Translations under genes and position numbers: made by a program | Part shown: positions 1-32,000 of the stretch, one piece after another | Layout of the letters: each line of letters starts with the position of its first letter | Numbering within the stretch: the stretch's first letter is position 1 | The notes under the pieces: generated by a model | What the model was told of the DNA's origin: nothing | What the model saw: only the letters and a program-made list of their open reading frames with translations | The model's database searches: none | Assembly (NCBI GenBank): GCA_965227835.1 | Contig: OZ245768.1 | Location: 90,001-122,000 of the forward strand | Direction of reading: 5' to 3' | Length of the DNA: 32,000 nucleotides | Source of the DNA: Candidatus Saccharimonadota bacterium | GTDB taxonomy: Bacteria > Patescibacteriota > Gracilibacteria > BD1-5 > UBA6164

Positions 1-1299
<1,299 letters not shown>

Positions 1300-1442
1300 T
1301 AACTTTTATATTCTTGTCAATATAGGGCTTCATCCCTTTGCTATATGATATTTTGGGTAAATAATTGTTACAGGTTGAAACTCTCTTCTTGGTATATTTT
1401 GAGTAGGTATGATAAGGGGCTGGAAATCTTTTTTGAGTTTTA

Positions 1443-1466
1443 CAAAAGGCTAAAGCCTTCTGTTGA
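1443..1466 (+). repeat. 24-nt hairpin motif copy a: CAA-AAGGC-TAAA-GCCTT-CTGTTGA
   Basis: Member of a recurrent intergenic motif family (other copies at 3948, 4950, 9068, 11903, 27688). Lies 145 nt downstream of the helicase stop. Confidence 0.6.
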
Positions 1467-1583
1467 ACTAAATATGATAAGAGACTGAAACTTCCTTTTG
1501 ATAATAAATACAACAAATAGCTTCAACCTTCTATTGAAGATCCATTCAATAAGAAATTATATATAAATTTAAAATAATGTATT

Positions 1584-2150
1584 ATGAATAATGAAAAAGA
1601 CATAATTATAATGGATTTAGAATATACTGCTTGGGAAGGAAACAATGAGCATTGATGGAGAGAAGACTTATGACAATACAAAGAGATAATACAAATAGGA
1701 GCTGTAAGGACAAATAGTACTTTTTCTAAAAAAATAGATAGTTTTTCGTGTTTCGTTAAACCTAAAATAAATTTTGTACTTTCTGAATATATAAAAAATC
1801 TTACAAAAATCTCTCAGGAAGATATAGACACTAAATGAATTGATTTCTTTGAAGCTATAGATAAATTTATTTCTTGGTCATGCTGACTACCTATATATAG
1901 CTATTGAAATGATTTTGGTATTATCAAACATAACTTTGAACTTTATAAGAAAGAAATTTCTTTCCCCAATGAATTTTATGATATAAAAGATACTTTTAAA
2001 AAATATTGAATAGACAGTAATAAATTTAATAGTTGAACGATAAATAGGGCTGTATGACTTAAAACAAATTTTGTAGAGCATGATGCTTTATGAGATGTAA
2101 ATAACATAATAGATACTTTAAATTTTTTAAATAAAAATAATAACATATAA
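1584..2150 (+). CDS. DEDDh-type 3'-5' exonuclease (DnaQ/KapD-like)
   Basis: ATG 1584 to TAA 2148-2150, frame open with TGA=Gly. The N-terminal IIIMDLEYTAWEG matches the ExoI D-x-E motif. The C-terminal HDALGDV matches the ExoIII H-x4-D motif. Confidence 0.75.
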
Positions 2151-2162
2151 ATTCTTCTAGTT

Positions 2163-3788
2163 ATGACTCTTGAAACAAAAAATAGTGAAAGATACAGGAT
2201 AAAAACTAGAAATATCTTTCCAGATGATCATAAATACCTAACTTTTTTGAAAAAGGTTTTTAGGCATGAATTTAGAAAAAATGGTTTTAGAAGAATTTCT
2301 ACACCTTTTTTTGATGAAAAAAATTTCTTCCAAAAAGTTTTTTGAGAAGATTTAAAAGATAGTCTTATAGATTTCAAGGTTTGAGACTTAGATAGTTTTT
2401 GTCTTAATCCAAGTCCGAGTATTTTAAATTTTAAAGCTTATTTAAAGGAAGAAAAAGATTATGATATACAGCCTGTTTATAATTATTTTATGTGAACTTA
2501 TTTCCCTAAAATTTGAGATTTTTGCACAGAGTGAAAGATTCTTTTTGGTTGAGATGTAATATGAGAAAATGATGTAATTATAGATGTGGTTAATTTGTAT
2601 ATTGTTTCCAATATACTTGATAAAATTTGATTCAAGTGAGAGTATAAGATAAAAATAAACTTTATTTGAAACAAAAAAGAGATATTGAAATATAGTGAAG
2701 CTTTAGAAGAATTTTATTCTGATAAAAAACATATATTAACTGAAAAATGACTAGATTTTCTAGAAGGTTGAGATGTTTTAAAGATTTTTTCGAGCGATAA
2801 TGAAGATGAACAGATTCTTTTCAAAAGTTCTCCTAAAATAGATAAGTTTTATAAAAAAGATAGTAAGAGTGATGTTTTGAGGTTAAAAAAATATTTAGAG
2901 ATATTAAATCTAGATTATGTATGGGATTCTTATTTATTTTGAGAATATGATTTTAATGATTGAGTTATATGGGAAATAAAATTGATAGAAAATTGAGATC
3001 AAACCCAAAACTCTTTCCAAGAGGACCTTACTCCCAACCCTTTCCAAGGGGACTCTACCCCTAACCCCTCTCTGCACGGACCTCACCCCCAGCCCCTCTC
3101 CTCTAAGGAGAGGGGGGTAGGACAGAGGTTATTTAACTCTAGTCTTCCTCAAACACATTCTAATTTTATTCAGCCAAAACTCAGCTCCAGCTCTTTTCAA
3201 GAAAACCTCACTCCCAGCCCCTCTCCTTTGGAGGATAGGGTAGTAGGACAGGGGGAGAGTTTATTCGAAAATTGAGTTGAAGAGGAGGATTCTTATATTG
3301 ATAAAAATATTTTGGCTAGGGGATATTGATATAATGAGTTATCAATTTTGCTAGGAGAGAGTAAAGAAATTGCTTGAAGTTGATTTTGGGTTGATATACT
3401 TAAGTTGATAAATTCTTTAAAATCAAAAAATATTTGTATAAAAAATAAAGATAAACTAGATTTGTTTTTTGTTCAGCTTGGTGATGATGCTAAAAAGGTT
3501 GTTATGCCTCTTAGTTTGAAAGCTAGAAATGCAGGTATAAATACAGCTGTTTCTCTTGGTACTCCTTCTATAAAAGATCAAATGTTAAAGGCTCAAAGGA
3601 GTTGAGCTACTTATGTTGTGATTGTGTGAGTTATGGAAGCAAAGTCTTGAGTTTTTCAAGTTAGGAATAATATCTCAGGTGTACAAGAAGAGGTAAAAAA
3701 AGACGAGCTTATAGATTATATAATAGATAAAATTGGGAGTGAGGCTCTTGATTTTTACGACCCTAGTAGGGATTTATTGGAAGAATAA
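2163..3788 (+). CDS. hisS: Histidine--tRNA ligase carrying an in-frame GC-rich insertion
   Basis: I checked every codon of frame 0 from ATG 2163 to TAA 3786-3788 and found no TAA/TAG. It has a class II HisRS-like N-terminus (RNIFPDD..FRKNGFRRISTPFFD), a GYGYNELS..GSGFWVDIL motif-3 region and a C-terminal anticodon-binding domain (FFVQLGDDAKK..ATYVVIVG). Confidence 0.85.
3000..3262 (+). mobile_element. GC-rich palindromic repeat insertion inside hisS, translated in frame
   Basis: Local GC is far above the surroundings. It contains hairpin CCCCTCTCC-TCTAA-GGAGAGGGG (3093-3115), a decayed second copy (3218-3241) and CTCACCCCCAGCCCC / ACTCCCAACCC modules shared with the repeats at 3948-6262 and 28763-29485. 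It encodes LTPNPFQGDSTPNPSLHGPHPQPLSSKERGVGQ...LTPSPSPLEDRVVGQGE with no stop. Confidence 0.75.
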
Positions 3789-3947
3789 ATAGATTTTTTT
3801 ATTTTTTATATGGATTCTAGATTTACAAAAATATAAAGTTCTCTGCCTACTAAAAATTAAAATAAACATAAAAAGTAGAGAATGAGTTATGTTTTTTTAT
3901 AATCATTTAATTTTATTTTCACTTATTCAATTATTTTAAACATTTTA

Positions 3948-4113
3948 CAAAGAGCTAAAGCTCTCTGTTGAAAAATTTAAAATAAACATAAAAATATTTG
4001 TTCCTTCCCTCTCCTCCAAAGGAGAGGGTTAGGGTGAGATCTGTTTGGGCTAGGTTTATATATTGCCCTATACAAGGGGTCAAGACCCCTTGTCTTAAAG
4101 AGAGACTGAATAG
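3948..4113. repeat. Composite GC-rich repeat element A (short form)
   Basis: 24-nt hairpin motif (3948-3971), AT-rich linker, hairpin CCCTCTCC-TCCAAA-GGAGAGGG (4007-4028), TTAGGGTGAG, hairpin ACAAGGGGTC-AA-GACCCCTTGT (4072-4093), then GACTGAATAG. Near-identical ends to elements B and C. Confidence 0.85.
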
Positions 4114-4204
4114 TTCTTTAGTTTTTGTGTTTTTATACAATTCCATTTTAGTAAATAGTGGTACCTATCTACTGGTACAGTTAATACATCACACAAAAAA
4201 ACTT

Positions 4205-4233
4205 TTGACAAAAAATATATATTTTTATATAAT
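4205..4233 (+). promoter_or_regulatory. Consensus sigma70-type promoter TTGACA-N17-TATAAT
   Basis: TTGACA at 4205-4210, a 17-nt spacer and TATAAT at 4228-4233. Followed about 60 nt later by an imperfect hairpin (AAGGG..CCCCTT) plus a T-run ending near 4297. Confidence 0.4.
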
Positions 4234-4297
4234 GTATACATATCCATACGAAAGGGTTCCAAAAAGTGTTAGTGCTTTAGGATCCCCTTTTTTATTT

Positions 4298-4789
4298 TTA
4301 AGAATATTCAAGATGATTTTTTGCATTTTTTAAATAGTAATATTTCTTGAAAGTAAGTTTATTATACAGGGAAGATGCAAATTTTTTATTAGGAAAAAGT
4401 ATTTTTTCAAACCTATCTTTCTCAATAAGGTAATCAACCAATATTTTGAAATCTCAATCTCAAGTAACTAAAATAATTTTTTCAAACCTATCTCATCTAT
4501 CTATTAAATTTTTCATAATATAAAAAATCATATCAGTATCTATATTTCATTTTTTTAATGAATCCATTTCAGAGACTTGTTTCTTAAAAATCAATTTAAA
4601 TCAAGCATTTTTAATATTATCATATAAATCTTTATTTTTATCATTCTTAAATCATATGAAGTAATAAGCTTTTTTTACTTTATATTTATCTTTTAAAAAT
4701 ATTCTAAATTTATATAAATCTATTTTCCAATTATCTTGTGAAGTTCAAAGGTGTAGGTTTTGTCAGTCTATGAAAGTATAGTTTTTCAT
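4298..4789 (-). CDS. NYN-domain (LabA/DUF88-like) putative RNase
   Basis: ATG (complement of 4787-4789) to TAA (4298-4300), 163 aa. The N-terminal FIDGQNLHLG and central LVTGDGDF (both Gly = TGA) are the NYN/LabA signatures. Confidence 0.75.
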
Positions 4790-4949
4790 AACTTATAAAT
4801 AGTCAATTATTATTTGATAATCTAATTCTTTTCTTTCTTTTTTCTACCAGGTTTAAGTATTTCTTTATGATAGGAAATGTTTTCTAGTTTATTATTATTA
4901 ATTTCAATTTTATTATATTTTTATTTTTTCAATTAGTTTAAACATTTTA

Positions 4950-5176
4950 CAAAGAGCTAAAGCTCTCTGTTGAAAAATTTAAAATAAACATAAAAATATT
5001 TGTTCCTTCCCTCTCCTCCAAAGGAGAGGGTTAGGTTGAGGTCTTGCTTGGAAGGGGTTAGGGTGAGTTTGAGCTGGAGATAGTTACGTCTTTTTAGGTT
5101 TAGAGGAGGTCTTTCTCAGAGAGAGTTAATCTTAGACAAGGGGTCAAGACCCCTTGTCTTAAAGAGGACTGAATAG
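4950..5176. repeat. Composite GC-rich repeat element B (long form)
   Basis: Same architecture as element A with about 100 bp of extra internal sequence that it shares with element C (GTTAGGGTGAGTTTGAGCTGGAGA.AGTTACGTCTT...GAGGAGGTCTTTCTCAGAGAGAGTTAATCTTAGACAA). Confidence 0.85.
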
Positions 5177-5201
5177 TTCTTTATGAGTTTTTCGAATTAC
5201 T

Positions 5202-5594
5202 CTAATCAATATTGGCATTTTTTCTTTTTTCTTCTCTTCTTTTTCTTCTTTGTTCGTTTGCTATAACACTAAATTCAAAAAAATATCTTTCAAAAAATTT
5301 TTTATCTGACTTGTATTCGTTGTATCAAAAAAAATAGTCTGATATAAGTTCACGGATCATACATATCTCTTTTAACTTCGGTGTATTTTTCCATTTTTTG
5401 TCTGCCATTGCCATATCTAACAGTTCATATGCTCTGTTTATAGAGCCTGTAAATTCTTTTTCTTTTCAATTTTCAATATTATTTAAGCTTCTTCATACTT
5501 CTGCTCATATATTGGCTAGTTGTTCATATATAGATAATTCAAACCATCTTCATGATTCAAGAATGTCTCTATGGAATATTATGTGTTTTAGCAT
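5202..5594 (-). CDS. Hypothetical all-helical protein (130 aa); weak resemblance to MazG-like EXXE/NTP-pyrophosphohydrolase helices
   Basis: ATG (5592-5594) to TAG (5202-5204) with TGA=Gly. The start overlaps the upstream gene stop (ATGCTAA). Sequence LSIYEQLANIGAEVGRSL..AYELLDMAMADKKWKN..LKEICMIRELISDYF. Confidence 0.6.
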
Positions 5595-5941
5595 ATAATT
5601 TTTTTGTTTATTAAGTTTTCAATGGTATTTCTTATGTTTTCATCTTCTATATATCTGCTTTTGTTATTTTGATTTGGTCTTATATTTATCATAGAATCGT
5701 ATTCTATGAAATTAGGTGTGTTATAATTATCTGAATATAGATTAATTCACCATAAGTTTTCTTGTTCATATCATTCATCAATCATCATATCTTCTTCATC
5801 TACATGTAAAACTCATCATATAACGAAATCTCAAGACTTTATGTCTATTACTACTTTTGCTAATTTGTTTCCCTCAGGAGAAGAGCAATTTTCATATTCT
5901 TTTATTTCTTCAATTGTTATATTACTTATTATTTTTTTCAT
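5588..5941 (-). CDS. Hypothetical protein (117 aa), first gene of an overlapping pair
   Basis: ATG (5939-5941) to TAA (5588-5590), open with TGA=Gly. I recognise no motif family with confidence. Confidence 0.55.
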
Positions 5942-6047
5942 TTTTTTTATAATATTTTTTTAATTTTTTACTTTCAATTTTATTATATATTTATTTTTAT
6001 TTCTGCAATGGATTTTTTTATAATTATACTTTAATCTTTACTTTAAA

Positions 6048-6262
6048 AACGCTAAAGCTCTTTTTTGCCAAAAACATAAAAATATTTGTTCCTTCCCTCT
6101 CCTCCAAAGGAGAGGGTTAGGGTGAGGTCTGTTCGGATATTGTTAGGGTGAGTTTGAGCTGGAGAGAGTTACGTCTTGCTAGGCTTAGAGGAGGTCTTTC
6201 TCAGAGAGAGTTAATCTTAGACAATGTGTCAAGACCCCTTGTCTTAAAGAGAGACTGAATAG
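6048..6262. repeat. Composite GC-rich repeat element C (long form, degenerate 5' hairpin motif)
   Basis: Shares CATAAAAATATTTGTTCCTTCCCTCTCCTCCAAAGGAGAGGGTTAGGGTGAGGTCTGTTC and the distal hairpin/GACTGAATAG end with A and B. The distal hairpin carries two substitutions (ACAATGTGTC). Confidence 0.85.
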
Positions 6263-6423
6263 TTTTTTAACACTTAAAAAATAATAATTTTTGTAATGCT
6301 TTTGCAACTAAATTTAAACCAATAAAAATAAAAATAAATCTTTTTTGTTCCAAAATTTGCGAGCAGTGAAAAAGTATGTTATCATTTATCTTATAAAGTT
6401 TATAAATAATTTATTTAAGATAG

Positions 6424-8718
6424 ATGTACCTGACAAAAATTAAAGATTTTTTACTTCAAAACAAAAAAACAATTTTTTTTCTTGTTTTTTTGTTTTTTAT
6501 TTTTTTCCCAGAATTAGGTTTTGGTAATCAACCTGCTGATAATTGATGAAATGGAGGTGATAATAATTGAGAAAATCAAAATATGTTAATTGAAATTATA
6601 AATTTATTTATAGCTATAGGTTGAGTTTTGATTTGACTTATGACTCAATTTGTTTGATTATTTTTAACTCCTGGTTGGACTGATGGTAGTGCTGTTTGAT
6701 TTAATTGAGATTTGAAAAAACTATGGATTTTGGTTTCCAATGTGGTTTATACTATATTTGCGATAATTTTGATAATTATTGCTTTTATGAATATTATTTG
6801 AAAGTGAGAAAATACTTGGGAGCTAAAACAAGCTTTACCCAAATTTATAGTTTGAGTTTTGATAGTTCCTTTTTCTTGGTTTATAGTAGCAGCTTTTGTG
6901 GGTATTAGCTCTATACTTACTGTTTCTGTACTTAGTATTCCTATGGAGCATTTTAGCACAAAACTTGATAAAGCTAATTGGGATAAAATTTATATTAGTA
7001 AAGAATATACATTTAATCTAACTAATACTTGATCCAATAATGCTATAGAAACAGACGATAATACTAAAATCAATTTAAAAGAATTTATAGAAGAGGGTAA
7101 TAATATATTTTCTATAATGACTCTTTATACATATTGAGTTATGTCAGTTGATGATCGTTGAAAAATGTTTGGATGAGATGAAATAAAAACATTTGGTGAT
7201 TTAAGTGTGAAAATTATTTTTGATTTGATTTTTTTTGTTATATTTTTTCTGCTCCTTATAGCATTATTATTATCACTTTTTCTCAGATGAATACTTATAT
7301 GGGTTTTTACTGTTTTATCTCCTATTTTTGGTTTGCTTTATTTCTTTTGAGATAAAGCTACTGAAGGTTTGAAAAAATTTAGTTTTTCAAATTTTGTTTG
7401 ACTAGTAATGATGCCTGTTTATGTTGCGGCCGCTTTGTCTTTTGGATTACTTTTTATTTCTGTTGCATGAAATAATATTACTGATGATTCAAATTGTGAA
7501 CCAGCTAAACAACTTTGTGTTACAAATACTAAAGATAACACAGTTTCTACGATTGAGTTTCTATGAATTAAACTAAACTTTAAATGATCTTTTGGTTCTT
7601 CATGAAATGAAATTAAAAGTTTTATATGAGGTCTTAAATGATCTTTTGGGCAACTTATATTACAGATTTTTTGACTTGTGATTTTATGGATGTCTGTTAT
7701 GGCTGCTCTTAGAACTAGTGAGCTTACAAAAGAGGTTATATCTCCTATAGAGAGTTTTTGAAATTCTATATGAAACCTGGCTATGAAAGCTCCTACTTAT
7801 GCACCTATAATTCCAGCTCCTGGGGGGGCTATGAGTCTTAAATGATTAGAAAAAGTTTGAGGAATGCCTCAAGCAGCTTTAGAATCTAGGTCTGGTAGGA
7901 AAGTTTGAACATATCAAGATGGTATTAATAATTTTTTCTGAACAAAAACTTTTAGTGCCCAAGATAAAGCTAAACTAGGTCAATTATATACCAATTGAGT
8001 TAATAATAATAATTTACGACATATACAAAATATCTTACAGAGAAATATATCAGAGTTATGACTTAGCAACAGGGATATGAAATTAGAACTTGAAAGATAT
8101 TTTAGTGAAATTTCAAAAAAATCTAATAATAATGAATTTAGAGATAAGGAAATTAAAGATTTTATTAATGCCGATTGAAGTCTTACAAAATTATGATATG
8201 CTGCTATGCATATGGATGATATGAATGAGTTATCTTCTCAATTTTCAGAGATAGATGTTACTTCATATAATTCTTCAAATAGACTACCTTGATGATCTAG
8301 ATGAAGTACTAATCAACCCACTACTCCAAATCCAACTAGAGCTTCTTCTGGCTTGCCTGATATAAATATAGAAAGTAATATAAGAATAAATGAAAATTGA
8401 GCTGTAGAAAATACAAGTCTTTGAACAGTTGTTCAACAAATTATAAATCAATTGGACCCAAATGAATTTAATTCTTCTACAATGACTGAAGATGAATTTA
8501 GAAGGGACCTTAAAAGTTCTATAAACGGTAAAATAACTGATCCTACCAGTTTAGATGAGGTTGTATCAAGAGTTATTACTTGAATTCAAGAACAAGAAGT
8601 TTCTCCATCATCAAAAACTACAAGAACATTTAAAGTTGAAGAATCTTCTAATCCTAGTGATTCTTCTGCCCCTACATCTACTGATGGAGTTCCAGATGCT
8701 AGTTGATCAAACCCTTAA
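6424..8718 (+). CDS. Large multi-pass membrane protein (764 aa) with Gly/Asn-rich N-terminal segment and Ser/Pro/Thr-rich C-terminal tail; possibly TrbL/VirB6-like
   Basis: I checked every codon of frame 1 from ATG 6424 to TAA 8716-8718 and it is open. It has several long hydrophobic stretches (e.g. IFFLVFLFFIFF, VYTIFAIILIIIAF, IIFDLIFFVIFFLLLIALLLSLF, LVMMPVYVAAALSFGLLFISV). The functional assignment is a guess from architecture only. Confidence 0.8.
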
Positions 8719-8725
8719 ACCAAAA

Positions 8726-8763
8726 AAATAATTTCTTTAAATTTTAAAGAAATTATTTTTTTT
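8726..8763 (+). terminator. Rho-independent terminator
   Basis: 13-bp perfect stem AAATAATTTCTTT / AAAGAAATTATTT with a 7-nt loop, running into a T-tract, immediately after the 6424-8718 stop. Confidence 0.75.
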
Positions 8764-8983
8764 AAAAGAGCTTTAAATCTATTTATCAAACCTCCAAATA
8801 TTTACAGCTTTTCATGCATAAAAAATCTGCATTTTATCAATCGTAGAAGTATTCCATCAGTTTTCGAGAGAATAATGATCACCAAATTCCTTTGAAACAA
8901 CATATGTGCTTTTTGAATAGATACTAATTTTTTCTCTTTAAAATAGCATTCAATTATATTTTTTAGAGTATATCATATCTTCT

Positions 8984-9015
8984 ATAGTAAACTAACTTGT
9001 AAGTTAGTTTACTAT
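8984..9015. repeat. Perfect 15-bp inverted repeat ATAGTAAACTAACTT-GT-AAGTTAGTTTACTAT
   Basis: Read directly. A third half-site AAGTTAGTTTACC occurs at 9140-9152. Confidence 0.6.
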
Positions 9016-9067
9016 TGATAAACAAACTAGATAGTCTCTTTTCAAAAATAGAAACTTCCTACAATAG

Positions 9068-9091
9068 CAAAAGGCTGAAGCCTTCTGTTGA
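9068..9091 (+). repeat. 24-nt hairpin motif copy e: CAA-AAGGC-TGAA-GCCTT-CTGTTGA
   Basis: Same family as 1443-1466. The loop is TGAA instead of TAAA. Confidence 0.6.
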
Positions 9092-9698
9092 CGAAAAATA
9101 AAACTATTAATTTTTCTGCAGGATATTAATCTAATTTATAAGTTAGTTTACCATAAAAGTTGCATTTTGTGAGATTCTATCATTTTTATTTGACAAAATC
9201 AAATAATTGATTAAAATCCGAAAATGTTCTATGTATTGGAACTTGTTTAATATGTTTCAAAGCCGAGGCTCGAAACTTCAAACCCCAAAGGTTTGCTTGT
9301 AAATCTTTTTTAACCATAAATCTATGACAAGAACAAATATACAATTCTTTTTTTTCTTTAGTTTCTTACAAAAAGAGATTGTTTTTTGTTTTTAGCCATA
9401 TCAAAAGTTGATGAAGATAAAAAATAGTTTCTTTTTGCAAAGAAACTGTTTTTTACTATTTAATTTTAAAATCTATGAGCAAAATAATAACACTATGACC
9501 AGATTGATCATATTGCTCCAAAGTAGCTAAAAGAGAGCTACCTAACTTTCCTATATTTTACTCCAGCTCTAACTCTGAAACTATATCAAATTTGTGAGAT
9601 ATGACTTAGATATAGATATACTTTAAAATTTTTTTGTTTTTTGTCTTTTTTGTATAAAATGTTCCAAATATCAAAATTTAGTTTTTAAAAATACATTT

Positions 9699-10031
9699 AT
9701 GGCAAATAGTCACTGACTAACTTCAAGAATTATAAAAAAACAAGCTGCAGCTAGAAAGTTATCAAAAAACAAGAAAAAGGCAGCACAGGTTTATATATGA
9801 AATGAAAACCCTCAAACAAGAAAAAACCAATCTTATAAAGCTAGAAAACAATATCTTGAAAATAAACAAAATTTTCCTAAAAAAAAGCTAAAAACCAAAA
9901 ATATCCAAAGTCTTATAGAACAGTGAATCATAGATGAGAGATGATTTTTTGTTAAATGAAAAAAGAAAAATTTTATTACAAAATCCATGGTTGATTCTAA
10001 ATGACTTGATTTTTATGGTATGCCTAGATAG
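9699..10031 (+). CDS. Small Lys-rich basic hypothetical protein (110 aa)
   Basis: ATG 9699 to TAG 10029-10031 with TGA=Gly, followed by a strong terminator. No recognisable motif. Confidence 0.4.
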
Positions 10032-10056
10032 ATTTTACATTCTTTTTCAAAAAATG

Positions 10057-10083
10057 AAAAAACAGCTGAAAGCTGTTTTTTTA
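10057..10083 (+). terminator. Rho-independent terminator
   Basis: AAAAAACAGCT-GAA-AGCTGTTTTTT hairpin plus T-tract. Confidence 0.7.
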
Positions 10084-10165
10084 GTTTTTGTACATAAAAA
10101 TTTGATTTGTATTCTATTTTAATATAAAACAGAAGTATTATTTGATATTTTAATATAATACAATT

Positions 10166-11383
10166 GTGATTGAAAAGTTAAAAATAGTTTATAAAGATCT
10201 TTTAAAAAACATAACTTTTGATTTTAAAAGAAGCTTTTACCATGACTTTGATCTAGATAAATTTTGACCTACAGCCATAATAGGTGAAAGATGAGTTTGA
10301 AAAACATATTTTATACTTCAAAAATTGAAAGAATCAGATGAAAAAACTATGTATTTTTCTGCTGATAACATTCTTATTAAATCTTTAAGTTTATTTGATA
10401 TAGTATTTGATTTGGTTTATAATTATAAAATAAACTTTGTAGCCATTGATGAAATTCATAAGTTTGATAATTGGCAAAACCATTTAAAATCAATTATTGA
10501 TAGTTTCCCTAACTTAAAGCTAATTGTTTCAGTTTCTTCAAGTCTTGATTTATACAAAAAAACAGCAGATTTACAAAGAAGGATTTATAATTTTCCAATC
10601 TCGACACTAAATTTTAAAGAATTTCTAAATTTATATAAAAATGTAGATTTACCTGAATATAGTTTTGAAGAAATAATCCAAGATTATAATTCCATTAGTT
10701 TTGATTTATTAAATAAATTTAATATAGATTATTTTAAGCAATATTTAAATTATTGATTTTATCCTTATTCAAAAGAAAGAAGACAAACCTATCATAATCT
10801 ACTTTTAAAAAATTTACAAAAAGTTGTTTTAGAAGATATTCCAACATTTCTAAACTTTAATACATCAACTCTCTTTAAAATAGAAAAGCTATTTTATTTT
10901 ATAGCTCATACACCTCCATCAGATTTAAATTATAGTTCTTTATGAAAAAAGATAAATGTTTCAAAAGATTTACTAGAAACTATAATAATGTATCTAGATA
11001 AAATATGAGTTTTAAATACTGCTATTAGAACTAATAAACTAACTGATATAGTAAGGAAAGAATTTAAGGTTTTCTTATGAAATCCAAATATCTATTATGC
11101 TTATATGGATTCTCCAAACTATTGAACTATTAGAGAAAGTTTTATTTTGAAAGTATTAAAAAATATAAATCTAAAAAACCACTTTAAAGAAAATATAATA
11201 CTTCCAAATTATTGATATATATATTTTTCTTATTCTTGAAAAAATTATTTGTTTGAAATTTGATGAAAATGAAAAAAGAACCATCAAATTCAGTGAATAG
11301 AAAACAGTTTTATAATATCAGATGATATAAAAATATGAGAAAAAAATAAAATACCTATGTGGCTATTTTGATTAATTAAGTAA
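10166..11383 (+). CDS. AAA+ ATPase of the AAA_14/DUF4143 type (COG1373-like)
   Basis: GTG 10166 (an in-frame TAA at 10151 excludes earlier starts) to TAA 11381-11383. Walker A IIGERGVGKT (TGA at Gly), Walker B FVAIDEIH, and a C-terminal region typical of DUF4143 proteins. Confidence 0.75.
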
Positions 11384-11425
11384 AATATGAACAATTAAAA
11401 TTCTTTAGAAAAATTAATCTTTTTA

Positions 11426-11668
11426 TTATTCAGAGAGCTTTAGCTCTTTTTTTTGTAAGAAATTTCTCTTTTTCAAAAAATCTACTAGTTTTACACCAAG
11501 GATGTTTTTAGTCTCAGATATTTTTTTTAGTTCTTTTACTTCTGCTTTTTTTCAACTGCTTGTTATATCTGGTTTTTTAAATTCTTTTAGTGTAGACCAA
11601 GATTTACAAAATAGGCATTGTCATGACCATTTCAAGCTTTCATTTCAGCATTCACTGCATATATACAT
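11426..11668 (-). pseudogene. radA: radA/sms N-terminal fragment (zinc-ribbon only, 80 codons)
   Basis: MYICSECGNESLKWSGQCPICKSWSTLKEF is the RadA C4 zinc-ribbon signature. The ORF ends at TAA 11426-11428 inside a terminator hairpin, before any Walker A, KNRFG or Lon-like domain. Confidence 0.65.
11432..11454. terminator. Bidirectional terminator hairpin AGAGCT-TT-AGCTCT plus T8
   Basis: Follows the 10166-11383 stop on the + strand. On the - strand it reads as a degenerate copy of the 24-nt hairpin motif (AAA-AGAGC-TAAA-GCTCT-CTGAATA). Confidence 0.65.
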
Positions 11669-11856
11669 ACTAGATTTTTATTTATAAAATTTATTTTAGT
11701 GTATAAATAGTATATAAAAAGTAAAATTTTTTTTGACGGATAGTGAGAAAGCTCATTAACATATAATGCATTAGGAGATAAAATAAACATTATATAATCA
11801 AATGTTTATTTCTCATACTAAGTACCAATAATTATTTTTTTTAATTTATAAATATT

Positions 11857-11889
11857 AAAAAAGAGAGAAATAAATTTCTCTCTTTTTTT
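11857..11889. terminator. Terminator-like hairpin AGAGAGAAA-TAAA-TTTCTCTCT flanked by A- and T-tracts
   Basis: Read directly. It is symmetric, so it could terminate either strand. Confidence 0.5.
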
Positions 11890-11902
11890 AAATTCATTGT
11901 TT

Positions 11903-11926
11903 CAAATGGCTAAAGCCATCTGTTGC
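11903..11926 (+). repeat. 24-nt hairpin motif copy f: CAA-ATGGC-TAAA-GCCAT-CTGTTGC
   Basis: Same family. The stem sequence differs from copies a and b by compensatory changes. Confidence 0.6.
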
Positions 11927-12170
11927 CAAAAAGATTATTTTTTCATATGAAGTTAATTTTCCAATCTCTTCTTAAACTAATCCCACCCTAATAAATCACT
12001 AATTTTATCCAGCATTCAATTTCCTGTTTTTTCAATTTTTAGACTACTTAATAGAATTTTGATTATTTAATTCTATTCAAGTATAACAATATTTTAATTA
12101 TTCAATGAAGCAAATATTGTGATTATTTATAAGGAATATAGCTTGTGTAATAAAAAAAATTTCAACAAAT

Positions 12171-12198
12171 TTGCAAAATTCATTCTTTCTCTTATATT
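12171..12198 (+). promoter_or_regulatory. Sigma70-like promoter TTGCAA-N16-TATATT
   Basis: -35 at 12171-12176 and -10 at 12193-12198. The predicted start near 12204-12206 coincides with the first base of the long closing stem of the downstream structured RNA. Confidence 0.45.
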
Positions 12199-12202
12199 TA
12201 TG

Positions 12203-12340
12203 AAGCCAAAATACCACACAAAGTGAGGTAAAAAACTAACAAAGATGGGTAACTTAGTTACTCTCCCTTCTTTGTTAGTTTCTTGCTTCAAGAAGTGGTG
12301 TTTTGGCGGACATTAAGAGTAGTCTAGGTTACCCTTTTTT
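12203..12340 (+). ncRNA. Unclassified structured RNA (about 135 nt), either a stand-alone sRNA or a terminator-containing leader of the type III mod gene
   Basis: 13-bp closing stem GCCAAAATACCAC (12205-12217) / GTGGTGTTTTGGC (12296-12308, one G-U pair). Inner 12-bp stem AACTAACAAAGA (12234-12245) / TCTTTGTTAGTT (12269-12280), apical GTAAC-TTA-GTTAC and side hairpin TCTTG-CTT-CAAGA. CTAGGTTACCC+T6 (12325-12340) can alternatively pair with GGGTAACTTAG (12248-12258). GC is well above the surrounding DNA. Confidence 0.5.
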
Positions 12341-12399
12341 GTTCGCTAAAACACCTATTTTTGAAAGTATATCTTATTTTGGCATATTAATTTTTTAAT

Positions 12400-14052
12400 A
12401 TGCTTTTTATGTCCCAAAGTAGGGAAGAACTAATCGAAAAGATAAAACAACTAGAAATTGAACTCAAAAAAGTTAAATCTTATAAAAAGTATTGACTAGT
12501 TTGGGAAGATAAGCCTGAAATTTTTGAGGAAAAATCTAGAAATGCTCTTCCTATACTCAAAGAAGATAAAAACTTAAGAATTGAAGAAAACGAAAAAAAA
12601 CCTAACAATATAATTATAGAGTGAGATAATTATCACTCCCTCTCTAGCCTTTTATACACTCACAAAGGTAAGGTTCAGGTGATTTATATCGATCCCCCCT
12701 ACAATACTTGAAACAAAGATTTTATATACAATGATAATTATGTAGATAAAGAAGATTCTTATAGGCATTCAAAGTGGTTAAGTTTTATGAACAAAAGATT
12801 AAAATTGGCTAAAGATTTATTAACTGAAGATGGTATTATTTTTATTAGTATTGACGATAACGAATTTGTTCAACTGAAAATGCTTTGTGATAAAATTTTT
12901 TGAGAAAATAATTTTGTTGATTGTATTTCTTGGGATAAGAAATCTTCTGCAAAATGAGTTCCTCCAGTAAATATGATAGTAAATACCCATGAATATATTC
13001 TAACTTATCAAAAATCAAATAAATTCTCTTTTATATGAGAAAATAGGGATATAAAGTGATTTTCAAATCCTGATAATGATCGTAGATGACCCTGGAGAAA
13101 TACAAATATAAAAAGTACTGTTAAGAAAAAAGATGAATCTTTTGAAATAATAGATCCAGAAACTTGAAATAGTTTTATTGATACTTGGGCATTTTCAGAA
13201 AATGAAATAGAAAGATTGATAAATGAAAAATACTTAATATTTCCAAAAAATAAAAACTGACAAGTTAGAAGAAAAGAATTTTATAATGAATTTAAAAATC
13301 AAAATACTCCTATAAAATCATCTTGGTGATTATTTGATAATCAGAAAAATACTGAAATGCTAAAATCAATGTTTTGATGAATGGTATTTCAGAATCCAAA
13401 GCCTATAAAATTATTAAACTATTTACTAAAAGTAGTTTCAAAGCAAAACTCCACTATCCTAGATTTCTTTGCTTGATCTTGAACAACAGGTCATGCAGTT
13501 ATGGAATTAAACAAAGAAGATTGATGAAATAGAAAATTTATACTTTGTTCTAACAAAGAAAATACAAAAGAAAATCCAGATAAAAATATATGCAGAAATA
13601 TAACATATGAAAGAAATAAAAAAGTTATAAAGTGATATAAAAACTCTAAATGAGAAAAAATTGAGTGATTAGGATGAAATTTAAGGTATTATACTACTGA
13701 ATTTATAAAAGCTGATAAATCAATAGATGATTTAAGATATAGTTTTATAGATATGTGTGATGATTTACTTTGTATAAAAGAAAATACTTTTAATGAAGTA
13801 AAATTAAAGAATTCAGTTCCAGAACTTAGATTATTTAAAAAATGAGACAAATACACAACAATCCTATACGATATTCATCATTTTAAAAGTCTATTAAATT
13901 TACTTGAAGTGCTAGACTGAAAAATCTCTGTTTATATATTCTCTCTAAGTAAAGATATTTTTGAAGAAGAACTAGAACACTTCAAAAATGTAACAATCCA
14001 AAATATCCCTGATGATATATTATCAACATACAATAAAATCTTTAATTTTTAA
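12400..14052 (+). CDS. mod: Type III restriction-modification DNA methyltransferase (Mod, N6-adenine class)
   Basis: Frame 1 checked codon by codon to TAA 14050-14052. Motif IV VIYIDPPYNTG (about 12682-12714) and motif I LDFFAGSGTTGHAV (about 13459-13500, Gly = TGA). An alternative start ATG at 12409 is possible, because ATG 12400 lies inside hairpin GCATATTAA-TTTT-TTAATATGC (12382-12403). Confidence 0.85.
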
Positions 14053-14119
14053 GCTTATACTCAATTCCCTTATAAGCAGGATTTTATGGTGATTTATTTA
14101 ACTTTTAATAAAACAGTAA

Positions 14120-16657
14120 ATGATACTAAAAGAATATCAAAAAACAGCAGTAAAAGAACTATTATCATCAACAATAAAAGAACTAAACAAAGACGAAAAA
14201 AACAGCTCTATAGTTTTCAAAGCACCAACTTGAAGTTGAAAAACTATAGTGATGCAAAACTTTCTTAAAGCATTTTCAGAGAGTGAATTAGCATGAGAAT
14301 TCTGCTTTTTATGGATAAGTGTAAATGACCTATCTAAACAATCAAAAGACAGTTTTGAGAAAAACTTAGAATGAAGCAAACTACATTTTTCTGAATTATA
14401 TGATATACAAGAAAAAGAAATAAAAAATAATGAAATACTTTTTATAAACTGGGAGAGTATAAGAAGTATTGACAAAACTACTTGAGAATGGAAAGTACTT
14501 GCTATGAGAGATAATGAAAGAGATGAAAACCTGCCAACCTATTTATCAAATACCCATATATCTTGAAGAAAAATTATTCTAATAGTAGATGAATCACATA
14601 GAAGCCTTGATACACCAAAAGCTCAAGAACTTATAAAAAACTTTATTAAACCAGTAGTGCAAATAGAGGTTTCAGCAACACCTGATTCAAAAGATTATAA
14701 TAGTAAAATAGAAGTAAATATTGTGGATGTTATAAAAGAATGAATGATAAAAAAAGAAGTTTTGGTAAATGAAAATTTATCTAATATAGCTGATACTGAT
14801 ATTGAAACTGATAAAATTATTCTTGATTTAGCTTTTGAAAAGCAAAATGAACTAATAGAAAATTATAAAAAAGAGTGAACAAATGTAAAACCTCTAGTTT
14901 TAATACAACTGCCCTCTGAATCGAAAAAAACAACTGATATAGATAAAACAAAACTAGACAGAATCATACATATCTTAAAGCAAGACTATAATCTGACACT
15001 TGAAAACCAAAAATTAGCTATTTGGTTAAGTGAAGATAAGACAAATAAAGACTTGGTAGATATAAAAAATTCTCAAATAAAAGCTCTTATTTTTAAACAA
15101 GCAATCGCAACTTGATGGGATTGCCCAAGAGCACAAATACTTGTAATGTTTAGAGAAATAAAAACAATTACCTTTGAAATACAAACTGTTTGAAGAATAC
15201 TTAGAATGCCTGAATGGAAGCATTATGAAAATGAAATATTAAATAAAGCCTATGTTTTTACTGATTTACCAAAAGCTGAAATATGAATACATGAAACTGC
15301 TAAAAACCTTATTAAAAACCAAGTTTGAATAAGAAAAAATGAAATATATAAACACTTCTCTTTAGAATCTTTTTATAAGTCAAGATGAGATTATAAAGAT
15401 ATTTGATTTAGCTTTTATAATATACTGGCTGAAGCTCTAGTAAATAAAGTAAATTGAGATTTTGATAGTTTTTTGAGAATAGACAATTTGCTAAAACTTG
15501 AAAAAATAATTGATACAAACGAAAAAGAAATAACAAACTCCATACTTTCTGACTGAAAAATATTGGTAGATATAGACAACCATACTTGAGAAAAAATCAT
15601 TGCTAAAAGTGAAATAGAAGCAAAAACATGAGAAGAACTCATAAAACTGACATTTGATGATTTTGCAAGGAACGAAGTTTGACCTCAATTTACAAATATT
15701 GCTAGATCATATACAAAAATAATTGAATGATTATATTATAGTTTGGATAATTATTTTTTTTGAAGATCTAGAACTAAACTTTATTATCAAAAACTTATAT
15801 TAAATAATAAAAACTTCTTTGTAGAAGTGCTGGAAAATGCAAAGAATATATATGTAGATATAAGAAAGCAAGAAGTAAAAACAAGGAAAAAAGAAGCTGA
15901 AAAAAACTACATCTGGAATATACCTAAAAGTCAATGATTTACTGAAAAATCTGAAATTATAAGATATAATAAAAATATTATAGAACCTTCTTTTATTAGT
16001 TTTGATAGCGACAAAGAACAATTATTTATAGAATATTTTCTAGAAAAATCTGATTTAGTAGATTTTTGGTACAAAAATTGAACTTCTTCAGAACAATTCT
16101 TTGCAGTCCCATACAATGATGAGTATCTAGAAATCCAATCTTTTTATCCTGATTTTATAGTTTATTTCAAATCTTGAATTATATGAATCTTTGATACAAA
16201 AAGTTGATTTACTCTTAAAGAATGAAGATTAAGAGCTAAATGACTAGAAGAATATATAAAAAATAATACTAAAAAATGAAAAAAAATTATATGAGGACTT
16301 ATTGAAATAAACAAGGTTTCTCATACTGAAACCGTTACTATGCGTATAAATAATACTTGGAATTATTCTCTTGAAAACAGAAAAAGTTTTTCTATTTTTA
16401 ACGATAGCTACATTGAAGAATATAGATTTGAAGAAATAACTTGAATCTCAGAGAATTATAAAAATGATATAAGAGAGGAGATAGAAAATTTAAACCATGA
16501 TATAAATAATAAAAAAACTAACTATAGCTTTTTCATAGCTGAACAAGAAGATTTTTGAGATTTTGATTATGAAAAAGCTAGTGAGCTAAGAAAGGAAATT
16601 AATCAAATGGAAAACGAAATTAAAGAAAAAGAAAAAATTTTGAGTGAACTAGTGTAA
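14120..16657 (+). CDS. res: Type III restriction enzyme Res subunit (SF2 helicase plus C-terminal PD-(D/E)xK nuclease)
   Basis: ATG 14120 (in-frame TAA at 14117) to TAA 16655-16657. APTGSGKT (14222-14245, both Gly TGA), IVDESH (14582-14599), QTVGRILR, and the C-terminal YPDFIVYF..GIFDTKSG nuclease motif. Confidence 0.85.
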
Positions 16658-16689
16658 AATACTATTTTTGAAATCAAAAATAGTATTTT
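16656..16689. terminator. 14-bp perfect hairpin between convergent res and rloB
   Basis: AAAATACTATTTTT-GAAATC-AAAAATAGTATTTT. Confidence 0.6.
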
Positions 16690-16695
16690 AAAAAT

Positions 16696-16955
16696 TTACT
16701 CAAAATTTTTGTATATTTCATGCACTTCTGAAAATGGATTTTTATCTTTTATATGAATTTTATCCCAATGTATTTTTTCCAAACTTGATATATTCTTATT
16801 TAAATTAGAGATTCCACCTTGTATAATTTTTCTATGAATCTCTATTTTTTCGCTAGAGTATCATTTGTCATAGCCTTTATGGTATTTTTTGATTTCATTT
16901 ATATAAGAATTATTTGTTGAATCAAAATATTTTAAATGTAATAATACAAACAATT
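16696..16955 (-). pseudogene. RloB-like (AbiLii-like) gene, C-terminal segment separated by the IS insertion
   Basis: Reads ..LFVLLHLKYFDSTNNSYINEIKKYHKGYDKGYSSEKIEIHRKIIQGG... to TAA (16696-16698). It joins in frame to 18162-18241 if the IS and one AATT copy are removed. Confidence 0.7.
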
Positions 16956-18161
16956 GGGACCTCTGCAAAAAGATAGATTTAAATTACAAAAATATAATAA
17001 AAAGATTAAAATATGATAAATATTTTAATTTTTTTTTAATGATTATGTCACCATTTAAAGAACAACAAACATTTTTGAATTATTTCCAAAATGAGTTATG
17101 AATTACAAGAACAGAAAAGTTTCTAACAAAATTAGATAAAGTAGTCCCATGGGAATCAATATCAAATAAAATTAATTTATCTAGAGAAATATCAGATTGA
17201 TGAGTTTGAAGACCAAGAATGGAAATACAAAAAATGTTAAAAATACTATTTCTTCAATGACTATATGGATTATCAGATCCGGAAATAGAAGATCAAATAA
17301 GAGACAGAAATAGCTTTCAAAAGTTTCTATGAATATCTGAATCTAAAGATATACCAGATGAAACAACAATATGTAGATTTAGAAATGAATTATCAGAAAA
17401 CTGAAGTCAGGAAACTATATTTACAATGACTCAATTTATTTTAGCTGAAATGTGATTTACAGTAGAAAAGTGATTTATTCAAGATGGTACTATAATAGAA
17501 TCACCAAAATGAAGAAAGAATAATAAATGAGAAAATACAAGAGATAAGGAAGCTAGTTTTACAAAGAAGAATTGAAGAAGTTATCATTGATATAAAGCTC
17601 ATATTGAAACAACAAAGAGAGGAGACTTTGTAATGAATACAACATATACGACAGCTAAGATACATGATTCACAATTATCTGATACTTTAATGACTTGAGA
17701 TGAGAATGAAGAGGCATATTGAGATAGTGCCTATATAAGTAAAGATAAAATAAGATTTTTAGATGAGTTATGAATTAAGTGAGAGTTCAATGAAAGATGA
17801 TCTAGAAATAATCCGTTGACTTCTTATCAAAAAGAACAAAATAGAATTAAATCTACTATTAGGGCAAGAGTAGAACATCCTTTTTCTATTTTAAAGGCTA
17901 AATATTGAAATTATAAAACAAGATATAGATGATTAGTTAAGAATGCTATGCACTGGTTTTTATCTTGTGCTATTTATAATTTTGAACTATTGGCAAGGAG
18001 GTATATATAGCTTTCTAATAGGTGAATTGTGCCTAAATTTGGAAATTATACCTAAAAAAAGGCATAATTCATAGAAATTATCTTATATATTCTTCAAAAA
18101 AAGTGATTTTTATTCAAAATCACTTTTTTCTTGTTCTTTTCAACAATATTGCAGAGGTCCC
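16956..18161 (+). mobile_element. IS5-family insertion sequence (1206 bp)
   Basis: Terminal inverted repeats GGGACCTCTGCAA (16956-16968) / TTGCAGAGGTCCC (18149-18161). AATT is present on both sides (16952-16955 and 18162-18165). It contains a single transposase ORF. Confidence 0.85.
17045..18010 (+). CDS. IS5-family DDE transposase (321 aa)
   Basis: ATG 17045 to TAG 18008-18010 with TGA=Gly. Shows ..LQGLYGLSDPEIEDQIRDRNSFQKFLG.., YGDSAYIS (second D) and RARVEHPFSILKAKYG (catalytic E region), typical of IS5. Confidence 0.85.
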
Positions 18162-18528
18162 AATTCAAAATCTTGATTAGAAAATAATACTTCTGCATAA
18201 TCGTCTTGATCAAATAAATTTTTTATAACATTTATTTCATCTTTTTATATGCATCAGTATCAAGTAATAAATATATTTTTGAATTGGTATTTTGAAGTTG
18301 CTTTTTAGAAAACTCAAAATTATAGCTAATTTTTTCATAGATTTTGTCTATATAATTTGAAACTTTTTTCTTGGTAGTTCATATTTGTCAAGATTTAAAC
18401 GACTCTATTTTAACATTTGTATTGGATCTTTTAATTTCTCTAAAAGCATCAAAATAACATTTTTCAGTTTCTCATTCACAAAATATAAAAAATGTCCTTT
18501 TTAGTCTTTTCCTTTTTTGTTTTCTCAT
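18162..18528 (-). pseudogene. RloB-like (AbiLii-like) gene, N-terminal segment, frameshifted and IS-interrupted
   Basis: ATG (18526-18528) gives MRKQKRKRLKRTFFIFCEGETEKCYF (RloB signature CEGEKTE-like). This frame hits TAA at 18232-18234. The homologous reading continues in another frame (DEINVIKNLFDQDDYAEVLFSNQDFE) after an A5 run at 18242-18246, which implies a 1-nt loss. Confidence 0.7.
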
Positions 18529-19754
18529 GAAATCATTTGTTTTATTAATGAACTAAAATCTCTAAGAATAGGCACTCATCATAGAGATCATAAATTATAT
18601 AACTTTTTTATATCATTTTCACTTCTTAAATCTTCAAAATCATACAGTGTATAAAATTTTGTAGAACCAGATTCGCTCTTTTCTATAATACCTATTTGTT
18701 CTTTTTTAAATTCTTTTAGATTCATTAATTCTAGATTATGAGTTGTAAATATAAATTGATATTTCTTTCATAAGTCACTGTGAATTAAGTTAAATAAATT
18801 TTTTACTATATGAGGATGTAAATTCATTTCTATTTCATCAAAACACAATACTCATTCCTCTTTTATATTTACTAATATTCTTCATAGTATTCAAAATAAC
18901 TTTTTAGTTCAATCTGATTCTTGTAAAAATGGTAAATATTCCAGTTCATCTGTTCAATTAATTTTGTGTCAAAATCTTATAATAGGCTCTGGAGGTATAA
19001 AATTAATACCTCCTTCATTAGGACCAAGATTAATTACTTGTAATTTTTGTTCTTCGATTCTAATATCATAAATGTTAATATCAGCACATTTTAGAAACTC
19101 TATAGCAAGATTTTTATATTCATCATTATCATTCAATTTTAATAAATTAACTGTTTCAATACCATCAAAATCCCTTCATAAGCTAACTAATTTACTAAAA
19201 AAATATAGTATTGGCTTGTTATTCAATTTTCAATTAAATTGATCTAGTATCCACAATACAGAAACATTTTCTCTTACTTTATCTTCCAACAAATTTGAAT
19301 GATTAGAAAATCAATTCTCAAATTTTATATTTTGATTTTTCCTTGAAAACAATGTGATTTTTTTATTTTTTCATTTTATTTCATATAAATTTTCAGATTT
19401 TACTATCTTTTTTAATAGTTCAAAATTGTAAATATACTCTTTGTTATCTATAAAAAATGATATTTCAAAAAAACTTGATCAATCTTTAGTATTTTCGTCA
19501 AATAGAAAAGGAGATATATAAAAAGTTCTTTTCATTACAAAATTTGTTATAACTACTATGGCTTTTAATATATTAGTTTTTCAACTGGCATTAGCTCAAT
19601 AAATAATCATACTCTTTTCTAGAGTTGTTTTTTTTCAATAAGATTCAATAGAAAAAACATTGTTCTTTAAATTTCAATAATTTGAAGATTCAAAGTTAAT
19701 TTCTGTCTCATCTTTAAAAGATAAAAAATTTTTTACCTTAATATATTTTAACAT
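18501..19754 (-). CDS. AAA_21/ABC-type ATPase (AbiLi/RloA-like)
   Basis: ATG (19752-19754) to TAA (18501-18503), 417 aa. Walker A IYGANASGKTNILKAI (Gly TGA), Walker B-like VLCFDEIEMNLHP, then FIFTTHN. The 3' end overlaps the rloB-like start by 28 nt. Confidence 0.75.
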
Positions 19755-19818
19755 ATTTATGTATTAATGATTATATAAATATGATAATATTGTATCATTT
19801 TTTACACAAAAAACAAAT

Positions 19819-19843
19819 ATTTATGCAATATTTTTGCATAAAT
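19819..19843. promoter_or_regulatory. 10-bp inverted repeat ATTTATGCAA-N5-TTGCATAAAT upstream of the AbiLi-like ATPase
   Basis: Read directly. It lies 65-90 nt upstream of the minus-strand start at 19754. Candidate operator only. Confidence 0.3.
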
Positions 19844-20170
19844 TATATACAATTAATATTTTTTTCTAATTTTTACTTTTATCATAACGAAGTAATTTTG
19901 CCACAGGGCCCTTTATTTTATTTCCTCATGCACTATATTTCTCAAAACTACCCATTTTTTATAAAATCGACATAGGAGAATAAGGATAACTAATGGAAGT
20001 ACAGTATTTGTTTTGTTAAAATCACCTTGAAATATGATTTTTAAATGATTTTGAAACCAAGATAAATATATATTGAAAGAATCTTACGAAGATTTTAAAA
20101 TGTTTATTAAAACTTTTTAAAAATTTATTTTATATTCTATATAGTCTTGTTACTTTTTTTCTTTTTGGTT

Positions 20171-20401
20171 TTACTTTATATCGCATCTATAGTAGTCTTT
20201 TCCAAAAGCTCTATTTACCATTGCATACTGATTTACAAGTATGTAGCTTGTTGTTCTAGGTATTTTATAACTAACACCATCTGTTTTGAGTATATTTAAA
20301 GGTCTAAATGTTGCAAAAGGTAGCATAGACTTCTCTATATCACCAGCAATAGCTACTTGTGGTGCGAAAAGAGTTAGTGAGATAGCAAAACATATATTCA
20401 A
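20171..20401 (-). CDS. Small hypothetical protein with hydrophobic N-terminus (possible signal peptide)
   Basis: ORF-track ORF (TTG start). The N-terminus ICFAISLTLFAPQVAIAG looks like a signal peptide. The frame stays open upstream with no ATG, so the start is uncertain. Confidence 0.35.
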   Translation of the reverse strand: MNICFAISLTLFAPQVAIAGDIEKSMLPFATFRPLNILKTDGVSYKIPRTTSYILVNQYAMVNRAFGKDYYRCDIK

Positions 20402-20551
20402 AAATTTTATTTTTTTGATTCTATATATGAAGGATAAAACTAAGGATAAAAAAAGTCAAAAGTTTTTTATAAAAGAACTAGATCTTTTTTCATTTGAAAA
20501 TAAAAAAGAAATATTAATAATTTGAGAAATTAAAATCCTGAAAAAATATTC

Positions 20552-21076
20552 TTATAATATATCATCAAAATTATTCCAAACATAGATTTCTTCTGCTAGA
20601 TTTTGGCTTCAAATTTTTGTAGAAGTTTCTTTTAAATATTTTCACCCCATTTTTTTATAAAAGTATTTTGAATTATTCTCTTTCAAAACACAAACATACA
20701 TATTTTTAATATTTTTTTCTAGTAGTTTTAAACAAAATTCTTTTAGTAGTTTATGACCTAGTGAATGTTTTTGATAGTTTTTTAAAATATATATTGCATA
20801 TATTTCTCAATGAAAATTTAATATATTCTCTCTTGCTATTCATCAATCTATAAAACCAACTATTTCATTTTTTTCGTTTTCACAAACAAATGTAAAGTTA
20901 GTTTTTTCTCTCTTGGATAAATTGTTTTTCCATCTAGCAGTAGAATCTTTCAGACTTAAATTCTTCAAATATTCACTATTTATAATGCCTTTATAAGTCT
21001 CTTGCCATGATGACATAACTACCTTAGCAATTCATGTAGCATCTTTTATTGTAGCTAATCTTAATTTTGCATTCAT
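20552..21076 (-). CDS. GNAT-family N-acetyltransferase
   Basis: ATG (21074-21076) to TAA (20552-20554), 174 aa with TGA=Gly. Typical GNAT layout (..IVGFIDGGIAR.., EIYAIYILKNYQKHSLGHKLLKEF..). Confidence 0.7.
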
Positions 21077-21299
21077 ATACTCTTTAAAATTATAAATCTT
21101 AAAGAATTATACGAAACTTATATTTTTTTCAATTTCAACCAGCTATTTTTACTCATTCTTTTTTTATTTTAGAGTACTTTAATATAAATATTAAGATTGA
21201 TATAAATTTTAATAACTTGGATTACCGAGTAAATTTTTGCAATTATTATTATTTTATAGTAACATATTTAAGTTATATTTTAAATTCTGGCATAATTGT

Positions 21300-21647
21300 A
21301 TGACTAAAAGATGATTACTTATTCCTGAAATGGGAAAAGAGCTTTGGTATTTAGATTCTGAATGAAGAGCTAAACCTTTCGAAGATTCACAAAGTGGTAT
21401 AGAAATAAGGAAAATAATTCAAGATATATTAAAGGGTGAGAGAGAAGATCCATGACAAAACAATAGATCAGCACAGCCATGAGATTTTCTTGTTATTGAA
21501 CCATGACTTGAAAAAGTAGATTTTAATAAAATGTCAATTCTAATTCCCGAGAGGATATGATATACAAATGAAGAAGTTCTTCTTTTACTTTGAGACAATG
21601 ATACACCTATATATTACCTTTGAGACGACTCTCCAACTATACATTAG
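21300..21647 (+). CDS. Hypothetical protein (115 aa)
   Basis: ATG 21300 to TAG 21645-21647, checked codon by codon with TGA=Gly. No motif recognised. Confidence 0.5.
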
Positions 21648-21740
21648 AATCTGAACTTCAGAGTCTTTTTGTATAATTCCTTATCAATAAATAGTTGTAA
21701 ATATCTACTGATACAGATAATTGATTGTATTACAATAAAC

Positions 21741-21768
21741 TTGACATTTCATTTAAATTTAATACAAT
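21741..21768 (+). promoter_or_regulatory. Sigma70-like promoter TTGACA-N16-TACAAT
   Basis: TTGACA at 21741-21746 and TACAAT at 21763-21768, about 40 nt upstream of the ATG at 21810. Confidence 0.45.
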
Positions 21769-21809
21769 AAACTTACTTTCTTACTTTGGGACTTTTTAAT
21801 TATTTTTAT

Positions 21810-22670
21810 ATGCCAATAAGTATAAACATTTGATGAAATTTATGAAACAAAAAAATTGATTGAGATTCTACATCACCAATAAATATATCTAGTTGAAATA
21901 TTGAAATTTGATGAGGAAATAATTCAAGTATTGAATTAAGTTCATGAAATATTGAAATTTGATGAGAAAATAATTGAGTTATTGAATTAAGCTCATGAAA
22001 TATTGAGATTTGATGAAAAAATAATTCAAATATTGGAATAAAATCATGAAATATAGATATTAATTGAAATAATGATTGAATTATTAAATTAAAATCATGA
22101 AACATTGAGATTTGATGAAAAAATAATTCAAATATTGAAATAAAATCATGAAGTATAGATATTAATTGAAATAATGATTGAATTATTAAATCAATTTCAT
22201 GAAATATAGATATTAAGTGATATAATTCATGAGATATTTCTACAAATTCATGAAATATTAATATATGAGAAATTAGAATAAGGATTAAAAGAAATTGAAG
22301 TAATATTAATATCTGATGAAATATATTTTCAACATTCAACAGTGTAAGTACAATTATATCTTGAAATAATAGCATTAGTATATCTTGAGGTAATAATAAT
22401 GTATCAATAAATAATTGAGAAGTTTGGATTAATTGAGTTAAACAAGATTGAAATAGTAATTCAAAAAATAATGAATATAAAGTAGATATTGATGGTGTTG
22501 TTATTGATTTTGAAAATAAAAAAGCAACTACAAAAAATTGAGATACTATTGATATTTTGAATGATGGAAATGAATTTATAAAAATTGTATGAGAAAGTAT
22601 TCAAGCGAATTATAAATGACAAATAATCACTATAAAAAAAGATAGTGTTAATGTTGTTTGAAGTAAATAA
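21810..22670 (+). CDS. Gly/Asn-rich beta-helix-type repeat protein (bactofilin/DUF4097-like periodicity), Gly almost entirely TGA-encoded
   Basis: ATG 21810 to TAA 22668-22670 is open only with TGA=Gly. It has 17- and 34-residue repeats SGNIEIGG.NNS.IE..SG.IDINGNNDGIIK, followed by a non-repetitive C-terminal domain. The 189-aa ORF in the track (21806-22375, minus) is its antisense shadow. Confidence 0.65.
21993..22196 (+). repeat. Two near-identical 102-bp tandem repeats inside the beta-helix gene (preceded by diverged 51-bp units from about 21891)
   Basis: Unit 1 (21993-22094) and unit 2 (22095-22196) differ at only a few positions. Confidence 0.8.
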
Positions 22671-22747
22671 ATTTATAACAAATTATGATTATATTTAATA
22701 GTATTTATTCTTTAGAATAAAAGTTTTTTCCCATAAAATAAAGCAAT

Positions 22748-22789
22748 AGCCTGTATTTGGATATTGCTTTATTTTTTACATATAAAATC
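22748..22789 (+). terminator. Terminator hairpin, copy 1 of a roughly 41-bp direct repeat
   Basis: ATAAAGCAATAGCCTGTATTTGGATATTGCTTTATTTTTTA. A near-identical copy lies at 24272-24318. Confidence 0.6.
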
Positions 22790-23134
22790 AAAAAAGACAT
22801 ACTCCAGAAATTAAAATACCAGTTTTGGCTTATAATAAAGAAAATATATGATTAACAAAATAGTTTATGGAGTAAAAAGGGGCTTTTTAAGTCTTTCTTT
22901 TTTATCAATTATGGTTATATTACTTTTTGTATATTAAAATCTATAAAGATATTATTAAAGTATAACTGAATATTGAATGACTATTAAAGAAAAAAAGATA
23001 TATTTTAGTTACCTATAATTATTGAATATAAAAGAATGAAGAACAACAAAAGTGAGTTTTGAAACAATAGCAGAGCTTTTAAAAGGTTTTAAATGTAAGC
23101 GGAATGATTTATTTAAAATAACTAAATAATAAAT

Positions 23135-24142
23135 ATGTCAGAATCAAATACTTGAGAAATACTATTTTATAAATCTGAGGAGGGAGATATAAAAATAAAT
23201 GTGATTTTTGAAGATGAAACTATATGGCTTTCACAAAAAAAGATGTGAGAGTTATTTTGAGTGGAAACAAATACAATTAATTATCATCTATCTGAAGTTT
23301 TTAATAGTTGAGAAATATCAGAAGAATCAGTTATTCGAAATTTTAGAATAACTGCCTCTGATGGAAAGAGTTATAATACAAAGCATTATAATTTAGATAC
23401 AATTATTGCTGTTTGATATAGAGTAAACTCATACAAAGCAACAAAATTCAGAGTTTGGGCAACAAATCTACTAAAAGAGTATGTTATAAAAGGTTTTGCT
23501 ATGGATGATGAAAGATTAAAAAACTGAACTCATTTCTGAAAAGACTATTTTGAAGAGTTACTTGCAAGAATCAGAGAGATTAGAGCAAGTGAAAGAAGGT
23601 TTTATCAAAAAATAACTGATATATATGCAACGAGTGATGACTATGATCCAAATTCACAAATAAGTAGAGATTTTTTTGCTGAGGTACAAAATAAGTTTTT
23701 ATATGCTGTTTCTATTAATACTGCTCCTGAAATTATACATTCAAGAGCTAACTCAGATAAACCAAATATGTGACTTACGAGTTGGAAAGCTCAAAAAACA
23801 TGATGAAAGATAGTGAAAACAGATATAACCATTTGAAAGAATTATCTTAGCGAAGAAGAAATTGATACTTTAAATTTACTAATATCTTGATATTTAGATT
23901 TTGCAGAACTTCAAGCGAAAAAATGAAATGTTATGTATATGAAAGATTAGGTAAAGAAAACAAAAGACTTTTTACAAATCAATGATATGGAATTATTAGA
24001 ATGAAAGTGAAATATATCTAAAGAAAGTGCTGATAAAAAGGCAATTTGAGAGTATGAAAAGTTTAGAGTGGAGCAAGATAGGAATTATATTGGGGATTTT
24101 GATAGATTTGTACAAGAAGTGGAGAGGAAGAAATTGAAGTAA
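23135..24142 (+). pseudogene. RhuM-family (virulence-protein-like) gene with an internal TAG
   Basis: ATG 23135 to TAA 24140-24142 in one frame. RhuM-like blocks are present (KHYNLDTIIAVGYRVNS..ATKFRVWAT, RFYQKITDIYATS). TAG at 23948-23950 sits where the family has Trp (..MYMKD*VKKTKDFL..). Confidence 0.65.
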
Positions 24143-24271
24143 TTTTATTTTTTATCTAAATATTTTAGCTGATTTTATGGATGAAGTATGAATTTGGGAA
24201 CAAAATATTCTTTCTAAGTAATTATAAAGTACTAATTAATAAAAACAAATTACATAAATTTACCTTATATA

Positions 24272-24318
24272 ATAAAGCAAAGCAATAGTCTGTATTTGGC
24301 TATTGCTTTATTTTTTAC
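24272..24318. terminator. Terminator hairpin, copy 2 of the roughly 41-bp direct repeat, abutting the tRNA 3' end
   Basis: AAAGCAATAGTCTGTATTTGGCTATTGCTTTATTTTTTAC. It ends 5 nt from the tRNA-Glu 3' CCA. Confidence 0.6.
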
Positions 24319-24323
24319 TCTTT

Positions 24324-24399
24324 TGGTACTCCCAACGAGATTCGAACTCGTGTCTCCACCGTGAGAGGGTGGCATCCTAAACCACTAGACGATGGGAGC
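24324..24399 (-). tRNA. tRNA-Glu (anticodon CUC), CCA encoded
   Basis: The reverse complement folds as a cloverleaf: GCTCCCA TC GTCT AGTGGTTTA GGAT G CCACC CTCTCAC GGTGG AGACA CGAGT TCGAATC TCGTT GGGAGT A CCA. The anticodon loop is C-U-CUC-A-C. It closely parallels the E. coli tRNA-Glu layout. Confidence 0.9.
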
Positions 24400-24447
24400 A
24401 AAAAAAGAACCTAGCACTAAAGGAAAGTCTAAGTTCTTCAATATATA

Positions 24448-24909
24448 CTATAATTTTGCATCAATATCTTGCTTAGTCATTCAATCTATATCAGTCGTTA
24501 TCCCTATAGCCCTAGCAGATCATTGTACTATTTTCATCGCTCAAGCCTTATCTTTTGCATTTAAATCAGGCATCTTTTCTTCTGCTATCTCTCTACACTG
24601 ATCAAAACTTAAATTACCAACCTTATTCTTTTGAGGTATTGCCGAACCCTTTTTGAGATTCAATTTATTTTTTATCAAAGTACTCATAGGAGGTTGCTTA
24701 ACTATGAAATCAAAACTTCTATCCTCATATACAGTAATCACAACAGGAAGTTTAACTCACATTTTATCCTTAGTTCTTTCATTGAATTGAGAAGTAAAAT
24801 CTCATATAGGTACTCAATATTGACCAAGTGCTGGACCTACTGGTGGTGCTGGATTAGCTTGACCTCAAACTATTTGTAGTTTAATATATCATTTTACTGA
24901 AGCAGCCAT
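24448..24909 (-). CDS. rplK: 50S ribosomal protein L11
   Basis: ATG (24907-24909) to TAG (24448-24450), 153 aa. Reads [50 protein letters not shown]... The track recovers only the central 66 aa because of TGA codons. Confidence 0.9.
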
Positions 24910-25087
24910 AAATTTATAAAATTAAAATTCTAATAAAATAATTATTTTGAGAGTTCCTCTAAAATACGGCACAAATACTAAAAATAAAAGAAAAAAAAGC
25001 AAATTTTTTTATTGATTTTTTTGTCTTTATATGTTAATATTTAAATATTAAACAATTCTAGCCTCATCTTTAAAAAATATAAACAAA

Positions 25088-27619
25088 ATGGATAAGAAAA
25101 TATTTGAAATACTTGTAAGTAAAACAAATCTAAAATGACCCTGAATCTTTGAACATATTTTAATCATAATTCACAATGTATTTGAAGATTTTGATTCAGA
25201 TATAAATTTAAACAACTTCTCATTTGAAATCACAAAAATTGCTTGAAGAATTAGATTCTTTTTTATAACCCCAGAAAAATATCTATCATTTTTTAAAAAT
25301 CAAATATATGCCCATTTCAACGATGTTGAGATAATAGATGTTTGAGATTACCTTGAAAAAATACCAGATTCAAAAATTATTGTATGACAACTACTTACAG
25401 AAAAATATTTTCTATATCCTATAAAAAGTTTCACTGACATACAAGAAGAATGAACCAAAGATATGGTTGATCCTTTTTCTTCTATAACCTCTGCACTTGA
25501 TAAATCATGAAAATATTCACTAAATACTTTTCAGATAAATTTCTCTCCACTGGCAAATAAAAAATGGAAGAAAAATATAGAGAAAAAAATAAAACTACTT
25601 GATTCAAAATACCCAGAACTTCTCAAAAAAATATTTATGGAAGATGATATGATTGTTTATAGGGTAATGATTATGATAGTTTTTATCTACCCAGCTAAAA
25701 TATTTTTAGCAATATTCAATTTATTCATCCCAAAAAATTCTGAAGAACAACCATCTGAAGATAAAGGAGATTCATCTGATTTTAGTTCAGAAGAAAAACA
25801 AATCCTAGAAGAATCTTGAGTAGAGAATTGAAGTAAGATTTCAAAAAATTTTATGGAGAAAATCAAAAAACTAGGTTTTACAACAAGTATAAACATTATT
25901 TCAGCATCAGAAGATCCTATATCTTCAAAATGAATAATAAAGGAAATATATTCAACTCTTTGAGTATTTTCTTGACCAAGCCAAAATAGTTTTGTTTTAA
26001 AATCTATGACAAATGATGTATCTTTAATAAGTAGTATTAAGAGAAGAGATATATGAAAAAATAAATTTATACTAAACACTTCTGAGCTTTCCTGATTAGT
26101 TCATCTACCTACAAGTTATGTAAAAACACCTTGAATTAATTGGGTTAGTTCCAGAAATTTTGAACCACCCTCCAACCTTCCTATAGTTGACCCAGATTTA
26201 ACAGATTGAATAACACCAGAAACAGATCTTACCCCTGTTTGAAAAACAAATTTTAGATGAACCAATATAAGCTTTGGTATGGGACCAAATGATAGAAGAA
26301 GACATGTTTATATAATATGAAAAACTTGAATGGGTAAATCAGTACTTTTAGAAAATATGATACTTGATGATATAAAAAGAAACAGGGGAGTGGCTGTCAT
26401 TGATCCACACTGAGATTTAGCAGAATCTGTTATATGACATATACCAAAATCAAGAACAAACTCCACAATTATATTTGATCCAAGTGATACAAATTGGCCT
26501 ATAGCATTTAATATGCTTGATTGAGTAAAACCAGAACATAGACCTCTTGTAGCATCTGGGCTTGTAGGTATTTTCAAAAAAATATTTGGTAATTCTTGGT
26601 GACCTAGGCTAGAACATATTCTTAGAAATACAATACTAGCTCTTTTAGAATATCCAAACTCAACACTTATATCAATCCCACTTATTTTGACATCAGATCT
26701 TTTCAGATCAAAGGTTGTAAATAAAGTTACAGACCCAATAGTAAAAAAATTCTGGACTCATGAATTTGCAAAAATGGCACCAAATCAAAAAGTTGAAGCA
26801 GCTTGACCTATTCTCAACAAAGTAGGGCAATTTTTGAGTAGTTCTATTTTGAGAAATGTATTATGACAAACAAAAAATACATTTAATGTTAGGTGGGCAA
26901 TGGATAACCAAAAAATAGTTATAATAAATTTAAGTAAATGAAAGATATGAGAAGATGCATCAGCACTTCTTTGAGCTATGATGATTACAAAATTTCAAAT
27001 GGATGCTATGGCTAGAGCTGATATAGCAGAAGCAGAAAGAAAAGACTTTTATCTTTATGTAGATGAGTTTCAAAATTTTGCTACAGACTCTTTTGCTACT
27101 ATTTTATCAGAAGCTAGAAAATATAAGCTTAATCTTGTTATGGCTAATCAATATATAGATCAAATGCAAGAATCTGTTAGATGAGCAGTATTTGGTAATG
27201 TGTGAAGTTTATTCTCTTTTCAAGTAGGTTATCATGATGCAGCTATTTTGAAAGAGGTTTTGTGATCAGAAATTTGAGAGGATGATCTCACAAATTTATC
27301 TAAGTACAATATATATCTTAAACAACTTATAGATTGAATGCCATCACCAGTATTTTCAGCAAAGACTTTTCCACCTTATTTGAAAGATCCAGAAGCATTT
27401 GATTCTAGGTATTCAAAAATATTAAATGTAAGTCGTGAGAAATATTCTAGATCCAGAGATATGGTTGTATGAAAAATTAATAAAACAATGGATGATATAG
27501 AAAAAGCAGAACAACAATGGGAAAAGAAAAAAGCAGAGTTTGAAGAGAAGAAAAAAGCGGAGAAAGCCCAAAAACATGCTGAACTTATTGCTAAACAACA
27601 AGCAAATAAAAAAGAATAA
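25088..27619 (+). CDS. VirD4/TraG/TraD-like P-loop NTPase (type IV coupling-protein-like) with a long N-terminal domain and one hydrophobic segment
   Basis: ATG 25088 to TAA 27617-27619 (843 aa). Walker A HVYIIGKTGMGKSVLL (26318-26341 region, Gly TGA), VIDPHGDL, Walker B FYLYVDEFQNFAT, ARKYKLNLVMANQY, and a Lys/Glu-rich C-terminal tail. Confidence 0.75.
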
Positions 27620-27687
27620 GAATTTTTCAATTTATTATAGAGGGTATTATTTTAAAACAGAGAGCTGAAAATGTATGGTTGTTTATT

Positions 27688-27711
27688 CAAATAGCTAAAG
27701 CCATCTGTTGA
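27688..27711 (+). repeat. 24-nt hairpin motif copy g: CAA-ATAGC-TAAA-GCCAT-CTGTTGA
   Basis: Same family, with one A/C mismatch in the stem. It lies between the ATPase stop and the recG start. Confidence 0.55.
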
Positions 27712-27829
27712 CATAGCTTTTATTCTTAAAAAATCAAAATTTTTCAAAATATTTATTTCTAGCAAAATAAATATTTTTTTTTATTATAGTATTTATCTAA
27801 ATATTCTTTTTTAAGTATAAGAAATATTT

Positions 27830-30547
27830 ATGCTAAATACAAAACTCACCAAATCAATTTTAAGAACTACTGATAAATATATAGAAGCTTTATCCAAAGT
27901 TTCTGTAAATACTATATGAGATTTTATAAATCATTTTCCAAGAGATTATGATGACAGAACCGAAGTTATTGATAGTTTTTCCTTAATAAACATAAAAGAG
28001 AAAAATACTGTTTTAGTTTCTCTAGTTTCTATAAATGATAGCAGAACATCAAATAATATGATTTTGACAAAGGCTATAATTGAAGATAAAAATTGATTTT
28101 TATCTGAAGCAGTATGGTTTAACAGAAAATACCTTAGCAATCAGCTAAAATTATATATTTGAAAAAAGATTATTTTAACTTCCAAGGTAAAATATAGTTT
28201 TTGAAAAATAAGTTTTCAAAGTCCAGAAGTTGAAACTGATTTGAGTAAAATTTGATGAGAAATAGTTCCTATATATCCAGATTTAAACTATATTCCAAGT
28301 AAATGGATAGAATGAAAAATGTCTTTACTTAAAACTTATTTTTCTGAAATATCAGAAATCCTACCAGAAAAAATAATAAAGAAATACAATTTTATAAGTA
28401 GAAAAGAAGCTTTTTATCTTATTCATTTTCCCAAAAATAAAAACGATATTGAGGTTTGAAGGTTTAGGCTTTGATATGAAGAATTATTTAATATAAACTA
28501 TAAAACTATTTCCAAAAAATATGAATCTTTTTCTAATTCAAAATGAAAATCGGTTGTTATAAAGCTTAATCCAAACCTTATAAAATACATAATTTCTAAA
28601 CTAAAGTTTGAACTCACTGATAATCAAAAAATTGTTCTTTTTCAAATACTTAAAGATATGGAAAAAGAACACTCTATGTCTAGGCTTTTAGAATGAGATG
28701 TTTGAACTTGAAAAACTATAGTTGCTTTGATTGTAAGTATTCATGCTATTTTGGAAACTTTACCTGAATACAACAGATACAACCAAGACAAGGGGTCTTG
28801 ACCCCTTGGTAAATCTTGTTTGACTGAATCTAATCCTCAACCTCCTAAAACTCACCCCCAGCCCTCCTCTGACATCCCTCACCCCCAGCCCCTCTCCTTT
28901 GGAGGAGAGGGGAGTAGAACATTTTCAACTTCCATAGCTTCTTTTTTGGAAGATAGAAATTTAGAACATACTTCACTTTCATCTTTACAGAACTTATTTA
29001 CAGATAAAAATAATATTTGAAAAACTTATTTGAAGTCACCTGCTTATGTTTTTGATTTAGCGAAAAAATTTAGAAAATATCCAACAGAGCCTGAAAAAAA
29101 ACTTTGGCTTTATCTTAGAAATAATAAATTTGATGATTTAAAATTTAGAAGACAACATCCTGTTTGAAGATATATTGCAGACTTTTGTTGTGAGGAATTA
29201 AAATTGATTGTTGAAATTGATTGAAAAATACATGATTCTAAATTTCAAAAAGAATATGAGGAAGAGAGAGATAATTTATTAAAAAACTATTGATTTAATA
29301 TAGTTAGATTAAAAAATGAAGACATTTTATATAATGATAAAGAATCTATATATCTCAAAATAAAAAAATCTGTTTTATCCCAATTTTCTTTCCCCTCTCC
29401 TTCAAAGGAGAGGGTTAGGGTGAGGTCTGTTCAGAAAGATTGAATTTTAGATTTTGGAGAGGGGAGTAGAACATTTTCAAATCCTATCCAAACTGTTTTT
29501 ATAGCTCCTACTGAAATACTCGCTTATCAACACTTTCAAAGTAGTCAAGAACTTTTAAATACTTTTTGAATCACTTCTTATTTACTCACTGGTTCTACTA
29601 CACAAAAACAAAAAATGGAGATAAAAGACTGAATGAAAAACGGAGATGTAGATATTATTTTTGGTACACATGCTTTGTTGCAAGATGACATACTTTTTAA
29701 AAATTTATGATTTGTAATTATAGATGAACAACATAGATTTTGAGTAAAACAAAGAGAAATACTGGAAGCTGGATTTTGAAATATAAGTGGTATGATACCT
29801 CACAGCTTAAATATGACAGCTACTCCAATACCAAGAACTCTTGCTTTAACTTTATACTGAGATCAAGATTTAAGCATAATTAATAAATATCCAAAATGAA
29901 GAAAAGAGATTTTTACTAAAGTTGTGAAAAATGAAAAAGAGAGAAAACAAGTAGAACTTTTTATTAAAAATGAACTTGATAAAGGTAGGCAAATTTTTTG
30001 GATATCACCTTTGGTTGAAGAATCAGAAAAGATAGATTTAGCTAATGCAATAAATACACATAGTTATTTAGAAAATATCTTTTTCCCTTACAAGGTCTGA
30101 CTTCTACATGGTAAAATGAAACCCAAGGAAAAAGAGGAAATTATGCTTAGTTTCAAGAAAAATTATATTAATGTTTTATCTTCCACATCTGTTGTAGAAG
30201 TCTGAGTTGATATAGCTAATGCTTCTGTTATTTGTATAGAGTGAGCTGAAAGGTTTGGTCTTAGTCAGCTTCATCAATTTAGATGAAGAGTAGGTAGAGG
30301 AGATTATAAATCTTATTGTTATTTATTTCCTAGTTCTTGAAATTATACAGATAGGCTGAAAGCTATGGAAAAAACTAATAATGGTTTTGAATTATCAGAA
30401 ATAGATTTAGAAATAAGATGACCTTGAGAAGTTTATTGAGTGAGACAATCATGACTGCCAGATTTAAAAATTGCAAAACTTACAGATTTGGAGTTAATTT
30501 CAGAGATTAGGGAAGATATAGAAGATTTGATGTTAAACGGAGAGTAA
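27830..30547 (+). CDS. recG: ATP-dependent DNA helicase RecG carrying an in-frame insertion of about 240 codons between helicase motifs I and Ia
   Basis: ATG 27830 to TAA 30545-30547. I verified frame 2 codon by codon from 28742 to 29521. Motif I LLEGDVGTGKT (28688-28717), motif Ia VFIAPTEILAYQH (29495-29533), DEQHRFG, TATPIPRTL, QLHQFRGRVGRG. Confidence 0.85.
28763..29485 (+). mobile_element. GC-rich hairpin repeat element with embedded DUF559 (Vsr-like PD-(D/E)xK endonuclease) module, inserted in frame in recG
   Basis: Hairpins CAAGGGGTC-TT-GACCCCTTG (28789-28808), CCCCTCTCC-TTTGGA-GGAGAGGGG (28889-28912) and CCCTCTCC-TTCAAA-GGAGAGGG (29393-29414). A 25-bp direct repeat GGAGAGGGGAGTAGAACATTTTCAA lies at 28904-28928 and 29456-29480. 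The DUF559-type sequence AKKFRKYPTEPEKKLWLYLRNNKFDDLKFRRQHPVGRYIADFCCEELKLIVEIDGKIHD...RDNLLKNYGFNIVRL spans about 29060-29311. Confidence 0.75.
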
Positions 30548-30659
30548 AATATTTAAGTTAATTTTTATATATAGATAATTAATGAACTCAAAAAATATAG
30601 ACTTTTTTACCTAGCTCAATATATTATCAAATATAAAATTACAGTATAATAATGAATAT

Positions 30660-31379
30660 ATGATAAAAAAAATCGTTGAAAATCCTTTTTTTGAGAAATT
30701 TATTATAACTATAATCTTAATAAATTGAATAACTATTTGACTTGAAACATCAAAAACAATTATGCAAAATTATTGAGTTTTTTTGCATTTATTTGATAAT
30801 ATAGTAATAGCTATATTTACTCTAGAAGCCATTTTAAAAATATATACATATAGATTTAATTATTTCAAAAGTTGATGGAACTTGTTTGATTTTTCAATTG
30901 TTGTTATTTCACTGATACCTACTAGCTGACCTTTCCAAATACTTAGAATATTTAGAGTATTTAGGATTTTAAGACTTATAACAGTTATTCCTTCTATAAG
31001 AAAAATAGTCTCTGCTCTTTTGAGTGTAATCCCATGAATATTATCCGTTTTGGTTTTGATATTAATAATATTTTATGTTTTTGCTATAATGGCTACTCAA
31101 TTGTATTGAGAGAATTTTCCAGAATGGTTTGGTAGTATTTGAAGTTCATTTTTTACTTTGTTTCAAATAATGACCTTAGAATCTTGGTCAATGTGAATAG
31201 TCCGTCCTATTCTAGAAATTCATCCCTATGCTTGGGTATTTTTTGTTATTTTTATATTAATATCAACTTTTGTGATGATAAATTTAGTTATAGCTATAGT
31301 TGTGGAAGCAATGAATAAAATTAGTGATACTCAAGAAGAACATTACAAAAAAGCAAAAATGCCTCAAAATCTGATTTAA
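30660..31379 (+). CDS. Bacterial voltage-gated sodium channel (NaChBac/BacNav family), possibly missing its C-terminal coiled coil through a frameshift
   Basis: ATG 30660 to TAA 31377-31379 (239 aa). S4 [22 protein letters not shown] and pore/selectivity filter [13 protein letters not shown] (TLESWS hallmark). The ATG at 30652 is followed by TAA after four codons and was rejected. Confidence 0.8.
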
Positions 31380-31448
31380 AAAAATTAGAAAAAAATGTAA
31401 AAGAATTAAGGGATTTATTAAATAAAATAGATAATAACTAACTTATTT

Positions 31449-32000
31449 ATGAGTTTACTTCAATTTTTCTTTATAATATCAGGTATTATTATATTAATAC
31501 TTTCTTTTGATATTTCAAAAAAACAAAAATTCAATGCACTACATTTTATTATTTTTCTGTGAGTAGGTTCTGGGCTTTTGATATTTAGTTTTTTCCCAAA
31601 TGTGTTATCTAAAGTTTGAAGTATTTTTTGAGTAGCTAGATGAGCAGATGTTTTGGTTTATACTTCTATTGTTTTTCTTCTTTATTTTGTTCTTCTTCTT
31701 TTAGCTAAACATGTAGATAATAAAAATTCTATAACACAGCTTGTAAGAGAAATAGCTATAGATTCAAGTTTAAAAAAGAAAATAAACTGAAAATTAGTCT
31801 TTATTATAAGAACATACAATGAAGCAGAAACCTTATGAAAAGTAATAAAAGATATAATATCTAGTTGATATAAAAATATATTGGTTGTTGATGATTGAAG
31901 TTTTGATAGCACTAGTAAAATTTTAGAGAAAAATTCAAAAAATATTGTTGTTGTTAGACATTTAAAAAATAGATGAGCTTGAGCTGCTTTGGAAACTGGA
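31449..32000 (+). CDS. Family 2 glycosyltransferase with an N-terminal DUF2304-like membrane segment (3' end outside window)
   Basis: ATG 31449, frame 0 open to the window end. The membrane part contains ..GVARGADVLVY... It is followed by VFIIRTYNEAETLGKVI..ILVVDDGSFDST..HLKNRGAGAALETG, typical of GT2. Confidence 0.7.

What the first reader, a model, noticed from the sequence alone, without database searches (positions are those of the whole stretch)
3000..3262. The same GC-rich palindromic repeat family sits in frame inside hisS
HisRS reads normally up to ..VIWEIKLIENGD and resumes at ..DSYIDKNILARGYGYNELS (motif 3 region). In between, about 260 bp of strikingly GC-rich DNA encodes Pro/Ser/Gly-rich filler with no stop. 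It contains one intact hairpin (CCCCTCTCC-TCTAA-GGAGAGGGG, 3093-3115), one decayed copy (3218-3241) and the CTCACCCCCAGCCCC module also seen at 28851-28892. The insert lies between class II motifs 2 and 3, a surface region that tolerates variation. A second essential gene hit in frame argues for a mobile element selected to preserve reading frames rather than a one-off event.
Basis: partly seen in the sequence, partly recalled or inferred. Interest (0 to 1): 0.78.

Follow-up and report, generated by a model that had tools for sequence, protein, structure and literature searches.

The report
Translated triplex-repeat insert in hisS
A roughly 280-base GC-rich insert inside a histidyl-tRNA synthetase gene of an AT-rich, recoded Gracilibacteria genome is a translated array of the long-known but unexplained BoxC/"triplex motif" repeat of bacteria, and the same window links that repeat to a DUF559 endonuclease gene that may be what spreads it.

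Summary
The window is a 25.6% GC genome that reads TGA as glycine (code 25, Gracilibacteria). Its HisRS-family gene (2163-3788) carries an in-frame, stop-free, 51% GC insert of about 279 nt (2998-3276). All 20 aligned homologs lack it, and AlphaFold predicts a disordered loop (pLDDT 31-42).

The repeat is not specific to this lineage. Its core matches the published BoxC/PIT/TMECO "intrastrand triplex" motif (Holder 2015), which was reported as intergenic only and without any known mobility function. An exact 23-base pattern also hits at least 15 phyla and viral contigs.

What is new:
- Four of the seven window copies are translated (two in hisS, two in recG).
- In recG two copies bracket an in-frame DUF559 (Vsr-fold) nuclease domain.
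- In 80 metagenome loci chosen only for DUF559, motifs are about 22 times denser within 300 nt of the gene (24/80 loci).
- E. coli TMECO #9 lies 168 nt from ycjD (DUF559).
- Motif-DUF559-motif cassettes sit in frame in MetRS, LeuRS, IleRS, AroC, TsaB and other genes.

Most likely the hisS insert is a nuclease-less array of this family, tolerated in a surface loop. Nuclease-driven spread is inferred, not shown. The claim that the element was "selected to preserve reading frames" is not demonstrated.

The parts
2163..3788 (+). HisRS-family gene (541 codons under code 25, 22 in-frame TGA = Gly), host of the insert
   Evidence: TIGR00442 hisS is the best model (144 bits, collinear over 6-405/406 once the insert is removed), and an HGTP_anticodon domain is present.
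2998..3276 (+). In-frame insert of 279 nt (93 codons), 51% GC, translated as Pro/Ser/Gly-rich filler. An array of triplex-motif units, all with the C-rich strand as sense.
   Evidence: Absent from 20 homologs and from the empty site of the closest relative, L202. PDB alignment gap. pLDDT below 50 for residues 278-378.
2988..2997 (+). Left copy of the 10-nt direct repeat GAAAATTGAG; candidate target-site duplication
   Evidence: A flanking repeat of 10 nt or more arises by chance with P of about 0.03, so this is suggestive only.
3267..3276 (+). Right copy of the 10-nt direct repeat GAAAATTGAG
3000..3081 (+). Three decayed units of 27-28 nt (3000-3026, 3027-3053, 3054-3081), each with a CTyACyCC-like head plus a mini-hairpin, in 9-codon register (QNSFQED / LTPNPFQGD / STPNPSLHG)
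   Evidence: Codon layout; weak profile hit at 3017-3045; compensated mini-stems CTCTT/AAGAG and CCCTT/AAGGG read directly from the sequence.
3082..3125 (+). Motif copy 1: CTCACCCCCAGC-CCCTCTCC-TCTAA-GGAGAGGGG plus the GTAGGACAG tail (type-B-like, second loop GCTGG)
   Evidence: 3 mismatches out of 24 to the TMECO pattern; 10-bp stem at -12.8 kcal/mol; nhmmer E = 3e-12.
3126..3175 (+). AT-rich spacer between the two halves of the insert
   Evidence: No significant similarity to the interior of the recG cassette (score 21 against a null of 20 ± 2.7).
3176..3250 (+). Head unit plus motif copy 2 (decayed: GGATAGGG arm). This 75-nt module is shared with recG.
   Evidence: 80-84% identical to 28847-28921; 5/24 mismatches; hairpin at -5.4 kcal/mol.
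4007..4040 (+). Intergenic motif, type A (CCCTCTCCT-CCAA-AGGAGAGGG-TTA-GGGTGAGAT), part of a composite module of about 156 nt
5009..5042 (+). Intergenic motif, type A
6095..6128 (+). Intergenic motif, type A
27830..30547 (+). recG, the second host gene. It carries an insert of about 242 aa between helicase motifs I (GTGKT) and Ia (APTEILA).
   Evidence: Pfam. Against T. maritima RecG 1gm5, query 302-552 corresponds to chain 409-417.
28847..28928 (+). recG 5' array: head unit plus type-B-like motif (CTCACCCCCAGCCCCTCTCCTTTGGAGGAGAGGGG) plus tail. The last 25 nt (28904-28928) form the left copy of a direct repeat.
   Evidence: (2/24 mismatches).
29054..29362 (+). DUF559 (Vsr-fold endonuclease) domain nested in frame in RecG (aa 409-511)
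   Evidence: Pfam PF04480, 2.2e-31; PDB 3hrl, 8e-15; all 16 invariant columns of the six-seed alignment are by construction present in the window copy.
29393..29426 (+). recG 3' motif, type A, G-rich strand as sense, read in an open frame (KERVRVRS); inverted relative to the 5' copy
   Evidence: (3/24 mismatches).
29456..29480 (+). Right copy of the exact 25-nt direct repeat GGAGAGGGGAGTAGAACATTTTCAA, spaced 552 nt (184 codons) from the left copy
   Evidence: Deleting the cassette plus one repeat copy leaves RecG in frame with a 57-aa motif array, the same kind of state as hisS.

Best explanation
SHOWN: The hisS segment is a lineage-specific, in-frame insertion of about 279 nt. It is made of tandem, same-orientation units of the BoxC/PIT/TMECO three-block repeat (Y-block head CTCACCC, then a CCCTCTCC / GGAGAGGG hairpin). 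Two units are well preserved and at least three are decayed. It is read through by the ribosome as a Pro/Ser/Gly-rich peptide of about 95-100 residues. That peptide sits in a predicted disordered loop between two strands of the class II catalytic domain, which is why the gene remains intact. A 75-nt version of the module has been copied within this genome into hisS (twice) and recG.

SHOWN elsewhere: The same motifs form the outermost ends of in-frame cassettes that encode a DUF559 (Vsr-fold) nuclease. These occur in recG here and in MetRS, LeuRS, IleRS, AroC, TsaB, Type ISP enzymes and a methyltransferase in other phyla. DUF559 genes in general are strongly flanked by these motifs.

INFERRED: The motif family is the terminus and/or landing pad of a selfish DUF559 nuclease cassette. 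The nuclease nicks or cuts at the structured motif, and repair or recombination copies motif-bounded DNA into new sites. Nuclease-less arrays such as the one in hisS are either non-autonomous products of this process or unoccupied landing pads. On this reading recG shows the occupied state: the cassette entered a pre-existing array and duplicated 25 nt of it. Only inserts that happen to be stop-free multiples of three in tolerant loops survive in needed genes.
For: Insertion and tolerance:
- (absent in 20 homologs).
- (empty site in the closest relative).
- (pLDDT 31-42 across 278-378, against 80-91 in the flanks).
- (the hisS model match is one collinear stretch without the insert and two with it).

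Family identity:
- (7 copies, 2-5 of 24 mismatches to the published pattern, 0 in shuffles).
- (papers).
- (exact 23-nt pattern in at least 15 phyla).

Copying within the genome:
- (71-75 nt at 84-85% identity, z = 21-26).
- All 7 copies share the derived, compensated T:A pair (CCCTCTCCT / AGGAGAGGG).
- Four other Gracilibacteria genomes have none in about 80 kb.

DUF559 link:
- (recG).
- 24 of 80 DUF559 loci have a motif within 300 nt; 63 of 73 motifs are in the near zone; density ratio 21.6; locus-level p = 1e-11; by my count from the listing, 18 of 24 are flanked on both sides.
- all 5 DUF559 genes found in 240 motif-selected loci lie within 150 nt of a motif, P about 3e-6.
- E. coli TMECO #9 is 168 nt from ycjD, P about 0.002.
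- (nested cassettes confirmed by Pfam).
- (motifs lie at the extreme ends of the inserts, CTCACC... / ...GGTGAG).
- (25-nt direct repeat in recG, 552 nt = 184 codons).
Against: - No nuclease activity or specificity is known for DUF559 on this motif.
- Motifs outnumber DUF559 genes by far: 5 DUF559 genes in 240 motif-selected loci.
- The hisS insert has no DUF559, and its 81-nt centre shows no remnant of one.
- Its copies are direct rather than inverted, so it is not a simple MITE-like derivative of the recG-type cassette.
- The 10-nt flanking repeat is only marginally significant (P about 0.03).
- The E. coli ycjD locus gave no clean empty site.
- Translation of the insert is inferred from the intact frame. 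No expression data exist.
- The rest of the source genome could not be read, so copy number and the coding fraction are unknown.
Confidence: 0.6

Rival explanations
1. The repeats spread and expand without a dedicated enzyme. They do so by replication slippage, template switching or recombination at hairpin/triplex/G-quadruplex-forming DNA. DUF559 is a separate selfish homing-endonuclease gene that merely prefers these fragile or structured sites as targets. On this reading the hisS array has nothing to do with the nuclease.
For: - Holder 2015 links the motif to local rearrangement in E. coli and found no mobility genes.
- Tandem arrays with regular periods exist: 27 nt in hisS and 43 nt in L126.
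- Most motifs have no DUF559 nearby.
- recG looks like a cassette landing in a pre-existing motif.
Against: - Slippage explains array growth but not the appearance of an identical 23-nt pattern in at least 15 phyla.
- It also does not explain arrival at new, unrelated sites such as hisS and recG in a genome whose relatives lack the motif.
- Motifs sit on both sides of DUF559 genes as inverted termini directly against host codons. That fits carried ends better than a split target.
Confidence: 0.28
2. One reading: a mobile element that has been shaped by selection to be translated harmlessly (frame-preserving, stop-free), like the Rickettsia palindromic elements.
For: - Two genes are hit in frame in one 32-kb window.
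- The hisS units have a 27-nt, 9-codon period.
- Only 6% of composition-matched shuffles keep the frame open.
- In-frame copies recur in many host genes in other phyla.
- The encoded Pro/Gly/Ser peptides look like flexible linkers.
Against: - No single reading frame of the motif is used: PHPQPL, SPPxPL and LTPxL heads and GEG, GRG or ERVRV arms all occur.
- The great majority of copies are intergenic.
- Stop-freeness of the C-rich core is a composition effect.
- A multiple-of-three length is what survivorship alone would leave.
Confidence: 0.08
3. The insert is not part of the mature product. It is removed as an intron or intein, or skipped by translational bypassing, with the repeated GAAAATTGAG acting as take-off and landing sites.
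For: - Identical 10-mers flank the insert.
- A strong hairpin lies inside it.
- From my own knowledge, GC-rich inserts in AT-rich yeast mitochondrial genes are bypassed.
Against: - No intron or ribozyme family matches.
- No Hint/intein domain is found and there are no Cys/Ser/Thr...His-Asn junctions.
- At 279 nt it is far longer than known bypass gaps.
- The frame is open and in register, which removal would not require.
Confidence: 0.03
4. Assembly artefact or contamination: GC-rich DNA from another organism joined into an AT-rich contig.
For: GC jumps from 25% to 51%, and the motif is common in GC-rich bacteria.
Against: - There are seven copies in different contexts, and all share a lineage-specific AT-shifted compensated stem.
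- The inserts are in frame with intact genes on both sides.
- The identical protein is on record from a 1.49-Mb contig.
- Decayed, AT-enriched units indicate residence in this genome.
Confidence: 0.01

Closest known systems
BoxC / PIT element / TMECO intrastrand triplex motif / HPGQ G-quadruplex-hairpin motif of E. coli and other bacteria (Holder et al. 2015, PMC4666352; Doluca/Kaplan et al., 10.1101/032615; Enterobacter sp. 638 genome, PMC2869309)
   Same: - Same three-block sequence: CCCTCNCCC-loop-GGGNGAGGG-loop-GGGNGAGGG.
- Same two second-loop types (TTA, and a C/G-rich type).
- Same tendency to occur as multi-copy dispersed repeats, inverted pairs and arrays.
   Different: - In the literature read here it is reported only in intergenic DNA of Proteobacteria and cyanobacteria, with no associated mobility function.
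- Here 4 of 7 copies are translated inside genes.
- The host is a 25.6% GC, code-25 Gracilibacteria genome.
- The stems carry a compensated C:G to T:A change.
- The second loop of the B-like type is 3-5 nt.
- Two copies bracket a nuclease domain.
Rickettsia palindromic elements (RPE; Ogata et al. 2000 - cited from my own knowledge, not checked with tools)
   Same: Short palindromic repeats inserted in frame into housekeeping genes of a reduced genome, translated, and tolerated at surface positions.
   Different: It is a different sequence family with a narrow host range, and as far as I know it has no associated nuclease gene and no triplex-type three-block design.
REP / REPIN elements with RAYT transposases (general knowledge; REP reviews PMC3733652 and PMC3184786 were listed but not read)
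   Same: Many short GC-rich hairpin repeats and only a few enzyme genes, with the enzyme gene itself flanked by the repeats. This is a good analogy for a trans-acting mobiliser.
   Different: RAYT is a Y1/HUH transposase, whereas here the linked gene is a Vsr-fold (PD-(D/E)xK-like) DUF559 nuclease. REPs are extragenic.
Inteins and intron-borne homing endonucleases, including the Vsr-like family (Dassa 2009, PMC2677866; I-Bth0305I, Taylor 2011, PMC3239194 - titles and abstracts seen)
   Same: An endonuclease ORF nested in frame in conserved housekeeping genes (aaRS, RecG, AroC), with a sporadic, cross-phylum distribution.
   Different: There is no Hint splicing domain and no intron, so the insert apparently stays in the protein. 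It is bounded by triplex-motif repeats instead of splice junctions. The hisS copy has no nuclease at all.
MITEs
   Same: Short, non-coding, multi-copy derivatives related to a longer element that carries a gene; a possible target-site duplication.
   Different: The hisS copies are direct, not terminal inverted repeats. The candidate TSD is weak, and no transposase is involved.

Membership tests
BoxC / PIT / TMECO triplex motif | Three blocks: CCCTCNCCC - N3-6 - GGGNGAGGG - N3 - GGGNGAGGG (one mismatched triplet allowed in the published search) | tested here: met
   All 7 copies fit with 2-5 mismatches out of 24 specified positions, and no hits occur in 50 shuffled windows. The fit is looser than the published criterion: stems are AT-shifted and the second loop is 3-5 nt in the B-like copies.
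BoxC / PIT / TMECO triplex motif | Two subtypes defined by the second loop (A = TTA; B = CCG-like), often paired in inverted orientation | tested here: met
   Four type A copies (4007, 5009, 6095, 29393) and three B-like copies with GCT or GCTGG (3082, 3207, 28878). The recG B-like and A copies are inverted relative to each other, but 480 nt apart around DUF559 rather than adjacent.
BoxC / PIT / TMECO triplex motif | Multi-copy, dispersed, high sequence conservation across distant bacteria | tested here: met
   7 copies in 32 kb; an exact 23-nt pattern in more than 120 stretches of genome contigs from at least 15 phyla and more than 120 viral contigs.
BoxC / PIT / TMECO triplex motif | Intergenic location (a reported property, not part of the definition) | tested here: not met
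   4 of 7 copies lie inside hisS and recG reading frames. This is the point of difference.
BoxC / PIT / TMECO triplex motif | Folds into an intrastrand purine-motif triplex in vitro | not testable with these tools
   Only the hairpin part could be folded, at -9 to -13 kcal/mol for intact copies.
Rickettsia palindromic element (RPE) | Sequence membership in the RPE families | not tested
The resemblance is functional only (in-frame palindromic insert).
MITE | Terminal inverted repeats | tested here: not met
   Both preserved hisS copies and the decayed units have the same orientation.
MITE | Target-site duplication | tested here: inconclusive
   GAAAATTGAG occurs at 2988 and 3267, with chance P of about 0.03. 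There is no close empty-site allele to confirm it; the nearest relative is 63% identical.
Intein | Hint domain with a Cys/Ser/Thr N-terminal junction and a His-Asn plus Cys/Ser/Thr C-terminal junction | tested here: not met
   Pfam finds no Hint/intein domain in HisRS or RecG, and the junction residues do not fit.
Group I/II intron or other known structured RNA | Match to a curated covariance model | tested here: not met
   Only a tRNA is found in the window at gathering score. In 2900-3400 there are only sub-threshold whalefall-1 hairpin hits, E = 0.13.
   This applies to the hisS insert itself: it has no DUF559 and no detectable remnant. The feature is met for the recG insert in the same window.
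HisRS (host gene identity) | Equivalog-level match to histidine--tRNA ligase and canonical class II active-site residues | tested here: inconclusive
   TIGR00442 is the best hit and is full length, but scores 144 bits against a 287-bit cutoff. Pfam tRNA-synt_His is below its cutoff. The motif-2 and motif-3 arginines are not aligned to Arg. The whole Gracilibacteria clade shares this.

The most novel reading that the evidence does not exclude
BoxC/PIT/TMECO repeats have been known since the 1990s with no function and no known means of spread. The novel reading is that they are the ends and landing pads of a pan-bacterial selfish element whose active gene is the DUF559 (YcjD-type, Vsr-fold) nuclease. 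This element inserts in frame into housekeeping genes (aaRS, RecG, AroC, TsaB) without any splicing machinery, using the Pro/Gly-rich peptides encoded by its own repeats as linkers. The hisS insert is the nuclease-less form and recG is the full form.
Probability: 0.4. Interest if true: 0.88.

Novelty: new variant of a known kind. Interest (0 to 1): 0.74.

Why it matters
The BoxC/triplex motif is one of the most widely conserved short DNA sequences in bacteria. The papers read here report no function for it, find it only in intergenic DNA, and find "never ... activities that provide genetic mobility".

This window shows three things:
1. The motif can live inside essential-type genes and apparently be translated.
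2. It has invaded a tiny, AT-rich, recoded CPR genome whose sampled relatives lack it.
3. It is physically tied to a DUF559 nuclease gene. That link then held up in 80 independent metagenome loci, in E. coli K-12 (ycjD next to TMECO #9), and in at least nine host gene families with nested in-frame cassettes.

This turns an old descriptive puzzle into a bench-testable hypothesis in E. coli: does YcjD cut or nick TMECO DNA and drive its copying? It also points to a class of endonuclease insertions in conserved proteins that resemble inteins in distribution but lack splicing. That matters for genome annotation (split domain hits, 'fusion' proteins) and for understanding how proteins tolerate insertions.

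Tried and rejected
1. Looked up the source contig through P0001. No gene with that exact product is on record and the cluster has no name. The rest of the 1.49-Mb genome could not be read, so no genome-wide census was possible.

2. Spent the single genome-contig scan on the repeat pattern.

3. Searched the protein database with the 93-aa insert peptide. There were no hits, so no other protein shares this translated array.

4. Tested whether the central 81 nt of the hisS insert is a relic of the recG DUF559 cassette. It is no better than shuffles, so I do not claim the 'deleted cassette' origin.

5. Tested the E. coli ycjD + TMECO unit for presence or absence as a block in 5,426 genomes. Homology breaks about 40 nt before the motif in roughly 38% of genomes. 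In O157:H7 the region is replaced by a TetR/RND island with no motif at the junction. This fits 'unstable locus' but says nothing about mobility.

6. The candidate target-site duplication is only P of about 0.03.

7. Rfam at permissive threshold gave nothing relevant.

It was rerun with P0001, which has Trp at the 22 TGA codons. This could slightly affect the model but not the location of the disordered insert.

9. Considered and rejected intein, intron, bypass, ancestral domain and assembly artefact (see the rival explanations).
Full report
**1. What the window is**

The 32-kb window is 25.6% GC. Under table 11 its genes are shredded by TGA codons. Reading TGA as sense raises the total length of ORFs of at least 100 aa from 1,496 to 12,538 aa. 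In the HisRS-family gene, TGA codons align with conserved glycines (the GxGF of motif 3 and the ...iG of motif 2) in the alignment to S. aureus HisRS. The homologs that carry names are called Candidatus Gracilibacteria. The genome therefore uses code 25, and all translations below use it.

**2.

- The ORF at 2163-3788 encodes 541 aa.
- Against solved HisRS structures the match comes in two blocks: query 15-273 = 1qe0 8-270, and query 384-520 = 1qe0 283-418. About 98 residues have no counterpart.
- I aligned 20 homologs from the 5.8-billion-protein search (46-64% identity, 424-448 aa in the core). None has a single residue at this site. The extra length of a few of them is N-terminal.
- The only full-length match, P0001, is the same gene translated with TGA = Trp (22 differences out of 541).
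- The empty site of the closest relative on a usable contig reads WKIKL-SSSDT-VLASGYGYNE. Here it reads WEIKL-IENG[93 aa]VEEEDSYIDKN-ILARGYGYNE.
- The insert is 51% GC.
- The best-defined boundaries are 2998-3276 (279 nt, 93 codons), bracketed by the 10-mer GAAAATTGAG at 2988 and 3267. A flanking repeat that long arises by chance about 3% of the time, so it is only a candidate target duplication.
- The 3093-3115 hairpin is a 10-bp stem (-12.8 kcal/mol). The second copy (3218-3241) is decayed.
- Both halves of the insert align with the recG array at 28847-28921 over 71-75 nt at 84-85% identity (z = 21-26).
- A profile built from the copies finds exactly seven full copies in the window (3082, 3207, 4007, 5009, 6095, 28878, 29393) plus fragments. 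Four of the seven are in coding sequence.

**3. Finer anatomy**

The insert is an array of units in one orientation, with the C-rich strand as sense:
- three decayed units of 27-28 nt in 9-codon register (QNSFQED / LTPNPFQGD / STPNPSLHG);
- a preserved copy with the tail GTAGGACAG;
- a 50-nt AT-rich spacer;
- another head unit;
- the second copy.

Two of the decayed units keep small stems through paired changes (CTCTT/AAGAG against CCCTT/AAGGG). This is read directly from the sequence.

**4. The insert is tolerated as a loop, and nothing suggests it is removed**

- AlphaFold2 with a 26-sequence alignment gives pLDDT 80-91 for the HisRS core. Residues 278-378 score 31-42 with no secondary structure, and lie between strands 266-274 and 383-389.
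- The NCBI hisS model matches in one collinear stretch (6-405 of 406) once the insert is deleted, and in two stretches with it.
- No intron or ribozyme model matches.
- Pfam finds no Hint/intein domain.
- The frame is open. Only 6% of composition-matched shuffles keep a given frame open over 93 codons, so the open frame reflects selection on a gene that is still in use.
- Translation itself is inferred, not observed.

**5. What the repeat is**

A pattern of 23 specified bases taken from the window copies (CTCACCC-N3-5-CCCTCTCC-N5-6-GGAGAGGG) should have essentially no chance matches. The hits include Pseudomonas, Enterobacteriaceae, Xanthomonas, Planctomycetota, Chloroflexota, Acidobacteriota, Actinomycetota, Verrucomicrobiota, Bacteroidota, Cyanobacteria, Myxococcota and Nitrospirota, at least 15 phyla in all. 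It hit the limit again in viral contigs.

A literature search on the sequence strings led to Holder et al. 2015 (PMC4666352). This is the BoxC / PIT / 'TMECO' motif, 5'-CCCTCNCCC-N3-6-GGGNGAGGG-N3-GGGNGAGGG. According to that paper:
- it was shown in vitro to fold into an intrastrand purine-motif triplex;
- it was found 3,610 times in 262 proteobacterial genomes and is abundant in cyanobacteria;
- it is 'always located intergenically' in E. coli;
- it is associated with local rearrangement;
- 'never ... activities that provide genetic mobility' were found next to it.

The same sequence has been described as a G-quadruplex/hairpin switch, again 'only in intergenic regions' (10.1101/032615), and as 100 palindromes at gene 3' ends in Enterobacter sp. 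638 (PMC2869309).

All seven window copies fit the published pattern with 2-5 mismatches in 24 positions, and shuffles gave none. Four are type A (second loop TTA) and three are type-B-like (GCT or GCTGG). All seven share a compensated change at the base of the loop (CCCTCTCCT / AGGAGAGGG instead of ...CCC / GGG...). This points to amplification from one founder inside this lineage.

Four other Gracilibacteria hisS neighbourhoods (about 80 kb, 22-30% GC) contain no copy and not even the core hairpin.

**6. The clue in recG**

RecG (27830-30547) has an insert of about 242 aa between helicase motifs I and Ia. Query residues 302-552 correspond to residues 409-417 of T. maritima RecG. Inside the insert is a DUF559 domain (Pfam 2.2e-31; PDB 3hrl), which has a Vsr-like nuclease fold. 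It is preceded by a head unit plus a B-like motif and followed by an inverted type A motif.

An exact 25-nt direct repeat, consisting of the 3' arm plus tail of the upstream motif, occurs at 28904-28928 and 29456-29480. The two copies are 552 nt apart, which is 184 codons. Removing the cassette and one repeat copy leaves RecG in frame with a 57-aa motif array, the same kind of state seen in hisS. This suggests an order of events: first an array, then a nuclease cassette entering it.

**7. Is the DUF559 link general?**

*Forward test.* Among 120 genome loci and 120 viral loci chosen only for the motif, five contain a DUF559 gene. All five lie within 150 nt of a motif; the chance of that is about 3e-6.

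*Reverse test.* I took 80 metagenome loci chosen only for DUF559 homology.
- 24 have a motif (3 or fewer mismatches) within 300 nt.
- By my count from the listing, 18 of those 24 have motifs on both sides.
- 63 of 73 motifs fall in the near zone, which is 23% of the sequence space.
- The density ratio is 21.6 and the locus-level p-value is 1e-11.

*E. coli K-12.* TMECO #9 of Holder's Table 1 (1,351,205-1,351,239) lies 168 nt downstream of ycjD, which is annotated 'DUF559 domain-containing protein'. Its orientation relative to the gene matches that of the recG 3' copy. The chance of this for a given gene is about 0.002.

I found no paper in the searchable library that links DUF559 or YcjD with this repeat. 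Vsr-like homing endonucleases are known there only from inteins, introns and 'fractured genes'.

**8. In-frame cassettes in other phyla**

Pfam confirms host domains on both sides of a nested DUF559 in:
- MetRS (L011, a betaproteobacterium);
- a Type ISP restriction-modification enzyme (L114, Prolixibacteraceae);
- LeuRS (L129);
- IleRS (L174);
- chorismate synthase (L152);
- TsaB (L132/L133);
- a SAM methyltransferase (L188).

DUF559 is fused at the N-terminus of GlgB (L131). L122 looks Type ISP-like by eye but was not scanned with Pfam. In all, about 10 of the 80 DUF559 loci are nested.

At the DNA level the motifs form the outermost ends of the inserts, directly against host codons: CTCACC...hairpin ... 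DUF559 ... hairpin...GGTGAG (AroC and LeuRS). The encoded peptides (SPPxPLxxGEG, PSPSGRGxGGEG, KERVRVR) are Pro/Gly-rich and use different frames in different hosts.

Solo motifs inside genes without DUF559 also exist but are rare. One lies inside the Radical_SAM_N domain of a Polaromonas YgiQ protein (L070). An inverted pair lies in a YfhO-like membrane protein (L094). Overall roughly 5-8 of 152 exact motifs are inside genes.

**9. Interpretation**

*Shown:*
- The hisS segment is a recent, lineage-specific, in-frame array of BoxC/TMECO-family units in a disordered loop.
- The family has been copied within this genome.
- The family is physically associated with DUF559 nuclease genes across bacteria and forms the ends of in-frame cassettes.

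*Inferred:*
- The nuclease acts on the structured motif and, through repair or recombination, spreads motif-bounded DNA.
- Nuclease-less arrays such as the one in hisS are non-autonomous products or unoccupied landing pads.

*Main rival:* the repeats spread by structure-induced slippage or recombination, and DUF559 merely homes into them. I cannot separate these two readings with sequence data.

Frames vary, most copies are intergenic, and survivorship explains stop-free multiples of three.

**10. Caveats**

- There are no expression data.
- The 80 DUF559 loci are those most similar to the window's copy and may represent one subfamily.
- The metagenome loci have no taxonomic labels.
- The hisS product is a divergent HisRS-family protein: 144 bits against a 287-bit equivalog cutoff, with canonical motif-2 and motif-3 arginines not conserved. 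Calling it 'an essential gene' is therefore likely but not proven.

**11. Verdict**

The finding is real. The repeat belongs to a known family, here in a new and surprising setting: translated, inside housekeeping-type genes, in a CPR genome. Following it led to a strong and apparently unreported association between that family and DUF559 nucleases, which makes the origin and spread of BoxC/TMECO repeats experimentally testable.

Noticed in passing
window 28757-29482 (recG insert), DUF559 at 29054-29362: RecG carries an in-frame DUF559 (Vsr-fold nuclease) domain bracketed by inverted triplex motifs and by an exact 25-nt direct repeat spaced 552 nt apart.
   Followed up: yes
window 3887-6270: Three units of about 1 kb each hold one or two small genes (NYN 4301-4792(-), unknown 5205-5663(-), DUF5674 5591-5959(-)). 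They are separated by a composite module of 156-190 nt: a GCTAAAGC hairpin, the triplex motif, and the hairpin ACAAGGGGTCAAGACCCCTTGT. Modules 2 and 3 are 92% identical over 186 nt. The arrangement looks like a cassette array, but no integrase was seen. The same second hairpin also occurs inside the recG insert (28787-28809).
   Followed up: partly
window 1419-1466, 3924-3971, 4926-4973, 11879-11926, 27664-27711: A conserved intergenic motif of about 48 nt with a hairpin centred on GCTAAAGC followed by CTGTTGA. It always lies between genes and could be a terminator or a promoter-associated signal of this lineage.
   Followed up: no
window 2163-3788 (HisRS-family protein): The catalytic domain is unusually divergent. 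Pfam tRNA-synt_His is below its cutoff and TIGR00442 scores 144 against a cutoff of 287 bits. The class II motif-2 arginines, the R259-equivalent and the motif-3 arginine are not aligned to Arg. The whole Gracilibacteria clade shares this while keeping an invariant N-terminal DHKYLTFLKKVFRHEFRKNGFRR block.
   Followed up: partly
E. coli K-12 NC_000913.3 1351205-1351760 (locus L121 2706-3261): TMECO #9 of Holder et al. sits 168 nt downstream of ycjD (DUF559). In about 38% of 5,426 complete E. coli genomes, homology to K-12 breaks about 40 nt before this motif. In O157:H7 a TetR/RND island replaces the region.
   Followed up: partly
L174 (metagenome IleRS) around the nested DUF559: Here the DUF559 cassette is flanked by a different three-block repeat (CTCCCCCC-GG-CCCCCTCC-GAA-GGAGGGGG). 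The three blocks change together and keep the mirror/hairpin design. This hints that the architecture matters, not only the sequence.
   Followed up: no
L126 3340-3640; L122 whole locus; L119: There are tandem arrays of the motif (7 copies at a 43-nt period just downstream of a DUF559 gene in L126). In L122, motif pairs recur every 0.5-0.9 kb along a Type ISP-like gene, all in frame.
   Followed up: no
One of the 120 carries DUF559, 74 nt from the motif. Phages are a possible vehicle between phyla.
   Followed up: partly
window 3079-3123: Rfam whalefall-1 (RF01762) gives sub-threshold matches (E = 0.13-0.48) on both strands of the motif hairpin. This is probably just hairpin similarity.
   Followed up: no
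window 21771-22667: This ORF is built from seven tandem repeats of 51 nt (17 aa; SGNIEIGGxNN...), probably a repeat-containing surface protein.
   Followed up: no
window 16907-18007: An IS5-like transposase ORF (DDE_Tnp_1 plus DUF772). It is a second, unrelated mobile element in the window.
   Followed up: no

What the first reader, a model, noticed from the sequence alone, without database searches (positions are those of the whole stretch)
3948..6262. Three copies of the composite repeat separate small same-strand genes in a cassette-like array
Elements A (3948-4113), B (4950-5176) and C (6048-6262) share near-identical ends. The left end is a 24-nt hairpin motif, an AT linker and CCCTCTCC..GGAGAGGG-TTAGGGTGAG. 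The right end is ACAAGGGGTC-AA-GACCCCTTGT-CTTAAAGAGAGACTGAATAG. B and C share an extra internal block of about 100 bp that A lacks. All are in the same orientation. They bracket two units of minus-strand genes: the NYN-domain gene (4298-4789) and the overlapping pair 5202-5941. The AT-rich sequence just left of A and B is also duplicated (3905-3947 resembles 4900-4949). The arrangement of gene, structured repeat, gene, structured repeat resembles a cassette array, or repeat-mediated duplication and shuffling of small accessory genes. The repeats contain GTTAGGT/GTTAGGG strings reminiscent of integron attC core sites, but no integrase is present in the window.
Basis: partly seen in the sequence, partly recalled or inferred. 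Interest (0 to 1): 0.65.

Follow-up and report, generated by a model that had tools for sequence, protein, structure and literature searches.

The report
BoxC-type mosaic repeats flanking small genes
The three repeats are real, but they are not integron-like recombination sites: they are local copies of a dispersed mosaic repeat built around the widespread BoxC / "triplex motif" hairpin, which in this recoded (TGA = Gly) Gracilibacteria genome also sits in frame inside two housekeeping genes and next to a Vsr-like (DUF559) endonuclease gene.

Summary
Elements A (3948-4113), B (4950-5176) and C (6048-6262) are same-strand copies of one composite repeat. They bracket a NYN gene and an overlapping DUF5674 + 130-aa gene pair, which are readable only with TGA = Gly.

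The integron/attC reading fails:
- No integrase is present in the window.
- No complementary RYYYAAC/GTTRRRY core pair exists in any element.
- Four more copies of the GC-rich core lie in frame inside HisRS and RecG.

"GTTAGGG" is simply part of the known G/C-rich BoxC/PIT "intrastrand triplex motif" (TM: CCCTCTCC-loop-GGAGAGGG-TTA-GGGTGAG; Holder 2015).

Each element is a mosaic of four parts: a lineage-specific hairpin (hp1, 7 copies, all on the + strand), the TM, a palindrome (hp3, also found across phyla) and a tail. An "empty" hp1-tail unit at 1437-1497 shows that the TM-hp3 core is an insertion.

Related genomes have HisRS directly next to the membrane-protein gene, so 3789-6423 is a variable island. 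The DUF5674 pair occurs elsewhere without repeats.

TM inverted pairs flank DUF559 endonuclease genes inserted in RecG, RecQ, TsaB and MetH, and a TM lies next to E. coli ycjD. I infer that A, B and C are endonuclease-less derivatives that spread and recombine locally.

Verdict: a new variant of a known repeat kind, of moderate interest.

The parts
3948..4113 (+). Element A. hp1 hairpin 3948-3967 (+TTGA to 3971); AT linker 3972-4006; TM (CCCTCTCC-TCCAAA-GGAGAGGG-TTA-GGGTGAG) 4007-4038; hp3 palindrome 4072-4093; tail 4094-4113.
4950..5176 (+). Element B. hp1 4950-4969; linker; TM 5009-5040 (third strand GGTTGAG, 1 mismatch); extra block 5041-5135 with a second GGGGTTAGGGTGAG at 5053-5067; hp3 5136-5157; tail 5158-5176 (2-nt deletion).
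   Evidence: (D2, D5)
6048..6262 (+). Element C. Degenerate hp1 (5' arm lost) 6048-6067; linker 6073-6094; TM 6095-6126; extra block 6127-6220; hp3 with 2 mismatches 6221-6242; tail 6243-6262.
3822..3875 (+). Degenerate fourth copy of the hp1 + AT-linker module, without the TM core, just downstream of HisRS.
   Evidence: local score 55; maximum of 1000 shuffles 32
1437..1497 (+). 'Empty' hp1-tail unit: hp1 followed after 12 nt by AAGAGACTGAA. It aligns end to end with element A once 3973-4093 is removed.
   Evidence: score 50; shuffle maximum 27. AGAGACTGAA occurs only at 1480, 4101 and 6250.
4298..4789 (-). NYN-domain (LabA-like) gene between A and B (code 25).
   Evidence: (PF01936, E = 1.4e-16)
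5202..5941 (-). Overlapping two-gene unit between B and C: DUF5674 (5588-5941) and a 130-aa partner (5202-5594). The pair is conserved with the same 7-nt overlap in relatives.
   Evidence: (PF18924, E = 4e-25)
2985..3308 (-). Two reverse-orientation TM cores (about 3000-3125 and 3170-3255). Together they form an in-frame ~105-aa insertion in HisRS (gene 2163-3788, + strand) that is absent from all homologues.
28786..28925 (-). Full TM-hp3 core in reverse orientation (hp3 28788-28809; TM 28877-28912, loop-2 of type-B style), in frame inside RecG (27830-30547).
29054..29362 (+). DUF559 (Vsr-like PD-(D/E)XK endonuclease) domain in frame inside RecG, between the two inverted TMs.
   Evidence: (PF04480, E = 2.2e-31)
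29393..29425 (+). Forward type-A TM closing the DUF559 insertion. It is followed by a 25-nt direct repeat (29457-29481) of 28903-28927.
   Evidence: inverted repeat I1, 96% complementary
9068..9090 (+). Solo hp1 hairpin. Other solo copies are at 11903-11925 and 27688-27710; all are intergenic and on the + strand.

Best explanation
A, B and C are copies of a dispersed mosaic repeat, not recombination sites of a cassette system.

Structure. The GC-rich core has two parts. The first is the BoxC/PIT 'intrastrand triplex motif' (TM), a hairpin followed by a G-rich third strand. The second is a 10-bp-stem palindrome (hp3). In A, B and C this core sits inside a lineage-specific AT-rich unit (the hp1 hairpin ... 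AGAGACTGAA tail), which also exists 'empty' at 1437-1497.

Relation to DUF559 (inferred). The core is the endonuclease-less relative of a TM-flanked element that carries a DUF559 (Vsr-like) endonuclease gene. One such element is nested in this genome's RecG. I infer that the cores spread through breaks or repair at TM or hp1 structures, possibly made by the DUF559 enzyme acting in trans. They persist where they do no harm: in intergenic DNA, or in frame in tolerant loops of proteins.

The local array. Three copies lie in one 2.6-kb island that is absent from relatives. They arose by insertion next to hp1 units and by local duplication or gene conversion. They now supply about 100-230 bp of direct-repeat homology that can delete, duplicate or shuffle the NYN gene and the DUF5674 pair.

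Shown versus inferred. Shown: family membership, dispersal into coding sequences, the filled/empty site pair, the island, and the TM-DUF559 association. Inferred: the mobilising enzyme and the mechanism of spread.
For: 1. The core matches the published TM/BoxC consensus, with type-A loop TTA. More than 120 exact GGAGAGGGTTAGGGTGAG hits occur in viral contigs of 35-70% GC.
2. Seven TM cores lie in the window. Four are inside HisRS and RecG, where the host frame has 0 stops against 4-20 in the other frames. All HisRS homologues lack the insertion.
3. Filled versus empty hp1-tail sites. hp1 also occurs alone 4 times and shows compensatory stem changes.
4. Relatives L229 and L231 have HisRS directly followed by the membrane-protein gene. 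The DUF5674 pair lies elsewhere and repeat-free in L319, L322 and L323.
5. Chimeric similarity: A and B share the left flank at 90%, B and C share the middle block at 95%.
6. TM(rc)-DUF559-TM(fwd) is found in RecG here, at the same RecG site in L236, and in RecQ (L235), TsaB (L237) and MetH. A TM-like pair plus an hp3-type palindrome flank DUF559 in a Bacteroidota genome.
7. E. coli ycjD has a TM 168 nt downstream.
8. TM-like hairpins are 8.5 times denser within 400 nt of DUF559 than in the rest of the same loci.
9. TM-encoded peptides occur in 28 of 70 DUF559 flanks against 0 of 476 control windows.
10. TMs are linked to local genome instability in E. coli (PMC4666352).
Against: - No movement was observed. 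The rest of the 1.49-Mb source contig could not be read, so the genome-wide distribution is unknown.
- The elements have no significant terminal inverted repeats and no clear target-site duplication.
- Only 9 of 80 DUF559 loci in viral contigs carry strict TM hairpins nearby, and those hits cluster in a few loci. None of 120 TM-bearing viral loci had a DUF559 match with this single query. Most TMs are therefore solo, and the link could run the other way: DUF559 genes may land at TMs.
- Holder et al. reported no link between TMs and mobile elements in E. coli.
- The relatives used for synteny share only about 60% amino-acid identity, so they say nothing about polymorphism of single units.
- The control windows come from AT-rich HisRS proteins only.
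Confidence: 0.6

Rival explanations
1. Integron-like (or other site-specific recombinase) cassette array. Each repeat would be an attC-like site, and each gene unit a mobile cassette captured by an integrase encoded elsewhere on the contig.
For: Read on the minus strand, the order is repeat - gene unit - repeat - gene unit - repeat, with all repeats in one orientation and small same-strand genes between them. The whole block is absent from relatives. B contains one GTTAGGT that fits GTTRRRY.
Against: - No complementary RYYYAAC/GTTRRRY pair in any element on either strand.
- The fold is three independent hairpins.
- The same core occurs inside HisRS and RecG.
- No integrase in 32 kb.
- The DUF5674 pair lacks such repeats in other genomes.
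- GTTAGGG is explained by the TM consensus.
Confidence: 0.03
2. Selected cis-acting structures. The composite would be kept at gene boundaries because its hairpins act as transcript 3'-end stabilisers, terminators or insulators, or as protein-binding sites, for the small minus-strand genes and their neighbours.
For: - Stable hairpins (TM -20 kcal/mol, hp3 -14 kcal/mol).
- B starts 26 nt after the stop codon of the gene pair, and A lies between convergent genes.
- hp1 is a conserved, covarying hairpin found only on the + strand in intergenic DNA, about 135-143 nt upstream of three + strand genes.
Against: - No terminator-like site in 3600-6600 on either strand.
- All three copies are antisense to the local genes.
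- PIT/TM elements showed no promoter or terminator activity in E. coli (PMC4666352).
- The same core inside coding sequences cannot have this role.
- Relatives express the same genes without it.
Confidence: 0.15
3. Purely local history. One ancestral element was copied twice by unequal recombination or segmental duplication inside this island. There would be no transposition-like spread and no role for the DUF559 enzyme.
For: - A, B and C are closer to one another (91-92%) than to the coding-sequence copies (73-91%, mostly lower, lenient alignment).
- The A/B similarity extends about 60 nt into the AT-rich flank.
- Five of the seven TM cores lie within 3000-6262.
Against: - The genes between the copies are unrelated, so the whole units were not duplicated.
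- C has a different hp1 variant at its left junction but the identical linker-TM junction.
- A full copy lies 22.5 kb away in RecG in the opposite orientation.
- The empty site at 1437-1497.
- TM-DUF559 units sit in different host genes in other genomes.
Confidence: 0.17

Closest known systems
BoxC / PIT element / G/C-rich intrastrand triplex motif (TM_ECO) of E. coli and more than 260 other genomes (Holder et al. 2015, PMC4666352; also the 'G-quadruplex-hairpin' motif of Kaplan et al. 2016, PMC5100583)
   Same: Same three-block sequence: C-rich arm, loop, GGAGAGGG, TTA, GGGTGAG(G). Both loop-2 styles are present, and inverted type-A/type-B pairing is seen as in E. coli. The motif sits in a region that varies between genomes.
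   Different: - Arms are 8 nt, not 9.
- The motif is embedded in a larger 165-230-nt mosaic with hp1, hp3 and a tail.
- The host is a 25.6% GC, TGA-recoded CPR genome.
- Copies also occur in frame inside coding sequences, whereas E. coli TMs are always intergenic.
- A link to DUF559 genes was not reported by those authors.
Modular mosaic repeats: E. coli BIMEs and pneumococcal BOX elements (boxA-(boxB)n-boxC). From my own knowledge.
   Same: Short hairpin modules are combined in a fixed order, with a variable internal module (B and C have an extra block that A lacks). The elements are intergenic, with no coding capacity and no known dedicated transposase.
   Different: The module sequences are unrelated. 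Those families are not reported inside coding sequences in frame, and they have no associated endonuclease gene.
Rickettsia palindromic elements (RPEs; Ogata et al. 2000). From my own knowledge.
   Same: Palindromic repeats inserted in frame into housekeeping protein genes, with the reading frame preserved. Intergenic copies also exist.
   Different: Different sequence and host lineage. RPEs have no associated endonuclease ORF. A, B and C themselves are intergenic.
Integron attC sites and gene cassettes
   Same: Alternation of structured repeats and small same-orientation genes.
   Different: No R''/R' cores, no single bulged hairpin and no integrase. The repeats also occur inside genes.
Homing-endonuclease elements of the Vsr/DUF559 PD-(D/E)XK clade (I-Bth0305I; grouped with DUF559 in PMC3424549)
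   Same: A small endonuclease ORF of this clade sits at conserved sites of helicase and other housekeeping genes. The same RecG site is occupied in two genomes.
   Different: No intron or intein scaffold. The ORF is bounded by inverted TM hairpins and read in frame with the host, or splits it (L236). Activity is untested. A, B and C lack the ORF.
Rfam RF01762 whalefall-1 RNA motif
   Same: The consensus has a CUCUCC/GGAGAG hairpin followed by AGGGUGAGGAC, like a TM.
   Different: The score is 19.2 bits against a gathering threshold of 37. The model has a 24-nt spacer where the TM has 3 nt.

Membership tests
Integron attC / cassette array | Complementary core sites R'' (RYYYAAC) and R' (GTTRRRY) at the two ends of each site | tested here: not met
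   no such pair within 45-160 nt in A, B or C on either strand. The only hit is a lone GTTAGGT in B.
Integron attC / cassette array | Single imperfect hairpin of the whole site, with extrahelical bases | tested here: not met
   three independent perfect or near-perfect hairpins (hp1, TM, hp3). The end-to-end pairing is not above chance.
Integron attC / cassette array | Adjacent intI tyrosine recombinase with attI and Pc | tested here: not met
   no Phage_integrase or recombinase domain in any ORF of at least 100 aa in the window. The rest of the 1.49-Mb contig could not be read.
Integron attC / cassette array | Sites confined to cassette boundaries | tested here: not met
   four copies of the core lie inside the HisRS and RecG coding sequences.
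BoxC / PIT / TM intrastrand triplex motif | Three consecutive blocks: pyrimidine arm, complementary purine arm, and a G-rich third block that mirrors the purine arm, with loops of 1-6 nt | tested here: met
   against Table 1 of PMC4666352: CCCTCTCC-TCCAAA-GGAGAGGG-TTA-GGGTGAG.
BoxC / PIT / TM intrastrand triplex motif | Loop 2 of type A (TTA) or type B (CCG), with inverted pairs combining the two types | tested here: met
   A, B, C and 29393-29425 have TTA. The reverse copies have GCT/GCTGG-style loops. The RecG pair is one of each type. L235 and L237 also show A/B pairs.
BoxC / PIT / TM intrastrand triplex motif | Exclusively intergenic location (as in E. coli) | tested here: not met
   Three of seven copies are intergenic and four are in coding sequence.
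BoxC / PIT / TM intrastrand triplex motif | Formation of a DNA triplex by the single strand | not testable with these tools
   Needs CD or NMR on the 8-nt-arm variant.
MITE | Terminal inverted repeats and a target-site duplication | tested here: not met
   left end versus reverse-complemented right end scores no better than shuffles. No clear duplication at the filled/empty junction. The window's IS5-like element has unrelated 17-bp inverted repeats.
REP/BIME-type mosaic repeat | Short palindromic modules combined in variable mosaics at many loci | tested here: met
   Modules occur separately (hp1 alone 4 times; TM alone at 29393; TM+hp3 in RecG) and combined (A, B, C), with a variable internal block.
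REP/BIME-type mosaic repeat | Cognate RAYT (Y1 transposase) in the genome | not testable with these tools
   None is in the window.
RPE-like in-frame coding-sequence repeats | Repeat inserted in a protein gene with the reading frame preserved, and absent from orthologues | tested here: met
   This holds for the HisRS and RecG copies only, not for A, B and C.
Rfam whalefall-1 (RF01762) | Score at or above the gathering threshold (37 bits) | tested here: not met
   19.2 bits.

The most novel reading that the evidence does not exclude
The BoxC/PIT/TM motif has been an unexplained repeat conserved across phyla since the 1990s. On this reading it is the terminal hairpin of a widespread selfish element that encodes a DUF559 (Vsr-like) endonuclease. 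The element inserts, usually in frame, into conserved sites of housekeeping genes (RecG, RecQ, TsaB, MetH). Solo TMs and mosaics such as A, B and C would be its non-autonomous remnants, which the enzyme can still recognise and which seed local genome rearrangement.
Probability: 0.4. Interest if true: 0.75.

Novelty: new variant of a known kind. Interest (0 to 1): 0.5.

Why it matters
As a cassette array the finding does not hold up, so it opens no new recombination system.

It matters for three other reasons:
- It extends the BoxC/TM motif to a candidate-phyla-radiation bacterium with an altered genetic code and 25.6% GC. The GC-rich repeat stands out there and can be seen both filled and empty.
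- It shows the motif tolerated in frame inside an aminoacyl-tRNA synthetase and a helicase.
- It points to a concrete, testable partner for a motif whose origin and function have been open since its description: the DUF559 endonuclease. The E. coli YcjD protein and its adjacent TM offer an immediate experimental system.

It is also a practical warning for annotation. These repeats create spurious peptides (PSP..GEG, ERVRVR) and apparent domain fusions.

Tried and rejected
- Genome-wide map of the repeat. The window's own proteins are not retrievable from the contig index.
- Collection scans:
It turned out to be common in many phyla, mostly with loop AT, and did not return the source genome.
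  - The composite-specific hp3+TCTT junction has 0 hits in viral contigs and JGI metagenomes.
  - The TM with loop TCCAAA gave only 3 solo copies, all in other TGA-recoded contigs.
  - BLAST of element B against plasmids and phages found only ~35-nt matches.
- MITE hypothesis. RNA folds paired hp1 with the tail, but the complementarity is not above shuffles, so I dropped it.
- Mobilisation by the window's IS5-like transposase. Its 17-bp inverted repeats are unrelated.
- Terminator or promoter role. There are no terminator-like sites, and the promoter-like hits in hp1 are not consistent between copies.
- Known RNA family. Only a sub-threshold whalefall-1 hit.
- First test of the TM-DUF559 link. 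A tblastn search of one DUF559 sequence against 120 TM-bearing viral loci found none. The link appeared only when starting from DUF559 genes.
- Defence or toxin-antitoxin annotation of the small genes. Only a weak NYN hit in PADLOC, and nothing in NCBIfam.
Full report
**1. Setting**

The window has 25.6% GC. It yields almost no ORFs under table 11 but 36 ORFs of at least 100 aa when TGA is read through. TGA falls at conserved glycines (GDVGTGKT, RIGRTGRAG, APTGSGKT), so the code is 25. The best protein homologues are named Candidatus Gracilibacteria. The source contig is 1,489,121 bp. Public gene calls for it use TGA = Trp.

**2. The observation**

Elements A (3948-4113), B (4950-5176) and C (6048-6262) are confirmed as same-strand copies of one composite. 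From left to right, the modules are:
- hp1: a hairpin, CAAAGAGC-TAAA-GCTCTCTG followed by TTGA. It is intact in A and B and degenerate in C.
- An AT linker ending in AACATAAAAATATTTGTTCC. It is identical in all three.
- hp2: CCCTCTCC-TCCAAA-GGAGAGGG followed by TTA-GGGTGAG.
- An extra ~100-nt block with a second GGGGTTAGGGTGAG, in B and C only (95% identity over 110 nt).
- hp3: ACAAGGGGTC-AA-GACCCCTTGT.
- A tail, CTTAAAGAGAGACTGAATAG.

Each motif is far above chance expectation. The genes between the elements are a NYN protein, a DUF5674 protein and an overlapping 130-aa partner, all on the minus strand.

**3. The repeat is not confined to gene boundaries**

The same GC-rich core occurs four more times, all inside coding sequences.
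- Two reverse copies form an in-frame ~105-aa insertion in HisRS (541 aa). The 119 other homologues listed are mostly about 425-450 aa. Alignment to a relative maps the insertion to residues 275-382.
- A full reverse copy (hp3 ... TM) and a forward TM lie in RecG.
- In both genes the host frame has no TAA or TAG across the insertion, while the other two frames have 4-20. The frame is therefore being kept open.

**4. What hp2 is**

A full-text search for the sequence found Holder et al. 2015 (PMC4666352). hp2 plus TTAGGGTGAG is the G/C-rich 'intrastrand triplex motif' (TM), first described as BoxC and later as the PIT element. According to that paper:
- It is present in more than 260 genomes and is always intergenic in E. 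coli.
- It comes with loop-2 type A (TTA) or type B (CCG), and often occurs as inverted A+B pairs.
- It showed no promoter or terminator activity.
- It is associated with local genomic variability.
- The authors found no link to mobile elements.

My own scans agree on ubiquity. There are more than 120 exact hits of GGAGAGGGTTAGGGTGAG in viral contigs of 35-70% GC.

The hp3 palindrome is also found in many phyla. Rfam gives only a sub-threshold whalefall-1 hit on the TM.

**5. The integron test**

No element has a complementary RYYYAAC/GTTRRRY pair. The folds show three separate hairpins. No tyrosine recombinase is present in the window.

**6. Anatomy of the mosaic**

- hp1 is an independent motif. 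It has seven copies in the window, all intergenic and on the + strand, and four of them lack a TM. Three stem pairs show compensatory changes, and one copy exists in a relative.
- The site at 1437-1497 carries hp1 followed after 12 nt by AAGAGACTGAA. It aligns end to end with element A after 3973-4093 is removed. AGAGACTGAA occurs nowhere else except in the tails of A and C.
- So the linker-TM-hp3 core is an insertion within an hp1-tail unit, and a paralogous empty site survives.
- C uses a different hp1 variant but the identical linker-TM junction. This argues for repeated association with hp1 units rather than one duplication.
- A degenerate hp1+linker lies at 3822-3875.
- The ends are not significant inverted repeats. 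The window's IS5-like element has unrelated inverted repeats.

**7. The island**

In two relatives (about 60-64% HisRS identity), HisRS is followed after 163-195 nt by the orthologue of the 764-aa membrane protein. Window 3789-6423 is thus an insertion at a conserved junction.

The DUF5674 + partner pair, with the same 7-nt overlap, is found in relatives in other neighbourhoods, with no TM, hp1, hp3 or GC-rich islands nearby. The repeats are therefore not part of a gene-plus-site unit.

A and B share the left flank (90% over 156 nt). B and C share the middle block. This chimeric pattern is expected from recombination or gene conversion among local copies.

**8. The endonuclease link**

Between the two inverted TMs in RecG lies a DUF559 domain (PF04480, E = 2e-31). 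DUF559 belongs to the Vsr clade, which includes a group I intron homing endonuclease (PMC3424549). The evidence for a general TM-DUF559 association is:
- Homologues of the RecG insertion include a second Gracilibacteria RecG with TM(rc)-DUF559-TM(fwd) at the same site. There a TAA stop splits RecG into two ORFs (L236).
- The same unit sits in frame in a RecQ (L235).
- It is found in five TsaB proteins (L237) and in MetH proteins.
- A Bacteroidota locus has DUF559 between an inverted TM-like pair, with an hp3-type palindrome 70 nt away.
- A strict pattern for TM-encoded peptides hits 28 of 70 DUF559 flanks against 0 of 476 control windows.
- In 80 viral-contig DUF559 loci, TM-like hairpins are 8.5-fold denser within 400 nt of the gene (0.41 against 0.048 per kb). 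Only 9 loci contribute.
- In E. coli K-12 the DUF559 gene ycjD has TM no. 9 of Holder's table 168 nt downstream. The chance of this is about 0.004.
- I found no paper that states this link.

**9. Interpretation**

A, B and C are endonuclease-less mosaic derivatives of TM-bounded elements. They are inserted in hp1-tail units of a variable island. They are best viewed as selfish or neutral repeats that supply homology for rearrangement. How they spread is inferred, not shown.

Rivals and my confidence in each:
- Selected regulatory structure: 0.15.
- Purely local duplication: 0.17.
- Integron-like array: 0.03.

**10. Limits**

- The relatives used for synteny are distant.
- The 25-nt direct repeat flanking the DUF559 segment in RecG (28903-28927 and 29457-29481) is unexplained.
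- The function of hp1 is unknown.

Noticed in passing
whole window: TGA is read as glycine (genetic code 25). Table 11 gives 6 ORFs of at least 100 aa, against 36 when TGA is read through. Public gene calls for this contig translate TGA as Trp, which gives about 4% wrong residues.
   Followed up: yes
window 27830-30547 (insertion about 28780-29482); L236 5500-5960; L235 2220-2700; L237 3300-3750: A TM(rc)-DUF559-TM(fwd) unit interrupts RecG between helicase motifs I and Ia and is read in frame (905-aa ORF). The same site is occupied in another Gracilibacteria RecG, where a TAA stop splits the gene. Like units sit in frame in RecQ, TsaB and MetH of other genomes.
   Followed up: partly
window 28903-28927 and 29457-29481: An exact 25-nt direct repeat, GGAGAGGGGAGTAGAACATTTTCAA, brackets the DUF559 segment inside RecG. 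It may be a long target duplication or a recombination scar. It is unexplained, and no such duplication was seen when I read L236.
   Followed up: no
window 2985-3308: HisRS carries an in-frame ~105-aa insertion built from two reverse TM cores. The 119 other homologues listed are mostly 425-450 aa.
   Followed up: yes
window 1443-1466, 3948-3971, 4950-4973, 6048-6067, 9068-9090, 11903-11925, 27688-27710; L231 4735-4758: The hp1 hairpin motif (CAAAnnGC-TAAA-GCnnCTG-TTGA) has seven copies, all on the + strand and intergenic, with compensatory stem changes. In three cases it lies about 135-143 nt upstream of a + strand start codon. Its function is unknown.
   Followed up: partly
L001-L108 (genome contigs): The 20-nt palindrome CAAGGGGTC(AT)GACCCCTTG recurs in Saprospiraceae, Vicingaceae, Moraniibacteriota, KSB1, Spirochaetota and others, far above chance expectation. 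In L059 it lies about 130 nt upstream of the DUF559 match (4580-4855).
   Followed up: partly
L238 (E. coli K-12, NC_000913.3 1351204-1351760): The DUF559 gene ycjD of E. coli K-12 has a type-A TM (BoxC) 168 nt downstream in the fabI-ycjD spacer.
   Followed up: partly
window 4205-4300: A perfect sigma-70-like promoter (TTGACA-17-TATAAT, + strand, 4205-4233) is followed by a hairpin and a T-run ending at the NYN stop codon. This could be a ~55-nt convergent small transcript or a bidirectional terminator.
   Followed up: partly
window 16952-18165: An IS5-like insertion sequence (DUF772 + DDE_Tnp_1 transposase, 17039-18010) with perfect 17-bp inverted repeats, AATTGGGACCTCTGCAA.
   Followed up: partly
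window 21792-22264: Seven or more tandem 51-bp repeats inside ORF 21786-22670. They encode a 17-residue repeat (SGNIEIGG...) rich in TGA-encoded glycine.
   Followed up: no
window 22733-22779 and 24272-24318: A 47-nt direct repeat (91% identity, terminator-like hairpin) brackets the RhuM-family gene (23135-23950) and abuts tRNA-Glu (24324-24399). This may be a small integrated element.
   Followed up: no
window 12400-19754 and 25088-27619: A cluster of defence or mobile-type genes: type III-like methylase + Res helicase, AAA_21 (AbiEii-like) ATPase, and a TrwB/TraG-like coupling protein. The window as a whole looks like a variable part of the genome.
   Followed up: no
window 6093-6129: The TM gives a sub-threshold match to Rfam whalefall-1 (19.2 bits; gathering threshold 37). 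That metagenomic 'RNA motif' may be a TM variant.
   Followed up: partly

What the first reader, a model, noticed from the sequence alone, without database searches (positions are those of the whole stretch)
28763..29485. RecG helicase core split by a 0.7-kb in-frame insertion: GC-rich hairpin repeats plus a complete DUF559 endonuclease domain, bracketed by a 25-bp direct repeat exactly 552 bp apart
Normally only a few residues separate RecG motif I (GDVGTGKT..IHAILE) from motif Ia (VFIAPTEILAYQH). Here about 240 codons intervene without a single TAA/TAG and in the host frame. The insert is modular. Its left arm has two GC-rich hairpins (28789-28808, 28889-28912). Its core reads as a full DUF559/Vsr-like domain (..LWLYLRN..KFRRQHPVGRYIADFCCEELKLIVEIDG..H..RD..L...GF.IVRL). 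Its right arm has a third hairpin (29393-29414) followed by TTAGGGTGAGGTCTGTTC, identical to the intergenic elements at 4021-4050 and 6111-6135. GGAGAGGGGAGTAGAACATTTTCAA occurs at 28904-28928 and 29456-29480. The offset is 552 bp (184 codons), so recombination between the copies would remove the endonuclease module while preserving the RecG frame. This looks like a nested selfish element, with a nuclease cassette riding on a palindromic repeat, that colonises an essential gene without destroying its frame. The in-frame behaviour is analogous to Rickettsia palindromic elements, but with an attached nuclease domain. I know of no description of such a composite element in code-25 lineages.
Basis: partly seen in the sequence, partly recalled or inferred. 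Interest (0 to 1): 0.88.

Follow-up and report, generated by a model that had tools for sequence, protein, structure and literature searches.

The report
Nuclease cassette translated inside RecG helicase
An essential DNA-repair helicase gene (recG) of a Gracilibacteria genome carries a mobile cassette, a small DNA-cutting enzyme gene flanked by GC-rich hairpin repeats, that has no start or stop codon and appears to be read through as part of the host protein, a way for a selfish nuclease gene to sit in an essential gene with no sign of an intron or intein.

Summary
RecG (27830-30547, code 25) has a 242-codon in-frame insert between helicase motifs I and Ia. The insert holds a DUF559 domain (Pfam E=2e-31), GC-rich hairpins and an exact 25-bp direct repeat 552 bp apart.

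- **Predicted deletion exists.** A syntenic sister-strain contig (95-98% identical) has one repeat copy and lacks exactly those 552 bp.
- **Anatomy.** The cassette is bounded by ~40-nt terminal inverted repeats, each a hairpin. The same unit occurs solo in three intergenic sites and in frame in a HisRS-like gene of this window.
- **Distribution.** Of 120 Gracilibacteria RecG orthologues, 24 (the window's own protein included) carry a DUF559 cassette in this loop, about 9 carry remnants and the rest are empty. Filled alleles are scattered singly across the host tree. Repeat type co-varies with nuclease subtype and is shared across host genes (RNase H, PriA, RecQ, LeuRS, TsaD, Fmt, MnmA).
- **Constraint.** dN/dS is 0.16-0.35. 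AlphaFold gives a folded nuclease domain on disordered linkers.
- **Exclusions.** No intron, intein or assembly artefact.

Best reading: a selfish, homing-like nuclease cassette tolerated as a read-through insertion. The 25-bp repeat is a local peculiarity, not an insertion signature. I found no published description. The mobility mechanism remains inferred.

The parts
27830..30547 (+). recG ORF, 905 aa under genetic code 25 (TGA = Gly), including the insert
   Evidence: Table-25 translation. Pfam finds RecG_wedge, DEAD, Helicase_C and RecG_dom3_C. The AF2 model of orthologue P0060 matches RecG structure 1GM5 at E=1.8e-40.
28694..28717 (+). Helicase motif I (GDVGTGKT), the last host motif before the insert
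   Evidence: Translation; alignment with 119 orthologues.
28760..29485 (+). Whole in-frame insert: 726 nt, 242 codons, no ATG, no TAA/TAG
   Evidence: Orthologues have a 20-25 aa loop here. The RecG frame has 0 stops against 4-20 in the other frames.
28760..28876 (+). Outer left arm, a mosaic of GC-rich repeat pieces. It includes a second hairpin type (CAAGGGGTCTTGACCCCTTG, 28789-28808) and a degenerate copy of the CTCACCCCCAGCCC motif (28851-28869). It is retained in the sister-strain allele.
   Evidence: The same second hairpin occurs in the intergenic composite repeats at 4069-4120, 5133-5184 and 6218-6269. L001 is identical across this stretch.
28877..28920 (+). Left terminal inverted repeat (CCTCACCCCCAG-CCCCTCTCC-TTTGGA-GGAGAGGGG-AGTAGAACA); hairpin at 28889-28912
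   Evidence: Inverted repeat I1, 96% complementary. Hairpin folds at -11.7 kcal/mol. DNA alignment with cassette ends of two other genomes and with solo copies. IR score 54 against a chance level of about 20.
28904..28928 (+). 25-bp direct repeat, copy 1 (inner half of the left inverted repeat plus 7 nt of cassette interior)
   Evidence: Exact match, 0 expected by chance.
28929..29480 (+). 552-bp block (184 codons) that is absent from the sister-strain contig L001. Equivalently any 552-bp register between the two repeat copies.
   Evidence: blastn: window 25048-28928 aligns to L001 4100-7979, and window 29456-31997 aligns to L001 7955-10510. The two L001 ranges overlap by 25 nt. Junction alignment. 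Protein P0041 is 721 aa.
29054..29362 (+). DUF559 (Vsr-like PD-(D/E)XK nuclease) domain, aa 409-511. A conserved N-terminal extension (KSPAYVFDLAKKFRK) starts at about 29036.
   Evidence: Pfam PF04480 E=2.2e-31. PDB 3HRL E=2.4e-16. The motif FRRQHP-GRYIADF-(V/I)E(I/L)DG-H is intact. dN/dS is 0.16-0.35 against other A-type cassettes.
29391..29432 (+). Right terminal inverted repeat (TCCCCTCTCC-TTCAAA-GGAGAGGG-TTAGGGTGAGGTCTGTTC); hairpin at 29393-29414
29456..29480 (+). 25-bp direct repeat, copy 2 (a truncated left-repeat fragment lying 30 nt beyond the right inverted repeat)
29495..29533 (+). Helicase motif Ia (VFIAPTEILAYQH), the first host motif after the insert
3021..3260 (+). Solo copies of the same repeat unit (3070-3130 and 3197-3260, left orientation) plus other GC-rich pieces. 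They lie in frame inside a HisRS-like ORF (2151-3788) and add about 95 aa.
   Evidence: Pfam finds HGTP_anticodon. Orthologues are mostly 405-473 aa against 541 aa here.
3999..4050 (+). Solo repeat unit, right orientation, intergenic
5001..5050 (+). Solo repeat unit, right orientation, intergenic
6087..6138 (+). Solo repeat unit, right orientation, intergenic. Its tail TTAGGGTGAGGTCTGTTC is identical to the RecG right inverted repeat.

Best explanation
The insert is one copy of a family of selfish mobile cassettes. Each cassette is a DUF559 (Vsr-like PD-(D/E)XK) nuclease coding segment with no start or stop codon of its own. It is bounded by ~40-nt GC-rich terminal inverted repeats that are themselves hairpins.

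**Shown.**
- The cassette lies in the loop between RecG helicase motifs I and Ia, in frame and free of stop codons.
- The same loop is filled, empty or holds remnants in different Gracilibacteria, in a pattern that does not follow the host tree.
- Nuclease subtype and repeat type co-vary, and each type is shared between unrelated host genes.
- Solo repeat units are dispersed in this genome, both between genes and in frame within a gene.
- A sister strain lacks exactly the 552 bp between the two 25-bp repeats.

**Inferred.**
- The cassette is transcribed and translated as part of RecG. The repeat arms become flexible linkers and the nuclease folds as a separate domain hanging off a surface loop, so RecG still works.
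- Only insertions that happen to be in frame and stop-free in tolerant loops survive selection.
- The nuclease cuts at or beside its cognate hairpin repeat, or an empty target. The break is repaired by copying from a filled copy (homing-like gene conversion). This spreads the cassette between genomes and into sites that already hold a solo repeat.
- Cassettes then decay by internal deletions that keep the frame. The sister-strain allele is most simply such a deletion, by slippage or recombination between the 25-bp repeats. Those repeats exist here only because a truncated second copy of the left repeat lies beyond the right one.
For: **Mobility and patchiness.**
- Of 120 best RecG orthologues, 24 (the window's own protein P0040 included) have DUF559 in this loop, about 9 have short GC-rich-peptide remnants (one keeps the DUF559 N-terminal stub) and the rest have a plain loop.
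- On the host NJ tree the filled alleles are scattered singly, next to near-identical empty alleles: P0075/P0083; P0125 and P0133 against P0098/P0100/P0111; P0054/P0050; P0057/P0043. Different nuclease subtypes occur in near-identical hosts.
- DNA of a filled/empty pair at 97% identity shows a clean 528-bp insertion.
- Cassette dS (0.69-1.4) is lower than RecG dS (1.2-2.7) for the same genome pairs.

**Element anatomy.**
- 15 of 16 Gracilibacteria cassettes with both flanks available have inverted repeats of about 34-70 aligned nt. Repeat type tracks nuclease cluster and recurs in RecG, RNase H, PriA, RecQ, LeuRS, TsaD, Fmt and MnmA.
- The arms are read in different frames in different hosts (PHPQPLSFGGEGS or SPQPSPLEEREQ; FPSPSKERVRVRS or PPLLQRRGVRGEV). 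The conserved entity is therefore the DNA.
- 61 of 76 DUF559 loci from more than 15 phyla have related hairpin units on both sides.

**Constraint on the nuclease.**
- dN/dS is 0.16-0.35.
- The conserved DUF559 core motif is kept in all 29 embedded copies. A strict regular expression matches 27; the other two differ only at non-core positions (P0117 at a hydrophobic position, the window copy D->E).

**Tolerance.** The AF2 model of orthologue P0060 has the RecG core and the DUF559 domain (aa 370-485) at pLDDT 80-90, and the arms (331-367, 486-507) below 50.

**Recent dynamics here.**
- The sister contig L001 has exactly one 25-mer and lacks 552 bp.
- There are 0 mismatches over 28530-28928, against 1-8 per 100 nt further out.

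**Precedent for a homing role.**
- DUF559 is grouped in one PD-(D/E)XK clade with Vsr and the homing endonuclease I-Bth0305I (PMC3424549).
- Vsr-like homing endonucleases have been described (PMC2677866).
- One cyanobacterial locus has DUF559 in the endonuclease slot of an intein-like segment (the score is below Pfam's cut-off).
Against: - No cleavage activity, target or expression data exist. The mechanism is inferred from anatomy and distribution only.
- A classical homing endonuclease targets one host site. Here each subtype sits in several unrelated genes, while four subtypes share the RecG loop. Neither pure site-specific homing nor random insertion fits simply.
- No target-site duplication and no defined cleavage site are visible.
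- The dS comparison is near saturation and rests on 123 codons.
- The host tree is a quick distance tree of protein-cluster representatives.
- In-frame integrity is enforced by selection on RecG, so an open frame alone says nothing about nuclease function.
- The window's copy has 4 private substitutions at sites invariant in nine relatives, including Y->C in ADFY and D->E in YDEER. This particular copy may be losing activity.
- The direction of the 552-bp difference (deletion or copy-in) is unresolved.
Confidence: 0.65

Rival explanations
1. Transposon-like reading. DUF559 is the element's own end-recognising nuclease (as RAYT is to REP, or TnsA to Tn7). The unit bounded by the inverted repeats is excised or copied out and re-inserted elsewhere, rather than spreading by repair-templated homing. 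Solo repeat units are its non-autonomous derivatives.
For: - Inverted repeats flank nearly every cassette and co-vary with nuclease subtype.
- The same subtype occurs in unrelated host genes.
- Solo units are dispersed in the window.
- The DUF559-hairpin association holds across phyla.
Against: - No target-site duplication at a clean junction, and no flanking direct repeats in 15 cassettes.
- A ~110-aa PD-(D/E)XK domain has no known strand-transfer activity (general knowledge of the fold).
- Insertion boundaries include variable AT-rich spacers outside the inverted repeats. This is unlike precise end-to-end transposition.
- It does not explain why four subtypes use one RecG loop.
Confidence: 0.2
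2. Passenger reading. The nuclease plays no part in mobility. The GC-rich hairpin repeats spread by some other means (general recombination between dispersed repeats, or an unlinked enzyme), and the DUF559 segment merely hitch-hikes between two of them.
For: - Solo units outnumber cassettes in the window, 6 or more to 1.
- The 552-bp polymorphism here can be explained by plain repeat-mediated recombination.
Against: - dN/dS of 0.16-0.35 and retention of the conserved DUF559 core motif across independent copies are not expected for a passenger whose only constraint is staying in frame.
- Strict co-variation of nuclease subtype with repeat type.
- The association is conserved across phyla.
Confidence: 0.1
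3. Domesticated fusion. The nuclease domain gives RecG (and the other host enzymes) a useful activity, for example cutting branched DNA that RecG binds, and is maintained by host-level selection.
For: - Purifying selection on the domain.
- The Gracilibacteria hosts identified are all nucleic-acid enzymes: RecG, RecQ, PriA, RNase H, LeuRS, TsaD, Fmt, MnmA.
- All 16 Gracilibacteria loci are embedded and none is free-standing.
Against: - About 70% of RecG orthologues, including near-identical sisters of filled ones, lack the domain.
- Decay remnants are common.
- The same cassette sits in functionally unrelated enzymes, and elsewhere in riboflavin synthase, HsdS and methyltransferases.
- The arms are repeat DNA read in arbitrary frames.
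- A sister strain has lost the domain with RecG intact.
Confidence: 0.1
4. The insert is removed before the mature protein is made, as an intein, a group I/II intron, or by translational bypass.
For: - In-frame nuclease-bearing inserts in essential genes are classically inteins.
- One distant DUF559 (L078) does sit inside an intein-like segment.
Against: - No Hint or intein domain in the insert (E<=0.01).
- The junction residues (E|T at the start, Q|T or P|I at the end) lack the Cys/Ser...His-Asn|Cys/Ser/Thr pattern.
- No Rfam intron or other RNA family within 28300-29900 at E<=1.
- The whole 726 nt is kept open in the host frame, in this gene and in 23 orthologues.
- The arms are read in different frames in different hosts.
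Confidence: 0.02
5. Assembly chimera at about 28763 and 29485.
For: Repeats can mislead assemblers.
Against: - The same 905-aa protein is on a 1.49-Mb public contig (P0040).
- 23 independent assemblies show the same architecture at the same loop.
- The sister contig differs by exactly one repeat-bounded block.
- The frame is preserved.
Confidence: 0.01

Closest known systems
Rickettsia palindromic elements (RPEs; Ogata et al. 2000, from my own knowledge; cited in papers listed)
   Same: - Short palindromic repeat DNA inserted in frame in protein-coding, often essential, genes.
- Apparently translated as extra peptide at tolerant surface sites.
- Also present between genes.
   Different: - RPEs encode nothing. 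Here the repeats are the two ends of a cassette that carries a nuclease domain.
- The repeats are GC-rich in a 26% GC genome, and related units occur across many phyla.
- Sequence relatedness to RPEs was not tested.
Intein-borne and intron-borne homing endonuclease genes
   Same: - A nuclease gene resident in conserved sites of essential genes.
- Presence/absence polymorphism at one site, patchy distribution, decay remnants (the 'homing cycle').
   Different: There is no splicing element, neither a Hint domain nor an intron RNA. From the sequence, harm to the host appears to be avoided by being translated as a tolerated loop insertion.
Vsr-like (EDxHD) homing endonucleases: I-Bth0305I and the 'fractured genes' endonucleases (PMC3239194, PMC2677866)
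   Same: - The same PD-(D/E)XK clade as DUF559 according to PMC3424549.
- Shown or predicted to drive homing into DNA-metabolism genes.
   Different: - Those are free-standing ORFs with their own start and stop, in introns or between split-intein halves, with extra DNA-binding modules.
- By sequence the window's domain matches DUF559 (3HRL) and not 3R3P or Vsr.
REP / RAYT (REPIN) systems (PMC3116915; Nunvar et al. 2010, from my own knowledge)
   Same: - An enzyme gene flanked by inverted copies of a GC-rich hairpin repeat.
- The repeat is also dispersed as many short non-coding copies.
- Enzyme type and repeat type co-vary.
   Different: - RAYTs are HUH Y1 transposase-like proteins and this is a PD-(D/E)XK nuclease.
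- RAYTs are free-standing single-copy genes and REPs are extragenic. Here the cassettes and solo units also sit inside coding frames.
MITEs and IS elements with terminal inverted repeats
   Same: Terminal inverted repeats; short derivatives without the enzyme.
   Different: - No DDE or other known transposase.
- No target-site duplication.
- No own start or stop codon.
Free-standing DUF559 proteins (PF04480; structure 3HRL, 'endonuclease-like protein')
   Same: The same domain with all conserved motifs. Free-standing copies in other phyla are flanked by the same kind of hairpin units.
   Different: In Gracilibacteria all 16 loci found are embedded in host ORFs. The function of the family is undescribed in the papers I could search.

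Membership tests
DUF559 (Pfam PF04480), Vsr-like PD-(D/E)XK nuclease fold | Significant match to the family profile above the curated cut-off | tested here: met
   E=2.2e-31, 108.4 bits against a cut-off of 20.6, profile positions 5-104 of 109. PDB 3HRL E=2.4e-16.
DUF559 (Pfam PF04480), Vsr-like PD-(D/E)XK nuclease fold | Conserved core motif (RRQ-H, Y-x-x-DF, E-x-DG-x-x-H, D-x-x-R) retained | tested here: met
   The window has FRRQHPVGRYIADF...VEIDGKIH...EEER. All are kept except a D->E change in the last motif. Which residues are catalytic in DUF559 has not been shown experimentally, to my knowledge.
DUF559 (Pfam PF04480), Vsr-like PD-(D/E)XK nuclease fold | Nuclease activity | not testable with these tools
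   Needs biochemistry.
RecG helicase | Wedge domain, SF2 helicase motifs I-VI and the C-terminal RecG domain | tested here: met
   Pfam RecG_wedge, DEAD, Helicase_C and RecG_dom3_C. 65-75% identity to Gracilibacteria RecG. The model of the orthologue matches 1GM5.
Intein | Hint (splicing) domain flanking the endonuclease | tested here: not met
   No intein or Hint family at E<=0.01 in the insert or the whole protein.
Intein | N-terminal Cys/Ser and C-terminal His-Asn followed by Cys/Ser/Thr | tested here: not met
   The insert begins ...ILE|TLPE and ends ...SNP|IQT. There is no HN motif.
Group I / group II intron carrying an endonuclease ORF | Intron RNA structure | tested here: not met
   The Rfam E-value scan of 28300-29900 gave only a chance miRNA hit at E=0.3. 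The gathering-threshold scan of the whole window found only a tRNA.
Homing endonuclease gene (functional class) | Presence/absence polymorphism at the same site of a conserved host gene | tested here: met
   24 filled, about 9 remnant and about 87 empty among 120 orthologues, always directly after the S-[ENG]-[KR]-(L) codons of the loop.
Homing endonuclease gene (functional class) | Distribution incongruent with the host phylogeny (horizontal spread) | tested here: met
   Filled alleles are scattered singly on the host tree, and different subtypes occur in near-identical hosts. Cassette dS is lower than host dS. The tree is a quick NJ tree and dS is near saturation.
Homing endonuclease gene (functional class) | The enzyme cleaves the empty allele of its own insertion site | not testable with these tools
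   Needs a cleavage assay. It counts against strict membership that each subtype occupies several unrelated host genes.
Vsr-like EDxHD homing endonucleases (I-Bth0305I family) | Sequence membership (EDxHD motif; match to 3R3P) | tested here: not met
   The PDB sequence search returns 3HRL only. The Pfam best hit is DUF559, not Vsr. The families are related only at clade level (PMC3424549).
Rickettsia palindromic elements | Short palindromic repeat inserted in frame in coding genes and also found in intergenic DNA | tested here: met
   The solo unit is in frame in the HisRS-like ORF, and the arms are in frame in RecG. Three intergenic copies exist.
Rickettsia palindromic elements | Non-coding element with no associated enzyme; RPE sequence family | tested here: not met
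   The cassette carries a nuclease domain. Sequence similarity to RPEs was not tested.
REP / RAYT | HUH Y1 (IS200/IS605-like) transposase | tested here: not met
   The only domain in the insert is DUF559.
REP / RAYT | Enzyme gene flanked by inverted hairpin repeats that are also dispersed in the genome, with co-variation of enzyme and repeat | tested here: met
IS / MITE (DDE-type transposable element) | Terminal inverted repeats | tested here: met
   Inverted repeats of about 34-70 aligned nt in 15 of 16 cassettes with both flanks.
IS / MITE (DDE-type transposable element) | Target-site duplication and a known transposase | tested here: not met
   The clean L002/L004 junction has no duplication. 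15 cassettes have no flanking direct repeat above chance. No transposase domain is present.

The most novel reading that the evidence does not exclude
DUF559, a very large protein family of unknown function (about 23,000 representative clusters at E<=1e-3), is the nuclease of a pan-bacterial class of mobile elements. Their ends are conserved GC-rich hairpin repeats (CCTCACCCC...CCCCTCTCC-loop-GGAGAGGGG...GGGGTGAGG).

In gene-dense genomes such as Gracilibacteria these elements persist by a third strategy, besides introns and inteins. They carry no start or stop codon, land in surface loops of essential nucleic-acid enzymes, and are simply translated through as an extra domain on repeat-encoded linkers. 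Their single ends are the dispersed 'PSPxxGEGxGVR'-coding repeats seen within and between genes.
Probability: 0.5. Interest if true: 0.9.

Novelty: new variant of a known kind. Interest (0 to 1): 0.8.

Why it matters
- **A third way to live in an essential gene.** Selfish nuclease genes are thought to survive in essential genes only when coupled to RNA or protein splicing. This case suggests an alternative: a nuclease cassette tolerated as a read-through domain insertion. That would be a new chapter of the homing-endonuclease life cycle and a natural experiment in domain insertion into helicases and tRNA enzymes.
- **A testable role for DUF559.** It gives a concrete hypothesis for one of the large uncharacterised nuclease families. 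The candidate DNA substrate, the cognate hairpin repeat, is written next to each gene.
- **Annotation.** It explains a common artefact: GC-rich repeat peptides and 'DUF559 domain-containing' versions of RecG, RecQ, PriA, LeuRS, TsaD, Fmt, MnmA, UvrC, riboflavin synthase and restriction-modification methylases.
- **Strain markers.** In reduced code-25 genomes these elements are also markers of recent recombination between strains.

Tried and rejected
- **Table-11 tools.** They fragment every gene here. I translated with table 25 in scripts instead.
- **Intron.** The Rfam E-value scan of the insert region was negative, as was the gathering-threshold scan of the window.
- **Intein.** No Hint domain. 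Rejected.
- **25-bp repeat as a target-site duplication.** Rejected, because 15 other cassettes lack any flanking direct repeat and a clean filled/empty pair has none.
- **Single ancient insertion with vertical descent.** Disfavoured by the host tree, by several subtypes in one host clade, and by cassette dS being lower than host dS.
- **Shared host target motif.** GAGTGAGA lies 5' of the insertion in the RecG and RNase H hosts but not in PriA, LeuRS, Fmt or MnmA. Left as unexplained.
- **The search of protein representatives with the window's own domain.** I used the properly translated orthologue P0060 instead.
- **First tree script.** It timed out and was redone with a faster distance method.
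- **Literature.** Seven full-text searches found no description of DUF559 cassettes in frame in host genes or of their hairpin ends. The library lacks most subscription papers.

Full report
**1. The observation**

The window is 25.6% GC and uses TGA as a sense codon. Under table 25 the stretch 27830-30547 is one 905-aa ORF with 35 in-frame TGA codons.

Pfam finds a complete RecG: wedge domain, DEAD, Helicase_C and RecG_dom3_C. The DEAD match starts only at profile position 44, at aa 551. A DUF559 domain sits at aa 409-511 (E=2.2e-31, 108 bits, cut-off 20.6).

Insert-free orthologues have 20-25 residues between GxGKT and APTE. This protein has 261. The insert is nt 28760-29485, or 242 codons. 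It has no TAA/TAG in the RecG frame and 4-20 in each of the other five frames.

All repeat features were confirmed:
- The 25-mer is exact at 28904-28928 and 29456-29480, with none expected by chance.
- The three hairpins fold at -8.2, -11.7 and -9.1 kcal/mol.
- TTAGGGTGAGGTCTGTTC is exact at 29415 and 6117. It has two mismatches at 4029.

**2.

The left hairpin region (about 28877-28920) and the right one (about 29391-29432) are inverted copies of one ~45-nt unit: ACCTCACCCC-N-AGCCCCTCTCC-TTTGGA-GGAGAGGGG. They are terminal inverted repeats around the nuclease segment.

The hairpin core CCCTCTCC-N6-GGAGAGGG occurs six times in the window, with 0 expected:
- twice in RecG;
- three times in intergenic composite repeats (3887-4120, 4889-5184, 5975-6269);
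- once in frame inside a HisRS-like ORF, where GC-rich units add about 95 aa that orthologues lack (541 aa against mostly 405-473 aa).

A further, slightly variant copy of the unit at 3070-3130 (5-nt loop, so not counted by the pattern search) also lies in frame in the HisRS-like ORF.

The 25-bp direct repeat is the inner half of the left inverted repeat plus 7 nt of cassette interior. It is duplicated 30 nt beyond the right inverted repeat.

**3. The predicted deletion allele exists**

Among RecG homologues, P0040 (905 aa, on a 1.49-Mb public contig) is the window's protein translated with code 4. P0041 is 721 aa, which is 905 - 184. Its loop reads ...PHPQPLSFGGEGSRTFSNPIQTVF.

Its contig L001 (ENA ERZ25074195, 20.7 kb) is syntenic and 95-98% identical to window 17995-31997. 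The alignment breaks so that L001 has one 25-mer and lacks 552 bp. L001 keeps the 171-bp left arm, so it is a solo-arm allele rather than a virgin site.

The two strains have no mismatch over 28530-28928, against 1-8 per 100 nt further away. The junction region was therefore shared recently.

**4. The same loop in other Gracilibacteria**

Of the 120 best RecG orthologues:
- 24 (the window's own protein P0040 included) carry a DUF559 cassette in this loop (807-905 aa; NCBI names several of them 'DUF559 domain-containing protein');
- about 9 carry short remnants made of the repeat-encoded peptides, and P0076 still has the DUF559 N-terminal stub;
- the rest have a plain loop.

On a distance tree of the host parts, filled alleles are scattered singly and usually sit next to near-identical empty alleles. 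Different nuclease subtypes occur in near-identical hosts.

At DNA level, L002 (filled) and L004 (empty) are 97% identical and differ by a clean 528-bp insertion with no target duplication. L003, a different subtype, has 455 bp replacing 8 bp at the same place.

In all cases inspected the insert begins directly after the S-[E/N/G]-[K/R]-(L) codons of the loop.

**5. A family of elements, not a RecG feature**

The closest relatives of the window's nuclease are embedded in frame in other proteins: RNase H, TsaB, a GNAT protein and a DUF1156 methylase.

A scan of one genome per species returned 80 loci:
- All 16 Gracilibacteria loci, plus one 'Patescibacteria group' MAG (UBA6164), are embedded in long ORFs.
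- The hosts are RecG (seven Gracilibacteria loci and the UBA6164 MAG), PriA, RecQ, LeuRS, TsaD, Fmt (twice) and MnmA, confirmed by Pfam or by eye.
- In most other phyla the gene is a free-standing ORF of about 120-170 aa.

An exhaustive HMMER search found 22,964 representative clusters at E<=1e-3. About 30 of the best 150 are embedded. Their hosts include Eco57I/MmeI-type and N6_N4 methylases, HsdS, a radical-SAM/TRAM enzyme, LeuRS, UvrC, riboflavin synthase and RecG at a different site.

Among Gracilibacteria cassettes with both flanks available, 15 of 16 have inverted repeats of about 34-70 aligned nt. Repeat type follows nuclease cluster and recurs across host genes. For example, one type is in RecG and Fmt, another in RecG and LeuRS, another in RecG and MnmA, and the window's type is in RecG, RNase H and PriA.

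The arms are translated in different frames in different hosts, so it is the DNA that is conserved.

Across all 76 loci with enough flank, 61 have related hairpin units on both sides, against a shuffle maximum of about 20-30. This sample is biased towards relatives of the window's subtype.

**6. Is the nuclease maintained and is the host protein viable?**

- Pairwise dN/dS of the DUF559 core among six A-type cassettes is 0.16-0.35. RecG itself gives 0.09-0.25.
- Synonymous divergence of the cassettes (0.69-1.4) is lower than that of their RecG hosts (1.2-2.7) for the same genome pairs. This fits horizontal movement, but the values are near saturation.
- The conserved DUF559 core motif is present in all 29 embedded copies checked.
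- The window's copy has four private substitutions at otherwise invariant sites. This may be early decay.
- An AlphaFold model of orthologue P0060 (867 aa, 75-row alignment, mean pLDDT 76.6) shows a confident RecG core. Its best PDB match is 1GM5 (E=1.8e-40). The DUF559 domain is confident (aa 370-485), and both arms have pLDDT below 50. The arms behave as linkers and the nuclease as an independent domain on a surface loop.
- By sequence the domain matches the DUF559 structure 3HRL (E=2.4e-16).

**7. Mechanism**

Shown:
- a cassette bounded by inverted repeats, with no start or stop codon;
- read-through-compatible insertion;
- gain/loss polymorphism at one loop;
- cognate ends shared across hosts;
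- dispersed solo ends;
- purifying selection;
- a repeat-bounded 552-bp difference between sister strains.

Inferred:
- The cassette is expressed as part of the host protein.
- The nuclease acts on its cognate repeat or on empty sites, and the break is repaired from a filled copy (homing-like).
- Selection keeps only in-frame, stop-free insertions in tolerant loops.
- Cassettes decay by in-frame internal deletions.

The 25-bp repeat is unique to this locus. I therefore read the sister allele as a one-step deletion between the repeats. The alternative is that the cassette was copied into a pre-existing solo arm. I cannot exclude this, and it would in fact fit a model in which cassettes home into their own solo ends.

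Three things remain unexplained:
- why four subtypes share the RecG loop;
- the absence of any target duplication;
- the exclusive embedding in Gracilibacteria.

**8. Rivals**

- **Transposon-like mechanism (end-recognising nuclease).** Compatible with the repeat co-variation. It lacks target duplications and a known strand-transfer activity.
- **Passenger nuclease.** Argued against by selection on the domain and by the co-variation.
- **Domesticated function.** Argued against by patchiness, remnants, the variety of hosts and the intact RecG of the sister strain.
- **Intein, intron or bypass.** No supporting feature.
- **Assembly artefact.** Excluded by independent assemblies.

**9. Comparison with what is known**

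The element behaves like Rickettsia palindromic elements in being translated in frame, but it carries an enzyme. It behaves like intein or intron homing endonuclease genes in its population pattern, but it has no splicing element.

[quoted passage not shown] It is a different family, however, and it is not free-standing.

Its enzyme-plus-inverted-hairpin layout parallels REP/RAYT, with an unrelated enzyme.

One cyanobacterial locus (L078) has DUF559 in the endonuclease slot of an intein-like segment (Intein_splicing 29.4 bits, below the 35.8 cut-off). This is a lead for a homing role and not proof.

Seven full-text searches found no description of this arrangement. The proteins themselves are in public databases under generic names.

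**10. Verdict**

- The thing is a new variant of known kinds of selfish elements.
- The family-level generalisation and the mechanism remain hypotheses that can be tested directly.

Noticed in passing
window 2151-3788 (insert about 3010-3290): A HisRS-like ORF (HGTP_anticodon domain) carries an in-frame GC-rich insertion of about 95 aa. It is built from two solo copies of the same hairpin unit plus other repeat pieces. Almost all of the 120 best orthologues are 405-473 aa, against 541 aa here.
   Followed up: partly
window 3887-4120, 4889-5184, 5975-6269: Three copies of a 230-300-nt intergenic composite repeat, about 1 kb apart. Each has an AT-rich part, the solo hairpin unit (right orientation) and a second hairpin, CAAGGGGTCAAGACCCCTTG, that also occurs in the RecG left arm. 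They separate small genes (NYN domain at 4298-4792, minus strand; DUF5674 at 5588-5959, minus strand). No Rfam family matches.
   Followed up: partly
window 18162-21267 (and 16907-18010): A 3.1-kb segment is absent from the sister contig L001. It encodes an AAA_21 ATPase and an RloB-like protein, a pair whose Pfam families (AAA_21 'putative AbiEii toxin', RloB-like) suggest a phage-defence role, though no defence-system library was searched, plus a GNAT acetyltransferase. It lies directly after an IS5-type DDE transposase gene.
   Followed up: partly
window 28530-28928 against L001: There are zero mismatches over 400 nt immediately left of the 552-bp junction, while the two strains differ at 1-8 positions per 100 nt further out. 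This looks like a recent recombination or conversion tract at the element.
   Followed up: partly
window 29036-29362: This copy of the nuclease has four private substitutions at positions invariant in nine related cassettes: G->A in SPGY, I->V, Y->C in ADFY, and D->E in YDEER. This is the most of any member and may be early decay.
   Followed up: partly
proteins P0113, P0129, P0137, P0153 (other Gracilibacteria RecG, 821-827 aa): These RecG orthologues carry a GNAT acetyltransferase domain at a different position. Their motif I-Ia loop is normal. P0004 is a GNAT protein with a C-terminal DUF559.
   Followed up: no
L078 (Microcoleaceae MAG), ORF around 3001-3324: DUF559 lies inside an intein-like segment (begins C..., ends ...VHNC; Intein_splicing 29.4 bits, below cut-off) within an N6_N4 DNA methylase. 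It occupies the position where inteins carry their homing endonuclease.
   Followed up: partly
L008 (Gracilibacteria MAG), RecG locus: The RecG reading frame ends 36 codons after the DUF559 domain and no right inverted repeat is found. This is possibly a disrupted allele or a sequencing error.
   Followed up: no
L002 2515-2535, L005 about 1930, L069, L010, L059 (host DNA 5' of the cassettes): The host sequence just upstream of the insertion reads (GA)GAGTGAGA(A/T) in RecG and in the RNase H host. It resembles the outer end of the inverted repeat (GGGGTGAGGT). It is absent in the PriA, LeuRS, Fmt and MnmA hosts and may be chance.
   Followed up: partly
L024 (Gracilibacteria LeuRS, about 1520 aa): Besides the DUF559 cassette, this LeuRS has further large insertions relative to ordinary LeuRS. 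One is a Nudix-like stretch, judged by eye only.
   Followed up: no
loci L011-L086 (many phyla): The hairpin unit flanking DUF559 is strikingly similar across phyla (CCTCACCCC..CCCCTCTCC-loop-GGAGAGGGG..GGGGTGAGG). In some genomes each flank is a full two-tier palindrome. This would explain the recurrent 'PSPxxGEGxGVR' peptides in predicted proteins.
   Followed up: partly
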